This document shows, in pieces, positions 1 through 64,000 of a stretch of DNA of 64,000 bases. The DNA comes from Candidatus Latescibacterota bacterium (GTDB taxonomy: Bacteria; Latescibacterota; UBA2968; UBA8231). Position 1 is the first letter of the stretch, and every line of letters starts with the position of its first letter. The position numbers were made by a program, and so were the translations under genes. The stretch is taken from NCBI GenBank assembly GCA_965217585.1, contig OZ244561.1, positions 1,376,001-1,440,000 of the forward strand. The letters are read 5' to 3'. The notes beneath the pieces were generated by a model. The model was not told the origin of the DNA. It saw nothing but the letters and a program-made list of their open reading frames with translations, and searched no databases.

Positions 1-28
1 CACCGCGGCGCGGGCAAGGTAGGGGCGA

Positions 29-3000
29 GTGAAACTAGTCGAATTTTCCACCCGCCGCCGCGTCACAGTGGCGATGCTGATGGTGGCGATCATCGCCTTT
101 GGCGGTGTGGGTTTTTCGCGCCTAGCCGTCAATCTCCTCCCGGATATAACGTACCCGACGATCACCGTCCGCACCGAATACGAGGGCGTGGCCCCCCTCG
201 AGATCGAGCGCCTCATTTCCGAGCCGGTCGAAGGCTTGGTCGGCGTGGTCAGCAACGTGGTCCGCGTCTCGTCGATTTCGCGGCCAGGCATCTCCGATGT
301 GGTCGTCGAGTTCGGCTGGGGCACCAACATGGACTTTGCCTCGCTCGACATCCGCGAAAAGCTCGATTTGGCCAACCTGCCGCGCGACGCCGGCAAACCC
401 ATTCTCTTGCGCTTCGACCCCTCGCTCGACCCCGTAATGCGCCTAGCGTTTTACGGCAAGTTGAGCCTGATGGAGATGCGGCGCGTCGCCGAAGAGCGGC
501 TGCGCCCCGACCTCGAAAGTCTCGAAGGCGTAGCGGCCATCCGAATCAACGGCGGCCTAGAGGAAGAGATCCAAGTCGAAGTCGAAGCCCAACGCCTGGC
601 CTACCTCGGCATCTCCATCAGCCAAGTCACCAACCGCCTCGCCGCGGAAAACGTCAACCTGACCGGCGGAATGCTCAAGGACGGCGAAGCCGAGTTCCTC
701 GTCAGGACCCTCAACGAATTCCAAGGCATCGACGAGATCGGCGAAATCGTCATCGGCCAGATTGACCGCGCGCCGATCAAGCTCAAGGACGTCGGTCGCG
801 TCTTCCGCGGCCATCGCGAGCGCGACCTCGTCACCCGCATTAACGGCCGCGAGGGCGTCGAGGTCTCGGTCTTCAAGGAAGGCGACGCCAACACCGTCCA
901 AGTCAGCGCGGCGGTACAGGAGCGCTTAGACGAATTTCTCGCCGAAAACGCCTCGCTGCTCCAGGACAGCGGCATGGACGTGGTCTTCAACCAAGCGACC
1001 TTTATCCAGCAGGCCGTTGACGAGGTGCTCAACACCGCCATCATCGGCGGCATCCTCGCCATCATCGTGCTCTTTCTCTTCCTCCGCGACCTCAAAAGCA
1101 CGACCATCATCGGCCTCTCGATCCCCCTCTCAGTGGTGGCGACCTTTTTCCTGATGTTCGGCTCGGACGTAAGCCTCAATATCATGTCGCTGGGCGGGCT
1201 GGCGCTGGGAGTTGGGATGCTGGTTGACAACTCCATTGTGGTCTTGGAAAGCGTGCAGCGCTACCGCGCACAAGGGCTTAATGCCTTGGCAGCGGCCGTG
1301 CGCGGGGCTAGCGAGGTCGGCCGCGCCGTCATCGCCGCCACCACCACCACCATCTGCGTTTTTCTGCCCATCGTCTTCGTCGAGGGCGTCGCCGGCCAGC
1401 TCTTCCGCGATCAGGCACTGACCGTCACCTATTCGCTGGTCGCCTCCCTCGTGGTGGCGCTGATGCTGATCCCCATGCTCTCGTCGCTGAGCCTCGAGCG
1501 CATGATTGCCGAGGCCGACGAGACCGGCCCCAAACGCGGCGTCAAAGGCCCTGCGCTTCTCATCCGCCTGATCCGCGCCACAGCCAGCGGCGTCGGCCGC
1601 GTCTTCTCCACTCTACTCTTCCCGCTGTACTGGCTGTTCGACCTCGTCTTCAACGCACTCAACAAAACGTACCCGCTCTTCTTGAGCTGGGCGCTGCGCC
1701 GCCGCCTGCTGGTCCTGGCCATCTTTATCGCGCTGGGAGCCTTGGTCCTCGAACGGGCACGCGGCCTAGGGCTGGAGCTAATCCCGGAGATGAGCCAAGG
1801 CGAATTCCTCGTCGATTTGGAATGGCGTGCTGGCACCCCGCTGGAGCAGACCGCCGCTCAAGTCGCCGCCATTGACGGGCAGGTCCGCAGCCTCGATGGA
1901 ATCGCCTCGGTCTTTGCCCTCGTCGGCAGCAGTGGCCAGACCGGCGGCACGGCCGCCGATAAAAAGGAGCACACCGCCCACCTCCTCGTGCGGCTCGCAC
2001 CGGAGGCCGGCGAAGACGCGGCCATCGAAGCGGTGCGCGGCCTCCTCGGGGACATTCCCGACCTGAAGTTCAAATTCTCGCGGCCGACTTATTTTTCTTT
2101 TCGCACCCCCATAGAGGTGGAAATCAGCGGCTACAGTCTGAGCACCCTCGATCTGTTGGCCGACCAAGCGGTCGAGCGTCTGTACACCATCCCCGGGCTG
2201 ACCGACATCCGCTCGAGCACGGCCGGCGGACAACCCGAAGTCCAGATATTCTTCGACCGCCGGCGCGTCGCCGAACTGGGCACCACCGTGCAGAATATCG
2301 GCGAGCTGTTGCGCAACAAGCTGCAAGGCGATGTCGCCACCGAGTTAGCGCGCCGCGACCGCAAGGTCGATATCCGGGTGCGCGCCCTCGACGAGGAGCG
2401 CCAGACCGTCGCCGACCTCAAGCGCATGGTCGTCAGCCCGGCCTCCTATCCAGTGCCGGTCGCGCTCGAATCGGTCGCCGAAGTACAGGCCGTGGACGGC
2501 CCCACCGAGATCCGCCGCCTCGACCAAGAGCGCGTCGCCGTCATCTCGGCCAACCTCGACGGCCGCGATTTGGGCGGCGTAGTAGAGGAGATCGAAGCCA
2601 CCCTTGCCGACTTGCCCCTGCCCGAGGGCTTCACCGTGGCCATCGGTGGCCAGAACGAAGAAATGGTGCGCTCCTTCGACAGCATGCAATTCGCCCTGCT
2701 ACTGGCCGTATTCTTGGTCTATCTGGTAATGGCCTCGCAGTTTGAATCGCTTTTGCACCCGCTGGTCATCATGTTCACCATTCCCTTGGGGCTAATCGGC
2801 AGCGCCCTCGGCCTGCTCGCGACGGGCACCACCATCAGCGTGGTGGTGCTCATTGGCCTGATCATGCTCGCCGGCATTGTCGTCAACAACGCCATCGTCC
2901 TCGTCGATTATATCAATCATCTGCGCCGCAATGAGGGGATGGAAAAATTCGCCGCGGTGCTGCGCGCTGGCGAGGTGCGCTTCCGGCCGATCCTAATGAC

Positions 3001-3169
3001 GACCTCGACCACCGCCCTCGGGCTGTTGCCCATGGCCATAGGGCTGGGCGAGGGGGCCGAGATCCGCGCACCTATGGCCATTACCGTCATCGGCGGGCTT
3101 TTGGTATCCACCCTGCTGACCCTGGTGCTCATTCCCGTGGTCTATACCCTGATGGATCGCAGCGCTTAG
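29..3169 (+). CDS. RND efflux transporter permease (AcrB/AcrD/AcrF family)
   Basis: 1046 aa, 12-TM RND layout; motifs 'LGVGMLVDNSIVVLE', 'QFESLLHPLVIMFTIPL', 'RFRPILMT'. Confidence 0.95.
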   Translation: MKLVEFSTRRRVTVAMLMVAIIAFGGVGFSRLAVNLLPDITYPTITVRTEYEGVAPLEIERLISEPVEGLVGVVSNVVRVSSISRPGISDVVVEFGWGTNMDFASLDIREKLDLANLPRDAGKPILLRFDPSLDPVMRLAFYGKLSLMEMRRVAEERLRPDLESLEGVAAIRINGGLEEEIQVEVEAQRLAYLGISISQVTNRLAAENVNLTGGMLKDGEAEFLVRTLNEFQGIDEIGEIVIGQIDRAPIKLKDVGRVFRGHRERDLVTRINGREGVEVSVFKEGDANTVQVSAAVQERLDEFLAENASLLQDSGMDVVFNQATFIQQAVDEVLNTAIIGGILAIIVLFLFLRDLKSTTIIGLSIPLSVVATFFLMFGSDVSLNIMSLGGLALGVGMLVDNSIVVLESVQRYRAQGLNALAAAVRGASEVGRAVIAATTTTICVFLPIVFVEGVAGQLFRDQALTVTYSLVASLVVALMLIPMLSSLSLERMIAEADETGPKRGVKGPALLIRLIRATASGVGRVFSTLLFPLYWLFDLVFNALNKTYPLFLSWALRRRLLVLAIFIALGALVLERARGLGLELIPEMSQGEFLVDLEWRAGTPLEQTAAQVAAIDGQVRSLDGIASVFALVGSSGQTGGTAADKKEHTAHLLVRLAPEAGEDAAIEAVRGLLGDIPDLKFKFSRPTYFSFRTPIEVEISGYSLSTLDLLADQAVERLYTIPGLTDIRSSTAGGQPEVQIFFDRRRVAELGTTVQNIGELLRNKLQGDVATELARRDRKVDIRVRALDEERQTVADLKRMVVSPASYPVPVALESVAEVQAVDGPTEIRRLDQERVAVISANLDGRDLGGVVEEIEATLADLPLPEGFTVAIGGQNEEMVRSFDSMQFALLLAVFLVYLVMASQFESLLHPLVIMFTIPLGLIGSALGLLATGTTISVVVLIGLIMLAGIVVNNAIVLVDYINHLRRNEGMEKFAAVLRAGEVRFRPILMTTSTTALGLLPMAIGLGEGAEIRAPMAITVIGGLLVSTLLTLVLIPVVYTLMDRSA

Positions 3170-3177
3170 GAGGTTTT

Positions 3178-6100
3178 ATGTCCCTGTCTGAATTCTCGCT
3201 CAAACGGCCCGTGACCACGTTGATGCTCACCTTGTGCGCCTTGGTGGTGGGTGTCGTCGCCTTAGATCGCTTGCCCATGGAGCAGTTGCCGACCATTTCC
3301 TCTTCGGGGATCACGGCCCGAGTTCAGTACAACAATTCCTCTCCCGAAGAGATCGAGCGCTCGGTGACCTTGCCATTGGAGCAGACGCTGGGCACACTCA
3401 ACAATATCGACCGCATGAGTGCGAGCTCGGGGCACAATCGGGGCGAGGTGCGGGTGGACTTCAAGGCCGGCACCGACATGGATTTGGCCAACATGGAGAT
3501 GCGCGAAAAACTCGACCAAGCCCGCGCCCTCCTGCCCTCGGACGTCGATCGCGTCAGCCTGCGCCGCTGGCAATCCGACCAGCGCCCCACTGTGTACGCC
3601 AATCTGGCTTGGCTCGGCGACGGCGACCGCCTGCTCGACGTAATCCAAAAGGTCATCGAGCCGCGGCTATTGCGGCTCAACGGCGTCGCCAACGTGGTCA
3701 TCGACGACCTCGAAGAGAAACAGCTCATCGTCGAGCTCGACCAGGAGCGCCTGCAGACCCACAATATATCGCTGTCCTCGCTCGGCTGGCAGCTCAACGC
3801 GAACAACACCAACATTTCTTTGGGCCGGATCATGGATGGCGACCAGCGCTATATGGTCCGCGCCATCGGCGAGTTCACCCGCGCCGAGGATATTGCCAAT
3901 ATGCCGCTGTTGGGTGGTCAGTTTCGCCTCGGCGACATCGGCGAGATCAACTACGGCTTCCCCGAAAAGCGCAGCTACGAGCGGCTCAACGGCACCGACG
4001 CGCTACAACTGGAAGTTTTCAAAGCCTCCACCGCCAATGTCGTCGATGTCGGCGAGGTCATCGTCGCTGAGTTGGAGGCGATTGAAGCCGAATACGCGGG
4101 CCAACTCGAGGTTGCCATCGTCCGCAATCGCGCTGAGTCCGTGCTTAAGGACGCCGGCACCCTCCTCAACTCGGCGATGCTGGGCGCGTTTTTGGCGATG
4201 ATTATCATTTTTGTCTTTCTGCGCAATATCCGCTCGACCATCGTCATCGCCCTCGCCATCCCCATCTCGGCGCTGGGCGTCTTTATCGGCATGTACGTCG
4301 CCCGCGAGGTCTTTGAATCGACCATCACCCTCAACATGGTCTCGATGATGGGGCTGATGCTGGCAGTGGGGATGTTGGTCGATCCGGCGGTGGTGGTGCT
4401 GGAGAGCATCTTCCGCCGCCGCCAAGAAGACGGCCTCGAAGCCGAAGAGGCCGCCCGCGTCGGCAGCCGCGAAGTCGGTATGGCGGTTCTAGCCTCGGCA
4501 CTGACGACGATCTGCGTCTTCGTGCCCTTCTTCTTCCTCTCCGATGGCCGCTCGGCCACGTGGATGAAGGACGCTGGGATTGCGATATGCCTCGCCGTGG
4601 TGGTGTCGATGATCGTCTCGTTGTCGCTTATTCCGCTGGCTTCCTCCCGACTGCTCCGCGCTGGGATCGAGCGCTACGACCGCTGGCTCAAACTGCTGGT
4701 CGTCGCGGTCGTAGTCGGCATTGCCTACTGGCAGATCAGCCCCGTTGGCTGGAGCGGTTTGCAGTCTTGGTGGGTCCGTTGGTCCGGGCTGATTGCCACC
4801 TCAATCGGCGGGATGCAGTGGCAAACCATCGTCGGCTGCGCACTCACTGCGCTGGCCGGAGCCGCGCTCGGCTGGTACTGCTCCCGCCACGGCCTGCGCG
4901 CCTCGTACGGCCGCTTGCTCAACTGGACGCTCGACCACCGCTGGGTCGCGCTAGTGGCCACAATGGCGCTGACCGGCACCGGCTATTACCTCTACGACCA
5001 AATCGAACAGCGCGGCACTCCCTGGACCCCAGAGCGCCGGGTGGATATGTCGGTGATCATCGACCGCAGCTACAGCCTGGATGAGATCCGCGCGCACTTC
5101 GACCAGATCGAAGACATCCTCCTAGCGCAAAAGGACACGCTCGACCTCGAATCGCTGACCACGCGCTTCCGCCAACGCCGAGGCAGCATCCGCGCCTATC
5201 TCGTCGATGCCGACGCGGGCAAGCTCTCGACCATGGAGGCCGGCAATGCGATCAAGAACCTGCTGCCGGAGAAGGTCGGCTACACGTACAAAATGGGCCG
5301 CTCGCGCAGTTGGTCGGGCAATCAACTCGGCGTTGAGGTCCAGCTCCACGGCCGCAATCCAGAAGTCCTAGCAGTGCTAATGGAGGACGTCAAAGCCGGT
5401 CTCGAACAGCTACCCGGGGTCCAGGACGTCGATAGCAGCCTCGAAGACGGCGAGGAGGAAGTCCGCGTCGAAATCAACCGCGCCCAAGCACTCAGCTATG
5501 GGCTGTCGCCGCGCGAGGTAGCCCAGGGCATCTCCTCGGCCTTGGGCACCCGCCGCACCAGCGGCTTCAAAAGCGACGACCGCGAAATCGACATCGTCAT
5601 GCAGCTCAACGAGGGCGACCGCGCCACCCTAGACCAGCTCAAAAACAGCCGCTACGAGAGCCGCGACGGCAGTTCGGTCCAGCTCGCGTCGTTGGCCGAC
5701 TTCCAGCTTAGCCGCGGCCCCCGCGATCTCAGACGCGAGAATCGGGTCCTCAACGTCACCGTCTTCGCCAACACCGAAAACCGCAACGCAGCCCGCGCGC
5801 TGACGGAGCCGATCAGTCAAATGATGAACGGGATGCAGTTGCCCCCCGGCTATAGCTGGGATTTGGGCCGGGCGGCGCGCTGGCAGCAAGAGGAGGCCAG
5901 CGACAACCACTTCACCGCCATTTTTGCCATACTATTGATCTACCTGATCATGGCCTCGCTCTTCGAGTCCCTGATCCATCCCTTAACCATCATCTTCGCC
6001 ATCCCCTTCTCCCTGATCGGCGTGGCCTTGGGGCTGTATGTCCTCGACGTGCCCTTTGACAACAACGGTGTCTTGGGGCTTTTGATCCTCTTCGGCATCG

Positions 6101-6450
6101 TCGTCAACAACGGCATCGTGCTAATCGCCCATATCAACCACCTGCGGGCGAGCGGGCTGTCGCGGCGCGAGGCGATCTGCTTCGGCGGCCAGCACCGGCT
6201 CCGGCCCATCCTGATGACCGCCTTTACCACCATCCTCAACTTGATGCCGATCGTGCTGCCGATGGTCTATGGCACGTCCGAGGGCTTTGCCCGTCGCTGG
6301 GGACCGGTGGGCTTGGTCGTCGCCAGCGGCTTGGCCACCTCGACGTTGCTGACCCTGATGCTAGCCCCAACCCTCTACTCGCTGTTAGACGATCTAGCGC
6401 TGTGGTGCAAGCGCGTGGTGCGCACATCGCACAGAATGGCCCATGTATGA
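3178..6450 (+). CDS. Second RND efflux permease (AcrB family paralog)
   Basis: 1090 aa; 'LAVGMLVDPAVVVLE', 'LFESLIHPLTI', 'RLRPILMT'; AGGAGG RBS. Confidence 0.93.
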   Translation: MSLSEFSLKRPVTTLMLTLCALVVGVVALDRLPMEQLPTISSSGITARVQYNNSSPEEIERSVTLPLEQTLGTLNNIDRMSASSGHNRGEVRVDFKAGTDMDLANMEMREKLDQARALLPSDVDRVSLRRWQSDQRPTVYANLAWLGDGDRLLDVIQKVIEPRLLRLNGVANVVIDDLEEKQLIVELDQERLQTHNISLSSLGWQLNANNTNISLGRIMDGDQRYMVRAIGEFTRAEDIANMPLLGGQFRLGDIGEINYGFPEKRSYERLNGTDALQLEVFKASTANVVDVGEVIVAELEAIEAEYAGQLEVAIVRNRAESVLKDAGTLLNSAMLGAFLAMIIIFVFLRNIRSTIVIALAIPISALGVFIGMYVAREVFESTITLNMVSMMGLMLAVGMLVDPAVVVLESIFRRRQEDGLEAEEAARVGSREVGMAVLASALTTICVFVPFFFLSDGRSATWMKDAGIAICLAVVVSMIVSLSLIPLASSRLLRAGIERYDRWLKLLVVAVVVGIAYWQISPVGWSGLQSWWVRWSGLIATSIGGMQWQTIVGCALTALAGAALGWYCSRHGLRASYGRLLNWTLDHRWVALVATMALTGTGYYLYDQIEQRGTPWTPERRVDMSVIIDRSYSLDEIRAHFDQIEDILLAQKDTLDLESLTTRFRQRRGSIRAYLVDADAGKLSTMEAGNAIKNLLPEKVGYTYKMGRSRSWSGNQLGVEVQLHGRNPEVLAVLMEDVKAGLEQLPGVQDVDSSLEDGEEEVRVEINRAQALSYGLSPREVAQGISSALGTRRTSGFKSDDREIDIVMQLNEGDRATLDQLKNSRYESRDGSSVQLASLADFQLSRGPRDLRRENRVLNVTVFANTENRNAARALTEPISQMMNGMQLPPGYSWDLGRAARWQQEEASDNHFTAIFAILLIYLIMASLFESLIHPLTIIFAIPFSLIGVALGLYVLDVPFDNNGVLGLLILFGIVVNNGIVLIAHINHLRASGLSRREAICFGGQHRLRPILMTAFTTILNLMPIVLPMVYGTSEGFARRWGPVGLVVASGLATSTLLTLMLAPTLYSLLDDLALWCKRVVRTSHRMAHV

Positions 6451-8789
6451 ATAGGACTGAACGCAGAGAGGACGCTGTAGAGCCGCCTTTTCGCGCCACC
6501 GTGCCACCGCAGGTGCGGCGCGAACTGGCCGAGGTAGTAGGCCTCGACGAAGAGCTTCGCTTGGCGGTGGCTACCGATATCAAGCTCGACGGCCAGTACG
6601 GCGAGGCGTGGCTAATGGCCACCGACGACCATCTGGTGGCCTTCAGCCCCGACAGCGGTGGCCCGCCCGATATGGTCTGCCTGCCCCTAGCCGAGATAAA
6701 CGGGGTGGAGGTGCGCGAGGATTGGGGGACTGCAGCCCTCAAGGTCCGCACCGAGGAGCGGGGCGCGACCATGGCCGTATTCTCCAAGAGCCTAGTGCCA
6801 GCGCTGTCCGAACTGCCCAATCAGGTCGAGCGCCTAGTCAGACAAGCGCACTTGACAGAAGCCGAAGGCGAGGTGCTCCACGGGCGACTGGCCGGAGCGC
6901 GGGCTGGGCGCGAGCGCTGCGACCGTTGCGGCCAAGTCATTCCGCGCCACTACGGAGTATGCCCGGCCTGTCTGGAAAAGGGCAAGCTGCTGTTCCGGCT
7001 GTTGGGCTATGCCCAGCCGCATTGGAAGCTCATTACCCTGAGCCTGTTGCTCATGGTGGTGGCCACGACCATTGGCCTGAGCCAGCCGCTGCTGATGAGG
7101 GTTCTCATCGACGATGTCTTGAATGCCGGTGCCCTTTCGTCTATGGGCGATGAGGCGGACTTTGATCTGCTGGCTCTTTTGCCGGGGGCCAAGGGCGAGC
7201 CGGCCGCGGCGCTGGCTTGGCTGGTGGGCTTGTTGATATGGATAAACCTCACCGTCAGCGGCTTGTCGGGGCTGCGTGGCTACATCATGGCCCGCATCGG
7301 CCAGCGCGTTACCTACGGTCTGCGCAACGAAGTGTACACTCACCTCCACGCACTGTCGCTTAGTTATTACAACAAAAACGAGACTGGGCGCATCATGGCC
7401 AGCGTCACCCAAGACGTGGGCCGCTTGCAGGACTTTATCAGCGACGGTCTGCAAGAAGCCATCCGCGATGTGCTCACCTTGGTCATTATTTGCATCATCC
7501 TCTTTGCGCTCAATCCCGGGCTGGCAGCCCTAATTTTGCTGCCGACGCCTCTATTGGTGTGGGCGACGCTGCGCTTTGGCAAGCGGCTGCACGCCATCTA
7601 CCGGCCGTTGTGGCACCGCTGGGCGGGCCTTAGCGCCCTGCTGGCCGATACCATCCCGGGCGTGCGCGTGGTCAAGGCATTTGCCCAAGAACAGCGGGAA
7701 GTGGGCAAATTCAAGGGCCGCAGCCTAGATTTGCTGCAGGGCGAATTGCGGGTGGCGTGGATGCGCAGCCTGTTCGGCCCGGTCATGACCTTTATAACCT
7801 CCATCGGCACCATCATCATCTGGTGGGTCGGTGGCCGCGATATTTTGGCTGGTGAGCTGACGTTGGGGGACTTTGTCGCCTTTACCAGTTACATGTATCG
7901 CTTCTACGGGCCGGTGGAGAGCTTGTGCCGCCTCAATCACCGCTTCCAGCGCGCCGCCACCTCGGCCGAGCGCGTCTTTGAAGTACTCGATACCCACCCA
8001 GAGGTGATCGACCAGCCCGGGGCTATGACCATGCCGCCCATCGAGGGCCGGGTCGAATTCCGCGGCGTCCACTTCGGCTATGAGGAAGACAAGCCGGTCA
8101 TTGAGGATTTGAATTTCGTCGTCGAGCCGGGCGAGATGATCGGCTTGGCTGGGCACAGCGGCGCTGGCAAAAGTACCTTGATCAACCTCATCTGCCGCTT
8201 CTACGAGCCTCAGGAAGGGGCCATTCTCATCGACGGCCACGACGCCCGCCATGTGAACCTCAAATCGCTGCGCGAGCAGATTGGCGTAGTCTTGCAGGAT
8301 CCGTTCCTCTTCAACGGCACGGTGGCCGACAACATTGCCTACGGCCATCCCGCAGCTTCCCTCGAACAGATCGTCGCCGCCGCCAAGGCCGCCAATGCGC
8401 ACGACTTCATCATGAACATGGCCGACGGGTACGATACCTTGGTGGGCGAACGCGGCACCCGCGTATCCGGGGGCGAGCGGCAGCGGCTGTCCATTGCCCG
8501 GGCCATTTTGCGCGACCCGCGCATTCTCATCCTCGACGAAGCTACCTCCAACGTCGATACCGAGACCGAATCGCAGATTCAGGAGGCGTTGGAGCGGCTC
8601 GTCAAAGGGCGCACCACCTTTGCCATTGCCCATCGCTTATCCACCCTCAAAAACTCCCACCGCCTGCTCATTCTCGACAAAGGTAAACTCGCCGAGATCG
8701 GCACCCACGACGAATTGATTGAACAGGACGGCATCTACGCCAAGTTGTGCCGCATGCAGGCTGAAATGTCCAAACTGAGGGCCTGGTAA
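6447..8789 (+). CDS. ABC exporter (fused permease + ATPase) with N-terminal extension and CxxC..CxxC
   Basis: Walker A GHSGAGKST, signature VSGGERQR, Walker B LILDEATS; ATG at 6447 overlaps the upstream TGA (ATGA). Confidence 0.9.
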   Translation: MNRTERREDAVEPPFRATVPPQVRRELAEVVGLDEELRLAVATDIKLDGQYGEAWLMATDDHLVAFSPDSGGPPDMVCLPLAEINGVEVREDWGTAALKVRTEERGATMAVFSKSLVPALSELPNQVERLVRQAHLTEAEGEVLHGRLAGARAGRERCDRCGQVIPRHYGVCPACLEKGKLLFRLLGYAQPHWKLITLSLLLMVVATTIGLSQPLLMRVLIDDVLNAGALSSMGDEADFDLLALLPGAKGEPAAALAWLVGLLIWINLTVSGLSGLRGYIMARIGQRVTYGLRNEVYTHLHALSLSYYNKNETGRIMASVTQDVGRLQDFISDGLQEAIRDVLTLVIICIILFALNPGLAALILLPTPLLVWATLRFGKRLHAIYRPLWHRWAGLSALLADTIPGVRVVKAFAQEQREVGKFKGRSLDLLQGELRVAWMRSLFGPVMTFITSIGTIIIWWVGGRDILAGELTLGDFVAFTSYMYRFYGPVESLCRLNHRFQRAATSAERVFEVLDTHPEVIDQPGAMTMPPIEGRVEFRGVHFGYEEDKPVIEDLNFVVEPGEMIGLAGHSGAGKSTLINLICRFYEPQEGAILIDGHDARHVNLKSLREQIGVVLQDPFLFNGTVADNIAYGHPAASLEQIVAAAKAANAHDFIMNMADGYDTLVGERGTRVSGGERQRLSIARAILRDPRILILDEATSNVDTETESQIQEALERLVKGRTTFAIAHRLSTLKNSHRLLILDKGKLAEIGTHDELIEQDGIYAKLCRMQAEMSKLRAW

Positions 8790-8793
8790 ACCC

Positions 8794-9303
8794 ATGCAGC
8801 ACGATACGTTAGCCGCTGAAGTCGCCTATCTCGACCCAGACAAAGCGCGGTTTTTTGTCGATGCTTTCGAGGACTTGAACCTAGAGTTGACCGGGGACCA
8901 GACCTATCCGAGGGTCCGGGTCAAACGGGCTTTTCCCCTGAGCTGCGACGACTGCTTTATCGTCGTCCAAGATCGCGAAGGCAAGGAGATTGGCTCGCTC
9001 GCCCGGCTCGACTCGCTAGATCGGGCCAGCCGTCAAGCCGTAGAAGGCGAATTGGAGCGGGCCTATTTCTCTCCGCACATCCAGCGCATCGTCAACGTGA
9101 CAGTGGCCAACCGAGTGCCGCGCTGGGAAGTAGAGACCGACCGGGGACCCCGCGCCTTTGAAATCTATTCCAGCCGCCGCGATATCCGCCATTTGGGCGG
9201 CGGGCGGGTACTGGTGCAAGACGCCGACGGCAACCGCTACGAAATCCCCGATTACCGGCTCTTGGAACCAGCCAGCCGGGCCTTGGTCGAGGAATTGCTG
9301 TGA
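8794..9303 (+). CDS. DUF1854 family protein
   Basis: 'RAFPLS', 'ELERAYFSP', 'WEVETDRGPR', 'DADGNRYEIPD'; typical partner of this ABC type. Confidence 0.8.
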   Translation: MQHDTLAAEVAYLDPDKARFFVDAFEDLNLELTGDQTYPRVRVKRAFPLSCDDCFIVVQDREGKEIGSLARLDSLDRASRQAVEGELERAYFSPHIQRIVNVTVANRVPRWEVETDRGPRAFEIYSSRRDIRHLGGGRVLVQDADGNRYEIPDYRLLEPASRALVEELL

Positions 9304-9367
9304 GGGATCGGCCAAGTGCGCTACGGAGAATGGCTAACAGCATCACCACTAAGGAAAAGGAAAACGC

Positions 9368-10357
9368 ATGCGCCAAGGGATGTTCAAGTTGTCGATGACG
9401 CTGGGCAGAAGCCCACGAGAGCAACCCGAGCGGGTGAAGATCTGCCGGGAAATGGGCGTCACCGGCTGCGTAACCTCGCCACCCCTCGACGGGATAGGCC
9501 GCGATCAGTACGCGGCGGCCATGCGCCAGCAGAAGGAGGGATGGGCCGAGGCAGGGTTTTCGATCCCCGTGTACGAGACCATGACGCCCACCCGCTCCGA
9601 ACACATACGCCGAGGGACCCCGGGCCGCGATGAAGAACTGTTGGATTTTATCGCCGCTGTGGAGGCCATGGGCAAAGTCGGCATTCCCGTGCTGTGCTAC
9701 AACCTCGGCGCTGGCGGCTCCCGCACCGATTGGGTGCCCACGCGCGGCGGTGCCATTTCCTCGCAATTCGACTATGCGGAGTCGCACCAAGAGCCACCTT
9801 TTGCGGAGACCCAAACGGAGGAGGAACTCTGGAACAACCTGGCTTGGCTGCTCGAGCGCATCATTCCCGTCGCCGAGAAGGCCAATGTCCGCATGGGCTA
9901 TCACCCCAACGACCCGCCGATCTCGCCCTATCGGGGTTCCGCCCAAATCATGGTCAGCGCCGACGCGTACCGCCGCCTAATCAAGATCGCGCCGAGTCCT
10001 TGCAACGGCGTCACGTTCTGCCAAGGCAATTTCAAGGCTATGGGTGAGGATATCTACTCGGTGGCGCGGGAGCTCACCGAGCAGGGCAAGGTTCACTTTA
10101 TCCACTACCGCGACGTCGAGGGCACTGCGGGAACGCGGTTTACGGAAACCTTTCACGACGACGGGCCTACGGATATGGCCCGGATGCTGGAAATCTACTC
10201 CCGCGCCGGCTTCGTAGGACCCATTCGCCCCGACCATGCGCCGACGATGGGGGCCGAAGATGCGGAGACGACCCGTGGCTACGGCATGCTGGGGAAGATA
10301 TTCGCCTTCGGCTACATGATCGGCATGATGCAGGCGCAAAACCTAGCCTACGAATGA
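9368..10357 (+). CDS. uxuA: Mannonate dehydratase-like protein
   Basis: 'VLCYN', 'YHPNDPP', 'GVTFCQG', 'IHYRDV', 'ETFHDDG', 'IRPDHAP'. Confidence 0.75.
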   Translation: MRQGMFKLSMTLGRSPREQPERVKICREMGVTGCVTSPPLDGIGRDQYAAAMRQQKEGWAEAGFSIPVYETMTPTRSEHIRRGTPGRDEELLDFIAAVEAMGKVGIPVLCYNLGAGGSRTDWVPTRGGAISSQFDYAESHQEPPFAETQTEEELWNNLAWLLERIIPVAEKANVRMGYHPNDPPISPYRGSAQIMVSADAYRRLIKIAPSPCNGVTFCQGNFKAMGEDIYSVARELTEQGKVHFIHYRDVEGTAGTRFTETFHDDGPTDMARMLEIYSRAGFVGPIRPDHAPTMGAEDAETTRGYGMLGKIFAFGYMIGMMQAQNLAYE

Positions 10358-10529
10358 GGAAGAGCCAAGCGTGGACGCGGCCGTCACCGCCGGGTACTAC
10401 TGAGATAATTTCTACTCTTTTCTTCGGGTCACGCTTTCTCGATTTCGACTTTCCCACAGTCGTCGAAGTTTCGCTACCGCGCATCTTGGACTTTTTCGCC
10501 CAACACCACCGCTAAAGGCTGTAATAATC

Positions 10530-11279
10530 ATGGCAAATGATCTAGAATTTCTGCAAAAGTTGGACAATCCCGAGGATGGCCAATACACGCGATCGCTCAT
10601 TGACCTCATCGATGTGCAGACCGTCGATTTGGAATTGGCCGCCTTTTTCGCCTCCCATATCTGGCGTGGGGCTTCCTATATCACCGGTTCGGGCCCCGGC
10701 GGTATCGGCAAAACCACCACCATGCACGCGCTGCTCAGTTTTGTTGGAGCCGGCCTCCCCTTTGTCACCGCACTGCCGGGAGAGGTATCCTCTATTGGAG
10801 AAACCAAATCCTGTATCATCTCCAACGAATTGAGCGACCATGCGCCCCCGACCTATCTGTGGGGTGACGACCTGCGCGCTTTCTTTGCCTTAGGCAGAGC
10901 CGGTCATACTCTAGTGAGCAATGTCCACGCCGATAACCTCGATGAGATTCACCACCAAATTGTCGAAGTCAACCAAGTGCCCGCAGCGCAGTTTCGCGCT
11001 ATTAACCTGCTCGTTTTCATTTGTCTCGAAGGAGGCAATCCTCCTCAGCGGCGCATCAAGGATACGACCACGCGGCGCATAATCAACAAGATCTACTACA
11101 GCGACGGCAAAGAAGAACACCGCCTAATCTACGACCCACAGCAGGGCTTATTAGATCACGCGCCGCGCGATAGAGAACACGAGCAAAACTGTCGCGCTTT
11201 CTTAGCAGAAATGGTCGCGGGCAAGGAGCGCCGTCTCGCGGAGGTGCGCCATCGCTTTTTACAGTGGAATAAGGCGTGA
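10530..11279 (+). CDS. Small P-loop NTPase, VirB11/CpaF (secretion ATPase)-like core
   Basis: Walker A GPGGIGKTT, Walker-B-like CIISNE, His-box-like SNVHAD. Confidence 0.6.
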   Translation: MANDLEFLQKLDNPEDGQYTRSLIDLIDVQTVDLELAAFFASHIWRGASYITGSGPGGIGKTTTMHALLSFVGAGLPFVTALPGEVSSIGETKSCIISNELSDHAPPTYLWGDDLRAFFALGRAGHTLVSNVHADNLDEIHHQIVEVNQVPAAQFRAINLLVFICLEGGNPPQRRIKDTTTRRIINKIYYSDGKEEHRLIYDPQQGLLDHAPRDREHEQNCRAFLAEMVAGKERRLAEVRHRFLQWNKA

Positions 11280-11337
11280 CTAACACTTTCCATGATGCGA
11301 ATTGTCGTAGTGAAACCTCATCTAATAGGAGATAATT

Positions 11338-12237
11338 ATGGAACGGAAAACCGCCGCTGAATACGATCCGCAACTGCTCAGCCTCTACGATCGCTATGTC
11401 CACGGCGATATTGACCGCCGCCAGTTTCTCGATGATGCGGCCCGCTTTGCCATCGGCGGCCTGACTGCTGCCGCGCTGTTGGACAGCCTCACTCCCAACT
11501 ACGCCTTTGCCCAGCAGGTGGCCGCAGATGACGAACGCATTGTCACCGAGTACGTGTCGTATCCTTCCCCGCAGGGACACGAAAAGACGCGCGCCGCCCT
11601 CATACGGCCCACGGCTGCTGAGGAAAGCAAAATCCCGGGCGTCCTCGTCATCCACGAAAACAGAGGGCTAAACCCCTATGTCGCAGACGTCGCCCGCCGC
11701 GTGGCTACGGCCGGTTTTCTCGCCTTGGCCCCAGACGCGCTAGAGCCGCTGGGCGGTTATCCAGGCACTGACGACGAAGGTCGGGCGCTGCAAAGACAAC
11801 TCGACGGGGAGAAAGTGACGGAAGACTTCATTGCGGCCGCCAAGTATCTCAAAGCGCATCCCGCCTGTAGCGGCAAAGTGGGCGTCGTCGGCTTCTGCTT
11901 TGGTGGCGGCATGTCCAATACGCTGGCCGTGCGCATACCAGAGGTAATCTCAGCGGCCGTGCCCTTTTACGGCCGGCAACCAGCGGCTGAAGATGTGCCC
12001 AAGATCAAGGCGCGGCTGAAGATCCACTATGCCGAACTGGATGAGAGAATCAATGCCGGCTGGCCGGCGTACGAAGCCGCGCTAAAAGAAGCTGAAATCG
12101 ACTATGCGATGCATATGTATTTAGGCGTCAACCACGGCTTCCACAACGACACCACGCCCCGCTATGACGAAGCAGCCGCCCAACTGGCTTGGGAACGCAC
12201 AATCAGTTTCTTCAACGAAACATTGAAAGCTGGATGA
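11338..12237 (+). CDS. Dienelactone hydrolase family (YghX-like)
   Basis: 'VIHENRGLN', nucleophile GFCFGG, '[13 protein letters not shown]'; N-terminal 'DRRQFL'. Confidence 0.9.
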
Positions 12238-12296
12238 ATTATAACATTCACACCCATGACTCAAGTGGACATTTAGGATAGAAGAAGAGGCCCTTC

Positions 12297-14756
12297 GTGA
12301 AGCACAACACTTCATCTTTCTTCGCGTTAGTTTTTTCAAGTATTCTAGCGCTATCTCCAGCCGCTGTCTCCGCGGACACCGCACCTGTGCGCAGCACAAC
12401 GGCGCTGCGAATCGCGCCGCACCACCTCAAGCCGCCCAAGATCGACGGTCGCCTCGACGACGCTGTCTGGCAGCAGGTCCCTTTTACTTCTGACTTTCTC
12501 CAACTCGATCCGGTCGAAGGCGAAGCGGCCAGCGAAAAGACGACCGTGCAGGTCGCCTACGACGAAGAGGGACTCTACGTCGGCATCCGCTGTTATGACA
12601 GCGATCCCGCAGGCATTGTATCGCGGCTGACACGGCGCGACGGTGAGACAGAAGCCGACTGGGTGTCGATCAGTCTCGATCCGCATCTCGACCGCCAGAC
12701 CGGGCGTTTTTTTACGGTCTATGCCTCGGGCTCAGTCATCGACGGCATCTATGCCGACGACCGGGACAAGGACGAGACCTGGAACGACGTATGGGAGGTG
12801 GAGACCGCAATCGATGCTGAAGGATGGAGCGCCGAGTTGCACATACCCTATTACGTGTTGCGCTTTAGTCCACAGGACGAATACACGTGGGGCCTAAACG
12901 TCGAGCGCCATATTAGCCGCAAGCAGGAGCAGACCCATTGGAACTTGATGCGCAAGGGAGCACCTGGTCTGGTCTCCCAATTCGGCTATCTAGAGGGCAT
13001 CCGCGCCATAGACCCGCCGCTGCATCTGGAGTACATGCCTTATGCTATGGGACGCACGATCCTCGACGGCGGGGCGGATTATTTCGGCAACGCCGGGGTC
13101 GATATCCGTTATGGCATTACCTCAAGCCTGTCGCTCAACGCCACGGTCAATCCCGACTTCGGCCAAGTTGAGGCCGATCCGGCTCAGCTCAACCTGACGG
13201 CTTTCGAGGATTTCTTTGCAGAGCAACGCCCCTTTTTCGTCGAGGGAGCGTCGATTCTCCAGACGACCGGCGACTTCGGGGGAGGGCCGAGACTCCGCAC
13301 CGGCGATTACGACCTGTTCTACTCGCGGCGCATTGGCCGCACACCAGGATATTTCTCCCTGCCCGACGACGTGGTGGAGCAGGACCGGCCAGAGGCCACG
13401 ACGATCCTAGGAGCGCTCAAGCTGACGGGCAAGACCGCAGGCAAGACCGCTTTCGGCCTGCTCCAAGCGGTCACCGCACCCGAATACGCCCATATCGGCG
13501 CGGCGGCGCGGGAAGAATTCCGCGTCGAACCGCTAACCAATTATCTAGTAGGCCGCCTGCGCCAAGACGTGCTCGACGGCACCTCGGGCGTAGGGCTTTT
13601 CGCCAGTTCAGTGAACCGCCGCGATGGGCACAGCGCCTATGTCGGCGCAATGGATTGGGACTTGAAGTTCCGCAGGGATACCTACAATCTCACCGGCACC
13701 CTAGCGACCAGCCACGCCGGCGCGCTAGCCGACCGCAAGAGCGGTTATATCGCCCAAGTCGAGTTCGACAAGCGCGGTGGGTGGGTGGAAACCGAGGCAG
13801 GTTTTACTGCGCTGTCGCCCGACGTGGACATCAACGACCTCGGCTTTTTGCGGCGGGGCGATCTGCTCCAGAGCGAGGGGCAGGTACAGTTTTTCCGCTA
13901 TACACCGATGGGGCCGTTTAGGGAATTCGACGTCCGCCTGCAGGGCGAAGCACAGTGGAACTACGACCGCTTGCTGCTAAATCACAGCTACAACCTTTCC
14001 TATTGGGGGGATTTACACAACTACTGGCGCGTACACCTGCACTTTGGCCGCGAGCTAGCGGCGATGGACGACGACGATGTGCTGCGCGGCGGGCCGATAG
14101 TCAGGCGTCTAGCGGAGGCCTGGACTCACGCCCGCATCGAGACCGACCCGCGCAAGGCGCTCAGTTTCTACGTGCATCCCGATTGGCGCCGCCACGACGG
14201 CGGGCGCTCCTACATGCGCGGCCTGCGTTCGGGCGTGGAGTGGCGACCTCTGCCCAGTGTGCAACTCTCGATGGAGCCCCGCTACGAGCACAGGGTCACC
14301 GACGCCCAGTGGGTCGAAGCTATCGCTGGGTCCGACGGCGTCCACTACGTGTACGGAGAATTGGACAGTCGCACCCTCGATTTGACCACGCGCGCCGAAT
14401 TGGGCTTTGCACCGGGTCTGAGCCTAGAACTGTACCTCCAGCCTTTTATCGCCATCGGCAATTTCGGCGACTTCAAGGAACTAAACGCGCCGCAGAGCTA
14501 TGATTTCAGCCCCTACGTGCTAAACGAGAACCGCGACTTCCATCGGCGCTCGCTCAAGAGCAACCTAGTACTGCGCTGGGAGTTTTCGCCCGGCAGCACG
14601 CTCTTCGTCGTCTGGTCACAATCGCGCAACGCCCACCTCGACGATCCAACCGCCGAAGATTTGGAGTTTCGTCCCTTGAGCCGAGTTGGCAGCAGTTTCG
14701 CCGACGATGGGGATAATGTGTTGCTCATAAAGGCCAGCTACTGGGTCGGTAGGTGA
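12297..14756 (+). CDS. DUF5916 / CBM9-like domain secreted or outer-membrane protein
   Basis: Signal peptide; 'PKIDGRLDDAVW', 'NPDFGQVEADP', 'LFYSRRIG', C-terminal 'NLVLRWEF..IKASYW'. Confidence 0.8.
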   Translation: MKHNTSSFFALVFSSILALSPAAVSADTAPVRSTTALRIAPHHLKPPKIDGRLDDAVWQQVPFTSDFLQLDPVEGEAASEKTTVQVAYDEEGLYVGIRCYDSDPAGIVSRLTRRDGETEADWVSISLDPHLDRQTGRFFTVYASGSVIDGIYADDRDKDETWNDVWEVETAIDAEGWSAELHIPYYVLRFSPQDEYTWGLNVERHISRKQEQTHWNLMRKGAPGLVSQFGYLEGIRAIDPPLHLEYMPYAMGRTILDGGADYFGNAGVDIRYGITSSLSLNATVNPDFGQVEADPAQLNLTAFEDFFAEQRPFFVEGASILQTTGDFGGGPRLRTGDYDLFYSRRIGRTPGYFSLPDDVVEQDRPEATTILGALKLTGKTAGKTAFGLLQAVTAPEYAHIGAAAREEFRVEPLTNYLVGRLRQDVLDGTSGVGLFASSVNRRDGHSAYVGAMDWDLKFRRDTYNLTGTLATSHAGALADRKSGYIAQVEFDKRGGWVETEAGFTALSPDVDINDLGFLRRGDLLQSEGQVQFFRYTPMGPFREFDVRLQGEAQWNYDRLLLNHSYNLSYWGDLHNYWRVHLHFGRELAAMDDDDVLRGGPIVRRLAEAWTHARIETDPRKALSFYVHPDWRRHDGGRSYMRGLRSGVEWRPLPSVQLSMEPRYEHRVTDAQWVEAIAGSDGVHYVYGELDSRTLDLTTRAELGFAPGLSLELYLQPFIAIGNFGDFKELNAPQSYDFSPYVLNENRDFHRRSLKSNLVLRWEFSPGSTLFVVWSQSRNAHLDDPTAEDLEFRPLSRVGSSFADDGDNVLLIKASYWVGR

Positions 14757-14883
14757 GAATCGAGAAAGGGATATTCTATCGCCGCCGCGTGCAAAATCGA
14801 CCTGACGCTAGTCCGCCCCATCTACGGGCTAACCATTCCAGTATTTCTAGGGGCAGGACTTGGAAATCCATGGGTTTGCAACC

Positions 14884-15345
14884 ATGACTGTCGATAGTAA
14901 AAGAGACGGTGGAGCCATTTCCTTGCGACGGGGCATCCTGCTGATCTTTGTCCTAGGAACCATAGGGCTGAGCACCGAACTGCTGCTACTCGGACATTTT
15001 GAAGAATGGCGTCAACTGGTGCCCTTGGCGTTGTTGGCGTTCGGGTTGGTCTTGTTGGTGGCGCGGACGCTCTACCGGGGCGCGATTATTCTGCGCTTGT
15101 TCCGCTTGACTATGCTGGCTTTCGTCTTAGGCGGCATGGTCGGCCTTTGGTTTCATCTTAGTGCCAATATGGAGTTTGAATTGGAGATGTACCCGACGCT
15201 GAGCGGGTTAAAACTGCTGTCTAAGGCGTTGGGCGGCGCTATGCCGGCATTGGCACCTGGGGCGCTGGTCCAGCTAGGACTGATCGGGTTTCTTTACACG
15301 TACCAACACCCGGCGCTGAGCCGAGAAAGAACAAAGGAGAATTAA
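14884..15345 (+). CDS. Hypothetical 4-TM membrane protein
   Basis: Hydrophobic helices; 'ELLLLGH', 'GAMPALAPG'; start uncertain (14860 or 14884). Confidence 0.65.
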   Translation: MTVDSKRDGGAISLRRGILLIFVLGTIGLSTELLLLGHFEEWRQLVPLALLAFGLVLLVARTLYRGAIILRLFRLTMLAFVLGGMVGLWFHLSANMEFELEMYPTLSGLKLLSKALGGAMPALAPGALVQLGLIGFLYTYQHPALSRERTKEN

Positions 15346-15348
15346 GCA

Positions 15349-15981
15349 ATGCAGCGAGTCATCTCAGCCGTGGTTTTAGCCGTCTGCCTCTATGGCAACA
15401 GTGCCCAAGGACAGGTGGGTAAAAACGAAACGGTCCTCAATCCCAACCGAGCTGGCACCGAACAACTGTTGGCCCTAGCGCAACTCGATTCGGCGTTGGT
15501 CGATGGGATTGTGGCGCGGCGGCCTTTTATCGGGATGGAAGCGTTCGACGCCTATTTGGATTCGACCTTGGCGGACTCGGTCCAAGCCGAACTGTACGTC
15601 AAGCTCTTCCTGCCGATCAACCTCAATACCGCCAGCGACGCCGAAATGAAACTGGTGCCGGGAGTTGGCAAGCGCATGGCGCACGAGTTTGACGAATACC
15701 GCCCTTACAAGAGCATGACCCAATGGCGACGAGAAATCGGCAAATACGTCGATGACGACGAACTGGCGCGGCTGGAGCAGTACGTCTTCGTGCCGCTCGA
15801 ACTCAACAGCGCCAGCGAGGCAGACTTCCTCACGATCCCAGGAGTTGGCAAGCGCATGGCGCACGAGTTTGACGAATATCGTCCTTACAAAAGCATGGAC
15901 CAATGGCGACGAGAAATCGGCAAATACGTCGATGACGACGAACTGGCGAGACTGGAACGGTATGTGTTTCTTCAAGAATAA
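15349..15981 (+). CDS. Secreted helix-hairpin-helix (ComEA-like) protein with an internal duplication
   Basis: Signal peptide; two 'LNxAS..L..PGVGKRMAHEFDEYRPY' units. Confidence 0.75.
   Translation: MQRVISAVVLAVCLYGNSAQGQVGKNETVLNPNRAGTEQLLALAQLDSALVDGIVARRPFIGMEAFDAYLDSTLADSVQAELYVKLFLPINLNTASDAEMKLVPGVGKRMAHEFDEYRPYKSMTQWRREIGKYVDDDELARLEQYVFVPLELNSASEADFLTIPGVGKRMAHEFDEYRPYKSMDQWRREIGKYVDDDELARLERYVFLQE
15661..15948 (+). repeat. 180-bp-period intragenic duplication
   Basis: 15661-15768 vs 15841-15948: 5 mismatches in 108 bp by manual alignment. Confidence 0.9.
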
Positions 15982-16018
15982 GCCCTAGGGTCGCTTACCA
16001 CGGGAGACCTAGGAGCCG

Positions 16019-16306
16019 ATGGAACAACTCTTTGACGTGATTCGACAACTGGTCGCCGAGGAACGTTATGTCGTCGGTCAGCACGTCTCCGAGCGGTTGG
16101 AAGAGCGCGGTATCATGGAGTGGCAGGTGGTCGCAGGGGTGGAGGACGGCGAATTGATCGCCGAGCGGCCAGACGCGATGCCCAACCCGGCTGTCGAAAT
16201 GCGTGAATCATTGCCCGACGGTACGGAGTACAAGGCCGTTTGGTCTCATCTGCGTCAAACGGGTGTCGCCAAACTGGTAACCGTGCATTTTTTTGATGGA
16301 GGTTAA
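16019..16306 (+). CDS. DUF4258-like putative toxin
   Basis: 'YVVGQHVSERLEERGI', C-terminal 'KLVTVHF'. Confidence 0.6.
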   Translation: MEQLFDVIRQLVAEERYVVGQHVSERLEERGIMEWQVVAGVEDGELIAERPDAMPNPAVEMRESLPDGTEYKAVWSHLRQTGVAKLVTVHFFDGG

Positions 16307-16309
16307 ACC

Positions 16310-16537
16310 ATGAGTATTCCCGGACAGCGAATCAAGCGAACGCGACTGATTCAGACTGATAAGTTTGTGGTTGCGGTAGAGGTCGAGATGGTCGTCCCAG
16401 CCGATGACCCGAATGAGCCGTGCTATGAATCTGAAACGATTCAACTCCTGCGGCAGATCAAGGAGCACGCCGAACGGGAAGATGTGGCTTGGTTGACCAA
16501 AAAAGGCAAAGTGTACGCTGCCGTGGATGCAGCGTAA
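16310..16537 (+). CDS. Small putative antitoxin / hypothetical protein
   Basis: 75 aa directly downstream with GGAGG RBS. Confidence 0.55.
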   Translation: MSIPGQRIKRTRLIQTDKFVVAVEVEMVVPADDPNEPCYESETIQLLRQIKEHAEREDVAWLTKKGKVYAAVDAA

Positions 16538-16548
16538 GATTTTATACC

Positions 16549-17127
16549 ATGACCAAAACCGACCGCAAAAAACAAATCATCGAGCAGGCGACCCGCCTCT
16601 TCGCGTCCAAGCGCTTCGACGAAGTGCTGATGGACGACATCGCCCAACAAGCCGGCGTCGGCAAGGGGACGATCTACACGTACTTTGCCGACAAGGAGGG
16701 ACTCTACTTCGCGGTGGTCTTCGACGGAATCTCCCGCCTCAACGAGAAGCTCCAATCGCACACCGACCGCCAACAGGATCCCGAAGAGGAACTCCGGCGG
16801 ATGGTCCACGCCATCGTCTCCTTCTTCAGCCAGAACCGCTTCTTCTTCCGCCTGATGTCGCAGGAGGACGGCAAGAGCGAGGACGGCAGGGGCGAAAACC
16901 GCAAGCGCTGGCGCGAAGAACGGCACATCCAGTTCGCAGCGATCGAGACGGTCCTGCAAAAAGGTGCTGAAGAGGGTGTCTTCTCCGTCGAGCACCCGAA
17001 GGTCGAAGCCGCTATCCTCCGCGACATGGTGCGCTCGGTGATGATCCACGCGAGGGGCATGGGCGTCGAGGCGATGGTCGATACCATCATGCGGATCTTC
17101 CTCCAAGGCGTGCGCAAGACGCCCTGA
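16549..17127 (+). CDS. TetR/AcrR family transcriptional regulator
   Basis: HTH 'MDDIAQQAGVGKGTIYTYFADKEGLY'. Confidence 0.92.
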   Translation: MTKTDRKKQIIEQATRLFASKRFDEVLMDDIAQQAGVGKGTIYTYFADKEGLYFAVVFDGISRLNEKLQSHTDRQQDPEEELRRMVHAIVSFFSQNRFFFRLMSQEDGKSEDGRGENRKRWREERHIQFAAIETVLQKGAEEGVFSVEHPKVEAAILRDMVRSVMIHARGMGVEAMVDTIMRIFLQGVRKTP

Positions 17128-17155
17128 GCGACGCTCGCGCTATCTCATAATCCCC

Positions 17156-18763
17156 TCAAAACTGCCGCTCGCCGTCGATAGCGGCGTCCCAGCGCTGCGA
17201 ATAGAGATAATCCATCGCAGCCTGCGTAGCTGTGGGCGAGCCAATCTGTTGCAGAGCACTGAGCGCGAACGCGCCCACGTGACCGCAGGGATCGTCGAGT
17301 GCCCTGAAGAGTTGGCCTTCTAACGGAGCTGCGGCTTGGCCGAGCTGGGCGCACGCTATCGCGGCGTTGGTCCGCACTTGGTCGCGGGGCACCCAGCGGC
17401 GGCCGGCTTCCTCCCGCCAGTCTGGGTGGTCGGCCAAGAGCATTCGCCCTAATGCTTCCACTGGTACGCCTTGCGCGATATTGCCCAGCGCGACGAGGAC
17501 CGTGCGCACCAAGCGATGCGAACCAGCTTCGAGGCTCCGCGTCAGCGCCGGGACTGCTGCCACCGCGTGCGAATCCATCTCGCCGAGGGCAAAGGCGGCG
17601 TTGACTTGAGTCCACTCACTTTCGTCGGTCAACAACGCGCAGAGCGCTTCGACCGCGGGTTCGCCGACCGCTGCCAGGGCTTGCGCCGCATCTTCCATGT
17701 TAGTCGCTCCCTCGTTCCAAGCGGGCGGGGCCTCGTGTTGGTCGGCCTCGCGACCTGCTGCGCGCAAGGCTTGGGCCAGCGGCGCGACCGCTGGCTCACC
17801 GATCGCGCCCAGCGCGTAGGTCGCTGCCGTGCGCATGGCCTGGTGATCGGTGCCCAAGCACTCTAAGAGCACTGGCACGGCCGCGGCCGCATCGACGCCC
17901 CAACCGGCCAACTGCTGTGCCGCCGCCAGCCGCTGCGCTAAATCCACCTCTGGATCGAGCTGAGCGATGAGCGCCGGCACATCCCCAGCGGCCTGTGGCC
18001 AGCTATCGTAGCGGTCTCGCTTGCCGCAGAGCCAGTCCCAAGTGTGCGCCCAAGCCAGTTCCAGACCGTAGGGAACCTCAATCCGTTGGGGCTTTTGCCA
18101 GTGCATGCTTTTGCAGTCCCAAGTCGGTGCCATCGGCTCGGAGGCCCGCATGTAGATGAATTTGATCATGTGCCGATGCATCGGCAGCAGGCTGACGCCG
18201 GCTGCGTGGCCCACATCGAAGTGCGTCAGCGACACCGTGCCAGCCCGGCCGGCCAATGGCAAGGCGCGCGCCCGGTCCTCGTCGGTCAGTCCGCGATTGA
18301 ACTGCGTACCCGGGATCACATGCGTCGGCCCCAATTCGACTGGCGAATCCTGCGGATAGTACATGATCCGCGCATAGCGCAGATAGTGCTGGCGCGGGTG
18401 GCCCATAGGCGTGTACCCATCCTGATGGCAATTGCGGCGCAGCCTTTCCTCGGCCGCGGCCGCGGGCACAGGTTCCTCCGTCGGCTTGAGCGGATGGCAG
18501 TAGCGGTGCGGATGCTCCAAGTAGTTCGGGCCTAAGACGCTAATGAGCGCGCCGCGCACCTCGGGCGAGTTGAGCACGTGGCGCATAGCGGGCACGCGCG
18601 GCAGGATATTGTTGCCCGGGTTTAGCTCAGAGTCGATGATTTGGTTGAGCCGCTCATAGCACGCTTCGTGCGTCCCCTCGGGCACGGTCGGCTCAAAAAC
18701 CAGATAGCCATTGACGATAAACTCGCGCATCTGCTCGTCGGTAAGCAGGATCGGGTCGGTCAT
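17156..18763 (-). CDS. Phytanoyl-CoA dioxygenase (PhyH)-like domain fused to HEAT/PBS-lyase repeats
   Basis: 'FIVNGYL', HxD 'CHQDG', 'GPTHVIPGT', distal His 'DVGHAA'; repeated 'ALG.IG..AV..L' units. Confidence 0.8.
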   Translation of the reverse strand: MTDPILLTDEQMREFIVNGYLVFEPTVPEGTHEACYERLNQIIDSELNPGNNILPRVPAMRHVLNSPEVRGALISVLGPNYLEHPHRYCHPLKPTEEPVPAAAAEERLRRNCHQDGYTPMGHPRQHYLRYARIMYYPQDSPVELGPTHVIPGTQFNRGLTDEDRARALPLAGRAGTVSLTHFDVGHAAGVSLLPMHRHMIKFIYMRASEPMAPTWDCKSMHWQKPQRIEVPYGLELAWAHTWDWLCGKRDRYDSWPQAAGDVPALIAQLDPEVDLAQRLAAAQQLAGWGVDAAAAVPVLLECLGTDHQAMRTAATYALGAIGEPAVAPLAQALRAAGREADQHEAPPAWNEGATNMEDAAQALAAVGEPAVEALCALLTDESEWTQVNAAFALGEMDSHAVAAVPALTRSLEAGSHRLVRTVLVALGNIAQGVPVEALGRMLLADHPDWREEAGRRWVPRDQVRTNAAIACAQLGQAAAPLEGQLFRALDDPCGHVGAFALSALQQIGSPTATQAAMDYLYSQRWDAAIDGERQF

Positions 18764-18797
18764 AATGCAAACTCCTTTATGGAAGTGTCCATGCCAT

Positions 18798-20693
18798 TCA
18801 AATCCGCACCTTCAGGGCCTCGGCCTTTAGCTCTTCGCAGCGGCGCGGCGCGTAGGGGGGCTGTTGGGTCTCGCGCAAATCAAAGCCAAAGGCGCGCTTG
18901 CTCAAGACGATGACCGGCGGCGCTTGAATCCGCTTGAAGTAGTTGATCCGCACTTGGCGCTCCACCCATTCGAGATCTTCGATCCAACTGCGCGCATCCG
19001 GGAAGTACGCGCGAAAGCGCGCCACGTCGTCCCACCCCAACCGCTCTAGCAGCACGCCCTCTATAAACCACTGCAACAAATCGCTGCTGTGCCGCCGGTA
19101 TTCGATGAACTGCCGCAGCACGGCGTCGTGGTATCCGTACTTGATCGGGTCGCCCAAACCCTGCGTCACATCTTGGGCCGCAGACAGCTCGGCACTAGGC
19201 ACCACCGAGCCGTCGAGCAAATTCTCCGGCACCACGGCGCGGCCATAGACATCTTCGTTGAGAAAGCGCGCCAGCGCAAAGACCTGCACCTTGTACAGGT
19301 CGGCAATCGGAGCCACCGCACCGCTGACATCCCCGTAGAGCGTGGCGTAGCCCAAAGCGACCTCGGTCTTGTTGCCGTTGGACGTGAACACGAGTCCGTA
19401 TTTGGCCGCTAAGCCGGAGAGCACATCGGCAAAGCGGATGCGCGCCTGCACGTTCTCATCCACCAACCGAGTGTACTCGCCCCGACTCACGGAAAATTCC
19501 GCTCCCTGCACGAGCGCGGCTACGGCCTCGTACAGCGATTCGATCGGGCAGCATAGATAATCAACGCCCAGCGCAGCGCACAGCGAACGGGCATTGTCTT
19601 GGGTAACGGCGGCGTTGAAGCGCGTCGGCATGTTGACTGCAAACACGCGCTCCGGGCCAAAGGCGCGCTCCAGCAGACAGCAGACCACGCTGGAGTCCAC
19701 GCCGCCGCTCGCCGCAATGAGGAACTTGCTCTCTGCGCCGCGCACGTCGTCTAGGTGCCGCAGTCCGGTGAGGATGCCCGCGTACTGGGCTTCGATTTCG
19801 CTTTGGGGCGACGCGATCTCGGCGTGGCTGGTGAGCACGAGCTGTTCCCGCCACGGACGGGCGCGGCACGCAATGTGCCCGCTAGCCGCGTACGCAGTGC
19901 TGTCGCCGTCAAACACAATAATGTTCTTGCCGTTGTTTTGCGCCCCAACTTGGTTGACATAGAAGAAAGGCAGGGGCGAGCGCGCGAGGATCTGGCGCAC
20001 CACGCGGTTGCGCTTGTCGCTTTTCTGCCAAGTAAAGGGCGAGGACGAAAGGTTGAATACGGCTTCAGCGCCGCGACGGCGATATAGCGCCAGCGTGTCG
20101 AGAGGCTCACCGCGGCGGCAGTAGTCCTCGCACCACATGTCCTCGCACAGTTGCACGCCAAAGCCAAAGGACCGCCCGTCCTCGAGCCGCACCCTGTACG
20201 GATGCAGCCAGTCCTCCAGCGACCGGCCCTCAGCCTCAGCCAGATGGCGCAGCGAGAAGAAGTGCCGGTCGTCGTCAAAAAATCGGTAGTTGGGATGCAG
20301 GGTCTTGGGCTGGACGCCGCAGGGCAGCCCGGCGGGCACGGCTTCGCGCACTACGTATGCGCCGTTGGAGCACACATAGACGGCATTGTACTTGCGCCGC
20401 CGTCCATCCTGGCCCTTGTGAACTGGATCCACCGCCACGTTGCCAAAGACCACGGTTAGCCCGGTGCTGGCCCGGCAGATCTCGTCGCTGTACGCGGCAA
20501 AATCCTCGACATACGCGTCTAGCTCCCACAAGTCGCCGAGGATATAGCCACTAATGCACAGCTCGGAAAAGACCACGATCTCAGCGCCAGCCGCCCGCGC
20601 CTGCTCGATAAAGGCCAGCATCCGCTCGGCATTCAGGTCGGGTCGCCCGGGCTTGACCTCCATCTGCACCAAGGCGATTGCGGGCAGGCCCAT
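18798..20693 (-). CDS. nadE: Glutamine-dependent NAD+ synthetase
   Basis: Nitrilase triad (FSELC, K, LCEDMW) plus 'SGGVDS', 'ENVQARIR', 'GYATLYGD', 'PSAEL'; ATG at 20693 overlaps the upstream stop. Confidence 0.93.
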   Translation of the reverse strand: MGLPAIALVQMEVKPGRPDLNAERMLAFIEQARAAGAEIVVFSELCISGYILGDLWELDAYVEDFAAYSDEICRASTGLTVVFGNVAVDPVHKGQDGRRRKYNAVYVCSNGAYVVREAVPAGLPCGVQPKTLHPNYRFFDDDRHFFSLRHLAEAEGRSLEDWLHPYRVRLEDGRSFGFGVQLCEDMWCEDYCRRGEPLDTLALYRRRGAEAVFNLSSSPFTWQKSDKRNRVVRQILARSPLPFFYVNQVGAQNNGKNIIVFDGDSTAYAASGHIACRARPWREQLVLTSHAEIASPQSEIEAQYAGILTGLRHLDDVRGAESKFLIAASGGVDSSVVCCLLERAFGPERVFAVNMPTRFNAAVTQDNARSLCAALGVDYLCCPIESLYEAVAALVQGAEFSVSRGEYTRLVDENVQARIRFADVLSGLAAKYGLVFTSNGNKTEVALGYATLYGDVSGAVAPIADLYKVQVFALARFLNEDVYGRAVVPENLLDGSVVPSAELSAAQDVTQGLGDPIKYGYHDAVLRQFIEYRRHSSDLLQWFIEGVLLERLGWDDVARFRAYFPDARSWIEDLEWVERQVRINYFKRIQAPPVIVLSKRAFGFDLRETQQPPYAPRRCEELKAEALKVRI

Positions 20694-21820
20694 CAAGCCA
20701 TCACGGGGACTCGCGCCTGGTGGATGCACTCGGCCAACAGCGGCACGCCCTCGCGGATGGCTTCCAGCGAGGCAAAGCCAAAGGCGAGGCGTATGGCCGG
20801 CACGTCCTCGCGCCGGATGTGGAAGCCCTGCCCTCGCGCCACCACAATGCCGCGCTCGGCGCACAGGGCCATCAGGCGATCGCGATCCACCTCTTCGGGG
20901 AACTCGATCCAGATGAACATGCCGCCCACGGGCCGCGACCACGTGCATAGATCGCCCGCGTTCTCTTCGAGACCGGCAAAGACTGCGTCGCGCTTTTCCT
21001 TGAGGATGGCGTTGGTCTCGGCCAAGTGCTGCCACAGCCGGTCGCGGAACAGGGCCGCGCAACTAGCGGCCGCCAGCAAGCTGTTGCCCCCGTCGTAGCG
21101 GCGGTCGAGGATCCGCCCCAGCATGGGCGGTCGGGCCAATAAATAGCCCATCCGCACCCCAGGACCCAAAATTTTGGACAGCGAGCCGATGTACAGGAGG
21201 TTGGGGCTGTAGTCGAGCGCGTAGAGCGCCGGCTCTTGCGGCCCCTCAAAATGCACATCGCCATAGCAGTTGTCTTCCACCACGATGGTCTCGTAGTACT
21301 GCGCCACTTCGAGCAGTTCGAGGCGGCGCTGCCGCGGCATGACCGAGCCGGTGGGGTTCTGGTAGGTCGCCAAGGTATAAATAAAGCGCGGCCGGGTGCC
21401 CTTGCGGCGCAAATCCGCCAAAACGTCGGCCAGCGCATCGACGCGCATGCCCTGCTCGTCGAGCGGCACCCCGACCAACTCGGCCCCCAACCGCTTGTAC
21501 GCGGCAATCGTCCCAGAATACGTCAATTCCTCGGTGACGATCACGTCCCCCGGACCTTCCATCAGCGCTTCGGCTATCAGTGTAACCGCCTGCATGGAGC
21601 CGTTCATCAGCGCGATGTGGTCGGCGGACACGTCTATGCCCTCGCGCTTGGATTCGCGCGCGGCCATGACTTCGCGCAAGCCCTGGTGGCCCATGTCGCC
21701 GGGATAGCGCACCAGGTCCGCGCCCAGTTCGCGCACGGCCTCGCTAGCGGCCTCGGCCAACGCCTCCGTCGGGAACGAGCCGGGATCCGTGCGTCCACTG
21801 CCAAAATCATATACGGGCAT
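20693..21820 (-). CDS. PLP-dependent class I/II aminotransferase (LysN/MocR-like, no HTH)
   Basis: 'YQNPTG', 'VEDNCYG', 'GSLSKILGPGVRMG'. Confidence 0.88.
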   Translation of the reverse strand: MPVYDFGSGRTDPGSFPTEALAEAASEAVRELGADLVRYPGDMGHQGLREVMAARESKREGIDVSADHIALMNGSMQAVTLIAEALMEGPGDVIVTEELTYSGTIAAYKRLGAELVGVPLDEQGMRVDALADVLADLRRKGTRPRFIYTLATYQNPTGSVMPRQRRLELLEVAQYYETIVVEDNCYGDVHFEGPQEPALYALDYSPNLLYIGSLSKILGPGVRMGYLLARPPMLGRILDRRYDGGNSLLAAASCAALFRDRLWQHLAETNAILKEKRDAVFAGLEENAGDLCTWSRPVGGMFIWIEFPEEVDRDRLMALCAERGIVVARGQGFHIRREDVPAIRLAFGFASLEAIREGVPLLAECIHQARVPVMA

Positions 21821-21833
21821 AACATTCTCCTTA

Positions 21834-22835
21834 TTAGAGTTCCAATGGCTTGAGTCGGGGGTTTGCAGTAAGCCCCGGTATCCGTCCCCGCTTGGCCACG
21901 GGCCGGCCGTCTACTTCCTTGATGTCCGCGGTAAAATCGATCGCCGAGGCGGCGCTGATCGCGCTACCGACTCCAAAGGCATCCACCGGCGCTCCTGCCG
22001 CCCGGAAATAGCTGATGCGCTCGGCGTCTAAGCCGCCGGAGACCGCGATCTTTACATGGCTATGCCCGGCTTGGTCGAGCCGCGCACGCACCTCCGCGAC
22101 CAGTTCGGCCGTGACTCGCCCGCGCTCGCTCGGGGTGTCCAGCCGCACCCCCCACAGCTTCTCGCCCAAGGCTTCTGCCAGCCGCAGACTCTCTTCGGCT
22201 TCGTCCTTAAAAGTATCAACCAGCGCGATGCGCTCGACTTGGGCGTCGATGTGGCGGTCAAAGACCTCGGCCGTTTTGAGCGTGTCGCCGAGGCACAGGA
22301 TCAGGGCATGGGGCATGGTTCCGGTTGCCTCGATGCCGGCGAGGGCAGCCCCTTGCGGAGTGGCGCATCCAACACATCCCCCGACGATGGCCGCGTATTC
22401 CATCCGGGCACTGACCTCCGGGTGGATGTGCCGAGCGCCGAAGCTGATAATCGGTACCCCGTCGGCTGCTTCGACGCACTCCGCTGCGGCCGTGGCCCAC
22501 CCCGTCTCGCTGCTGAGCATCCCCAACAACGCCGTCTCGTACAGCCCGAACTGCCGGTAGGGCGCGCGGATCCGCAAGACGACCTCGCGCGGCTCGATCC
22601 AATCTCCTTCGTCCAAGCTCCACACCTCCGCCTCCTCGCCGAGTACCTGCCGCAAGAGGGCCTGCGCTTCGCGCAAGCCGCAAAGCAGGGCGCGCCGCCG
22701 GGTAAACACCTCCATCGCCACGACCGGATTGAGCTGTTCGGCCGCGAGGATGTCGCAACTGCGGCGGAAGTAAATATCCGCGTTGTCGCCCGCCAGCGTC
22801 GCAGCCGAGGGCGCGTATGGGTCGCGCTCTGCCAT
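21834..22835 (-). CDS. pncB: Nicotinate phosphoribosyltransferase
   Basis: 'DIYF', 'SFGARH', 'GTMPHA', 'LVDTF', 'GVRLDTP', 'VSGG', 'FGVGS'. Confidence 0.9.
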   Translation of the reverse strand: MAERDPYAPSAATLAGDNADIYFRRSCDILAAEQLNPVVAMEVFTRRRALLCGLREAQALLRQVLGEEAEVWSLDEGDWIEPREVVLRIRAPYRQFGLYETALLGMLSSETGWATAAAECVEAADGVPIISFGARHIHPEVSARMEYAAIVGGCVGCATPQGAALAGIEATGTMPHALILCLGDTLKTAEVFDRHIDAQVERIALVDTFKDEAEESLRLAEALGEKLWGVRLDTPSERGRVTAELVAEVRARLDQAGHSHVKIAVSGGLDAERISYFRAAGAPVDAFGVGSAISAASAIDFTADIKEVDGRPVAKRGRIPGLTANPRLKPLEL

Positions 22836-23362
22836 CAGCGGTTGGTGACCTGTGCCCCGAGGATTTTTTCTATATGCCCCAAGGCCCATTCGTGTTGTTG
22901 GGGATCAAAGCTGGCGACGCAATCGGCCGGGACCTCGACCGGATAGTCGCGATTGCGCAGCCCGGCCACGGTGTGCAGAACGCAAATATCCGTGCAATCG
23001 CCCATCACCACGACCTTGTCTGGCGCGAGTTCATCCAACATCGCGGCCAACTCGGTCTCGAAAAAGGCACTGTAGCGCCGCTTTTTGACAATCTGCGCGT
23101 CTTGGGCCAACGGTGCTAGCTCGGCGACGATGTGCTCTTCTTCGCTGCCTTCGATGCAGTGGGGAGGGAACATCTCGAACTCGCGGTCGTTTGCGCTGTG
23201 GCTGTCCTGAGTAAAAAACAGCGCGGCCCCAGCGGCCTTTTCGCGTTCGACCCGCGCGGCGATTCGCGGGATGATCTCCCGCGCGTGGTCCCCGCAGTAG
23301 AGCGTCCCGTCTGGACGCATAAAGCCGTTCTGCATATCGACGACAATCACGGCATTAGCCAT
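22835..23362 (-). CDS. pncA: Nicotinamidase / isochorismatase-family cysteine hydrolase
   Basis: 'VVDMQNGF', 'DSH', 'FPPHC', 'KKRRYSAF', 'GDCTDICV'; coupled to pncB. Confidence 0.85.
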   Translation of the reverse strand: MANAVIVVDMQNGFMRPDGTLYCGDHAREIIPRIAARVEREKAAGAALFFTQDSHSANDREFEMFPPHCIEGSEEEHIVAELAPLAQDAQIVKKRRYSAFFETELAAMLDELAPDKVVVMGDCTDICVLHTVAGLRNRDYPVEVPADCVASFDPQQHEWALGHIEKILGAQVTNR

Positions 23363-23407
23363 CGCCTAGTCCTCCTATTCGCAAAAATACAATCCGCACG
23401 GAGCAAT

Positions 23408-23815
23408 TCAAACCGGTTCAAGCCGTTCCCCCACCAGCCGCCGGTAGTAACACCCCGACCGCGCCCGACCGGCAGCGTCCAAAGTGTGGCAGGCCCCCTC
23501 CCCTTTGAGCCGGACGCGATACAGCAGCGAATTTTGCTCGCAGTTGACGCGGATTTCTACCAGTTCGAGCACATTGCCCGAGGTCGCGCCTTTGACCCAC
23601 AACTCGTTGCGCGATGTGCTCCAAAACGCGGCCAAGCCCTCGCGCCGCGTATAGTTCAGGGCCTCTTCATTGGCGTACCCCACGATCAACACCTCGCCGC
23701 TATCCACGTCCTGCGCCACCACCGGCACCAAACCCTCGCCACAGGCCGCAGCCCGCCGCAACTTGCCAAAATCCAAGGCCAACTGCTGGCCTTCCTCCAC
23801 TTCCTCGTGCGTCAT
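23408..23815 (-). CDS. hisI: Phosphoribosyl-AMP cyclohydrolase-like protein (NCEQN variant)
   Basis: 'FWSTSRNELWVKGATSG', 'ACHT', 'GCYYR'; start 23815 or 23833. Confidence 0.8.
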   Translation of the reverse strand: MTHEEVEEGQQLALDFGKLRRAAACGEGLVPVVAQDVDSGEVLIVGYANEEALNYTRREGLAAFWSTSRNELWVKGATSGNVLELVEIRVNCEQNSLLYRVRLKGEGACHTLDAAGRARSGCYYRRLVGERLEPV

Positions 23816-23928
23816 ATTCGCTCGTTCAACCACGACGATCTCCCATAGTCAAATCCCTTTTAACTAGACCTTGCCTCCCCCTCCAAGTCAAGCCTATATT
23901 CCCCGCCCGAAAGGACGGAATAAATATC

Positions 23929-25203
23929 ATGCTTCTCGACACTGCTTACGAAATCGCCACCTCCAACATCCGCTTCGGCCCGGGCACCACCAAGGAGATC
24001 GGCATGGATCTCAAGGACCGGGGGCTGCAGCGGGTCATGGTATTGACCGACCCAAACTTGCGCGAGCAAGCGCCAGTGCAGACGGCCTTGGCGGCCATTG
24101 CGGAGGCGGGCGTCGAGTACGCGCTGTTCGACCAAGTGCGCGTCGAGCCGACCGACGCCTCGTTCAAGGCGGCGATTGCCTATGCCCAACAAGGGTTTGA
24201 CGGGTTCGTCGCCGTCGGCGGCGGGTCGGTGATGGACACGGCTAAAGCGGCCAACGTGTACACCACCTATCCGGCCGATTTCCTCACCTACGTCAACGCG
24301 CCCATTGGCCGGGGGGAGCCAGTGCCCGGCCCGCTCAAGCCGCTGATCGCCGTTCCCACCACCGCTGGCACCGGCAGCGAGACCACGGGCGTGGCGATTT
24401 TCGATTTCGTCGAGATGAAGGCCAAGACCGGCATGGCCCACCGCTACATGCGCCCGACCTTGGGCATCGTCGATCCAGACAACACGCGCTCCATGCCGCC
24501 GCAGGTGGCCGCTGCAACCGGCCTCGACGTGCTCTCACACGCCTTGGAGTCGTACACGGCCCTGCCGTTTGACCAGCGGCCCCGACCCGACCGACCCCAA
24601 CTGCGACCGGCCTATCAAGGCTCAAATCCCGTCAGTGACTTATGGGCGTTGGAGGCTTTGCGGTTGGTGGAGCAATTTCTGCCCCGCGCCGTAGCCGACC
24701 CAAGCGACGACGAGGCCCGCAGCGCGATGAGTTTGGCCGCGGCCCTCGCCGGCATTGGCTTTGGCAACGCCGGCGTCCACTTGCCGCACGGCATGTCCTA
24801 TCCGGTGGCTGGCATGGTGGAAGGCTATGTGCCCGAGGGATACGCTATCGATTACCCGCTGGTGCCGCACGGGTTTGCCGTGATCGTCAACTCGCCTGCG
24901 GTCTTCCGCTTCACCGCGCCGACTTGCCCCCAGCGGCATCTGCGGGCGGCTGTGGTCTTGGGGGCCGATTGCAGCGGGGCTAAAGATGAGGATGCGGGAG
25001 CGATTTTGGCCGACCACATCGTCTCGCTGATGCGCCAACTCGGCGCACCCAACGGCCTCAGCGCACTCGGCTACGACCGTCAGCATATCCCGGCGCTAGT
25101 CGAGGGTACTCTGCCGCAGCACCGAGTGACCAAGCTCTCGCCGCGAGCGGCTGACGCGGAGGAACTGGCGGGGATTTTTGAGGATGCGCTGAGTTACTGG
25201 TAG
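23929..25203 (+). CDS. Hydroxyacid-oxoacid transhydrogenase (iron-containing ADH family)
   Basis: 'AVGGGSVMDTAK', 'PTTAGTGSETT', 'RPAYQGSNP', 'GVHLPHGMSYP'. Confidence 0.88.
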   Translation: MLLDTAYEIATSNIRFGPGTTKEIGMDLKDRGLQRVMVLTDPNLREQAPVQTALAAIAEAGVEYALFDQVRVEPTDASFKAAIAYAQQGFDGFVAVGGGSVMDTAKAANVYTTYPADFLTYVNAPIGRGEPVPGPLKPLIAVPTTAGTGSETTGVAIFDFVEMKAKTGMAHRYMRPTLGIVDPDNTRSMPPQVAAATGLDVLSHALESYTALPFDQRPRPDRPQLRPAYQGSNPVSDLWALEALRLVEQFLPRAVADPSDDEARSAMSLAAALAGIGFGNAGVHLPHGMSYPVAGMVEGYVPEGYAIDYPLVPHGFAVIVNSPAVFRFTAPTCPQRHLRAAVVLGADCSGAKDEDAGAILADHIVSLMRQLGAPNGLSALGYDRQHIPALVEGTLPQHRVTKLSPRAADAEELAGIFEDALSYW

Positions 25204-25337
25204 GAAGCCGCCGCCAAGCAGAGAGTGGCGACTCTAGCTTTCCGCAGCGAAACCGCCACTAATCGACCTGAAAAACTCCATCGCACAGATAGGCCAGACA
25301 GTATCAAGGGTCAAATTGCGTTGCCTTGTGATTTTTT

Positions 25338-25408
25338 CAACAGATTTGTTGACAACAGATTTGTTGAATAATATCTTTTCAACAGATTTGTTGACAACGA
25401 TTTCGTTG
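25338..25408. promoter_or_regulatory. Four palindromic boxes CAACR-N4-YGTTG (putative operator array)
   Basis: CAACAGATTTGTTG at 25338, 25353 and 25380; CAACGATTTCGTTG at 25395; two pairs offset by 42 bp, just upstream of RBS and ATG 25424. Confidence 0.7.
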
Positions 25409-25423
25409 AATAAGGGAGACGCC

Positions 25424-25573
25424 ATGAGATCATCGACCGGCCGCTGGGTAAGCGGCGGCGACTTTTTCAATCGCGAGCGCGAGTTGCGGATACTGGAGAC
25501 GCGGGTCCGCGACCACCACAGATCCCTCGAAGACCGCTGTTCTGAAGACGAATCACCGGGAGACGCGCAATGA
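25424..25573 (+). pseudogene. Internally deleted AAA ATPase remnant
   Basis: 'MRSSTGRWVSGGDFFNRERELRIL' is the FxxRExEL pre-Walker-A segment of archaeal-type ATPases, but the ORF ends at 49 aa without a Walker A; ATGA-coupled to the next gene. Confidence 0.6.
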
Positions 25574-27120
25574 ACAAATCCGACCAGCGGATTCGCAAGT
25601 TCAATCCGGGGACGTTCCAATCCGACGCTGAAGTGATAGAGCAGTTCGTGGTCAGGAAACACGAACTCGACATCGTGCTTGAGGTCCTCCGTGGGAACAT
25701 GGACTCACCATCGTGCCAGCACGTTCTAGTCGCCGCGCCTCGCGGTCGGGGAAAGACCATGTTGCTAACCCGCGTCGCGGCGGAGGTGAATACCGACGAC
25801 GAACTCTCCGAGTGTCTTTTGCCGGTCCGGTTTATGGAAGAGAGTCACGAGATATTTAATCTCGCCGACTTCTGGCTCGACACCTTGTTCTACCTTGCAC
25901 GAGAGAGCGCCAAGCACGATCCCGTACTCGCTGAGGAGTTGCGAGAGACGCACGCCGACCTGACCAATCGCTGGCACGAGGAAACGCTCGCGGATCGCGT
26001 CCGTGCCGCTGTCCTAGAGGCGGCGGACCGACTAGGCAAAAAACTCGTCCTCATGGTCGAGACCCTACAGGCGCTCTGCAGAAACGTGGACAAAGATTTC
26101 GGCTGGGAGCTGCGCGGCGTGCTGCAATCAGAACCCCAGATCATGCTACTTGCCACCGCCACTAGTCGCTTCGAGGGTCTGGACGACGCGGAGCAGCCGT
26201 TCTTCGAGCTATTTCGAATAGTCTCTTTGGAGCCGCTAGCCACCGAAGAATGCCGTCGTCTGTGGCAGGTCGTCAGCGGCGACGCGGTAAGCGAGCGCGA
26301 GATTAGGCCACTCGAAATCCTGACCGGCGGCAGCCCCCGCCTCTTAGTCATCGTCGCCGGTTTCGCGCAGCACCGTTCCTTGCACCAGTTGATGGAAGAA
26401 CTAGTGGAGTTAATTGACGAGCACACTGAGTACTTCCGTGGTCACTTAGAGGTATTGGCTAAGGGTGAACGCCGCGTGTATATCTCGGTGATTGACCTTT
26501 GGCGACCGTCGAGTACGGGCGAGATCGCGGCGCGGGCACGCATGGATGTCCGATCCGTATCGACCCTGCTCGGGCGGCTCGTCGAACGGGGTGCTGTCAT
26601 CGCGGAAGGGAGTGGCAAGAAGCGGCGGTACGCTGCAGCGGAACGTCTCTACAGCATCTACTACAAGCTGCGACGCGAGCGCGATGAGGCGGCTGTTGTA
26701 GAAAACCTGATCCGCTTCATGGTGACGTTTTACGGGAGGGGCGAATTGTACCAGATGTCTGAGCGGCTGACTTCGGAGGAGGCGGAGTCGAAGGTCATTC
26801 GCGAGGGAATAGAATATCCGGCCACCATGGAGGCGTTCCGCTCCGCGTATGCTGCGTTCCTACCTAACGACGAAATTACGGTGCACGAGATACTACGGCT
26901 TGTGCCTAACTTGATCGCAACCGGTGCGTCGGCGCATGAACTTGTCGATATCCTGTTGAGCGACAGGGACAAATCCGGCACGTTAGTACCCCTCATCGTT
27001 GCCCTGCGCCAGCATACCGGCGAGGAGGTTCGTGCGCCTGTGGAAATCCTTGAGGTCGCGGCGGATATTCGCGAACGCATCGAGGCAAGAGCGGCGAAAG
27101 GTGCTCCCGGGACTTCCTGA
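25570..27120 (+). CDS. AAA/STAND-like ATPase with winged-helix domain
   Basis: 'FVVRKHEL', Walker A APRGRGKT, 'TGGSPR', wHTH 'TGEIAARARMDVRSVSTLLGRLVERG'. Confidence 0.75.
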   Translation: MNKSDQRIRKFNPGTFQSDAEVIEQFVVRKHELDIVLEVLRGNMDSPSCQHVLVAAPRGRGKTMLLTRVAAEVNTDDELSECLLPVRFMEESHEIFNLADFWLDTLFYLARESAKHDPVLAEELRETHADLTNRWHEETLADRVRAAVLEAADRLGKKLVLMVETLQALCRNVDKDFGWELRGVLQSEPQIMLLATATSRFEGLDDAEQPFFELFRIVSLEPLATEECRRLWQVVSGDAVSEREIRPLEILTGGSPRLLVIVAGFAQHRSLHQLMEELVELIDEHTEYFRGHLEVLAKGERRVYISVIDLWRPSSTGEIAARARMDVRSVSTLLGRLVERGAVIAEGSGKKRRYAAAERLYSIYYKLRRERDEAAVVENLIRFMVTFYGRGELYQMSERLTSEEAESKVIREGIEYPATMEAFRSAYAAFLPNDEITVHEILRLVPNLIATGASAHELVDILLSDRDKSGTLVPLIVALRQHTGEEVRAPVEILEVAADIRERIEARAAKGAPGTS

Positions 27121-27315
27121 CCACCGTAGCCGGACGGCCCCGTTGGGATTCAGCCAAACAGATTTGATCGGAGAGAACGATGGCGGCGTGAATCTTTTGC
27201 TCTATCACAGAGGATTTACGTTTGGCTCAGATAGTATATAATTATTTGAAAACTCCTAATTTAGGGGGTTTTGAGTCTTTCTTAAGTTCACTTGGGTGCT
27301 AGGAGACAATCCGGC

Positions 27316-27953
27316 ATGAGCAGTGTTTTCATTTATTAGGACAACTCCAACACCTTCCACGAGGCACAACGGCTGGCGGAGGAACGACGCGAAGGTGCCA
27401 ATGCCCGTTACCGCGTGCGCGTCAACTTTGACAATATACTGCGCCTAGCGCACGCCTAGCGCACGCCTAGCGCACGCTGAAGAAGGCACTTGCCACCGGC
27501 TCCGTGCCGCCAGAAATGCGCCAGTTGTGGAATCGAATGGAAAACAAGGGGGTGGAAGTTCAACTGTTTGACCGAGGCAGCTCCGGGCGCGGCGAACAGG
27601 AAATGCCCGACCGAGTATTGCAGTTGCGTATGCTGGAAGATGCGCTGGATTACAACGGCAATCCCGGCATCGTGGTGTTGCTGACCGGCGACGGTGCTGG
27701 CTATCTCGAAGGCGCGAGTTTTCACAGTACTTTGGAGCGCATGCACAAGCGCGGGTGGCGGGTGGAAATCCTGTCATGGGCGCATTCTTGCAACCAGCGG
27801 ATGCGCAAATGGGCGCAAGAAAACGGCATATTTGTCGCGTTAGACGACTTCTACGAGGCCATTACGTTCATGGAACCGTCTAGGCCGGGAGCGGAGCTTG
27901 CGTCCGCACGCGATTCCGCGGAACTGGACCTGTCGCAGAGGCCGACGGCCTGA
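27316..27953 (+). pseudogene. NYN (PIN-like) domain RNase, inactivated
   Basis: M-S-S-V-F-I-Y-*(TAG 27337)-D-N-S-N; frameshift at an 11-bp repeat; downstream 'EQEMPD', 'VLLTGDG', 'GWRVEILSW'. Confidence 0.8.
27442..27477 (+). repeat. Tandem repeat (CGCCTAGCGCA)x3
   Basis: Exact copies at 27442, 27453 and 27464, followed by partial CGC. Confidence 0.95.
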
Positions 27954-27958
27954 TTGCT

Positions 27959-28858
27959 ATGTCTGACCTATACCCAATCGTTGAGATAAAGCGAGAATCG
28001 GTCAGAGAGTCCGAGGATATGGGGAGCAAAGATAAGTTCTGGTATCTCCATCCGAAGGCGGAAGAAGGATATTGGCTCTTCAAATACCCCCGCTTTAACA
28101 CAGGGGAACACTGGGCGGAGAAGATTGCAGCCGAGATTGCGGACCTACTGGGAATTTCACATGCGAGGGTGGAATTGGCGATATTTGAAGAAAATAAAGG
28201 ATCCGTGACGAAATTGTTTGTCCAAGAGGGTCAGGAATTGGTCCACGGCAATCAGATGTTGAAGAGGGCTGTTCATGGCTACGATCCCGAGAAAGAATTT
28301 CGTCAATCGAGCCATGCCTTAGCGAATATCTGGCAGGTAATGGACAGTGTTTTTGGAGAGCCTGAACACGCAGAAAAGGCGAAGGGCCGCCTTGCAGAGT
28401 ACGTAGTCCTAGACGCGTTGATTGGTAACACGGATCGCCATCACGAGAACTGGGGCATACTACGATGGGAGCGAAGAGGGTACCGCCGGGTAGATTTGTT
28501 CGTAGCACCGTCGTTCGACCACGCCTCATCGTTAGGTCGGGAGCTTCAGGATACGCGACGCGACAGGATACTGGTAGAAGATCGCATAGGCGACTATGTT
28601 GCAAAAGGACGCGGCGCGATTTACTGGTCGGAGGACGATCAGCGCGGCCCTAGCCCACTGGAGTTGGTACGGCGGGCTACTCGCAAATATCCAAAACTTT
28701 TCTTTCCGGCGCTGACGAAACTCGAAAAATTGGACGAAGGCTCTGTGGATGACCTCGTAAACCGCGTACCCAGTGACTGGATGTCCCCTTCAGCTAGAAA
28801 ATTCGCGATTGCGCTGATGCACTATAATTTTGAACAATTGCAGGAGCTGCTCCGATGA
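27959..28858 (+). CDS. HipA-like Ser/Thr kinase (HipA_C)
   Basis: 'MGSKDKFW', 'WLFKYP', 'DALIGNTDRHHENWG', 'APSFDHASSLG'. Confidence 0.85.
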   Translation: MSDLYPIVEIKRESVRESEDMGSKDKFWYLHPKAEEGYWLFKYPRFNTGEHWAEKIAAEIADLLGISHARVELAIFEENKGSVTKLFVQEGQELVHGNQMLKRAVHGYDPEKEFRQSSHALANIWQVMDSVFGEPEHAEKAKGRLAEYVVLDALIGNTDRHHENWGILRWERRGYRRVDLFVAPSFDHASSLGRELQDTRRDRILVEDRIGDYVAKGRGAIYWSEDDQRGPSPLELVRRATRKYPKLFFPALTKLEKLDEGSVDDLVNRVPSDWMSPSARKFAIALMHYNFEQLQELLR

Positions 28859-29589
28859 GCACGAGAACTTTATTTCTAGCTTGGCAGGACAAAAAGCCCA
28901 GCAAGGCATGGTTTCCGGTGGGTCGGCTGGATGCTGATGTCGAACGTTCCTTCTATCGCTTTCGCTACATTGGCGGCGCAAAGCGAGCACAAGAGGAGGT
29001 GGGGTTTCCTCTGTTGATCGAGTTTCCCGATTTGAACGGAGATTATCAGTCCTCGGAACTGTTTCCGCTATTCCAAAACCGGGTTATGAATCGGGCAAGG
29101 CCGGACTTTACCGACTACCTTCACAGCCTTGATCTAACCGAGGAAGCTGACCCCATTGAGATTTTGTCCACCAATGGAGGCTACCGCGTAACGGACTCTT
29201 ACGAGGTTTTTCCAAAGATCGAGAAAGACGACACCGGGAGCTTCTCTTGTCGGTTCTTCCTGCGCGGCTGGCGACATATCGATAAAGCGGCTAAAGGTCG
29301 AATTGACCGCTTAGAGCAGGAAGAAGAACTGTATGTCACACTGGAATTGACCAATCCTGTGACCGAGTTGACCGTACAAATTCAGACGACGGACTACTGT
29401 ATGATCGGATGGGCACCGCGTTACTTGGTGGAAGCTTTGGTTGCAGCGATGGCCGAAGGGCTTGGTAGATACGAGGCGAAAGTGGTGCGGATTAACCGTC
29501 CGAAGCAGCGTGTATTGATTGAAATGCGTGGCTGCTGGAGTAAGCACGAACCAATGAGCAGCGAGGATTTTAAGCCCTTGGTCCCTTGA
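28855..29589 (+). CDS. HipS-like N-domain + HIRAN domain protein
   Basis: 'LFLAWQD..WFPVGRL', 'YQSSELFPLFQNR', HIRAN-like 'LELTNP..MIGWAPRYL'; ATGA-coupled to the kinase. Confidence 0.75.
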   Translation: MSTRTLFLAWQDKKPSKAWFPVGRLDADVERSFYRFRYIGGAKRAQEEVGFPLLIEFPDLNGDYQSSELFPLFQNRVMNRARPDFTDYLHSLDLTEEADPIEILSTNGGYRVTDSYEVFPKIEKDDTGSFSCRFFLRGWRHIDKAAKGRIDRLEQEEELYVTLELTNPVTELTVQIQTTDYCMIGWAPRYLVEALVAAMAEGLGRYEAKVVRINRPKQRVLIEMRGCWSKHEPMSSEDFKPLVP

Positions 29590-29634
29590 TCGTTCAGCGG
29601 AGCTTCCGGCCAATTCTATCCCTCCTATGGCCGT

Positions 29635-30258
29635 TCACGGAGCACTTGCAGCTATCGTTTGTAGAAAATCGCGGACCGTGCTGAAGACGCTATGATCCAA
29701 ATCCCAGTAGTCATTCTTTGCTGCCACGCCTACGGAAAAATGAGGATTGGGCTTTGTGGTCAGATAGGCATGGGCACGGGCCTTGTCGGATCTCTCGATG
29801 GACACGCTCGGCAAAGATTTGACACACTTGAAAAAGTCATCTATGCAGTCCTCCACCGGCGTAGCTGCAAAGCTCTCGCAAAGTAGCGTCTCAAGCATCC
29901 CTTGGCGATTATCACCGGGCAGTATCAGCACCGCCACCGCCGGGCTATCACCAGTGCGCTCTGTGGGGCTGTCCGGCACAGGCAGCTTGGCTCTCTCCAA
30001 CGAAGACTGAACACTTTGGAATGCCCTCTCAGCGGATGTCTCTGCATCCCGAACGATGCCGAGACTCTGAACGGTCTGAAACCCGGTCGCGCTCACGAGT
30101 CCCTCTAGGAAATCGCGCAGTTGGCTGACCCCGCCAAAGTCCTGAATCTGGACATTGGTAATCGAGAGATGACTAGTGAATGCCTCAAAGAAATTGCGCT
30201 GATCATTGCCCTCGACGATAAGCTGGATTGCCGATTTGATTTCTTTTGGTTTTGGCAT
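29635..30258 (-). CDS. DUF3226 (TOPRIM-like) protein
   Basis: 'LIVEGNDQ', 'GIVRDAE', 'ILPG..GMLETL', 'DKARAHAYL'. Confidence 0.75.
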   Translation of the reverse strand: MPKPKEIKSAIQLIVEGNDQRNFFEAFTSHLSITNVQIQDFGGVSQLRDFLEGLVSATGFQTVQSLGIVRDAETSAERAFQSVQSSLERAKLPVPDSPTERTGDSPAVAVLILPGDNRQGMLETLLCESFAATPVEDCIDDFFKCVKSLPSVSIERSDKARAHAYLTTKPNPHFSVGVAAKNDYWDLDHSVFSTVRDFLQTIAASAP

Positions 30259-30260
30259 AC

Positions 30261-31313
30261 CTAGCGAACCTCAAGCCCGTGCCGAATCGCGGCACTGATT
30301 CCATTTGGCTTAAAGGTAACACAGCGATTTTCCGCGTCGCTGGCTTCGAGCCGGTGTAGGAGAAAGCCGTCAGGGCCAAGGGCTTGATGCGCCGCTTCTA
30401 TACATTCAAAACTATGCGTGGTCGCAAATATCTGTGTGTGGAACTGTTTGGCCGCTTCATCAATAGCTCGCCAGACATCGGGCAGTACCGAGTGGTGAAT
30501 GCCGTTTTCAACCTCATCTATCAGCACGATACCATCCGGCATGGAAGCTATGGCCAAAACGAGCCGGGCGATTTGGGTCATGCCTTCGCCCATTGCTGAC
30601 AGTGGCACCAGTTCGGACAACCCAATATCCCCCCAGATCATAGGTGTGCCGCTGGAGGAATTTTCCTCAATGCTTTGCAATCTCGGCTCGACAATCTGTA
30701 GCGCTTTTAATAGTAGAGATCCCTGTTTCTTCCTTCTCAATTGTCCCAGCCTTACGGCATCTCTGCGGATATTCCTAGTGCGAGACAAGAGAATTATCGC
30801 ACCAAGCGAGGCACTTGTAGTAGGCTGATTGACTTCAAACTCCTGTCCCTTCACACGTATCTGACTTTCGACGCGTTTCCCCAAAGGATCGCTATACTGA
30901 AATGCGAGTGAGAGTTCGCTGAAATAGTCTGGTACCGAAGTTTCTTCCATAAGATCAAGAGCAGTCTCAGGAGTGGCTTGTCGCTCCGATGTGATTTTCA
31001 AAGCCAATTGACCATGCGACGTATGCTCTCCCTCAATCTCAATGGCCCGTTCCATGTCCAGATCAGAAAAGAGCTGTTTCCACAAGGGCCCAATCATAGC
31101 TGGCGATACTCTATTATCCAGTTCCAAGCCACGAATAATGTTGACATTTTTTGCTAGACGTGCGTCTCCAGCTCCAACCAGCAGAGAAATTGCCTCAAGT
31201 AAACTGGTCTTGCCGGAATTATTCTTGCCGGCAATGAGATTAATGCTGCTCAATTGATCGATTTCAAGCGCGTTGAAGCCGCGAAAATTCCGTATCTGCA
31301 AGCGTTTCAACAT
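30261..31313 (-). CDS. AAA_15/AAA_21 ABC-type ATPase
   Basis: 'IRNFRGF', Walker A GKNNSGKTS, 'MGEG', 'LIDEVENGIH', 'FATTHS'; GAGGAG RBS before ATG 31313. Confidence 0.88.
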   Translation of the reverse strand: MLKRLQIRNFRGFNALEIDQLSSINLIAGKNNSGKTSLLEAISLLVGAGDARLAKNVNIIRGLELDNRVSPAMIGPLWKQLFSDLDMERAIEIEGEHTSHGQLALKITSERQATPETALDLMEETSVPDYFSELSLAFQYSDPLGKRVESQIRVKGQEFEVNQPTTSASLGAIILLSRTRNIRRDAVRLGQLRRKKQGSLLLKALQIVEPRLQSIEENSSSGTPMIWGDIGLSELVPLSAMGEGMTQIARLVLAIASMPDGIVLIDEVENGIHHSVLPDVWRAIDEAAKQFHTQIFATTHSFECIEAAHQALGPDGFLLHRLEASDAENRCVTFKPNGISAAIRHGLEVR

Positions 31314-31418
31314 GGCTTTCACTCCTCGCTTATATCAGCAATCCTGAATGACTGAACGACTCGAGATGCGGATCGTCTTGTTTCTACCATTCTGCGTCCA
31401 TCTGCGGATCATAAAGTA

Positions 31419-31688
31419 TCACACGGCCTCAAGCGGCGATAAGTCCTCCTCTTTCATAGGAGAAAGATCAAGGCTGCGTAAAACCTCGTTGATCTGAGCC
31501 GCCGTCATCTGCTCTGGTGCTGTGATTTCTAAGCCAATAGGTTGACCTTCAGGGCCAAAATCCACTAATAAACCTGCGGCTCTCGGCTCTGTTCGTACAC
31601 TTCTCACACCCGAGGCACTCGATAAGTATAGGTATGCGGCTAATGGCCTCCCTTTACGGTAGGTAATTTCCAAATAATGTTCTCGCAT
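31419..31688 (-). CDS. DUF2283-like antitoxin
   Basis: 'AAYLYL', 'LLVDFGPEGQPIGLEI'. Confidence 0.75.
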   Translation of the reverse strand: MREHYLEITYRKGRPLAAYLYLSSASGVRSVRTEPRAAGLLVDFGPEGQPIGLEITAPEQMTAAQINEVLRSLDLSPMKEEDLSPLEAV

Positions 31689-31698
31689 GATTAGCTCC

Positions 31699-31947
31699 TC
31701 AAAGGGGGTAAGCAGTTATAACAACCAATGACCTTTCCAAAAGATCCGGTTCAACAACAACCTCCCAAGCGCGATGACGATGATGCGTTTCAATGATCCA
31801 GCGTCCCTCTATAAAATCAGGGTGATACCCAGTGGCTCGGTCCAGCATAATGCGTAGGTCAATCTCACTAAAATCGCGCTGGAGCATACGCTTTTCCAGA
31901 TGGGACGACAACTCCAACTCCCAATCCCACCACGCAGGCCAGTTCAT
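31699..31947 (-). CDS. DUF4258-like toxin
   Basis: 'SSHLEKRMLQR', C-terminal 'VVITAYP'. Confidence 0.7.
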   Translation of the reverse strand: MNWPAWWDWELELSSHLEKRMLQRDFSEIDLRIMLDRATGYHPDFIEGRWIIETHHRHRAWEVVVEPDLLERSLVVITAYPL

Positions 31948-32027
31948 GGTTGTCTAACTTACAACTGTTTCGGAAGAGCGGTTCAAAGCATAATATCCGG
32001 ATCCGCTAAGTGGATCAACTCGTTCCA

Positions 32028-32240
32028 TTACAAAAGGTTACGAAATTCTTCAACGGTTAATCCTGCGTCCCTTACAATACCCCCCATAGTAAAGGCATTA
32101 ACAGGATTGTTTCTTGGAATAGTCAGAATACGCACTCCATCTGTCATGACGATATGCTTGCCCTGACGTGCAATGTGAAAACCCGCCTTTCCCAAAGCTC
32201 GCACCGCATCAAGATGGTTGACACCCGGAATCTTGGGCAT
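32028..32240 (-). CDS. hicA: HicA family toxin
   Basis: 'ALGKAGF..RQGKHIVM..LTIPR..GIVRDAGLTVEEF'. Confidence 0.88.
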   Translation of the reverse strand: MPKIPGVNHLDAVRALGKAGFHIARQGKHIVMTDGVRILTIPRNNPVNAFTMGGIVRDAGLTVEEFRNLL

Positions 32241-32438
32241 TTATACCACCAGTTCGATTTCTCGGACTTCGGCATTCTCCAAAAGGTCTTCTACGACGCT
32301 GATATATTCTCGAATGGCGGCTTCGATATTGACGAGAGCCTCTTCTTCTGTTCTTCCTTCAGACCAACAACCCGGAAAGCCAGGGATCGAGACACTATAG
32401 CCCTCGTCAGATCGATGAAGGGCAATTTTGTACCTCAT
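32241..32438 (-). CDS. hicB: HicB family antitoxin (short form, hicBA order)
   Basis: 'GYSVSIPGFPGCWSEGRTEEEALVNIEAAI'. Confidence 0.88.
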   Translation of the reverse strand: MRYKIALHRSDEGYSVSIPGFPGCWSEGRTEEEALVNIEAAIREYISVVEDLLENAEVREIELVV

Positions 32439-32532
32439 AATGGTCTCTTTGCGGTTATTCATTTTCCTCTCCTTCTAATGTGTCGCCGATAAGCGGCGAG
32501 CGAATGTACCTGTCGTTTAAGGGGCCCGACCT

Positions 32533-32784
32533 TCATCCACAGTTCATTTCCTCCGCTATTTCGTCCATATTGTACTGGAATACGGAGACCTCGAATCGGC
32601 CTAGTGCCGAGATGAATTCGCTGCGGGATAAACCCGAAATTTCGGCTGCTCGGCTTTGGGAAACCAGCCCCATCTCGTACCATTTCACAGCGGTAGCCAA
32701 ACGCAACTCTTGGGTGAAACGCTCGGGATGTTTCCGCACCGACGAAAGCATATCTTCTCGCAGTTCAAAAGTAACCGTTACCAT
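32533..32784 (-). CDS. UPF0175 family antitoxin-like protein (no partner toxin visible)
   Basis: 'AVKWYEMGLVSQSRAAEISGLSRSEFI'. Confidence 0.8.
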   Translation of the reverse strand: MVTVTFELREDMLSSVRKHPERFTQELRLATAVKWYEMGLVSQSRAAEISGLSRSEFISALGRFEVSVFQYNMDEIAEEMNCG

Positions 32785-32840
32785 AGCATTCTCTCCTGAT
32801 TGACTAAGGCGTGGTTCTCGTAGATGACGAACAGATGGTA

Positions 32841-35800
32841 TTAGTCTTCCAAGTTCAAAAGGTCAAAGCACCCGCATCGAAGTAGGTTCTCGCGAGCCCG
32901 TTTGGCATTTTCTTGTACAGTTTCATCGTCGCTTTTCAGTCCGGCTCGGAGGATAGGTTTCGCTTCATTGGTTGGAATATAAAGGCTCTCGTCATTTTTG
33001 ACAGCGAAATCAGTTAGCTTGGCAAAACACTCTACGACCAGTGTAGTATGATCCTCAATCATCTCTCGTAGGACATCTATCTGCATATATATTTTGATAT
33101 CCTTTAATCCGCTTATATCGAGGATATTCGATAACGAAGTCAGACGCCAGTCGGCGTCCAAGCACTCTGCCCCCAGCCAAAACGTAAATTCTTTAAGTTC
33201 GGATGGTTCCTTTTTCTCAAAGCGCCAGTTGAAGAAGTCGATGGTTCTCTGTTTAAGGCCCGCTTCCAGTTGCTTATCGCTGTTTTTCAAGGAGATCCCT
33301 ATATGATTAAACAAGTGAGACCAGCGATCTTTGTCTTCCTTGGTCTTTTTGTAAAATTCTTCCAACAAACTGCTATCTCCCGTAAGTGGATAAACTTCCC
33401 ATAGATAGTAGGTAAATAAGTGTTCGCCGAGAGTATCTGTGCTGTCCGTCTTGAATTTATCAATGTTCTCAAGTGCGAACTCAATGTCGTCCCGGACAAT
33501 ATCAAAGACCTGTTTGTATGGCCGATTATACCGGAGGAAATTTTCAAAGGCTTCCGTCCATGCTGGTATTTTCTCTTGCGGAAGAAGATCTCTCTTATGC
33601 TGGACCGCCCATTCTCGATTCAAATCGCAGATGCGGCCGTAATTCAGTCCAAGGAGGGCATATTCAGGCAGTGTCAGTGCGTACTTGCATTCCGAACCGA
33701 GTCGCTTATCGAGGATAGTAAAAACTTCAGGCGTATCCGCTTGATTATCCCCCGATTGGCGGCGCACCCAGTAACCGAAATCGACCAAATGCTCCAGTGC
33801 CTTACTTCGTGTATTATTGATCGCTTCGGTTAGTTGGTCGTCTCGATTTGTAAAAACGGGATCATCCTCATCCAGTCGCCTGTCGTATTGGGTGCAAAGC
33901 TTATCCAACAAAGAGACGAGACGCTGACTCATTGAGATTGGGACATTGACATCCTCTTTCAGGCACATTCCGACAAAATCGCCCACTGCTTGACGCGAAC
34001 TTTGCCAGTCTGGATGCTCCCTGGATACATCGCTACGATTGACTTCTTCTTCCTTTGGCTGGTCAGGATGGGACAATACCCATTCGCAGAGATCGAACCA
34101 TTGATCGAGCTTGTCGAATTGCTTGAGTTTTACTTGCTCTTGGATGGCAGACACTATCGCCTCGACATAGATAGGTCTCTTCAATTGGTCCCGATTTTCG
34201 GTCCAGAAGTGTAGCCGCGATTCGTTAGGTATGATAACCTCTTTAAAAATCGACTGAAACGCTTGGGCAAGCCCTTCGAAATTGATGTGTACCCACCACT
34301 CATCAGGATCGCGATCAACATTTTCCCATTCGTTCAAGAACGAAAGGATTTCCTCATCTGACATTTCATCCAGTTCGTCAGCCGGCTTCGGACTACGCTC
34401 CTCTACTTGCTTCACATCTCCTAATCTATAAGGTCCATAGTCGTCATCCGTAATCGGCTTTTCTTCTTCCGCATTTAGTTCTTCAAAGTATTCGCTGTAT
34501 TTGCCGAAGAGTACTGAAGCAAATGGATTTAGTTGCATTCTGTGGAAGTGGCGTTTCCGTTCTTCAAATGATTCTTCGGTAAAACGATCTCCTGCCCGAT
34601 CCCGAAAATGCTGCTCCGATGGCCCGCTAAGGATAGTCTCAAATATTCGCTCCTTTTCGGCCTTGGTGAGCAAACTATCGCCGAATTTTTCACATGCTAG
34701 GCGAATCATGTGCTGAAACTCAAAGCGGTGATCCCATTTATCGTAATCTTCGTGGGCAAGGATCATCTCACGAATCCAAGGCTTAGTCTGTTCATTTAGA
34801 TGCAGTGAGTAAAGATGCTGGCAGATGCGTATAAAAATACCCCAACTCTGGTTTCGCAACGCTTGATCCAGTGCTGACGCGGCTTCCGGCGCTTTCTCGT
34901 AAACTTTTTCACAGGCGAACGTTAGCGTATGAACAAGAATATCCTTCGAGTTTGGAGGCCCACCGCCAAGTTCGTTCACACGCCTGAATAAAAAAAAGGT
35001 AAGATCATTACTACTGCTCTCTTCAAGATCGTCCTGATAAAATAGGCGTATCATAGTCGCGGTGGCATCAAGCAATATTCGAGCTATTGAGTAAGGCTCT
35101 CGCTCCGCTAAAGGTCGGACACCTTTTTCCAGTATTTGACAATACTCCCACTCATCAAAGCGTGGTCGTGGCTCCAGCCGAGTTGTCCAATCTTCGGGAT
35201 TCGCTCTGCGTCGAGCCTGTTTGTCCTCGGCTTGCTGGTCGGGTTGGAACTCAACTACCTTGAGTAAAAATGATTCTGAAAATCCTCCAAAACGCCTGTC
35301 CATAAGCGAAAGCCTATTAACTAATTGTATAATTTTCTCATGGCCCCATCGAGAATGATCTACAAAGGCCAGAATTTTCTCAGAAAGACGCATCAGATCA
35401 TTCGTATCATCCGACTTCAGAACTATGGTCACAATTCCCTCAAGCACACGTGGATTAGTGTTTTCAGGTAGTCCTTCCAATATGGTAAAGACTTCCTCAC
35501 GAGCTGAGTCACAAACTCTCTCGAGATAGTAAATCGGTGGCCAATCAGGAATCTTTAAACTTCCATCTTCAGTTTGTTCAACTTCCGGTAGATTGTCCAA
35601 TAGTCCACTGGCCTTCAGGTGAGGAATCCACATCGGCTCATCTGCATTATTAAAGAAATAGCGATAGTTATCGCCACGAGATTGTAATAGCTTTATCACT
35701 CGATCAATCTCGACCTGAGTAGCACCATCTCCTCGACCTAATATGGCTTTTAGCTCCTGCAAATCCTCGGTGACAATCGATTGAGTCGGATCGACAGGTT

Positions 35801-36416
35801 CTTCGATTAAATGCTGCTCCCTTGTGAATTCGGGTTTAAACGCGCTGGCATATTCTTTGAGACTGTCAAAATGATATATGTAACGCCGAATCTTACAGGA
35901 TTTACCAAAGTCACCATCCCCACTCACCACAGCGATGTTTGCCTTGTGGTCATTGTGATATGATTCTAGCGCACTCAGAATGAAGGCGTCGGGAAATTCC
36001 TTATTCTTATTCTTAGAAAATGGTGGCTCAACCGAAAAATACCAATCCACGACGCGGTCGATATCCCCAACAAGTGGTAGCTCCTCAACAACGAAATGTG
36101 ACTTGAACTGCTCCCACTGTGATTTAAGCTCATTGAAACATTCATCTATAACCTCGTTTTTAGGCCGTGGCGTCCACATCTTCAAGAACGGCATAGGGTG
36201 CTTCTGTTGTGCCTTATGAACCGCGTCTGCACATTCTTCGGCTTGCCTCCAATAATGCCGAAGAATCTCGCGTTCCATCATGGCCGGAATCAATAAACGT
36301 AGTCCTCCCTTGACGAATGTGTCCTTCAGTGAGTTAAAGTCGTTTGTATCCAAACGCAGTCCCTGACGCTTGAACACCTCCGTATCAATGTATAAGGATG
36401 TGGGGATATGTCTCAT
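32841..36416 (-). CDS. 1191-aa protein: N-terminal PIN-like (DUF4935-type) domain plus long helical region
   Basis: 'YIDTEVF', 'EREI', 'PPF..KEFPDAFIL', 'VVSGDGDF'; lower GC. Confidence 0.75.
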   Translation of the reverse strand: MRHIPTSLYIDTEVFKRQGLRLDTNDFNSLKDTFVKGGLRLLIPAMMEREILRHYWRQAEECADAVHKAQQKHPMPFLKMWTPRPKNEVIDECFNELKSQWEQFKSHFVVEELPLVGDIDRVVDWYFSVEPPFSKNKNKEFPDAFILSALESYHNDHKANIAVVSGDGDFGKSCKIRRYIYHFDSLKEYASAFKPEFTREQHLIEEPVDPTQSIVTEDLQELKAILGRGDGATQVEIDRVIKLLQSRGDNYRYFFNNADEPMWIPHLKASGLLDNLPEVEQTEDGSLKIPDWPPIYYLERVCDSAREEVFTILEGLPENTNPRVLEGIVTIVLKSDDTNDLMRLSEKILAFVDHSRWGHEKIIQLVNRLSLMDRRFGGFSESFLLKVVEFQPDQQAEDKQARRRANPEDWTTRLEPRPRFDEWEYCQILEKGVRPLAEREPYSIARILLDATATMIRLFYQDDLEESSSNDLTFFLFRRVNELGGGPPNSKDILVHTLTFACEKVYEKAPEAASALDQALRNQSWGIFIRICQHLYSLHLNEQTKPWIREMILAHEDYDKWDHRFEFQHMIRLACEKFGDSLLTKAEKERIFETILSGPSEQHFRDRAGDRFTEESFEERKRHFHRMQLNPFASVLFGKYSEYFEELNAEEEKPITDDDYGPYRLGDVKQVEERSPKPADELDEMSDEEILSFLNEWENVDRDPDEWWVHINFEGLAQAFQSIFKEVIIPNESRLHFWTENRDQLKRPIYVEAIVSAIQEQVKLKQFDKLDQWFDLCEWVLSHPDQPKEEEVNRSDVSREHPDWQSSRQAVGDFVGMCLKEDVNVPISMSQRLVSLLDKLCTQYDRRLDEDDPVFTNRDDQLTEAINNTRSKALEHLVDFGYWVRRQSGDNQADTPEVFTILDKRLGSECKYALTLPEYALLGLNYGRICDLNREWAVQHKRDLLPQEKIPAWTEAFENFLRYNRPYKQVFDIVRDDIEFALENIDKFKTDSTDTLGEHLFTYYLWEVYPLTGDSSLLEEFYKKTKEDKDRWSHLFNHIGISLKNSDKQLEAGLKQRTIDFFNWRFEKKEPSELKEFTFWLGAECLDADWRLTSLSNILDISGLKDIKIYMQIDVLREMIEDHTTLVVECFAKLTDFAVKNDESLYIPTNEAKPILRAGLKSDDETVQENAKRARENLLRCGCFDLLNLED

Positions 36417-36960
36417 GTGATTGTGTACACCTTGCCAAAAAGGATTTCGAGAGTTACCGGAATCTTTCGTCCTGAGATTTAAGAAATATACCTATTAATC
36501 TGATGTCATCTTGGTAGATTAACCGCCCCACACCCGCCCAATCGCCCCCCGAATCTTCCCCTCCATCCGCTCCACCAACTCCCGATTAGCGGCGACAAGA
36601 GACTGCTCGGCTTCGATTTCGGCGACGATGGCTTGCTGGGTTTCGAGGGGAGGAAGCGGAATCTTGGTCTTGAACAACTGCGACCGGTTAATCTTTGGAA
36701 TGCTTGCTCGCTCGTAGTAATGCTGAATTTGTTTATTGAACGCTTCAGACAGCATATAGTTAGCCAGATAAGAGGCTTGGACTCTCGAATAATTCGGGAT
36801 CAGAGGATACATGTCGGAGCTACTGTATCCATGAAGGTCAACAATAGCCAATTTGTTGAGATATGGGCGAATTTTGCTGTAGAGTAGGCGCTCACCTGAG
36901 AATTCATAGACCGGCCCACTGACTCCTTGAGCCTGAATCGTCTCCACTTTAACGAGCTTA

Positions 36961-37892
36961 GAGGCTGTCTGAAAACCCTTGCTGTAGCCCGTATTTGAAT
37001 CGGCGTACTCATCGGGCCATATTCAGGTTTCGCTACAAAATCTGAACAGAAAGGCTCGTATGATGAGTACGCCTAGTGGCCAATATGCCACCGATGTAAC
37101 CGATGCGCAATGGCGGCGGATCGAACCGTTGCTGCCGGCTTCGACTTGGCAACCGAACGGTCCGGGTCGGCCGCCGCGGGATCAACGCCAGATGGTCAAC
37201 GGCCTTTTGTATTTGACCAAGACCGGGTGTCCTTGGGCGCTGCTGCCTTCTTGCTTTGGGCCGTGGAAAACGGTGTATGATTACTTTCGTCGCTGGAGTC
37301 TACAAGGGGTCTGGCCACAGGTATTGGATCGACTCACCCAGCGAGAACGCCGCCTTAACGGACGGGCCCCTCAGCCGTCGGCTGGTTGTGTCGATAGTCA
37401 GACGATCAAGACGGCAACCCACGGTAAAACAACCGGTTATGACGCCGGCAAAAAGATCCAAGGACGTAAACGTCATCTGTTGGTCGACACCTCGGGCTTG
37501 CTTAGAGAGGTGGTGGTCACCGCCGCCGATGTAGACGATCGCGACGGCTTGAAGCAGGTGTTGACCCGCTATAGTACTCCCGACGTACCCCGGTTACGCA
37601 AACTGTGGGTCGATGGCGGCTATCGAGGCGATCCGATCCGAACGTGGGTGGCCAACCTAAAAAAGACGCACAAAATAGACTTGGAAGTCGTCGCCAAACA
37701 AGGCGGCGGATTTACCGTAGTCAAACGTCGTTGGGTCGTCGAGCGCACGTTTGCGTGGTTGATGAATTTTCGCCGCCATGCCCGAGATTATGAGGTGTTG
37801 ACCCGCCATAGCGAGGCCTTGATTCAGATTGCCATGATCCACTTGCTACTCAAACGGATCAAATAGAAAAAATGGAGTTTTCAGACAGCCTC
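36961..37892 (+). mobile_element. IS5-family (IS1031-group-like) insertion sequence, 932 bp
   Basis: Perfect 16-bp TIRs GAGGCTGTCTGAAAAC (36961-36976 and 37877-37892); TTA target duplication at 36958-36960 and 37893-37895. Confidence 0.95.
37060..37866 (+). CDS. IS5-family DDE transposase
   Basis: 'YATDVTDAQW', 'CVDSQTIK', 'GRKRHLLVDT', 'WVDGGY', 'RWVVERTFAW'. Confidence 0.95.
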   Translation: MMSTPSGQYATDVTDAQWRRIEPLLPASTWQPNGPGRPPRDQRQMVNGLLYLTKTGCPWALLPSCFGPWKTVYDYFRRWSLQGVWPQVLDRLTQRERRLNGRAPQPSAGCVDSQTIKTATHGKTTGYDAGKKIQGRKRHLLVDTSGLLREVVVTAADVDDRDGLKQVLTRYSTPDVPRLRKLWVDGGYRGDPIRTWVANLKKTHKIDLEVVAKQGGGFTVVKRRWVVERTFAWLMNFRRHARDYEVLTRHSEALIQIAMIHLLLKRIK

Positions 37893-39944
37893 TTACCAGT
37901 ATTCGATTCTATACTGTCAGCTCCAAAGTAAGGACATAGGGGATCCACTTCCTTGGTAATACTTCCACCGATCTTACACAACGCCCCCAACTCTACCATC
38001 GGCCACTCAGGATCAACCACAATCTGCGGCCGATAGTTGTCAATCACCGCCCGCGCCCCGTCTATCACCCGCTGATACCCCTCAATCTCCGCCACAATCT
38101 CCCGCTGCACCTCCAACGGCGGCAGGGGAATTTGGATTTCTGACAACTGTCCTTTTGTGACACCTTGTATTGTTGAACCCTGACTAACTTTTTTAAAGTT
38201 TTCGACTCTATCCTTGAGAACGTACACAAGGTAATCTGCATTAACCGCATCTTTCAAAATTAGTCCTTGAGAATCTTGGCTTATGCAAACGTCGAAATCA
38301 TTCCTGAATAATTTTCCCAGTCCAACTCTTGTTACAACTATGACATTCCCTTTTTTGATTAAGTTAGTGGCTGATTCGCTTATGGCTTCTTCTGTGATGT
38401 ATTTCCGCGGTTTTGCTGTCTTGACATTCACGATGTCTGCACTTGTAATCCATGGAATATCGCCGTTCCAGTAGGCTTCATTCTTTGTTGAAGGTGTACC
38501 ACCGCTCAAAATATCATCGCAAACATCCCCCAATTCCACCATCGGCCACTTCATACTGGCGTAATTAGTCGTTTCCCGGTACCTTTCCCCGCTCAGATTA
38601 TACTCCCCTCCCCCCGTAATCTTCTCCTTCTCGGCGACCAGCCCCAGCGTGGCCGTGTACTCCACTTTAGGTTCCGCCACACCATCGCTCGTCACCGACT
38701 CCCCCGCCCGTAGCTGCCCCAGATACTCGCCAAGCTCCTCCCTCACCTGCGGCAAGTCATTCTCCGCAATCTCCCGCCGCTGCGCCCCCAAACCAAACCC
38801 ATCGTTCTCCACCTTAAAAAAGGCAATGCGATCCGTCTTTTGCGCCAGCGCCTTGTCCAGCAGCAGAATGGATGTCTTGACCCCCGAATAGGGCTGGAAC
38901 ACGCCCGCCGGCAGCGAGATAACAGCCACCAGATAATTCTCCACCAGCATCTTGCGTAGCTGCTTATGGGCGGTCTGGCTCTGAAAGACAATGCCCTCCG
39001 GCACAATGATACCGGCGCGCCCCGTAGGCGTCAGATGCTCGGCCATGTAATCGACAAACAGCACTTCGCTGCGTTTGGATTGCACCGAAAAGCGGCGATG
39101 CGGACGAATGCCGCCCTTCGGCGACATAAACGGCGGATTGGCCAAAATCACGTCGGCATACTCGTTCCAGCGCTCCTCGCTGGTCAGGGTGTCGTACTCG
39201 GAGATATGCGGCTCGACAAAGCCGTGCAGATACAGATTCACCAGCGACAGCCGCACCATATCGGGCGAGATGTCATAGCCCTTGAAATTGGCCGCGAGTG
39301 TCCCCTTTTCATCTGGCGTGAGCGTACTATTGCCCTCGTCGTCGATATTGGCCTTGAGAATATGCTTGTACGACGAAATCAGGAACCCGGCAGTGCCACA
39401 GGCCGGGTCGAGAATAGTTTCGTCTTTCTTCGGATCAACAACGGCGACAATGAAGTCGATGATATGGCGCGGAGTGCGGAATTGCCCAGCGTCCCCCTGC
39501 GAGCCAAGAACCGAGAGCAGATATTCAAAAGCATCGCCGAGCCGCTCGCTGTGATCGTACGTAAACTCGTCAATGACCTTGAGAAAGGCGCGCAAAGTCT
39601 CCGGGTCGCGGTAGGGCAAATAGGCGTTGTTGAAGATGTCGCGGAACAGCGGCGGAATGCCCGGATTTTCCGGCATCCGGGTGATCGCCTCGGCGTACAG
39701 ATTCAAGGTCTCGTGGCCGCCCAAGCCAGCGCGCACCAGTTGAGGCCAGCCATAGCGGGCAAAGTCGCCGGCAAAAAACGTGCGCTGCCCGCCCAACTCC
39801 TCGCTCGCGGCGTCAATGTCGTCCATGAACTTGTAGATGAGCGCGATGGTGATTTGCTCCACTTGGCTTTTAGGGTCGGGCACCTTGCCGACGAGAATGT
39901 CGCGGGCCGTGTCAATGCGGCGTTTGGTAGCGGTGTCGAGCATA

Positions 39945-40835
39945 TTAGGTCCGATAAACGAATTCTGCCCCAATCTTCCACACCCCCTTCTCCCGAAAAG
40001 CGGGAATGGTCTGGCGACGGGCAGCGTTGGTGACTGCGGGTGCCGAGAGCCCATGCTGTTTGATATAATCCGACAGCCGGATAATGGCCTCCCCCTGTAA
40101 ATAACTCAGCCTCTTGTGCAGCGACTCTACGAGCGCCAACGCCATAATATCTTCCATCGTCCTAGTCGTTTGGCGGTCCCCATAGTCCCTGAACGCCTGA
40201 TAATACCGCTCCTTTTCCGAGTTGCGAATAATAAGACGCGGCAGTCCGAGCTGGATAAGTTGAAAATTGATGAGAATTCGCCCCAAGCGGCCATTGCCGT
40301 CGCAAAAGGGATGGATGGTCTCAAAATCCAAGTGAAATCGGGCAATTTTATCGAGGAAGTAGGTGCCGAGATCGCTGGAATACTCGACGAGGATGTCATC
40401 TATCATGCGCTCGACATGCTCGGGTGCCGGCGCAATATGAGTCCCCACCCGCACGTATTCCCCCTGCTCTCGAAAGCGTCCGGCGATGGCATCATTAATG
40501 CCGCCGATAAGCATCTGATGCAAAAGTAGTATCAGATCTTTGCTCAACTCACTGTCTTTAGCTTTGGTCCGTTTGTATTCCGTGACGCGGGCTAGATTTT
40601 TCGCCTCGAAGACTTCCTGCACAGACACATTTCGGGACAACATCTGGTCCAACAGGATTTTCTCTGTCTCCTCAAGAGTAAGGGTTGAATTCTCAATCGC
40701 GTTCGAGTTGTACACGCTCTCAGGGATCTCCACTTCGTCGATCATCGACAGCAGCGATTCCTTGCCTTGGCGCAAGGTATCGTACGCTCGTTTCAAGCCT
40801 TGGATGCGGCTTCTTATCGGCTCTGTGGTCGCCAT
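39945..40835 (-). CDS. Fic family protein with C-terminal HTH-like tail
   Basis: 'SNAIEN', Fic motif HPFCDGNGRLGR; ends 1 nt before the hsdM start. Confidence 0.9.
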   Translation of the reverse strand: MATTEPIRSRIQGLKRAYDTLRQGKESLLSMIDEVEIPESVYNSNAIENSTLTLEETEKILLDQMLSRNVSVQEVFEAKNLARVTEYKRTKAKDSELSKDLILLLHQMLIGGINDAIAGRFREQGEYVRVGTHIAPAPEHVERMIDDILVEYSSDLGTYFLDKIARFHLDFETIHPFCDGNGRLGRILINFQLIQLGLPRLIIRNSEKERYYQAFRDYGDRQTTRTMEDIMALALVESLHKRLSYLQGEAIIRLSDYIKQHGLSAPAVTNAARRQTIPAFREKGVWKIGAEFVYRT

Positions 40836-40850
40836 ATCATTATTGTATCG

Positions 40851-40911
40851 CATTCACGGTATATTGGCAAATATCCGTGAATGAACCGGGAAAAATGGAT
40901 GCCATTCACGG
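40851..40911. promoter_or_regulatory. Putative fic operator: CATTCACGG boxes
   Basis: CATTCACGG (40851) and CCGTGAATG (40875) form an inverted pair with a near-symmetric spacer; third CATTCACGG at 40903. Confidence 0.65.
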
Positions 40912-40940
40912 TTTTTTCGGATAAAGACGTTAATCGCGGA

Positions 40941-41009
40941 TTAGAAATCCGGATTGGTGATCTTGCATGTGGCGCTACGGAGCCTCGGGAACAAGCATTC
41001 CAGATTCAC
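40941..41009 (-). pseudogene. Truncated partner-gene remnant (22 codons)
   Basis: GTGA-coupled to the upstream gene; 'VNLECLFPRLRSATCKITNPDF*'. Confidence 0.35.
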
Positions 41010-41329
41010 CAGCGCAACCCTTTCCTGCGCGCCCACTTCAGCCAATCTTGGGTCATCTCTGCGACAACGCCCCGATGATCGGGAAGCACGGGATCTTCTC
41101 GTGCAATCGACCTAAGTGCCCAAAACCAGTGTTCCGGCTTGTGTTCGAGTTCTCTAAGAATCAACGGCAGCGCTGGCGGCCCCATGCCTATGATCTGCTG
41201 ATACGCAGGATGTAGAACGATCTCTCGTACTGAGGAAAAATGAGCGCATTCCTCACGTACAATTTCTGCGAGACGGTGGAACTGTTCTGGCAGGACATCT
41301 GGCTGGGGCTGTGGGAACTCCGTACTCAA
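41006..41329 (-). CDS. Small conserved hypothetical protein (TA-like)
   Basis: 'HPAYQQIIGMGPPALPLILREL..HWFWALRSI..DPV'. Confidence 0.7.
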   Translation of the reverse strand: MSTEFPQPQPDVLPEQFHRLAEIVREECAHFSSVREIVLHPAYQQIIGMGPPALPLILRELEHKPEHWFWALRSIAREDPVLPDHRGVVAEMTQDWLKWARRKGLRW

Positions 41330-41396
41330 AGCTTCACTCCCATATCAAAAAGGCTCGATAGCTGAATCTTCACGGCTCGAACGTCGTGTACCCTTT

Positions 41397-43934
41397 CTAG
41401 ACGGTGAATTGGTTCAAGGACACGTAATCCTTGACATACTCGGGAACGAGCCTGCGGTACGGCTCCGGCACCGCGCGAAAGTCGCGGGAGGAAAAGGCCG
41501 AATTGGTTGCCAGCTCGGCAAAGCTCCGATTCTCAATGATGTCTCGGGTCTGTCCGCTGGTCAGGTACGCCTTGAAGTACGCCCTGATCGCCGCGATAGA
41601 CTCGGCCTCGTCGGGCTTGTAATCGGCGACAAATTTGGCGAACTCCTCTTCGAGCAGCTCGTCCCTAGACTTAAAACGCGGGATGAGATCAAAGACTTTC
41701 TCCAGTATCTCGCGCAAGGTTACGCGACGATCCACCGCAGCGGCTTGGCGCAGCTTGGTGAGGGTGTAGTACTCCTCGGGCTTGTCGAAAACTTCCTGAT
41801 TCACATAGTCGATGGCGCGATCCCATTGGCCCGCCTCGATAGCTTGGGCAATGAAGTCGTTGTCGCGCACCTCGTCGGCAAAGCGGTCGAAGAACATCCG
41901 ATCAATTCTCATCCCCTCGGAGCCGACCTGCTCTTGCTCGATCGTCGATAGGAAGTCGCTTCCCAAGTGCTCGTAGGTGCCGGCATATACAACCGGCCTT
42001 GGATCGTCCCCGTCCTCTCTACCTCTATCTCGCAGCCGAGGCAATTCCAATATCTCGTCGTAGTTGAACTCGTTCTCGAAGTATTGGCAGTTGCCGAAGA
42101 AGTCGAACAGCTTGAAGGTGGTCTTCTCCGGCTCAGCGACAACGTCTGTGGGGCGGTGCCCTATCATCTGGTCGAGGAAGTTGTGCTTTCTGGTGCCGCG
42201 CCCCTTGATCTGGACGAAATCCGTCGGCGAGAATATCGGCCTGAACAGGCCCAAATTAAGAATGTCGGTGCAGTCGTAGCCAGTGGTCATCATGCCAACA
42301 GTTACGCATACTCTCGCCTTGCTCGTCCGGTACTCGCGCATAAAGTTGCCGGACCCCAAGAGATTGTTGTTGGCAAAGTTGACCGTGAATTGCTGGGCAT
42401 CCCTCACATGCGACGTAACCTGAACCGCAAAATCCGACTGGTACTGGCCCGGAAACATGCGGTCGGCGATCTCGTTGAAGAACTGCGTTAGCTTGGCCGC
42501 GTGCTCTTGGCTTACCGCGAAGACGATGGACTTCCCGATCTCCCCGCTAATCGGATCGCGGAGCGCATTCTCCAAGAAAGTCCGGCAGAAGACCGCGTTG
42601 GTGGCTTCCGAGAAAAACTCCCGCTCGAAATCGCGTTTTTTGAACGCTTCCTCCTGCTGCTCTCCTTCGTCATCAGTGAAAGACACCACAAAGCCCTTAT
42701 CGGCGAGAAGCTGGGTGGTCACCTCCGTTCGTGCGTCAACGACCCGAGGGTTGATCAGATGCCCATCGCGCACCCCATCGCGCAGTGAGTAGCGGAACGT
42801 CGGCTCGCCACTCTCGCAGCCGAAGGTGCGGTAGGTATCGAGCAACAACCGGCGCTCCACCTCGCGCGGGTCGCGCACATGCGGGCCGCTCGCATGGGTG
42901 CCTCTGAGGTAGTCTCGGGGCGTAGCGGTCAGCCCCAGCTTGTACCCAACGAAGTAATCGAACACGGCGCGGGCGTTGCCGCTGATGGACCGGTGCGCCT
43001 CATCCGAAATCACCAAGTCGAAGTCCGTCGGCGAAAACAGCGACTGGTACTTGTTGTTGAACAGCAGCGACTGAACGGTCGTGACCACAATGTGCGCTCG
43101 ACGCCAGTCATCGCGTTTCTCCTTGTAGATGACCGTGTCAAAGTCGTTCGCCAAGTACGGGACAAACGACTTGCTCGCCGCTTGGTCTTCTAACTCCAGC
43201 CGATCTACCAAGAAGAGGACGCGGCGGGCGTTGCCAGTGCGGAGAAACAGCTTGATAACAGCGGCGGCCACTAGCGTCTTGCCGGTGCCGGTAGCCATCT
43301 CGAACAGGAATCGGTCGCGTCCGTCTCGGACCGCCCGCTGCAAACCGTGGATCGCTCGTAGCTGGTAATCGCGCAAAAAGCGCAGGCCGTGCGTCTGGAT
43401 GTATCCGAAACGCTCGGCCTCGTTGCGCCATCCAGCCTCCGCCGCATAGCTAGGCCGCTGCGTGAGGACGATATAGTCGTCGCCAACTTGCTCATCGATC
43501 AGGCGCTGTGAGTTAGGCTCGACCTGTTTGTACCCTTCCACCGAATCCGGCGATGGGAACGCCGTAATGATATGCGGATTGCCGCGTTCTAGGTCCCAGA
43601 AGTAGTGCAGATTGCCGTTGGAGAGGATGACGAAGCGGCAGTTCAGCGAGCGGGCGTAGCGGCGGGCCTGCTCCTTACCGACCAACGGGTCTTTGTCCTC
43701 GGACTTGGCCTCCAACACGATCAACGGAAAACCCCGGTCGTCGAGGAGCAGGAAATCGACAAATCCTCGACCGGAACGCTCAAAATTATCGCCTAAGCTG
43801 TCGAGGTCGTCGCGTTTGAGGGCGACATGCGCCTCCAAGCGGATATTGGCCCGTCCATTGTCGTCGTCGAAGAATCGCCAACCAGCGCTTTCAAGCAACT
43901 GGTCGATTTTATGCCGAGCAACAGCCTCGCTCAT
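41397..43934 (-). CDS. hsdR: Type I restriction endonuclease subunit R (EcoAI/EcoEI-like)
   Basis: PD-(D/E)xK 'VDF..VLEAK', Walker A MATGTGKT, DEAH 'DEAHRS', 'GLTATP', 'QIKGRGTR'. Confidence 0.9.
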   Translation of the reverse strand: MSEAVARHKIDQLLESAGWRFFDDDNGRANIRLEAHVALKRDDLDSLGDNFERSGRGFVDFLLLDDRGFPLIVLEAKSEDKDPLVGKEQARRYARSLNCRFVILSNGNLHYFWDLERGNPHIITAFPSPDSVEGYKQVEPNSQRLIDEQVGDDYIVLTQRPSYAAEAGWRNEAERFGYIQTHGLRFLRDYQLRAIHGLQRAVRDGRDRFLFEMATGTGKTLVAAAVIKLFLRTGNARRVLFLVDRLELEDQAASKSFVPYLANDFDTVIYKEKRDDWRRAHIVVTTVQSLLFNNKYQSLFSPTDFDLVISDEAHRSISGNARAVFDYFVGYKLGLTATPRDYLRGTHASGPHVRDPREVERRLLLDTYRTFGCESGEPTFRYSLRDGVRDGHLINPRVVDARTEVTTQLLADKGFVVSFTDDEGEQQEEAFKKRDFEREFFSEATNAVFCRTFLENALRDPISGEIGKSIVFAVSQEHAAKLTQFFNEIADRMFPGQYQSDFAVQVTSHVRDAQQFTVNFANNNLLGSGNFMREYRTSKARVCVTVGMMTTGYDCTDILNLGLFRPIFSPTDFVQIKGRGTRKHNFLDQMIGHRPTDVVAEPEKTTFKLFDFFGNCQYFENEFNYDEILELPRLRDRGREDGDDPRPVVYAGTYEHLGSDFLSTIEQEQVGSEGMRIDRMFFDRFADEVRDNDFIAQAIEAGQWDRAIDYVNQEVFDKPEEYYTLTKLRQAAAVDRRVTLREILEKVFDLIPRFKSRDELLEEEFAKFVADYKPDEAESIAAIRAYFKAYLTSGQTRDIIENRSFAELATNSAFSSRDFRAVPEPYRRLVPEYVKDYVSLNQFTV

Positions 43935-44962
43935 CCCTCACCCTCCACCAACACCGGCTCCCGCTCCAGACGAATCCCAAAGGTCTGTTCCACCGCGTCC
44001 CGAATCTCACCGGCCAAGGCAAGAATTTCGCGGGTCGTGCCGCCGCGATTTACCAACGCCAGCGCGTGTCGCTCTGAGATGCCAACCCCGCCCCTTTGCA
44101 ACCCCTTGTGAAATCCCGCTTGCTCGACGAGCCAAGCAGCCGGAACCTTGACGCCAGCCGAATCGGGAAAGTGAGGGACATTGGGGTAGCGGTCCTTTAA
44201 TGCGGCAAAGGCTTCCGCGTCAATGACTGGATTTAAGAAGAAAGAACCGACGGAGCGGGAGTTGGGGTCTTGCGGGTCGATGACCATGGACTTGCCGCGA
44301 CGGAGCCCAAGCACAGCGTCGCGCACAATGGCTAAGGTCGGACGGTCGTCGTTCACGTGCCGACGCAGCTCCGGGTAGCGGATTTGCGGCTGACCGCCAG
44401 CATCCAAGCGATACGTCACCGAGGTCACAATAAAGCGGTCGCGGTCGGCCCCCTTAAAGCGGCTCTGGCGGTAGGCAAAGCCGCACTCGGCAGGGGCAAA
44501 TGCGATTTCCTCCAAGGTCTGTCGGTCGAGTGCCCGCACTTCCACGATGGTGTCTTTTACTTCTTGGCCATACGCGCCCACGTTTTGGATGGGCGTCGCA
44601 CCCACCGACCCAGGGATACCCGAAAGGCACTCCACGCCAGCCAAGCCGCGCTCCACGCAGCACTGGACAAAGCCATCCCAATCCTCGCCAGCCGCTACCT
44701 CGACGGTCTCGCCATTGAACACCACGCCGTAGAGTCCCACTTTGAGCACCAAGCCGCTGTACCCCGCGTCGGCAAAAAGCACGTTGCTGCCGCCGCCGAG
44801 CACTTGCACGGGCAAGCTCTCAGCCGCCGCCCACGCCAAGCAGACGCGCATCTCATCTAGGGAGACGCAATCGGCCAAGTAGCGCGCGGGGCCGCCGAGG
44901 CCCATAGTGGTGAGGGGGGCGAGTGGAGTATCCTCGCGGAGGATGTGGGACGGCTTTTCCAT
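43931..44962 (-). CDS. murB: UDP-N-acetylmuramate dehydrogenase
   Basis: 'LGGGSNVL', 'GIPGSVGATPIQNVGAYG', 'SVGSFFLNP', 'HALALVN', 'LEREP'. Confidence 0.95.
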   Translation of the reverse strand: MEKPSHILREDTPLAPLTTMGLGGPARYLADCVSLDEMRVCLAWAAAESLPVQVLGGGSNVLFADAGYSGLVLKVGLYGVVFNGETVEVAAGEDWDGFVQCCVERGLAGVECLSGIPGSVGATPIQNVGAYGQEVKDTIVEVRALDRQTLEEIAFAPAECGFAYRQSRFKGADRDRFIVTSVTYRLDAGGQPQIRYPELRRHVNDDRPTLAIVRDAVLGLRRGKSMVIDPQDPNSRSVGSFFLNPVIDAEAFAALKDRYPNVPHFPDSAGVKVPAAWLVEQAGFHKGLQRGGVGISERHALALVNRGGTTREILALAGEIRDAVEQTFGIRLEREPVLVEGEG

Positions 44963-45056
44963 GAAGAGACGCCTCGTTTCGCATGTACTGAGCATTTGCG
45001 TTGCACTGCCTATATACAGAATATAGGTCGTACAATACACAACGCCGGAGCATAGA

Positions 45057-45527
45057 ATGAAAAAGACCCTCTATCTCGCCAGCCCGTATGGATTCTCGCC
45101 CCAATGGAAGGAGCGGCTCCTGCCCCAGTTCGTCTCTGCCTTAGAGGCCTTGGGAGCTGAGGTCTGGGAGCCTTTTGCCCGCAACAACCAAGTCGATTTT
45201 TCCGCGCCGGGCTGGGCCTATGAGGTCGGCCAAGCTGACTTGCGCGACGTGGTCGAGGCCGACGCGATCTTCGCCATTGTCAACGGCACGCCCCCAGACG
45301 AGGGGGTGATGGTCGAGTTGGGAGCGGCCATTGCCCTCGGCAAGCCGACCTTTCTCTTCCGCGACGACTTCCGCCGCTGCACGGATTCCGAAAACTATCC
45401 CCTGAACCTGATGCTGTTCACCGGCCTGCCAGAAGACGGCTGGGAAACCTACTACTACACATCGCTCGCGGAAATTAGCGCGCCCGACAAGGCCCTAGCG
45501 CGCTGGCTGCGGGACGAACTGAGCTGA
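45057..45527 (+). CDS. Nucleoside 2-deoxyribosyltransferase family
   Basis: 'YLASPYGF', 'PPDEGVMVELG', 'NLMLF'. Confidence 0.85.
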   Translation: MKKTLYLASPYGFSPQWKERLLPQFVSALEALGAEVWEPFARNNQVDFSAPGWAYEVGQADLRDVVEADAIFAIVNGTPPDEGVMVELGAAIALGKPTFLFRDDFRRCTDSENYPLNLMLFTGLPEDGWETYYYTSLAEISAPDKALARWLRDELS

Positions 45528-45530
45528 CCT

Positions 45531-46811
45531 ATGCGCACGACCATTCCCCCCCATCTGCTCCAAGACCCAGAGGTTGAAGCGTCCGAAAAGGTCTTGCGCG
45601 CCTGCGTCCACTGCGGCTTTTGCAATGCCACCTGCCCCACCTACCTGCTCACCGGCAACGAACTCGAAGGGCCGCGCGGCCGCATTTACCTCATCAAAAG
45701 CATGCTCGAAGAGGACATCCCCCCGAGCCGGCAAACGGTCGAGCACATCGACAACTGCCTCGGCTGCCTCGCGTGCGAGACCACCTGCCCGAGCGGCGTA
45801 GATTATTCGCTCCTCTTGGAAATGGCCCGACCGAGGCTAGATCAGCTCGTCAAGCGGCCCTTGGCCGACCGCCTGCTGCGCGCCCTGCTGACGCGGATGC
45901 TGCCCTACCCCGGCCGCACGCGCTTGGCACTCAAAATGTCTAGGGTGGGCCGCGCTTTCTCCTTCCTGATGCCCCGCGCCATGCGGCCGCTGTTGGAGAT
46001 GGCACCCAAGCGATTGCCGCCGCCAGCCACTGGAGCCCGGCCCGGAGTCGTGCCAGCCGAGGGCGCGACGCGGCTGCGCGTGGCCTTGCTCACCGGGTGC
46101 GTCCAACAGGTGTTGGGACCGCAGATCAACGACGCGACCGTGCGGCTGCTGACGCGGTTGGGGGCTGAGGTGGTCATTCCGCCGGATATGGGCTGTTGCG
46201 GCGCGCTGACTTTTCACATGGGCGAGCGCAAACGCAGCCTCAAGCTGATGCAGCACGCCATTGCGGTTTGGCATCGCGAGCTGGAAGCGGGCTTGGACGC
46301 GATTGTGCTCAACACGTCGGGATGCGGCACGGCCATCAAAGAATACGATCACATCTTCCGCCACGATCCGCAGTGGGCCGACAAAGCCAAGGCGGTAGTG
46401 AAGCGGGTGCGAGACGTTTCCGAGGTGGTGGCGCAATTGGGATTGGGCGAGGCCAACAACGCTCCGGCCCTGAAGGTGGCGTATCACGACGCCTGTTCCC
46501 TCCAACACGGCCAGCACGTCACCGAGCCGCCGAGGCAACTGCTGCAGGCCGCGGGCTTTGAGGTCGTCGAGGTGCCCGAAGGCCACATCTGCTGCGGCAG
46601 CGCGGGCACGTACAACATGCTGCGCCCCGACTTGGCGCAACAACTGCAAGCGCGCAAAGTAGAGCACATCGCCAGCGTTGCGCCGCAGATCGTGGCGGCG
46701 GGCAACATCGGCTGCATGGAACAGATCGCCGCCCACGCCGAGGTCCCGGTCGTCCACACCGTCGAGCTGTTGGATTGGGCGACGGGCGGGCCGCGGCCGG
46801 CGGTGGTATAA
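45531..46811 (+). CDS. glcF: Glycolate oxidase iron-sulfur subunit
   Basis: 'CVHCGFCNATCPTY', 'CLGCLACETTCPSGV', CCG domains. Confidence 0.92.
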   Translation: MRTTIPPHLLQDPEVEASEKVLRACVHCGFCNATCPTYLLTGNELEGPRGRIYLIKSMLEEDIPPSRQTVEHIDNCLGCLACETTCPSGVDYSLLLEMARPRLDQLVKRPLADRLLRALLTRMLPYPGRTRLALKMSRVGRAFSFLMPRAMRPLLEMAPKRLPPPATGARPGVVPAEGATRLRVALLTGCVQQVLGPQINDATVRLLTRLGAEVVIPPDMGCCGALTFHMGERKRSLKLMQHAIAVWHRELEAGLDAIVLNTSGCGTAIKEYDHIFRHDPQWADKAKAVVKRVRDVSEVVAQLGLGEANNAPALKVAYHDACSLQHGQHVTEPPRQLLQAAGFEVVEVPEGHICCGSAGTYNMLRPDLAQQLQARKVEHIASVAPQIVAAGNIGCMEQIAAHAEVPVVHTVELLDWATGGPRPAVV

Positions 46812-46862
46812 CGGGGCTGATCAGGAGGCGTTTTTCTGACTATGGAGTATAGAGGCGGGCGC

Positions 46863-47327
46863 TCACACCGCCGAGGCTGCCAGTATCTCTTCCGGCGTTC
46901 GATCCGGCGAGTCAAACGGATTGACCACCCGAACCGCGCCGAACTCTTGGCCGTGCTGCAGGTCCTCGGTCAGCAGAACCTTGCACTCGCAGGTCTGCGC
47001 GGCGGCGATGATGAGCGCGTCCCACCAAGACAAGGGAAAGCGGTCCTGCAAGAGCCAAGCTCGTTTCAGCATCGCTAGGTCAACGGCTACCGGTTGCCAC
47101 ACTGCCAGTTCCCGTACGATTAATCGGGCCTCTGCCACATCGACCTTCAGCCGCCGCTTGCTTGTGAGGGTGGAGTAGAGTTCCTGCAGAACCTGAAAAC
47201 TCACGCGACCAGAGCGGCCACGTACGAGCAGCGAGATCCACTCGTCCGCGCGAGTTTTCTTTTGGGGTTCCGAGTCGTCGTGCAGATAGACGAATACGTT
47301 GGTGTCAACGAAGACCGGGCCGGTCAT
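46863..47327 (-). CDS. vapC: PIN domain toxin (VapC-like)
   Basis: 'FVDTNVFVY', 'QVLQELY', 'SWWDALI', 'LLTEDLQHG'. Confidence 0.88.
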   Translation of the reverse strand: MTGPVFVDTNVFVYLHDDSEPQKKTRADEWISLLVRGRSGRVSFQVLQELYSTLTSKRRLKVDVAEARLIVRELAVWQPVAVDLAMLKRAWLLQDRFPLSWWDALIIAAAQTCECKVLLTEDLQHGQEFGAVRVVNPFDSPDRTPEEILAASAV

Positions 47328-47553
47328 ACAGTTCCTCCCGCGTCGGCTTGCGCCCGTCGATCCACTCGATTTTTCGGGGTTTCCGCGCCCGCGTCAAAAA
47401 GCGTTCCATTGCGACCTCGTACTCGTCTTCTTGGCGCTGCATACTTTCCAGCAGTTCGGCCAGCCATTTGGAGACGCTGCGCTCGTTCTCGGCGGCCTTG
47501 ACCCGCAGCCACCGGGCGACATCCTCCGGTAGGGTGATGGTGATGTTCTTCAT
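47305..47553 (-). CDS. Ribbon-helix-helix antitoxin (VapB-like)
   Basis: 'MKNITITLPEDVARWLRVKAA..SVSKWL', 'TREELYDR'. Confidence 0.8.
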   Translation of the reverse strand: MKNITITLPEDVARWLRVKAAENERSVSKWLAELLESMQRQEDEYEVAMERFLTRARKPRKIEWIDGRKPTREELYDRPGLR

Positions 47554-47659
47554 GCTAGACCTCCAGTATCCGCAGCATATAACTGCTAATCAGGACCGGG
47601 GACGGTCCGTGATGGTCTCTATAACGCAAGAATAGTGTAACACAGAAATTGTGTCAATA

Positions 47660-47755
47660 ATGATCGTCGCCACAGCGCGGATGCACAATCTGGTGCTAAT
47701 CAGTGCCGACCAACGGCTGCGCGCCTATCCACACGTACAAACAAAGTGGGAATAG
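47660..47755 (+). pseudogene. C-terminal fragment of a PIN/VapC toxin
   Basis: Translates MIVATARMHNLVLISADQRLRAYPHVQTKWE*. Confidence 0.6.
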
Positions 47756-47764
47756 TAAATCAAT

Positions 47765-48268
47765 CTATTCGGCGAACTTGCCCTTGAGTGCTCCCCAACT
47801 CTCGACAGCTATCGCGGTGGCCGGGCTAGATATTTCGGTGAGGCGGGCGATTTGGGTGGCCGTAGTCGGCGGGATGTTGCCGCTGGCGAAAGTCTGCTTA
47901 GTCTCTGCTGGAAATAGTGGTACGTCTCAATCTCGTCCGTTCCACCAGTGGCATTGGGCGCAGTAGCAATGTTATAGATGGCGTAATCGGCGAGCGTCGG
48001 GGACCTGCTCCAAGGAGAGGACCGAACTGCGGACAAAGGCAAGTATGCTGTTGGAGATGGATCCGGTGAGGTCTGAGGACTGGTCGGCACCGGCAGAGCC
48101 GACGTCGAAGTCGGTGTCCTCTAGGCTGCTAAGGACTGTGGCGATTTCTTGTTCCCAAGTCATGCCCAAGGATAGGCGCAAATCGTCGGGAGAAAGGGTA
48201 ATCTGGGCTGTAGCAGAGAGGGGAAGGAAGACGAGGGCGATTGATGCTAATGCACGGACGACGAACAT
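47765..48268 (-). pseudogene. Frameshifted secreted protein with C-terminal 'TAIAVESWGALKGKF' motif
   Basis: Signal peptide ..SATA|QITL; pieces in three frames; RBS AAAGGA. Confidence 0.6.
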
Positions 48269-48305
48269 GGTGGTATCCTTTCTCATTGACTTTCACTAAG
48301 AAGCG

Positions 48306-48438
48306 TTCTTAAAACTAGGGTTTCGTTTTCTCACTCGGCTCACAACATCTGGGATCGAGGGCGTCTCGCCCTCGAAAAACGCTGGACACCCAAGCCGCTC
48401 GACCGCTTCGCAAGACAGCCCGACGGGGGTTTTAAGAA
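48306..48438. mobile_element. Possible MITE / IS-end remnant
   Basis: 10-bp TIR TTCTTAAAAC..GTTTTAAGAA; internal hairpin TCGAGGGCG-TCT-CGCCCTCGA at 48355-48375. Confidence 0.4.
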
Positions 48439-48513
48439 TATTGGACACCCGATAGAACTTTCATTTTGTCTCAAACTGCCCGATTTTTGGGAGCGCCTGC
48501 AAAGGACCACGCC

Positions 48514-50058
48514 ATGCAATTGAGAGAATCAATGGAATTGGGGGGCCAGCACCTGCTGGGCTGGCTCGACCCGGAGCGCGACTACCTGCCCACGGGCAGT
48601 TGGGCCATCACCCACGATCTGGGTCGCTGGTGGGACGCCATGCTGCGCCTTGAACGCGCCACTAACTTTGCCATCCCCGCACACGTGGAAGGGGCCAACC
48701 TGCGCAATCTCCACTGGCTCACCGACAATGCCGACGGGCTCCTCTGGGTGCCGCCGGGCCTGGATTGGCACCCCATCAAATTCGAACTCCACAGCCTGCG
48801 CGAGGGCATCCTGACCTTTGCCGCCCTAGCCCAGTACCGCAACAACGCCTGGGCCCACCAAGCCGGTCGCAAGTACCTCGAATCGATCCGCCGCGGCCTC
48901 AAGCCGGACTTCACCTGGGACTTCGACCAGTTCGACTACGCCCGCTACTTCACCGGCGGCGAAAACGAGGACCCGGGACACAAGCCCTCCAACGAGGGCC
49001 GCTTTGCCCTGACCGTCCAGCACGGCCGCTGCATCGAGGCCCTGGTGTGGTACTACGAGGCCACGGGCGACGCCCTGGCCATGGAACTGGCCGAGGACCT
49101 GGCCCGCTTTCACCTCGCGTACGCCACTGCCCCCGACGGCACCATCCCCGACGAACTGGCGCACCGGGCTATCGGCGACCGCCAATCCCACCTGTACACC
49201 CTGTGCGGCCTGCTGCTCTTTGGTTGCAAGACCCACCAGTCCGAATACGTCGACGCAGTGGTGCGCACGTACCGGGCCGGCGTCCCCGCGCTGGTCAATG
49301 AATGCGGCTGGGTCGCCCACGATATGGGCCAGACGCGCTTCCTCGACCAATCGGGCAATCTCATGGCCAACACCGAATCCACGGGCGCGGCCGCCCGGCT
49401 CGCCCTGTGGATGGCGCGTTATACCGCGCATACCGAGTGCTACGACGACGTCGAGCGGCTGGTGCGCGCCCGGCTTTTCCCGGGCCAGATCACCCAAGCC
49501 GATATCCACGCCAACCCAGACCTGGAAATTCCCTCTAGGGCGCTCGGCGGCTGGGGAGGCAACGACTACCCCCACGCTGGCAAGGGGTACAATCCCAGCG
49601 GCACGGCCGAAATCGTCCACACCATGAGCGCGATCTACCAGCACATCAGCGCCCTCGAAGAGGCTGGTCTCATCGTGTACATGCACTTCGACTACGCCGA
49701 CGACGCGGTCGAGATCAAAGCGGACAGAAGCGCCGAGGCCACCCTCGCGGTGCGGCCCCGCATCCACGACAATGTCCTGATCCGCGTGCCCGGGTGGGCA
49801 CCCCCGGAATCGGTCCGCATCGAGGTCGACGGCCGCCCAGCGGCCCTGCACATGGTGGGGTCATTCGCCTATCTCGGACGCCGGCAAGTAAGCGTCAACA
49901 GCCAGATCGTCCTGCGCCATGCCCTGCCAACCCGCCGCACGCAAGAGACCATGGCGGCCGGAGACACCTACCACTTTGCCTGGCGCGGCGACCAGATCAC
50001 CGGCGTGCATCCGAACGAGTGGCCCCTGCCGTTCTACCCGACGCTCGAGTCTTCCTAG
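48514..50058 (+). CDS. Hypothetical protein, possibly GH127-like (alpha/alpha)6-barrel glycosidase
   Basis: 'HDLGRWWDAM', 'DDVERLVRARL', C-terminal 'VLIRVPGWA' beta-sandwich. Confidence 0.55.
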   Translation: MQLRESMELGGQHLLGWLDPERDYLPTGSWAITHDLGRWWDAMLRLERATNFAIPAHVEGANLRNLHWLTDNADGLLWVPPGLDWHPIKFELHSLREGILTFAALAQYRNNAWAHQAGRKYLESIRRGLKPDFTWDFDQFDYARYFTGGENEDPGHKPSNEGRFALTVQHGRCIEALVWYYEATGDALAMELAEDLARFHLAYATAPDGTIPDELAHRAIGDRQSHLYTLCGLLLFGCKTHQSEYVDAVVRTYRAGVPALVNECGWVAHDMGQTRFLDQSGNLMANTESTGAAARLALWMARYTAHTECYDDVERLVRARLFPGQITQADIHANPDLEIPSRALGGWGGNDYPHAGKGYNPSGTAEIVHTMSAIYQHISALEEAGLIVYMHFDYADDAVEIKADRSAEATLAVRPRIHDNVLIRVPGWAPPESVRIEVDGRPAALHMVGSFAYLGRRQVSVNSQIVLRHALPTRRTQETMAAGDTYHFAWRGDQITGVHPNEWPLPFYPTLESS

Positions 50059-50076
50059 CGGCGGTTAGACGGCTTC

Positions 50077-50916
50077 TCAGGCCTGCTGCCAGCGGCTGGG
50101 ATTCACTCCCGGTGCCGCGCTCGGCATATTATCGGGTTTGTTGGGCACACCAAAGTCCCAGTGCCGCGTATTGGGATCGGTGAAAAAAGGACGCACCGAC
50201 TCGGGCAGCCCGGCCAGATCCTCTTCGTTCCAGTTCTCGACCTCGGCAATGGGGCCGGCCCAAGCCGGGCGGTACGCAATCGCCAGCACCGAGCGCGTGT
50301 ACTGGCCTCTGTTGGGCCAAGTGCCGTGGAAAGCGCGGTGGTTGAGAAAAACCGCCGCGCCGGCCTTGCACGGCACCACCACCTCCTCGGGATGGCGCTC
50401 GTAGCGCAGGTACGGATTGGCGTCGGCGTGCATGCACAAATGGGAGCGCGGAATGACGCGGAAAGGCGACACTTCGGGCGTCAGGTCATCGAGGTAGTAG
50501 AGCACGCGGATGGTGAAGGGACAACTGCCGTTGTTCCCGAAAATTTGCGAGCCGTAGGGCTGCCCGTCCGTGTGCAGGCTGATACCGGGCGTGCCGGGCT
50601 CGGAGCGGTCGTACCCGTAGCTGAGAAAGACGATCTCGTCGCCGAAGACCTGGCGCAAAAAATCAACGGTCGGCGGATGGGCGATGAGATCGGTCACAGG
50701 GCCCCCTTCAAACTGGATCTGGGACTTGCCGCGCTGGTGCGGACTGTAGTCGCGCGGCTTGGTCTCCCAGGTTTCGGCCTGGGCCTTGAGACGGGCGATG
50801 TGCTCGGGGCTGAGCAGGTCGGGAATGACTAGGTATCCTTCGAGTTCGACATGGCGGATGCGCTCGCCCAGAGTGAGGGCGGACCAGTCGCGGTCGTTGA
50901 TGGTGGCCTTTTGCAT
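50077..50916 (-). CDS. Phytanoyl-CoA dioxygenase (PhyH) family
   Basis: 'EGYLVIPDLLS', HxD 'LHTDG', 'YYLDDL', 'VIPRSH', 'FHG..R'. Confidence 0.85.
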   Translation of the reverse strand: MQKATINDRDWSALTLGERIRHVELEGYLVIPDLLSPEHIARLKAQAETWETKPRDYSPHQRGKSQIQFEGGPVTDLIAHPPTVDFLRQVFGDEIVFLSYGYDRSEPGTPGISLHTDGQPYGSQIFGNNGSCPFTIRVLYYLDDLTPEVSPFRVIPRSHLCMHADANPYLRYERHPEEVVVPCKAGAAVFLNHRAFHGTWPNRGQYTRSVLAIAYRPAWAGPIAEVENWNEEDLAGLPESVRPFFTDPNTRHWDFGVPNKPDNMPSAAPGVNPSRWQQA

Positions 50917-50949
50917 GGCAGACTCTCCTAGGTTGAGGTTATACCTCTT

Positions 50950-51009
50950 CTACACTGCGGCACTGCTGCCGCCGTCGATATTGATGGAGGCACCGGTGAT
51001 GAACTTTCG
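50950..51009 (-). pseudogene. C-terminal remnant of an SDR oxidoreductase
   Basis: Translates RKFITGASINIDGGSSAAV* (SDR 'xITGxxxxxDGG' tail). Confidence 0.6.
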
Positions 51010-52083
51010 TCAATTGTCGATCGGCACCTTTGCGCCAGTTTCCGCGCTCGCGTAAATCGCGTCCAGCAGCTTCATGAAGGTCAGCGCCTCGGCGGGAGAG
51101 ACATCGGGCGGCTGGGCACCGCGGATCGCGCTGGCAAAATCGCGGATCTCCGCGTTGAAGTCACCGTCGCCGTGTTCCACGAATTCACCAGCGGAATCGT
51201 CGCCTTCCGTGTAGATGGCACCCAGCAACCGACGCGTCCCCGAACGTCTCTTGCCCTCGGGCAGCGAAGTGGATTCCATCTCAATGGTGCCATCCGTCCC
51301 TAGGATGCGCAAGCGCAAATCCCACGCCCGGTCCGCCCAGGTGGAAATGACCGAGGAAGTATCCATCTGAATGGTCATACCGCCGGCGCAGCCCACCAGA
51401 AAACTTATGTAATCCTCGGAGTGACGCTCTACTTTTAGGGTTGTTGGAAACGCGCTATGGCTGACGGCAAAGGCCCATTCGGGTTGCGGACAACCCAGTA
51501 AGAACCAGGCCTGATCGAGGTAGTGCGAACCGTGTTGGCCCAATGCACCGCCCTTAAAACCCCACCGATATATCCAGCTCCTGCCCGGCGGCGGCTCATA
51601 ATTAGCTCCGCGCTCGCGATAGTGGTAGTGGACGCGCGCGTGATACACGTGCCCAATCCTTCCAGCGGCGATGATTTGCCGGTTCTCTTTGTTCTCCGCC
51701 TGGTGCCGCATGAAGTAGGAGTACACGAGCGTTTTTCCAGTGCTTTCCGCAACGGCGTTGATCTCCTCGACGTCTGCGGCATTGCGACCGTGCGGCTTCT
51801 GCACCAACACGTGCTTGCCCGCCTCCAGCGCCTCAATGACCATCGGCTTCCGCACATCGGGTGCGGTGGCGACTCCAACGGCTTCAACCTCGTCATCGGC
51901 GAGCAGCTCTCGATAGTCGCCGTAGATTTTGGGGACCTCGTGCTCCTCGGCGACCCGTCGAGCCAAATCTCGATCCAGATCGGCGACCGCCCAGGCGATG
52001 GTATCTGCGCCGGCTCGGGCACCTGCCACCCAAGCCCTGCCAACTCGGCAACCGATTACGCCCATTTTAATTTTGTCTATCAT
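51010..52083 (-). CDS. Gfo/Idh/MocA family oxidoreductase
   Basis: 'ALEAGKHVLVQKP', 'GGALGQHGSHYLD', 'AIYASAETG'. Confidence 0.85.
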   Translation of the reverse strand: MIDKIKMGVIGCRVGRAWVAGARAGADTIAWAVADLDRDLARRVAEEHEVPKIYGDYRELLADDEVEAVGVATAPDVRKPMVIEALEAGKHVLVQKPHGRNAADVEEINAVAESTGKTLVYSYFMRHQAENKENRQIIAAGRIGHVYHARVHYHYRERGANYEPPPGRSWIYRWGFKGGALGQHGSHYLDQAWFLLGCPQPEWAFAVSHSAFPTTLKVERHSEDYISFLVGCAGGMTIQMDTSSVISTWADRAWDLRLRILGTDGTIEMESTSLPEGKRRSGTRRLLGAIYTEGDDSAGEFVEHGDGDFNAEIRDFASAIRGAQPPDVSPAEALTFMKLLDAIYASAETGAKVPIDN

Positions 52084-52085
52084 AA

Positions 52086-53123
52086 TCACCTCCTTTGCAA
52101 TCGCTCGAGCTTTGCCTGCAGCCCGGGCTTTTCCAGCACCTCCCTGTTGACCACGTGCGCGGGAATTTCGCCGCGCCCAATTTGCGCCACCTGCCGGAGC
52201 CTGCCCCTCCAGGCCTGCATGTAGTACTCGTCGGTGTGGCACAGGGAGTGCGGCGAGACCACGACATGGTCCATTTTGAGGAGGGGATTGTCCGCATCGA
52301 TGGGCTCCTGCTCAAATACATCCAGCCCAGCGCCGCGGATGCGCCCGCTCTGCAGGACCCGTATCAGGGCTTGCTCATCGACGATGGGTCCCCGCGAAGT
52401 ATTGATCAGGTACGCCGTCTGTTTCATCAAGTTCAATTCCCGCTCGCCGATCAGGTGGCGAGTCTGCTCGCTGAGCGGTACGCTGATGCTGACGAAGTCG
52501 GACTCGGCCAGCAGGGTATCCATATCGACCAGTTCCACGTCCACATCGGCCACATCCTCCTCGCTCAGATTGGGATCGCAGCCCAAGTGCCGCATGCCAA
52601 AGGGCCTAGCCAGCAGGAACAGCTCGTGCCCGATATTGCCCACGCCAATGGAACCGAGCGTCTTGCCGGTCAGCCCTTCGCCGCGGTAGAGACGCTGGTC
52701 GGCCCAGCGCCCCTCGCGGGTGATCCGATCCTTGTTGAGCAGGCGCGTGGCTAGGGCCAGCATAAAGGTCATGATGGTGCAGGCCATGGGCCGGCGCACG
52801 GCGTCGGGGGCCGAGCAGAGCATTGCATTGGCCCGGGTCAGGGCCCCGACATCGATATGGTCGTACCCGACGCCGGTGAGGAGCACAGCCACGAGCTGGT
52901 CGTTGCCAATTAGGGAGCGCTCGCTCCAGCGGGACGCGCCCGAGATAACCGCGTCGCAGCCGCGCACTTGCTCGGGGGCGATTTCCGCGCGCTGCTCGGC
53001 CAATATCCGGTACTGGATTCCGGGCATTTCAGCGAATAATTCAAGCCCGGGGCCGGGCAGGTTGAAGTTCCCCTCCGCATCGAAGAAATCCCGGGTGATT
53101 CCAACCGTGACTTTAGTGGTCAT
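52086..53123 (-). CDS. D-2-hydroxyacid dehydrogenase family
   Basis: 'GVGYDHID', 'GSIGVGNIG', 'INTSRG', 'GLDVFEQEP', 'SPH'. Confidence 0.9.
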   Translation of the reverse strand: MTTKVTVGITRDFFDAEGNFNLPGPGLELFAEMPGIQYRILAEQRAEIAPEQVRGCDAVISGASRWSERSLIGNDQLVAVLLTGVGYDHIDVGALTRANAMLCSAPDAVRRPMACTIMTFMLALATRLLNKDRITREGRWADQRLYRGEGLTGKTLGSIGVGNIGHELFLLARPFGMRHLGCDPNLSEEDVADVDVELVDMDTLLAESDFVSISVPLSEQTRHLIGERELNLMKQTAYLINTSRGPIVDEQALIRVLQSGRIRGAGLDVFEQEPIDADNPLLKMDHVVVSPHSLCHTDEYYMQAWRGRLRQVAQIGRGEIPAHVVNREVLEKPGLQAKLERLQRR

Positions 53124-53922
53124 CTGCATCCTCTCGGTACATGGAAAAAGCCCGCACCGCGCCGTCGCGGAGCAGGTCGTATTCGCTGTGGCGGAAGCGA
53201 CCCACCAGTTGGATGCCGGCCCGGCGCTGGCGCAGGTACTCCTGGCGGTTGCGCGGATAGATCGCCGGCTCAGTGGCGATCCCCCTAACCAAGGCGATCT
53301 CGACGACGCGCTCCATGGCCCGCACCACTTCCGGGTGTTCCCAATCGCCGTGAAAACCCATGGTCGCCGCCAAGTCGCCGGGGCCAAAGACCACGGCGTC
53401 CACCCATTCGTTGGCGAGCATGGCCTCGGCGTTCTCGACGCCGCGCCAGGACTCGATTTTGAGGATGAGCATCGTGGCCGCGTTGGCCTCGCGGCAATAG
53501 CGGGCCGCCTCGACAGAGGCGTACTCCACATTGGCACCCATGGCCAGCCCCCGCTCCCCGTCCGGCGCGTATTTCATCCAGCGCACCAGCGCCGCGACTT
53601 GCTCGGGCTCTTCGGCGTGGGAGAGGCAAATCCCCAGCGCGCCCGCATCGAGCAGCCGCGATACAAAGGGACGCTCGGGCACCAGGACCGTCACCGCCGG
53701 AGCAAGGCCGTTGTCCCGAGCCATGACCAGGAAGTTGGTCAGGGTTTCGTCGTTGTGGATCACGTGCTCGTTTTCGACCAGCAGCATATTGTACCTCGCC
53801 TGGGCCGCGATCTTGATCACCGAAGGACGCAGCGACTCGAAGACATTGAAGCCAAAGAGCGGCCCACCGCTCTGGAGAATTTCCTTGGCCGGGTTGCGGA
53901 TAAGGGGATCTTCTGCCGCCAT
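53113..53922 (-). CDS. HpcH/HpaI aldolase family
   Basis: 'VENEH', 'LDAGA', 'YAPDGERG', 'IES', 'FGPGDL'. Confidence 0.85.
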   Translation of the reverse strand: MAAEDPLIRNPAKEILQSGGPLFGFNVFESLRPSVIKIAAQARYNMLLVENEHVIHNDETLTNFLVMARDNGLAPAVTVLVPERPFVSRLLDAGALGICLSHAEEPEQVAALVRWMKYAPDGERGLAMGANVEYASVEAARYCREANAATMLILKIESWRGVENAEAMLANEWVDAVVFGPGDLAATMGFHGDWEHPEVVRAMERVVEIALVRGIATEPAIYPRNRQEYLRQRRAGIQLVGRFRHSEYDLLRDGAVRAFSMYREDADDH

Positions 53923-53923
53923 A

Positions 53924-56095
53924 TCAATCCATTTCTGCAAAGCGACGCAACACGTTCTCGGTGATGCGGGAGACATTGTTGTCACCGCGATTGTATGAAA
54001 GGCAACTGCACCAGCTAATAGAGCCCACCGAGAATACCGCGCCACCCTTGGGGCCTTCAAAGTACACCATGTCGGACCGCACCAGGGGGTTCTGGCTGCC
54101 GCCGGTATTGGGGGCCGAGACCAACTGGTCTTCAATGGCCACCTGGTACAGATCGGTGAAGCCCTCGGCCGAAGCGAGCAAGAGGACGTGGTCGGGCGTG
54201 CCCTGGCCGCGGTCGATCCGGTCGATTTCAAAGCCGCCGGCGCCGTGTTCCAGAACCAGGGAGGGAAAGTCGCCGATTAATTCCTCGGGGGCCAGGCCCG
54301 CAAAGATAAAGGCCGCCCTCGGGTCCAAACTGTCCGGCTGCCGTCTGTAGGGGCGGTTGCGACCGCCGCCCTGAGAGGTAAAACCAACGCCGACCATTTT
54401 TTGCGGTGCCCGGTTGCGAAAGCGCCAGAGGCCACCCATCTCGCCCGTGGTGCTGTGGAAGCTCTCGCCGGGGGCGGCCTCCCAGGCGCGCGAGCCCCGC
54501 CAGCGCCTGACTTCGACGATGTGCGGACGCCCGGGGTCGAAGGAGGCGATCCAGTAGAAACCGTTGCCGCCCAGGTACATCAGGCGGCCGCCCCCCGCTT
54601 GGTACGATTCCAGCCCTTTGAGCATAGACGCCGTCCAGTACTCTGGATGCGTGCCGGTGAGGATCACCTGGTACGGCTCCAACAACTCGCTGCCTTCGCC
54701 GTGCAACTCGTCGTCGGTGATCACATCGTAGGCAAAGCCCTTGGTGTCCAGCCAGTCGAGCAGATGGAGATCGGCGTTGAGCAGGCGGGGCCAGTCCGCG
54801 GCCAGAGAGCGGGAGGGCATGCGGTACAGGGGACGAAAATTGACGATCGGCCGCCGGCGCGACGAATAGCAGACACCCGTGCCGTCGCTGTGCAGGTCGT
54901 AACAGCTCAAGAGCCGCTGGTCCTGCATGTACTGGTCTTGCGGGGCGGTGTCGCTGCTTGCGCGCAGGTCCAGCATGGCGCGGATCGGATCGTTAAAGCG
55001 CTGGTTGGCATAGACTAGGTACGTGAGAGTGGGCGCGAGGAAGGCGATGCGGGCACGGGCCTTTGCGGGGACGACGATAAAGGGCAGATAATCCTCGGCG
55101 TCGGCGCTGGTCAAGTGGGCCGCGTACACGCCGCTCGGCCAGTGTGGGGGCACGGTCCACTCGAAGGCGGCATCCCACTGGGCGTCTTCGAGATCGTCGT
55201 CGTGGAAGTGAATGGCCCCGTACTGGCTGGGGGCGACTTTGAAATCCGCCTCGTCGCCGGTCCAGTTGTGCCCAGTCACGGCCCGGGTCGGCAGGTTGAC
55301 CGTGCGGCCGTGGAGTTGGTTGGCCTCGGTGTCGCGCACTATTTCCGCGCCGATATCTAGGGAAAAGTCCCAACTAGCGATCGGGGTGTCGGCGTCGGCC
55401 TCCGCCGTGGAAAGCGCGCGGTCGTAGAGCCGCGGATTGTCGATCTTGCCATTGAAGTGGTGGGCGGCCGCCGGCCCCGAGGCAGCGCAGGCCATCAGCA
55501 AATCCTCCTCGTTCTCTCCCACAACCAAGGGGCGGATGGTTTTGCAGACCCTTGCTTGGGCGCGGGCCACCGGCCAGTTGGACTGCAGCTCTTGGTAGAG
55601 GCAGACTGCGCCAGTGGCCGCGTCGTAGCTGGCGGCGATACAGTGCCATTGAGCTGGGTGCAGGGGCACGCCGGTGCTCACTTTTTCCAGCCGCGTCCCA
55701 GCGCCGACCCACAGGGCCAGCGACCCGTCCTCATCGATAAAGAGGCCATAGCCCGATTGGCCGGACAACTTGGTCAACAGCCCTTGCAGGCCCTTTTGCG
55801 GCGTGGTGGGGTAGATCCACGCCCGCAGGGTAAACCCATTGGGGCAATTCAACAAAGGGTGGTGCGGCACGGCTGCGTACGAGCCGCTGTGGATGGCCTG
55901 GTACTGACCCGGGTACTCGCCGCTGATCGAGGATGCGAGCGCTTCGATTTTGCAGCCGGGACCCTCGGGATTGGCGTCCGTATGCCGCAGGCGCACGAGT
56001 TGGGCGCGGTACGCGGGCGCTTCGCTGCTGACCATAAAGCGTATAGTCTGCCCGGGCCGCACACTGAAACGGTCGCTGTACCCGACGATTTTCAT
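53924..56095 (-). CDS. N,N-dimethylformamidase beta-subunit family protein with LamG-like domain
   Basis: 'YGAIHFHDDDL', 'PTLTYLVYAN', 'YDLHSDG', 'TGTHPEYW', 'YLGGNGFYW', 'FSVGSISW'. Confidence 0.85.
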   Translation of the reverse strand: MKIVGYSDRFSVRPGQTIRFMVSSEAPAYRAQLVRLRHTDANPEGPGCKIEALASSISGEYPGQYQAIHSGSYAAVPHHPLLNCPNGFTLRAWIYPTTPQKGLQGLLTKLSGQSGYGLFIDEDGSLALWVGAGTRLEKVSTGVPLHPAQWHCIAASYDAATGAVCLYQELQSNWPVARAQARVCKTIRPLVVGENEEDLLMACAASGPAAAHHFNGKIDNPRLYDRALSTAEADADTPIASWDFSLDIGAEIVRDTEANQLHGRTVNLPTRAVTGHNWTGDEADFKVAPSQYGAIHFHDDDLEDAQWDAAFEWTVPPHWPSGVYAAHLTSADAEDYLPFIVVPAKARARIAFLAPTLTYLVYANQRFNDPIRAMLDLRASSDTAPQDQYMQDQRLLSCYDLHSDGTGVCYSSRRRPIVNFRPLYRMPSRSLAADWPRLLNADLHLLDWLDTKGFAYDVITDDELHGEGSELLEPYQVILTGTHPEYWTASMLKGLESYQAGGGRLMYLGGNGFYWIASFDPGRPHIVEVRRWRGSRAWEAAPGESFHSTTGEMGGLWRFRNRAPQKMVGVGFTSQGGGRNRPYRRQPDSLDPRAAFIFAGLAPEELIGDFPSLVLEHGAGGFEIDRIDRGQGTPDHVLLLASAEGFTDLYQVAIEDQLVSAPNTGGSQNPLVRSDMVYFEGPKGGAVFSVGSISWCSCLSYNRGDNNVSRITENVLRRFAEMD

Positions 56096-56239
56096 TCGAT
56101 TCTCCGCGCCACTAGGGCCGTGCAACGCCCCTGCAACCGCTTCTAGCCTACTCCTCGGTCGGCTCCGAGACGACGCGACATTTTTCGTCTACTACCACGG
56201 TCCAGACACAAGCAGACACAAGAAATCCAGGACCAACCT

Positions 56240-57250
56240 CTATTGTGCAGGGGCCAAGTTATTCAAGCAGAGTGGAGTTTCGACGTTCGAACGGATGAAG
56301 GCGATATGATCATTCTGTCCTGGCTTGATGTCACGCGCATTATCTAGGGGCACAACAATCGTCCCCCCACAACAGCGATGGTCCGCGCGGCCCAATGCAA
56401 AGGCACTACTCAAATGCGACATCGATCCTGATGGCTCAGTCTTAGAGCAGTGCTCTGACAGTTGCGTACATACGATTCTGGCACTGGGCATGATCTCTCG
56501 CAAGACGCTAATGATCTCAGGATTTGGAGCACCGTAACGCCCGCGACCAAAGGAAAAGATCACAGTTATAGGCTCTACGGCTTCAAGTAGCCTCTCAGTG
56601 AAGGAGCGAATGTCCGCTGCACCCGGACGACCTCCATGATGTGGGTAGACCAAAATGGGTATCTTCAGGTCCATATTTTGCATCAGCAGATCGTCTAGTC
56701 CAATTCCGTCGATGTCTGCGGGCAGAATGGCCACGTGCTTGCCGGACACGCTTATCCGTATCACCGCACTGATAGAATTGCTAGTGATCCTCCTCCCTGA
56801 TCCGTTTTTATTACCTACGCCCTTCAGGGCTAAATAAGGGCTTGGAGCCATTACCCGAATCTCTATATCGCCAAAATTCTCGCCCTTCCCCGAGACCAAG
56901 CCGACATCAAGCTGCAAAGTACCAGCCATGTGCGCGCTGTTCAGCTCGTAAGCTAAGTCATTCCAGATCTCAGTATCCTTCAAAGCGTCATTGTTGAGCA
57001 CAACTCTGTCTATAGTCACTATACCCGACGCCAACAACCCAACAAGGGCACCGATGTGGTCCTCGTCAGCATGAGATAGGTAAACTGTCCGAATTCTCTT
57101 GATGCATTGCTGGTCCAAGAACTCCAGAAGCCCACTGCGACGCCCAACATCAACGACAACCACTTCGGTATCTCCCACGACTACAGTGCAGCTTCCATGA
57201 CCAACATCGAGAATGTACAGATGACGTCGTAGCTTGCTCACGGCATTCAC
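56240..57250 (-). CDS. ComEC/Rec2-like metallo-beta-lactamase-fold hydrolase (putative nuclease)
   Basis: 'ILDVGHG', 'SHADEDHIG', 'NSISAV', 'LPADI', 'YPHHG'; GTGA overlap with upstream stop. Confidence 0.85.
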   Translation of the reverse strand: MNAVSKLRRHLYILDVGHGSCTVVVGDTEVVVVDVGRRSGLLEFLDQQCIKRIRTVYLSHADEDHIGALVGLLASGIVTIDRVVLNNDALKDTEIWNDLAYELNSAHMAGTLQLDVGLVSGKGENFGDIEIRVMAPSPYLALKGVGNKNGSGRRITSNSISAVIRISVSGKHVAILPADIDGIGLDDLLMQNMDLKIPILVYPHHGGRPGAADIRSFTERLLEAVEPITVIFSFGRGRYGAPNPEIISVLREIMPSARIVCTQLSEHCSKTEPSGSMSHLSSAFALGRADHRCCGGTIVVPLDNARDIKPGQNDHIAFIRSNVETPLCLNNLAPAQ

Positions 57251-57909
57251 TTGGATTCCCAATCATCGAAGAACAGATCCTCGTGGCTCTCTGCACCGAT
57301 GTTAACTAGGGCATGAAATCTTCTACCGGGCTCGACAAGATCGCGTATCTCATCCGAAAGACTGTCCTCATAGAGCCTTATCTTTTGTTGAGGGTCCCAC
57401 GCCGGCACAATGGCGTAAAGATACCTGCCCTCTTTATCGACCTCAGCAACTCGGACGAGCGTACGCCGTGGTTTTCTCGTGGAATGGAATGTACCACCGA
57501 TCTCACAGAGCCCCTTGCTCCAAGCCATGGTGAGTGCTTCTGGCTCTGGACTGTTGGTCTTGAGCAGTGCTGGTATGTACCGGAGACAATCGCGACGAAT
57601 TGTCACGTTAACATCAGTAAATGTCGTACAGAGCATTCCTGGTATACCAGCTTTATGACACTCTGCCACGAGAATATCCCCATCGCATTTGGCGTAGTCG
57701 TACTTCTTAAGATGGTAGTCACAGACTACGGCATCTGCTAACTGCTCCGCTTCGGCTACGAACGACTCTGCAGTGTCGACGGGGCCTTCCATCATGACTG
57801 GTTCCAACCCCAAATCCTCGACGGGATACCCGTATCCAACCCGCGCTTCTGGGTCGTCGTCCACAATCATAACTCGACTGATCTTTCTGTTGTGAATCGT
57901 TATCGACAC
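57247..57909 (-). CDS. Receiver (REC) domain protein with unknown beta-rich C-terminal domain
   Basis: 'MIVDDD', phospho-acceptor-like D64 'VVCDYHL', 'LCTTF', 'LLK'. Confidence 0.75.
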   Translation of the reverse strand: MSITIHNRKISRVMIVDDDPEARVGYGYPVEDLGLEPVMMEGPVDTAESFVAEAEQLADAVVCDYHLKKYDYAKCDGDILVAECHKAGIPGMLCTTFTDVNVTIRRDCLRYIPALLKTNSPEPEALTMAWSKGLCEIGGTFHSTRKPRRTLVRVAEVDKEGRYLYAIVPAWDPQQKIRLYEDSLSDEIRDLVEPGRRFHALVNIGAESHEDLFFDDWESK

Positions 57910-57911
57910 GG

Positions 57912-59978
57912 TTACGCTCCTAGGATAGGAAGCTCTACAGTAATTACCGCCCCGCCGAGTTCCCCTCTCTCTATGGCGTCCACTTCCCCACCCAAATCCT
58001 TGACTGCATCTCGGACAATCGTAAGTCCAAGGCCGGTCCCGTTCTTGCGCGTGGTACGTCCTGGAAGCCAGATATCGGTCTTCCGTATATCTTGGATTCC
58101 CGGGCCACTATCGTGGACTGTTAGGGTCCAGCGACCTTGTGAAATCGATGTCGAAACCCTAACAACCCTGGCACGTGTACCTCCACTTTCAAAGGCTGCC
58201 ACACTGTTATTCAGGAGATTCGTGAAGATAGACTCGATAGCAGCATCACTCCCCTTCAAGTAGGGTTTCCCTGCATAGAAATCTTTCTGCACAGTAACAT
58301 CTCTTCCTTTAAGAAACGGATCAAAGGTATCCAACACCTCCTGCAATCGCCTATGGAGGTCGACGCGAGAGGCCCTCCGCTTTTCATGGTCAACCAATTT
58401 GAGAGTTGCCGTCCCTAATACAGCCAAGCTCTTCACCGCTCGTCTAATACCATCAACGGGCTGCTGAAGGAATTTGCTATAGTCGTCCTTGAGCAGCTTC
58501 CGGGCCCTCCGAGCAATAGCTTCGACTGACTGCGAAACCACCTTGATCGGATTCCCACTTGACTCGTGAGCAAACGTGACGGCTGTAATTCCAGCGGTGC
58601 TGAGGGTTCTGTATAGTTGTATCTCTTTTTGAAGAAGATCAACTTCGCGGTCCCTTGCAGATTCGTAAGTAGCAAACGCCTGCTCAGTGGTTTTGCGTAA
58701 CTCAGACGGCACATTGGCGATCGCTTTTTCTACTCTACGCCTTGCCACGTCAACTCGTTTCGGAGATGATGTCCGCTCTCGGGAACGCCGCTTCTCCGCC
58801 GCCTCCATCCTCCGATTGGCCATCCACCCCATGGCATCTTGGGCGAACAGACGGAGTTCGATGAAGGATTCATCCTCGATAAATCCAGACCGGTCTGTCT
58901 TCTGGACGAGTCTCTCACGCCTGTCGGTGACATCCACACGTCCAATTGAGGTGTTAGTTCCCGGTCTCTCCTCTGGACTTCGTACGCGTCGGAGATTCAT
59001 CTCCAACCAATCGTCGCCGGGATTGCCATATGGGCTTACTCGCAGGCCATTATAATAAAAGTGGACTCCACCGAATTCGTGCAGCCACTCTTGTACCTCT
59101 TTAACACTCGACCTTCTGGTAGAAAAGGTCTCTTGATTGAGTATGAAGACCCACAAATCGAAGGTTGCAGGCGGACTTTTGTAAGTCTTCTCGTCTCTAT
59201 GTACTGCGATGTCCCTATGACTAGCGACGTAAAGTTCTTGCCCCTTCCAGTCCACAATGCGTGCACTCGCTTGTCCCTCTTTGTCGATTTCCGCCCGCAG
59301 ATGATACTCCGCGTCTTGGAAATACCGACTACGCACGAGAGTCTCTAGATCTTCGTACTCTGGGGCCACTAACTCTGGACGGAATCCTTTTGGATCATCC
59401 CCGAACGGGTCGGCAAGCAGAATTAGTTCCCGGGCCAACCTTTTCACTACCGTCCGACCAAAGCCAGTTCTTAATTCTTCAATCCGGATCTCGGTTCCGG
59501 GCTGGGTTCCCTTCTTCCTCCTTTCAGTCTCCACGTTCAGCTCTACATCATCGACGAGATCAGCCGTATCGAACTCTTCCCAGTCTATGAGCAGACCGTG
59601 CTCAGTAGTCTTCTCTTTCCGTGGGGAAGTCGTCATGAGCGCTCGCTTGCCCATTCGCAGGGCGGCAAGCCTCCCAAGGCCCTTACTACCTGCTGGTATC
59701 CGCCCGAGACGTGTCTTTTGGCGCTGGGTCTTTGTCGATTTACCCAGGACCAGCCACCCATTGGTAATATCATCAACGGTCATTCCATCGCCATTATCCT
59801 TGACGAGAACCATGCCCCCTGCTGCGTCGGTACTTTGCAGCTCAACCTTGCATTTAGTCGCATCTGCGTCGTACGCATTCTTGACAAGCTCAAGCACCCC
59901 CTTGTCTAGGCTCGGATTTAACTCCTCGCCCAAGCGCTTGAGTATCTCAGTTGAAAACCGAATCCGTGCTGTACTCAT
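57912..59978 (-). CDS. MORC/MutL-like GHKL ATPase fused to a histidine kinase
   Basis: N-terminal 'ELVKNAYDA', 'DNGDGM', 'GSKGLGR'; H-box 'TFAHE'; C-terminal 'NLLNNS', 'DSGPGI', 'GTGLGL'; no TM segments. Confidence 0.88.
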   Translation of the reverse strand: MSTARIRFSTEILKRLGEELNPSLDKGVLELVKNAYDADATKCKVELQSTDAAGGMVLVKDNGDGMTVDDITNGWLVLGKSTKTQRQKTRLGRIPAGSKGLGRLAALRMGKRALMTTSPRKEKTTEHGLLIDWEEFDTADLVDDVELNVETERRKKGTQPGTEIRIEELRTGFGRTVVKRLARELILLADPFGDDPKGFRPELVAPEYEDLETLVRSRYFQDAEYHLRAEIDKEGQASARIVDWKGQELYVASHRDIAVHRDEKTYKSPPATFDLWVFILNQETFSTRRSSVKEVQEWLHEFGGVHFYYNGLRVSPYGNPGDDWLEMNLRRVRSPEERPGTNTSIGRVDVTDRRERLVQKTDRSGFIEDESFIELRLFAQDAMGWMANRRMEAAEKRRSRERTSSPKRVDVARRRVEKAIANVPSELRKTTEQAFATYESARDREVDLLQKEIQLYRTLSTAGITAVTFAHESSGNPIKVVSQSVEAIARRARKLLKDDYSKFLQQPVDGIRRAVKSLAVLGTATLKLVDHEKRRASRVDLHRRLQEVLDTFDPFLKGRDVTVQKDFYAGKPYLKGSDAAIESIFTNLLNNSVAAFESGGTRARVVRVSTSISQGRWTLTVHDSGPGIQDIRKTDIWLPGRTTRKNGTGLGLTIVRDAVKDLGGEVDAIERGELGGAVITVELPILGA

Positions 59979-61279
59979 GGCTTATACCACCATGGCATCT
60001 CAGCTAAAACTGAGGTCGTTAAGTGCCTACAGCGAAGTCGTCTGTTAAGCCAATTGTCCGTCTTGCTAGACTGAAGGCGTGTTATCAAAGCTCGACAGGT
60101 GTCCTCAGTTCCATCTTTCGGTAGCAACACCATCAGATGGTTTTCTACGGCTACTGCACCTTTACCAAGTACCAGGGTGGCTATCGCACGCTTTCCGCCG
60201 TCCGGCCTTGATGTCCTTCTGATAGCTACGAATGGCGGTTCAAAGAGACGCCCGGTAAATTTTCGCTTCTCCACGATCCGCTTTTGTTCCCCCCACGCGG
60301 GTAAAGAACGTGCGTGGATGTATCGGACTTCTGGACCCACTTCCTCGTGGCGATGTGGCACCACAGGTCCCACATGAACTGCGAATCGTCTGCCAATACC
60401 TCCGGGTTTTCTAGCACTGATTGAGACCCCTGCCTTGCCTCCCTTCTGCTCCCTAGTCTTCAGGAGGTCGAGAAGGTACACATCAACGTCAGCCCATCGG
60501 TCGAACAGGCCGAGCGGGCGCTCTCTACGAATCGCACCCAAAGTGCTGATCATGTTGCGCCAGTGTTCGTAACGACTCCCTGATCGAAGTACGTCCGGCA
60601 GGATTGCGACAATCCTGGTTCCTTCTTGGGAATCTTGAATTGCTCTCTCTGCGAACATTGCCGCAGCGCTGATCCGACCTCGCGCCCATTCGCATTCATC
60701 AGGAGCATGAGTATAACCGAACGGCGGGTTCATGATTACAACGTCAGTACGATACGAACGTTTCGAATGAGATAGGAAGTCGGCCTCGACTATCTTCGGA
60801 AACGTGCGATCAAGCACTAGACTCTCGTCACTGGGACGGACTCCACAACGCTTTGAAGCCAGCAATGCGAGTCTGACCTTCGCCAAACGGACGAAATCCG
60901 AGGAGATGTCGCAGCCAGCTAGGCATCGTCCCCAATGGTCGAGGGTTTCCCTGAACGTGTTGGAAATTGGCAGTTTCTTCGCCACAGCAAGTAGGAGGTC
61001 GCCTGCACCGCACGTTGGGTCGAGATATACTTGTTCGTAGTCCGCACCAACGTCAAGTACCTTTGCTAGCCGCATAGCCATATTGGCACCAGTAAAATAG
61101 GCCCCCTGCTCTTTCAACCGTGAATGATTCTCTTCTCGGCGGAGCATCTCTCCAGGCTCACCGTCTAGGCACATTGTCAGCTTCCGCTGCCACTCGACAG
61201 GCCTAAGAGTCTTTCGTCCCTGGGCTAGCTGCTCAAGCTCGTCAACGTATCGGCGAAATTGTCTCAATGTATTTACCAC
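59975..61279 (-). CDS. N6-adenine DNA methyltransferase (gamma class, TaqI/Eco57I-like)
   Basis: Motif X 'GAYFT', motif I 'LDPTCGAG', motif IV 'NPPF', 'ILPD'; C-terminal TRD-like region. Confidence 0.88.
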   Translation of the reverse strand: MVNTLRQFRRYVDELEQLAQGRKTLRPVEWQRKLTMCLDGEPGEMLRREENHSRLKEQGAYFTGANMAMRLAKVLDVGADYEQVYLDPTCGAGDLLLAVAKKLPISNTFRETLDHWGRCLAGCDISSDFVRLAKVRLALLASKRCGVRPSDESLVLDRTFPKIVEADFLSHSKRSYRTDVVIMNPPFGYTHAPDECEWARGRISAAAMFAERAIQDSQEGTRIVAILPDVLRSGSRYEHWRNMISTLGAIRRERPLGLFDRWADVDVYLLDLLKTREQKGGKAGVSISARKPGGIGRRFAVHVGPVVPHRHEEVGPEVRYIHARSLPAWGEQKRIVEKRKFTGRLFEPPFVAIRRTSRPDGGKRAIATLVLGKGAVAVENHLMVLLPKDGTEDTCRALITRLQSSKTDNWLNRRLRCRHLTTSVLAEMPWWYKP

Positions 61280-61645
61280 ACTCGGGTTTAGATACTCGAA
61301 GGATACGGCTACAAGGGTACCTACTTGAAATCGACAGGTTTCGACCTACACGTTCTCGTAATTCTTTGTTCAACAGTATGTTAGAGTTGGAAATCGTTGA
61401 AAGCGTGAACCCACTGATTGCATTATGTTTACGAAGTTACCTTCGCACTCCGCAAGCCGCAAGGTATTTCGCCTGCCGCTCGATCTCTTGAAGCAGTTCC
61501 CTCCTATACTTCTTGCGCCAAGACGCAGTAAGGCTGACGGACTTTGCGGCTCCACAAACTTGTTTACTGCGGAATATTAGTCAAGATATCCGGTATTTAT
61601 GCGAGGCCCTATACCCGTCCACTGAATTCGCGTCTCCCGACCAGC

Positions 61646-62326
61646 CTACGCCAGCTTCTCGTCAGAAGCGATGCGGCCGTCGTGGATGCGGATCATCCGC
61701 TCGGCCTGTAGGGCAATAACCGGATCGTGGGTCACCAAGAGCACGGTGTTGCCCTCCTCGTGCAAGGTATCGAAGAGAATCATGATCTCCTCGCCGGTGC
61801 TAGAGTCGAGGTTGCCAGTAGGCTCGTCGGCCAACAGCAGCGACGGCCCATTGGCTAAGGCGCGGGCAATGGCCACCCGCTGACATTGGCCGCCAGACAG
61901 CTCGGCCGGGCGGTGCGTCATGCGGTCGGCCAAGCCAACCCGCTCCAGCGCCTGCATCGCCCGTTCACGGCGCACCTTGCGACGTTGGCCATTGTAAATC
62001 AGCGGCAGTTCGACGTTTTGCAGGGCCGATGCGCGCGGCAGCAAATTGAAGGTCTGGAAGATGAAGCCAACGCGGCTGTTGCGCACTTCGGCCAACTCGT
62101 TGGCATTCATGCGCGACACATCCGTGCCGTCCATGCGATACGTCCCATCGGTGGGCGAGTCCAAGCAGCCGAGGATGTTCATCAGCGTGGATTTGCCCGA
62201 GCCAGAAGGCCCCATCAGCGCGACGTATTCATTGTCCCCAATCGCCAAATCCACCTCCCGCAAGGCGTGAACCTCCTCGGTGCCGCGCACGTAAACCTTG
62301 CTAATGCCATTCAGTTCGATCAGCAC
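61646..62326 (-). CDS. ABC transporter ATP-binding protein (MacB/LolD-like)
   Basis: GPSGSGKST, 'LSGGQCQR', '[10 protein letters not shown]'. Confidence 0.92.
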
Positions 62327-62330
62327 GAGA

Positions 62331-63554
62331 TCACTCCGAGCGCAACGCATCCACCGGATCGAGCCGCGAGGCGCGGGCCGCCGGATAGATGCCAAAGAAA
62401 AGACCAATCGCAATGGACAGGACCAGCACCAGCAGCGTGGCCTCTGGCGAAACAATGCTGGGAAAGTTCAATTCGCTGTAATGGGAAATGACGCGCGCAA
62501 TGCCCTCGCCCAACCCGTATCCCGCCGCCACCCCCAGCGCTCCTCCCGTCAAGCTCAGGGCCATCGCCTCGATCACGAATTGCCACAACAGCGTCACCGG
62601 CTTGGCACCGAGGGCCTTGCGGATGCCAATCTCGCGGGTGCGCTCGGCCACCGACACCAGCAAAATGTTCATAATGCCAATGCCGCCGACCAACAGCGAA
62701 ATCCCCGCAATCCCACCCACGACCAATTTCAACAGCAAAATGATCTGCTCGACCTGCTCTAGGATGCTGCGGCCGCTGATGATCTGATAGCTAGCCTCTG
62801 GGCCGTGGCGCTTTTTGAGCGCCTTTTCAATGGCAGTGGTAATGTGGGGCACGTCTTCTTGCTCCTTGGCGTGGGCTACCATGGCTTGGATGAACTTGTT
62901 GCCGGCGAGGCGTCGCTGGGCCGTCGTCACCGGCACCAGCACTTGGTCTCCCCAGTTCTCGCCAAAGGTCTGGCGATCTTCCATGAGGCCGACGACCGTA
63001 AAGCGCTGGCCGTTGAGCTTGAGCTCGCGGCCCAAGAAGGGAGCCAAGCCAAACACCTCCTCGCGCACCTTTTGCCCAATCACGCAGACCCGGCGCAGCT
63101 TGTCCAAGTCGGCGTTGAGCAGGAAGCGACCCTCGGCAACCTGCCAGTTGTACACCTCGGCAAACTCGGGCAAGGTCCCGGCCGCACTACTCTGGTAGCT
63201 GGCCTTGCGATAGCGCAGATTGGCCCCATGCGTCATAGAGGGCAGGACCGCCGCCAAGCGGTCGGAGGATTGCTCGACTACGCGCAGGTCGTCCATAGTC
63301 AAGGGCTTAGAGCGGGGGTTGGGCACCCAGCGGCCGTCCTTGAGCTGCATGTATTGCGGCGTAATCATCACGAACTGCGCCCCGCCTAGCTTGCCGAACT
63401 CGTCAATGACAAACTGCCGCATCCCCTCGCCAATGGACACGATGCCGACGACCGCGCCGACCCCAATCATCATGCCCAGCAGGGTCAGCGCCGTGCGCAG
63501 CTTGTTGACCCATATTTGCCCGAGGGCAATGCGGATGGCTTCGAGGAAGATCAC
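62331..63554 (-). CDS. ABC transporter permease (MacB/FtsX family)
   Basis: '[11 protein letters not shown]', '[28 protein letters not shown]', '[11 protein letters not shown]'. Confidence 0.92.
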
Positions 63555-64000
63555 GAGCGGCGCAGCGCCTCTACCGGATCGAGCCGGGCAGCGCGAAAGG
63601 CGGGATAGACGCCGAAGAAGATGCCGACGGCCGATGAAAAGCCGACGGCCCAGAGCACGGACTCAGCCGAGACAATGCTGGTAAAAGGCGCGCCGGGCGC
63701 GAGTTGCTGAATAACGAAGGCCGCTCCCAAGCCCAAGCCCAAGCCGCTGAGGATGCCCAACAGGCCACCGACCATGCTCAAGACTACGGACTCGGCGAGG
63801 AACTGACCGAGGATGTGGCGCGGCTTGGCGCCGAGGGCCTTGCGGATGCCAATCTCGCGGGTGCGCTCGGCCACCGACACCAGCAGGATGTTCATAATGC
63901 CAATGCCCCCGACCAACAACGAAATCCCCGCAATCCCACCGCCCACTTGCTGCAGGACGCGGAAGAACTCATTGGCATTGTCTATCTCTCCTTGGCTGGT
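63551..64000 (-). CDS. Second MacB/FtsX permease, partial (continues beyond the window)
   Basis: Same FtsX C-terminal motifs; frame open to the window edge. Confidence 0.88.
   Translation of the reverse strand, partial: TSQGEIDNANEFFRVLQQVGGGIAGISLLVGGIGIMNILLVSVAERTREIGIRKALGAKPRHILGQFLAESVVLSMVGGLLGILSGLGLGLGAAFVIQQLAPGAPFTSIVSAESVLWAVGFSSAVGIFFGVYPAFRAARLDPVEALRRS

Follow-up and report, generated by a model that had tools for sequence, protein, structure and literature searches.

A mobile four-gene cassette linking a DNA methyltransferase, a MORC-like histidine kinase, a receiver protein and an MBL hydrolase: a candidate phosphorelay-controlled defence module

Genomic locus and gene content

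The cassette was found in a 64,000-nucleotide stretch of DNA (the window) from a Candidatus Latescibacterota bacterium. The whole insert covers 56127–61645 (5519 bp), from the end of a DMFA2-like gene to the end of an ABC ATPase gene. Four genes were recognized, all on the minus strand: a gamma-type N6-adenine DNA methyltransferase (59975–61279, 434 aa), a MORC/MutL-like GHL ATPase-histidine kinase (57912–59978, 688 aa), a receiver protein (57247–57909, 220 aa) and an MBL hydrolase. For the latter, the longest reading frame has a TTG start (56240–57262, 340 aa). We favour the GTG start at 57250 (56240–57250, 336 aa), because six of the seven closest relatives listed have 333–336 aa, and two of these begin with MNTVSKL or MSKL in the alignment.

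The first-pass annotation had described four tightly coupled genes in a block of lower GC between high-GC genes, and both points were borne out. The stop of the methylase gene overlaps the kinase start (ATGA, 59975–59978), the kinase and receiver genes are separated by 2 nt (TAA-CC-GTG, gap at 57910–57911), and the receiver and MBL genes share a GTGA (57247–57250), provided that the MBL starts at GTG 57250. The windowed GC content was 0.50–0.556 between 56000 and 61499, a 5.5-kb drop from the 0.59–0.68 of all windows between 48500 and 55999 and the 0.59–0.63 found from 61500 on. The gene identities originally assigned were upheld by motifs and profiles, and for the REC fold by the structural model alone. 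As in the annotation, no restriction enzyme motif was recognized: Pfam reported neither a PD-(D/E)xK nor an HNH family for the four proteins (E ≤ 0.1).

Upstream of the methylase gene lies a non-coding leader on the minus strand (61280–61645, 366 bp), the presumed promoter region. Three promoter-like sites were found in it, not above the 3.6 expected by chance. No XRE-type or other regulator was identified beside the cassette, where leader ORFs of at least 25 aa touching 61250–61660 were listed without a family scan. The larger flanking genes in the window are an ABC transporter and the DMFA2-like gene, both of housekeeping (metabolic/transport) character.

Methyltransferase and histidine kinase

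The methylase carries the motifs GAYFT, DPTCGAG and NPPF, and its residues D87, P88, C90, G91, G93, N184, P185 and P186 were invariant among nine relatives. It matched N6_Mtase (8.6e-7) and Eco57I (8e-4) in Pfam, and MTase_II (2.1e-15) in PADLOC. The catalytic region spans approximately residues 53–250. Further conserved blocks (VGPVVPHR, RRTSRP, AVENHL and CRHLT) are found in the C-terminal half.

The kinase begins with a GHKL ATPase domain (residues 1–190; 59409–59978, minus strand), previously called MORC-type, and both sequence and model agree with this. Pfam recognized HATPase_c_3 at residues 25–126 (9e-21). The NCBIfam model NF050001, for BbrUII/HgiDII restriction enzymes, matched residues 9–185 (1.2e-20), well below its 550-bit cut-off. 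Against PDB sequences, residues 1–450 were closest to MORC2, MORC3 and MutL (1.2e-4 to 7e-4). Invariant in 28 kinases were E30, N34, D61xGxG65 and, from the GxxGxG motif, G97, G100 and G102. An alpha/beta middle region follows (residues ~200–360; 58899–59379, minus strand), which aligns to the transducer region of GHL ATPases and contains the block QKTDRSGF with the invariant K360.

The C-terminal part (residues ~370–688; 57915–58869, minus strand) consists of long helices, an H-box and then a CA domain. The H-box FAHE (H471-E472; H471 codon at 58566–58568) is invariant, and so are N587, N591, D623xGxG627 and G647-L652, corresponding to the N, G1 and G2 boxes. Both ATPase modules and the H-box are invariant in 28 kinases. 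The histidine kinase module is complete, as first annotated. HATPase_c was found at residues 580–685 (1.5e-21), and NCBIfam kinase models spanned residues 447–685 (e.g., AtoS, 3.1e-20). The structural model has a middling mean pLDDT of only 73, with the H-box stretch (451–481) below 50. In Foldseek it matched MORC2-DNA (9cdh_A, 4.5e-12 over 480 columns), SMCHD1 (6mw7, 6.8e-12) and MutL LN40 (1b63, 1e-9, TM 0.60 on target), and with its C-terminal part CpxA (4biu, 2.2e-10) and ZraS (9jfj, 2.5e-10). The protein is a soluble kinase in which the sensor position is occupied by a GHL ATPase of the MORC/MutL type, with its residues for ATP hydrolysis intact.

Receiver protein and MBL hydrolase

The receiver protein had no Pfam match, and its REC domain (residues 1–141; 57487–57909, minus strand) was established from the model alone (AF2, pLDDT 94.4). 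With VIA the model aligned to 1sd5_A over 120 residues (Z 13.0, rmsd 2.7 Å). All of the best 50 matches listed had a Z of at least 10.5 and nearly all were receiver domains; Foldseek gave response regulators at 5e-5 to 1e-3. Among 23 receivers the acidic pocket was conserved throughout, D17, D18 and D64 (codon at 57718–57720) being invariant and T95 nearly so. The canonical REC lysine ahead of the conserved proline was not evident, the sequence there being I112-P113, and R106 and R110 were nearly invariant.

The output domain (residues 142–220, ~80 residues; 57250–57486, minus strand) is beta-rich, with five strands and one short helix in the model of the window's receiver. In this model it is no DNA-binding winged helix and shows no helix-turn-helix. 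As modelled, the domain belongs to no recognized family. Its invariant residues are R145, R149, L151, R153, P169, A200, V202, N203, G205, A206, F214 and E218. The receivers are acidic, with a median net charge of -10 for the REC half and -2 for the output domain (23 relatives). A homologue of the output domain is encoded on a viral contig, where it stands alone with no REC part (hhalign probability 99.2, E 2e-19).

The MBL hydrolase matched Lactamase_B in Pfam (2e-9) and ComEC/Rec2 TIGR00361 in NCBIfam (1.2e-8). Its HADEDH motif occupies H64–H69; in 28 MBLs H64, D68 and H69 were invariant and D66 nearly so, and the metal ligands are conserved throughout. Also invariant were D19, D183, D185, H208 and H209, together with a C-terminal Cys/His cluster (C265, C272, H283, C297, C298, H319 and C332). 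The family profile was closest to ComEC MBL domains in the PDB (1e-14 to 1.5e-13), followed by the choline-binding esterase CbpE (1.8e-6). With choline esterases next after ComEC among the MBLs of solved structure, a substrate other than DNA is possible. Among the PADLOC models for MBL effectors of defence systems, there were weak matches to RTasMBL (1.9e-6), LmuA (2.8e-5) and PDC-M48B (1.1e-4). In some members of the family, a further MBL-type label, PF23023, is among the precomputed Pfam annotations.

For the complex of MBL and receiver, the prediction reached a median score of 0.85 in three runs, against 0.00 for the best of three controls. This score is a model confidence and not a measurement; 58 of 80 solved complexes attained the 0.85 mark, as did 2 of 110 mismatched pairs, a rough guide here, given self-made alignments. 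The runs shared at least 98% of contacts, and the partners had a pLDDT of at least 89. The receiver side of the predicted interface is formed only by residues 142–206, within the output domain, including the invariant R149, L151, R153, P169, N203, G205 and A206. The MBL contributes residues 42–47, 67–80, 98–106, 290 and 293. In the predicted complex the output domain docks beside the metal site, on the helix directly after H-x-D-x-D-H. The prediction supports a direct contact between receiver and MBL, and would agree with the earlier suggestion that phosphotransfer licenses the effector. The simplest reading of the viral output domain, which has no REC part, is that it competes for the docking site on the MBL.

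Conservation, distribution and mobility

A conserved order of the four genes had been proposed as a check on the first annotation. The order methylase-kinase-receiver-MBL was kept in 10 of the 13 loci in which a receiver-family match was flanked by 3 kb or more on either side (L001, L002, L003, L016, L017, L023, L025, L027, L043 and L052), on plasmids and in several phyla. Named records with the full order came from Latescibacterota, Opitutales, Bacteroidota (a Hymenobacter plasmid) and Betaproteobacteria (a Burkholderia plasmid), and partial or degenerate relatives from Actinomycetota and Cyanobacteriota. Partial contigs agreed with the order, one having methylase and kinase (L004) and two having receiver and MBL (L024, L026). 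All four plasmid records with a receiver were also among the kinase matches, and the kinase adjoined the receiver in the three plasmid regions inspected. Purifying selection acts on each of the four genes (dN/dS 0.16–0.28, compared with L001).

The distribution is sporadic. In the window's phylum the cassette was found in 9 of 168 genomes, including G000, and within the genus of G000 in this genome and one of 30 others; a second phylum had it in 2 of 401 genomes. The flanks of the insert are 92–94% identical among genomes of the same genus, and the same chromosomal slot measures 953 bp in G129, where it holds an RHH + PIN toxin-antitoxin pair, and 905 bp in G135. The cassette site is a variable chromosomal hotspot, and large plasmids also carry the cassette. 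Among its neighbours elsewhere are a 949-aa Eco57I/MmeI-like enzyme (L002), FRG-TPR and STAND-TPR genes (L003) and, on the Burkholderia plasmid, ParDE (L017).

Three loci are decayed: L003 has an IS3, a broken methylase and a broken kinase next to an intact MBL; L018 has an IS982 inside the MBL and alone among the loci lacks a methylase gene; and L042 has an IS66 inside the receiver. Together, these results support one conserved, mobile module of four genes. In L044 an intact receiver homologue has no kinase, methylase or MBL within ~7.5 kb, and because it stands alone the receiver may have other partners.

Relation to known systems

The cassette had been presented as matching no named system. 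This holds for PADLOC, in which the matches were limited to generic domains (methylase, GHKL and MBL), but two precedents exist, from 2021 and 2025. The general idea is already known, and the cassette itself is a widespread, unnamed form of a recently described type of anti-phage system.

One precedent is Ambrosia (AbrR, AbrA, AbrB, AbrC, AbrD) of Pseudomonas aeruginosa, validated in a 2025 preprint and described there as restriction-modification-like under two-component control; protection against phage depends on each of its genes and on the receiver Asp (10.1101/2025.09.30.679545). It shares with the cassette the order and logic of an N6 methylase, a HATPase-type sensor kinase, a REC protein and a nuclease, the last being putative in the cassette. 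By its published description, on which this comparison is based rather than on Abr protein sequences, Ambrosia differs in having an XRE regulator, a receiver with a wHTH instead of the modelled beta-rich domain, and a type IV HNH effector instead of a ComEC-like MBL. Control by transcription is proposed for Ambrosia, whereas direct receiver-effector contact is predicted here. The reported range of Ambrosia is Gammaproteobacteria, 76% of it Pseudomonadales (10.1101/2025.09.30.679545), in contrast to the Latescibacterota, Opitutales, Actinomycetota, Bacteroidota, Betaproteobacteria and Cyanobacteriota records of the cassette family.

The other precedent is purely computational: Bellieny-Rabelo et al. 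2021 predicted pairs of HEF_HK (PF19191) and Response_reg_2 (PF19192) linked to restriction-modification (PMC8011034). As in the cassette, a soluble HATPase_c_3 + DHp + HATPase_c kinase adjoins a divergent receiver, with a methylase gene upstream, and descent from paraMORC was proposed. Neither PF19191 nor PF19192 matched the window proteins or anything at the cassette's genome position. The HEF_HK methylases are mostly C5, with HNH_2 or Vsr neighbours, unlike the N6 methylase and MBL found here; the word "Lactamase" does not occur in the main text of that paper, which proposes regulation rather than the direct gating predicted for the cassette (PMC8011034).

Prokaryotic MORC/paraMORC GHKL ATPases were assigned to restriction-modification systems by Iyer, Abhiman and Aravind in 2008 (PMC2292703). 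These, and BbrUII/HgiDII, resemble the cassette in the N-terminal GHKL domain with MORC/MutL-like motifs, the transducer-like region and the link to a methylase and a (here putative) nuclease. In the cassette, by contrast, ATPase and histidine-kinase core form a single protein, which would signal through a receiver; "Receiver" and "two-component" are absent from the main text of that paper (PMC2292703).

The MBL shares the H-x-D-x-D-H and HHG motifs with the MBL domain of ComEC/Rec2, but is stand-alone and soluble, with an added Cys/His cluster and a predicted receiver partner, and lacks a membrane channel and an OB domain. In Detocs, the defensive two-component system, a sensor kinase of the TPR type is reportedly combined with a separate buffer receiver and with another receiver that is joined to a nucleosidase effector, and there is reportedly no methylase. 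The cassette instead has a MORC-like sensor, a separate MBL effector and a methylase inside the operon. As proposed for the cassette, His-Asp phosphotransfer in Detocs turns on an anti-phage effector post-translationally (10.1101/2023.01.24.525353).

Proposed function and alternative explanations

We infer, with a little more confidence than doubt, that this horizontally acquired operon is an immune module of a restriction-like kind, directed at phages or other incoming DNA and operating through a cytoplasmic two-component phosphorelay. Probably by ATP-driven dimerization on DNA, as in MORC and MutL, the GHL module would alert the kinase core to DNA that is foreign or unmodified, or to some other sign of infection. 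The phosphoryl group would pass from H471 to D64 of the receiver, whose beta-domain is predicted to sit on the MBL helix after the metal motif. REC phosphorylation may then switch the putative nuclease on or off post-translationally rather than via transcription. Either polarity is conceivable: the receiver may be an activator of the MBL, or an inhibitor that phosphorylation relieves. The methylase would modify host DNA, so that the sensor or the nuclease spares self. This last step calls for caution, because in Ambrosia phage gained no protection from AbrA methylation (10.1101/2025.09.30.679545). The housekeeping flanks in the window count against an immune module.

That observation on Ambrosia also suggests an inverted logic, in which the methylase makes the targeted mark, is part of the sensor or only tunes the MORC-like sensor, and the phosphorelay silences a self-toxic pair until infection. 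Phage propagated with AbrA alone remained sensitive, and the authors of that work suggest that AbrA's mark may itself be the target of the nuclease (10.1101/2025.09.30.679545); here the methylase-kinase ATGA overlap would fit a methylase-sensor complex. We regard this as unlikely, since the nuclease would be a ComEC-like MBL without a known modification-reading domain, not a type IV HNH enzyme. Moreover, the only methylase-less locus has a broken MBL, as loss of protection would select (n = 1), beside which stands L003, with methylase and kinase broken and the MBL intact.

Post-translational gating is also not the mechanism put forward by the authors of Ambrosia, the one system of this type that has been validated: AbrC has a wHTH, and reporters replacing AbrA or AbrD were induced on infection (10.1101/2025.09.30.679545). 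Accordingly, the phosphorylated receiver could bind DNA and induce the operon, so that methylase and MBL are made only during infection and no receiver-MBL contact is needed; the 366-bp leader would suit this. For the cassette we find such control rather improbable, given an output domain without helix-turn-helix in the model, an acidic receiver, the predicted docking on the MBL, and no XRE-type regulator identified among the ABC transporter, the DMFA2-like gene and the leader ORFs, the latter listed without a family scan.

Post-segregational killing is typical of many restriction-modification systems and toxin-antitoxin pairs. A selfish module stabilizing itself and its plasmid or hotspot in this way, with defence as a side effect at most, could account for the slot shared with the RHH + PIN pair, the neighbouring ParDE and the carriage on large plasmids. 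It appears quite improbable: a DNA-clamp-like, ATP-driven sensor with a full phosphorelay is far more machinery than addiction needs, and the viral copy of the output domain points to conflict with phages. The two roles can also coexist.

Compared with the immune module that we prefer, a pathway outside genetic conflict, with cytoplasmic signalling controlling a phosphodiesterase on a small molecule or envelope phosphodiesters and an orphan methylase as a mere neighbour, could draw on the phosphorylcholine esterases next to ComEC (1.8e-6), the PF23023 label and the metabolic/transport flanks, but is very unlikely in view of the conserved place of the methylase (10 of 13 loci, overlapping stop and start), the sporadic distribution with plasmids and a hotspot, the MORC/MutL-like sensor and the IS-mediated decay in three loci.

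Gene layout and composition of the cassette

The cassette comprised four genes on the minus strand: an N6 methylase (59975-61279, 434 aa), a GHKL ATPase-histidine kinase (57912-59978, 688 aa), a receiver (57247-57909, 220 aa) and a ComEC-like MBL protein (56240-57262, 340 aa). The first-pass annotation had described them as tightly coupled, and this was confirmed by reading the ORFs and junctions from the sequence. The methylase stop and the kinase start share an ATGA, the kinase and the receiver are separated by 2 nt (TAA-CC-GTG), and the receiver stop overlaps a GTG (GTGA). This GTG is likely the MBL start, because six of the seven closest relatives listed were 333-336 aa long and two began at the matching place.

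The lower-GC block seen at first pass was also recovered. The G + C content dropped to 0.50-0.556 over 56000-61499; it was 0.59-0.68 on one side (48500-55999) and 0.59-0.63 on the other (61500 onward). Only short ORFs (37-74 aa) were found in the 366 bp upstream of the cassette, and the gene beyond was an ABC ATPase. A scan of 55800-62000 gave no flanking direct repeats of note, three promoter-like sites (3.6 expected) and two terminator-like sites (5.0 expected).

Features of the four proteins

The kinase had two ATPase domains by Pfam, a HATPase_c_3 at residues 25-126 (9e-21) and a HATPase_c at residues 580-685 (1.5e-21), and NCBIfam kinase models spanned residues 447-685. Residues 9-185 matched the GHKL-bearing BbrUII/HgiDII restriction-enzyme family at 1.2e-20, far below the cut-off of the model, and the PADLOC REase_II matches (6.4e-11) were confined to the GHKL N-terminus, residues 5-174. 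The best solved sequences for residues 1-450 were MORC2, MORC3 and MutL (1.2e-4 to 7e-4). In 28 sequences, the Bergerat-fold motifs of the N-terminus were invariant, including the catalytic Glu (E30, N34, D61xGxG65 and G97/G100/G102), as were K360, the H-box H471-E472 and, further on, N587, N591, D623xGxG627 and G647-L652. Given this invariance, both ATPase modules and the H-box look intact.

The AlphaFold model of the kinase had a mean pLDDT of 73.3 and a pTM of 0.58, with values below 50 in the H-box stretch (451-481). Among its best Foldseek matches were MORC2 with DNA (9cdh_A, 4.5e-12, 480 columns) and SMCHD1 (6mw7, 6.8e-12), followed by MORC3, Hsp90/TRAP1, GyrB and MutL LN40 (1b63, 1e-9, TM 0.60 on target). 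The alignments with MORC2, SMCHD1 and MutL LN40 covered 417-480 columns, for the whole model at its mean pLDDT of 73, and an S5-fold transducer may lie behind the GHKL domain. The C-terminal part matched the kinases CpxA, ZraS and YycG. We read the protein, which has a pI of 9.2, as a GHL-type ATPase module joined to a kinase core. Among GenBank phages, the kinase N-terminus matched only distant GHKL proteins, in five records, one of them annotated as ParaMORC3.

The methylase (pI 9.8) was recognized by Pfam as N6_Mtase (8.6e-7), more weakly as Eco57I, and by the PADLOC type II methylase models (MTase_II, 2.1e-15). The DPxCGxG and NPP motifs and several C-terminal blocks were invariant in an alignment with nine relatives.

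The receiver had no Pfam match and no match to the PADLOC models. Its structure was modeled with a pLDDT of 94.4 and a pTM of 0.87. Residues 1-141 had the fold of a REC domain: VIA superposed 120 residues on 1sd5_A with Z 13.0 and rmsd 2.7 A, and Foldseek retrieved response regulators at 5e-5 and weaker. In a 23-sequence alignment D17, D18 and D64 were invariant and T95 nearly so. The beta-5 end reads I112-P113, where the canonical REC has a Lys before the Pro; judged from the alignment, the nearly invariant R106 and R110 might stand in for this Lys. Of the hallmarks of a two-component pair, the kinase had the H-box His with the N, G1 and G2 boxes, and the receiver had the REC fold, the acidic pair, the Asp and the Thr.

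The output domain of the receiver, residues 142-220, was modeled as five strands and one short helix (pLDDT 94), an arrangement that is not a winged helix. Invariant in it were R145, R149, L151, R153, P169, N203, G205, A206, F214 and E218. The receiver, unlike the kinase and the methylase, was acidic: its median net charge was -10 in the REC part and -2 in the output domain. A Protein Atlas search with the output domain gave no usable match, and a PDB profile search with the receiver alignment gave weak REC matches only (the best at 0.018), with no credible match to residues 142-220. As the whole-model fold searches were filled by REC domains, we do not claim the output domain as a new fold. 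The top 150 relatives of the receiver were nearly all 206-239 aa long, with three shorter ones (whole range 125-239 aa), and thus none of them was a fusion.

The MBL protein matched Lactamase_B (2e-9) and ComEC/Rec2 (1.2e-8), and the closest solved chains to a profile of 28 relatives were ComEC MBL domains (9ic4, 1e-14; 30bt, 1.7e-14; 9vcb, 1.3e-13). Next came CbpE, a choline-binding esterase, at 1.8e-6. Weak PADLOC matches were to RTasMBL, LmuA and PDC-M48B (1.9e-6 to 1.1e-4), and no HNH family was found in this last gene at E <= 0.1. In 28 MBLs D19, H64, D68, H69, D183, D185, H208 and H209 were invariant and D66 nearly so, so that by sequence the protein has the ComEC-type set of metal ligands (H-x-D-x-D-H, a later Asp and HH(G)). 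Downstream of the MBL core (residues ~265-332, window 56240-56460), where no ComEC MBL match extended, lay a further invariant cluster of Cys and His (C265, C272, H283, C297, C298, H319 and C332), which suggests an extra metal site.

Conservation, mobility and distribution

The first-pass annotation had proposed a search for conservation of the four-gene order, and the order held. By tblastn with the four proteins, methylase-kinase-receiver-MBL was found in 10 of the 13 loci in which the receiver-family match was flanked by 3 kb or more on each side (L001, L002, L003, L016, L017, L023, L025, L027, L043 and L052); the remaining three were L018, L042 and L044. Three partial contigs (L004, L024 and L026) agreed with it; one match, in genome G051 (L035), was left out of the locus examination. 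The full-length kinase relatives in a scan of species-representative genomes were four, two from Latescibacterota, one from an Opitutales MAG and one from a Naasia MAG.

Some copies were decaying. The Opitutales locus (L003) had all four genes, but the methylase ran over two frames, and the kinase carried a frameshift and was separated from the receiver by an IS3-type integrase gene. A Pseudanabaena plasmid (L018, NZ_AP017563) had no methylase gene, and its MBL was split by an IS982 transposase. At L042:7177-9420 (genome G104) the receiver gene was split by an IS66-family transposase, and upstream of it there were an N6_N4 methylase-like ORF and an 858-aa protein matching PADLOC CARF models (7.3e-26). 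An intact receiver homologue with 63% identity was found in genome G108 (L044, 7438-8184, minus strand), with no kinase, methylase or MBL within ~7.5 kb. It adjoined a protein with Schlafen/AlbA_2, HATPase_c_4 and Fic-like_C domains, and a Fic protein lay ~1 kb off on the other side. This receiver could be an orphan, or it could have different partners.

Two copies were plasmid-borne in bacteria that are in culture, one on NZ_CP095070 of Hymenobacter volaticus and one on p1 (NZ_CP028965) of Burkholderia sp. IDO3. The annotations went no further than N-6 methylase or “type I M subunit” for the first gene, sensor kinase or ATP-binding protein for the second, hypothetical protein or response regulator for the third and MBL fold hydrolase for the last. 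All four plasmid records with a receiver were among the four closest kinase records.

The receiver fell into 106 clusters at 90% identity. Its profile, searched against 1.84 billion representatives, retrieved 1279 proteins at E <= 1e-3, 721 at E <= 1e-10 and 330 at E <= 1e-30, the last being clusters at 50% identity. The best 120 of 2115 kinase matches were all at least 63% identical and 603-713 aa long, and the MBL had 339 matches. A metagenome scan with the receiver alignment, a small census, confirmed at least seven loci out of 598 pattern matches.

The distribution of the cassette was sporadic. In the phylum of the window 9 of 168 genomes had a match, including the window's own; among the nine, two genomes had the output domain only, another had a split receiver and a fourth an orphan. 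Within the genus, a match was found in the window's own genome and in one of 30 others. In the phylum of the Opitutales record there were matches in 2 of 401 genomes, and the second one (L052) had all four genes.

In the window, the cassette occupied a 5519 bp slot (56127-61645) between a DMFA2-like gene and the ABC ATPase gene. The ABC-transporter flank was 92-94% identical in five genomes of the same genus, one of which, G137 (L048/L001), had the cassette. The slot between the flanks was 953 bp in G129 and 905 bp in G135, versus 5519 bp in the window, and the 1.5 kb following the flank in G134 and G130 were unrelated to the window. In G129 two genes took up the slot (L045:3466-4231), one for an RHH antitoxin-like protein (RHH_5, 3.2e-5) and one for a PIN toxin (1.1e-12), marking the site as a variable hotspot. 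Between the window and L001 all four genes were intact, with a dN/dS of 0.16-0.28. Neighbors of the cassette elsewhere included an Eco57I/MmeI-like enzyme of 949 aa (L002), FRG-TPR and STAND-TPR genes (L003) and ParDE (L017).

Predicted contact between receiver and MBL

The complex of MBL and receiver was predicted with a median score of 0.85 over three runs, and the best of three controls reached 0.00. Of 80 solved complexes 58 came up to this mark, as did 2 of 110 mismatched pairs; these figures apply only approximately here, since the alignments were made in the analysis. The three runs shared at least 98% of the contacts, with a pLDDT of at least 89 for the partners. On the receiver, the interface was made by the output domain only (residues 142-143, 146, 148-151, 153, 167, 169-171, 173-174, 197, 199 and 203-206) and largely coincided with invariant positions. 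On the MBL, it included residues 42-47, 67-80, 98-106, 290 and 293, among them the helix directly after the H64-x-D-x-D-H69 metal motif. The models support a binding of the receiver to the MBL, and this predicted complex is the strongest new datum on how the cassette may work.

Three findings speak for a post-translational gating of the MBL by the receiver rather than transcriptional control: a complex is predicted, the receiver is acidic, and it lacks a helix-turn-helix. The first-pass annotation had proposed one system of methylase, MORC-type kinase, receiver and MBL, wired by two-component signaling. Two parts of this proposal, the single module and the direct licensing by the receiver, gained computational support from the shared gene order (10 of 13 loci) and the complex score (0.85 versus 0.00); a defence role, self-marking and DNA sensing we infer. 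Judging from their families, the MORC-like module would sense DNA and the methylase would mark self; the direction in which the receiver might switch the MBL is likewise drawn from families. A fuller scheme is conceivable, and we would bet against it as a whole. It would be a restriction-like immune system whose output is the direct gating of a nuclease in place of transcription. A MORC-type DNA clamp would feed the histidine kinase, the beta-domain of the receiver, so far undescribed, would sit beside the MBL metal site, phosphorylation of D64 would flip the putative nuclease off or on, and phages would answer with a stand-alone beta-domain occupying the docking site. If true, a DNase would be under a post-translational His-Asp switch, and viruses would carry the decoy to match.

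Stand-alone output domains

Viral contigs searched with the receiver alignment had no whole receiver. Two of them carried the output domain alone, L050 and L051:21-125. In L050, an IMG/VR contig, it was an 87-aa ORF (4540-4803, plus strand) that aligned with columns 141-218 of the receiver alignment (hhalign probability 99.2, E 2.1e-19). It kept the RPWRT, PGW and HAxVNTGA blocks, which are the blocks of the predicted interface, and lay on the strand opposite to its neighbors. Nearby ORFs gave matches to endonuclease VII (1.6e-18) and, weakly, to a PHROG of major tail proteins (1.3e-5). Neither the output domain nor the 87-aa viral ORF had a match in the GenBank phage collection.

Two Latescibacterota genomes encoded 210-aa proteins which shared only the output domain (residues 149-218/220) with the receiver, at L040:7320-7952 (plus strand) and L041 ~7281-7496 (minus strand). 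The N-terminal part of the L040 protein (genome G058) matched phrog_19191 (7e-6), and the ORF upstream (6540-7289) matched the S-AdoMet lyase family at 7.5e-6, below the cut-off (26.4 versus 28 bits). A prophage context for the L040 protein was unsupported, with all nine further neighboring ORFs lacking a PHROG match. The viral ORF and the 210-aa proteins are candidate decoys of the docking domain, a lead only.

Comparison with known systems

The PADLOC models gave no named system for the cassette, and the matches were generic (MTase_II, 2.1e-15; mad2, 4.3e-11; REase_II, 6.4e-11; MBL models, 1.9e-6 to 1.1e-4). In the literature, we found no description of a cassette with methylase, GHKL-kinase, receiver and MBL; Table S2 and Fig. 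S3 of the Ambrosia preprint and tables S1-S3 of PMC8011034 might list MBL-bearing variants. The earlier view that nothing like the cassette is known does not hold, since two relatives in design exist, the Ambrosia system and the kinase-receiver pairs of Bellieny-Rabelo et al. 2021.

Ambrosia, as outlined in its preprint (10.1101/2025.09.30.679545), is a validated defence system of an XRE regulator, an N6 methylase, a HATPase kinase, a REC-wHTH protein and a type IV HNH enzyme. There, all genes and D60 are described as required, expression as induced on infection, and the phage as not protected by methylation; the receiver is thought to act on transcription (10.1101/2025.09.30.679545). Compared by these descriptions, Ambrosia and the cassette have in common the logic and the gene order, with an N6 methylase followed by a HATPase-type sensor kinase. 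They part in the receiver output, a wHTH in Ambrosia and a beta-domain in the cassette, and in the effector, where the cassette has a ComEC-like MBL in place of the type IV HNH enzyme. Ambrosia is headed by a HipB-like XRE gene; for the cassette, no XRE gene was identified, and the ORFs listed in the 366 bp upstream were 37-74 aa long. On the same descriptions, the taxa seen and the predicted mode of control also differ.

Bellieny-Rabelo et al. 2021 (PMC8011034) describe, in the main text, soluble proteins with HATPase_c_3, HEF_HK and HATPase_c adjoining Response_reg_2, with 91.6% linkage in 644 regions. According to that text, restriction-modification genes (for the most part C5 methylases, HNH_2 and Vsr) are over-represented around the pairs, and a paraMORC descent is proposed for them; MBL enzymes are unmentioned in it (PMC8011034). 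The cassette has the same architecture, with HATPase_c_3, DHp and HATPase_c in a putatively soluble kinase, an adjacent receiver and a methylase upstream. Its methylase is N6, unlike the mostly C5 enzymes reported for the HEF_HK pairs. PF19191 had no match in the kinase at E <= 0.1, and in the whole genome at E <= 1 it gave two weak places elsewhere, both below cut-off. PF19192 had no match in the receiver and none in the whole genome at E <= 1.

More distant GHKL-kinase fusions (23-30% identity) were found on plasmids of Agrobacterium, Enterobacter, Campylobacter and Hymenobacter (L019-L022), each paired with a protein of greater length (340-439 aa) that was of REC type or lacked annotation. 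PF19191 and PF19192 did not match these four kinases or their receivers. Methylase genes were near two of the four regions, a C5 methylase beside the Campylobacter pair and methylases flanking the Hymenobacter pair, and none was annotated in the other two. The theme is thus a modular one. Campylobacter accounted for 43 of the 139 plasmid records with a GHKL-kinase match.

In Detocs, receiver and effector are reportedly one fused protein, and a further receiver acts as a buffer. The cassette has one receiver gene and its effector is a separate gene, and the top 150 receiver relatives were without fusion. A classical type II restriction-modification system would need a cognate restriction enzyme beside the methylase, and Pfam found no PD-(D/E)xK, HNH, GIY-YIG or PLD family in the four proteins, in agreement with the first-pass reading, in which no PD-(D/E)xK or HNH motif was recognized. 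Membership in MADS was ruled out by the NF047738 score (26.7 bits versus a cut-off of 720).

Significance of the family

To our knowledge, the anti-phage systems so far shown to use two-component signaling are Detocs and, on the evidence of a preprint, Ambrosia. The cassette represents a well-populated family for which we found no name in the literature. Judging from sequence and models, it would be a cleaner testable case of a MORC/MutL-like ATPase acting as the cytoplasmic sensor of a kinase. It also offers a receiver with an apparently new output domain, and a specific, control-tested prediction of its contact with a ComEC-like putative nuclease. The cassette could reveal how MORC-type ATPases convert DNA recognition to a signal, a question for both prokaryotic and eukaryotic MORCs. 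The viral output-domain ORF is a candidate phage counter-measure. With copies on plasmids of cultured Hymenobacter and Burkholderia, material is at hand.

Other conflict-type genes in the window

A separate cluster of conflict-type genes was found at 25570-43934, ~12 kb from the cassette. It contained an AAA_16 ATPase (25570-27120), an AAA_15/AAA_21 ATPase (30261-31322), a PIN_12 protein of 1191 aa (32841-36416), a type I HsdM-S fusion (37859-40054), a Fic protein (39945-40853) and HsdR (41397-43934).
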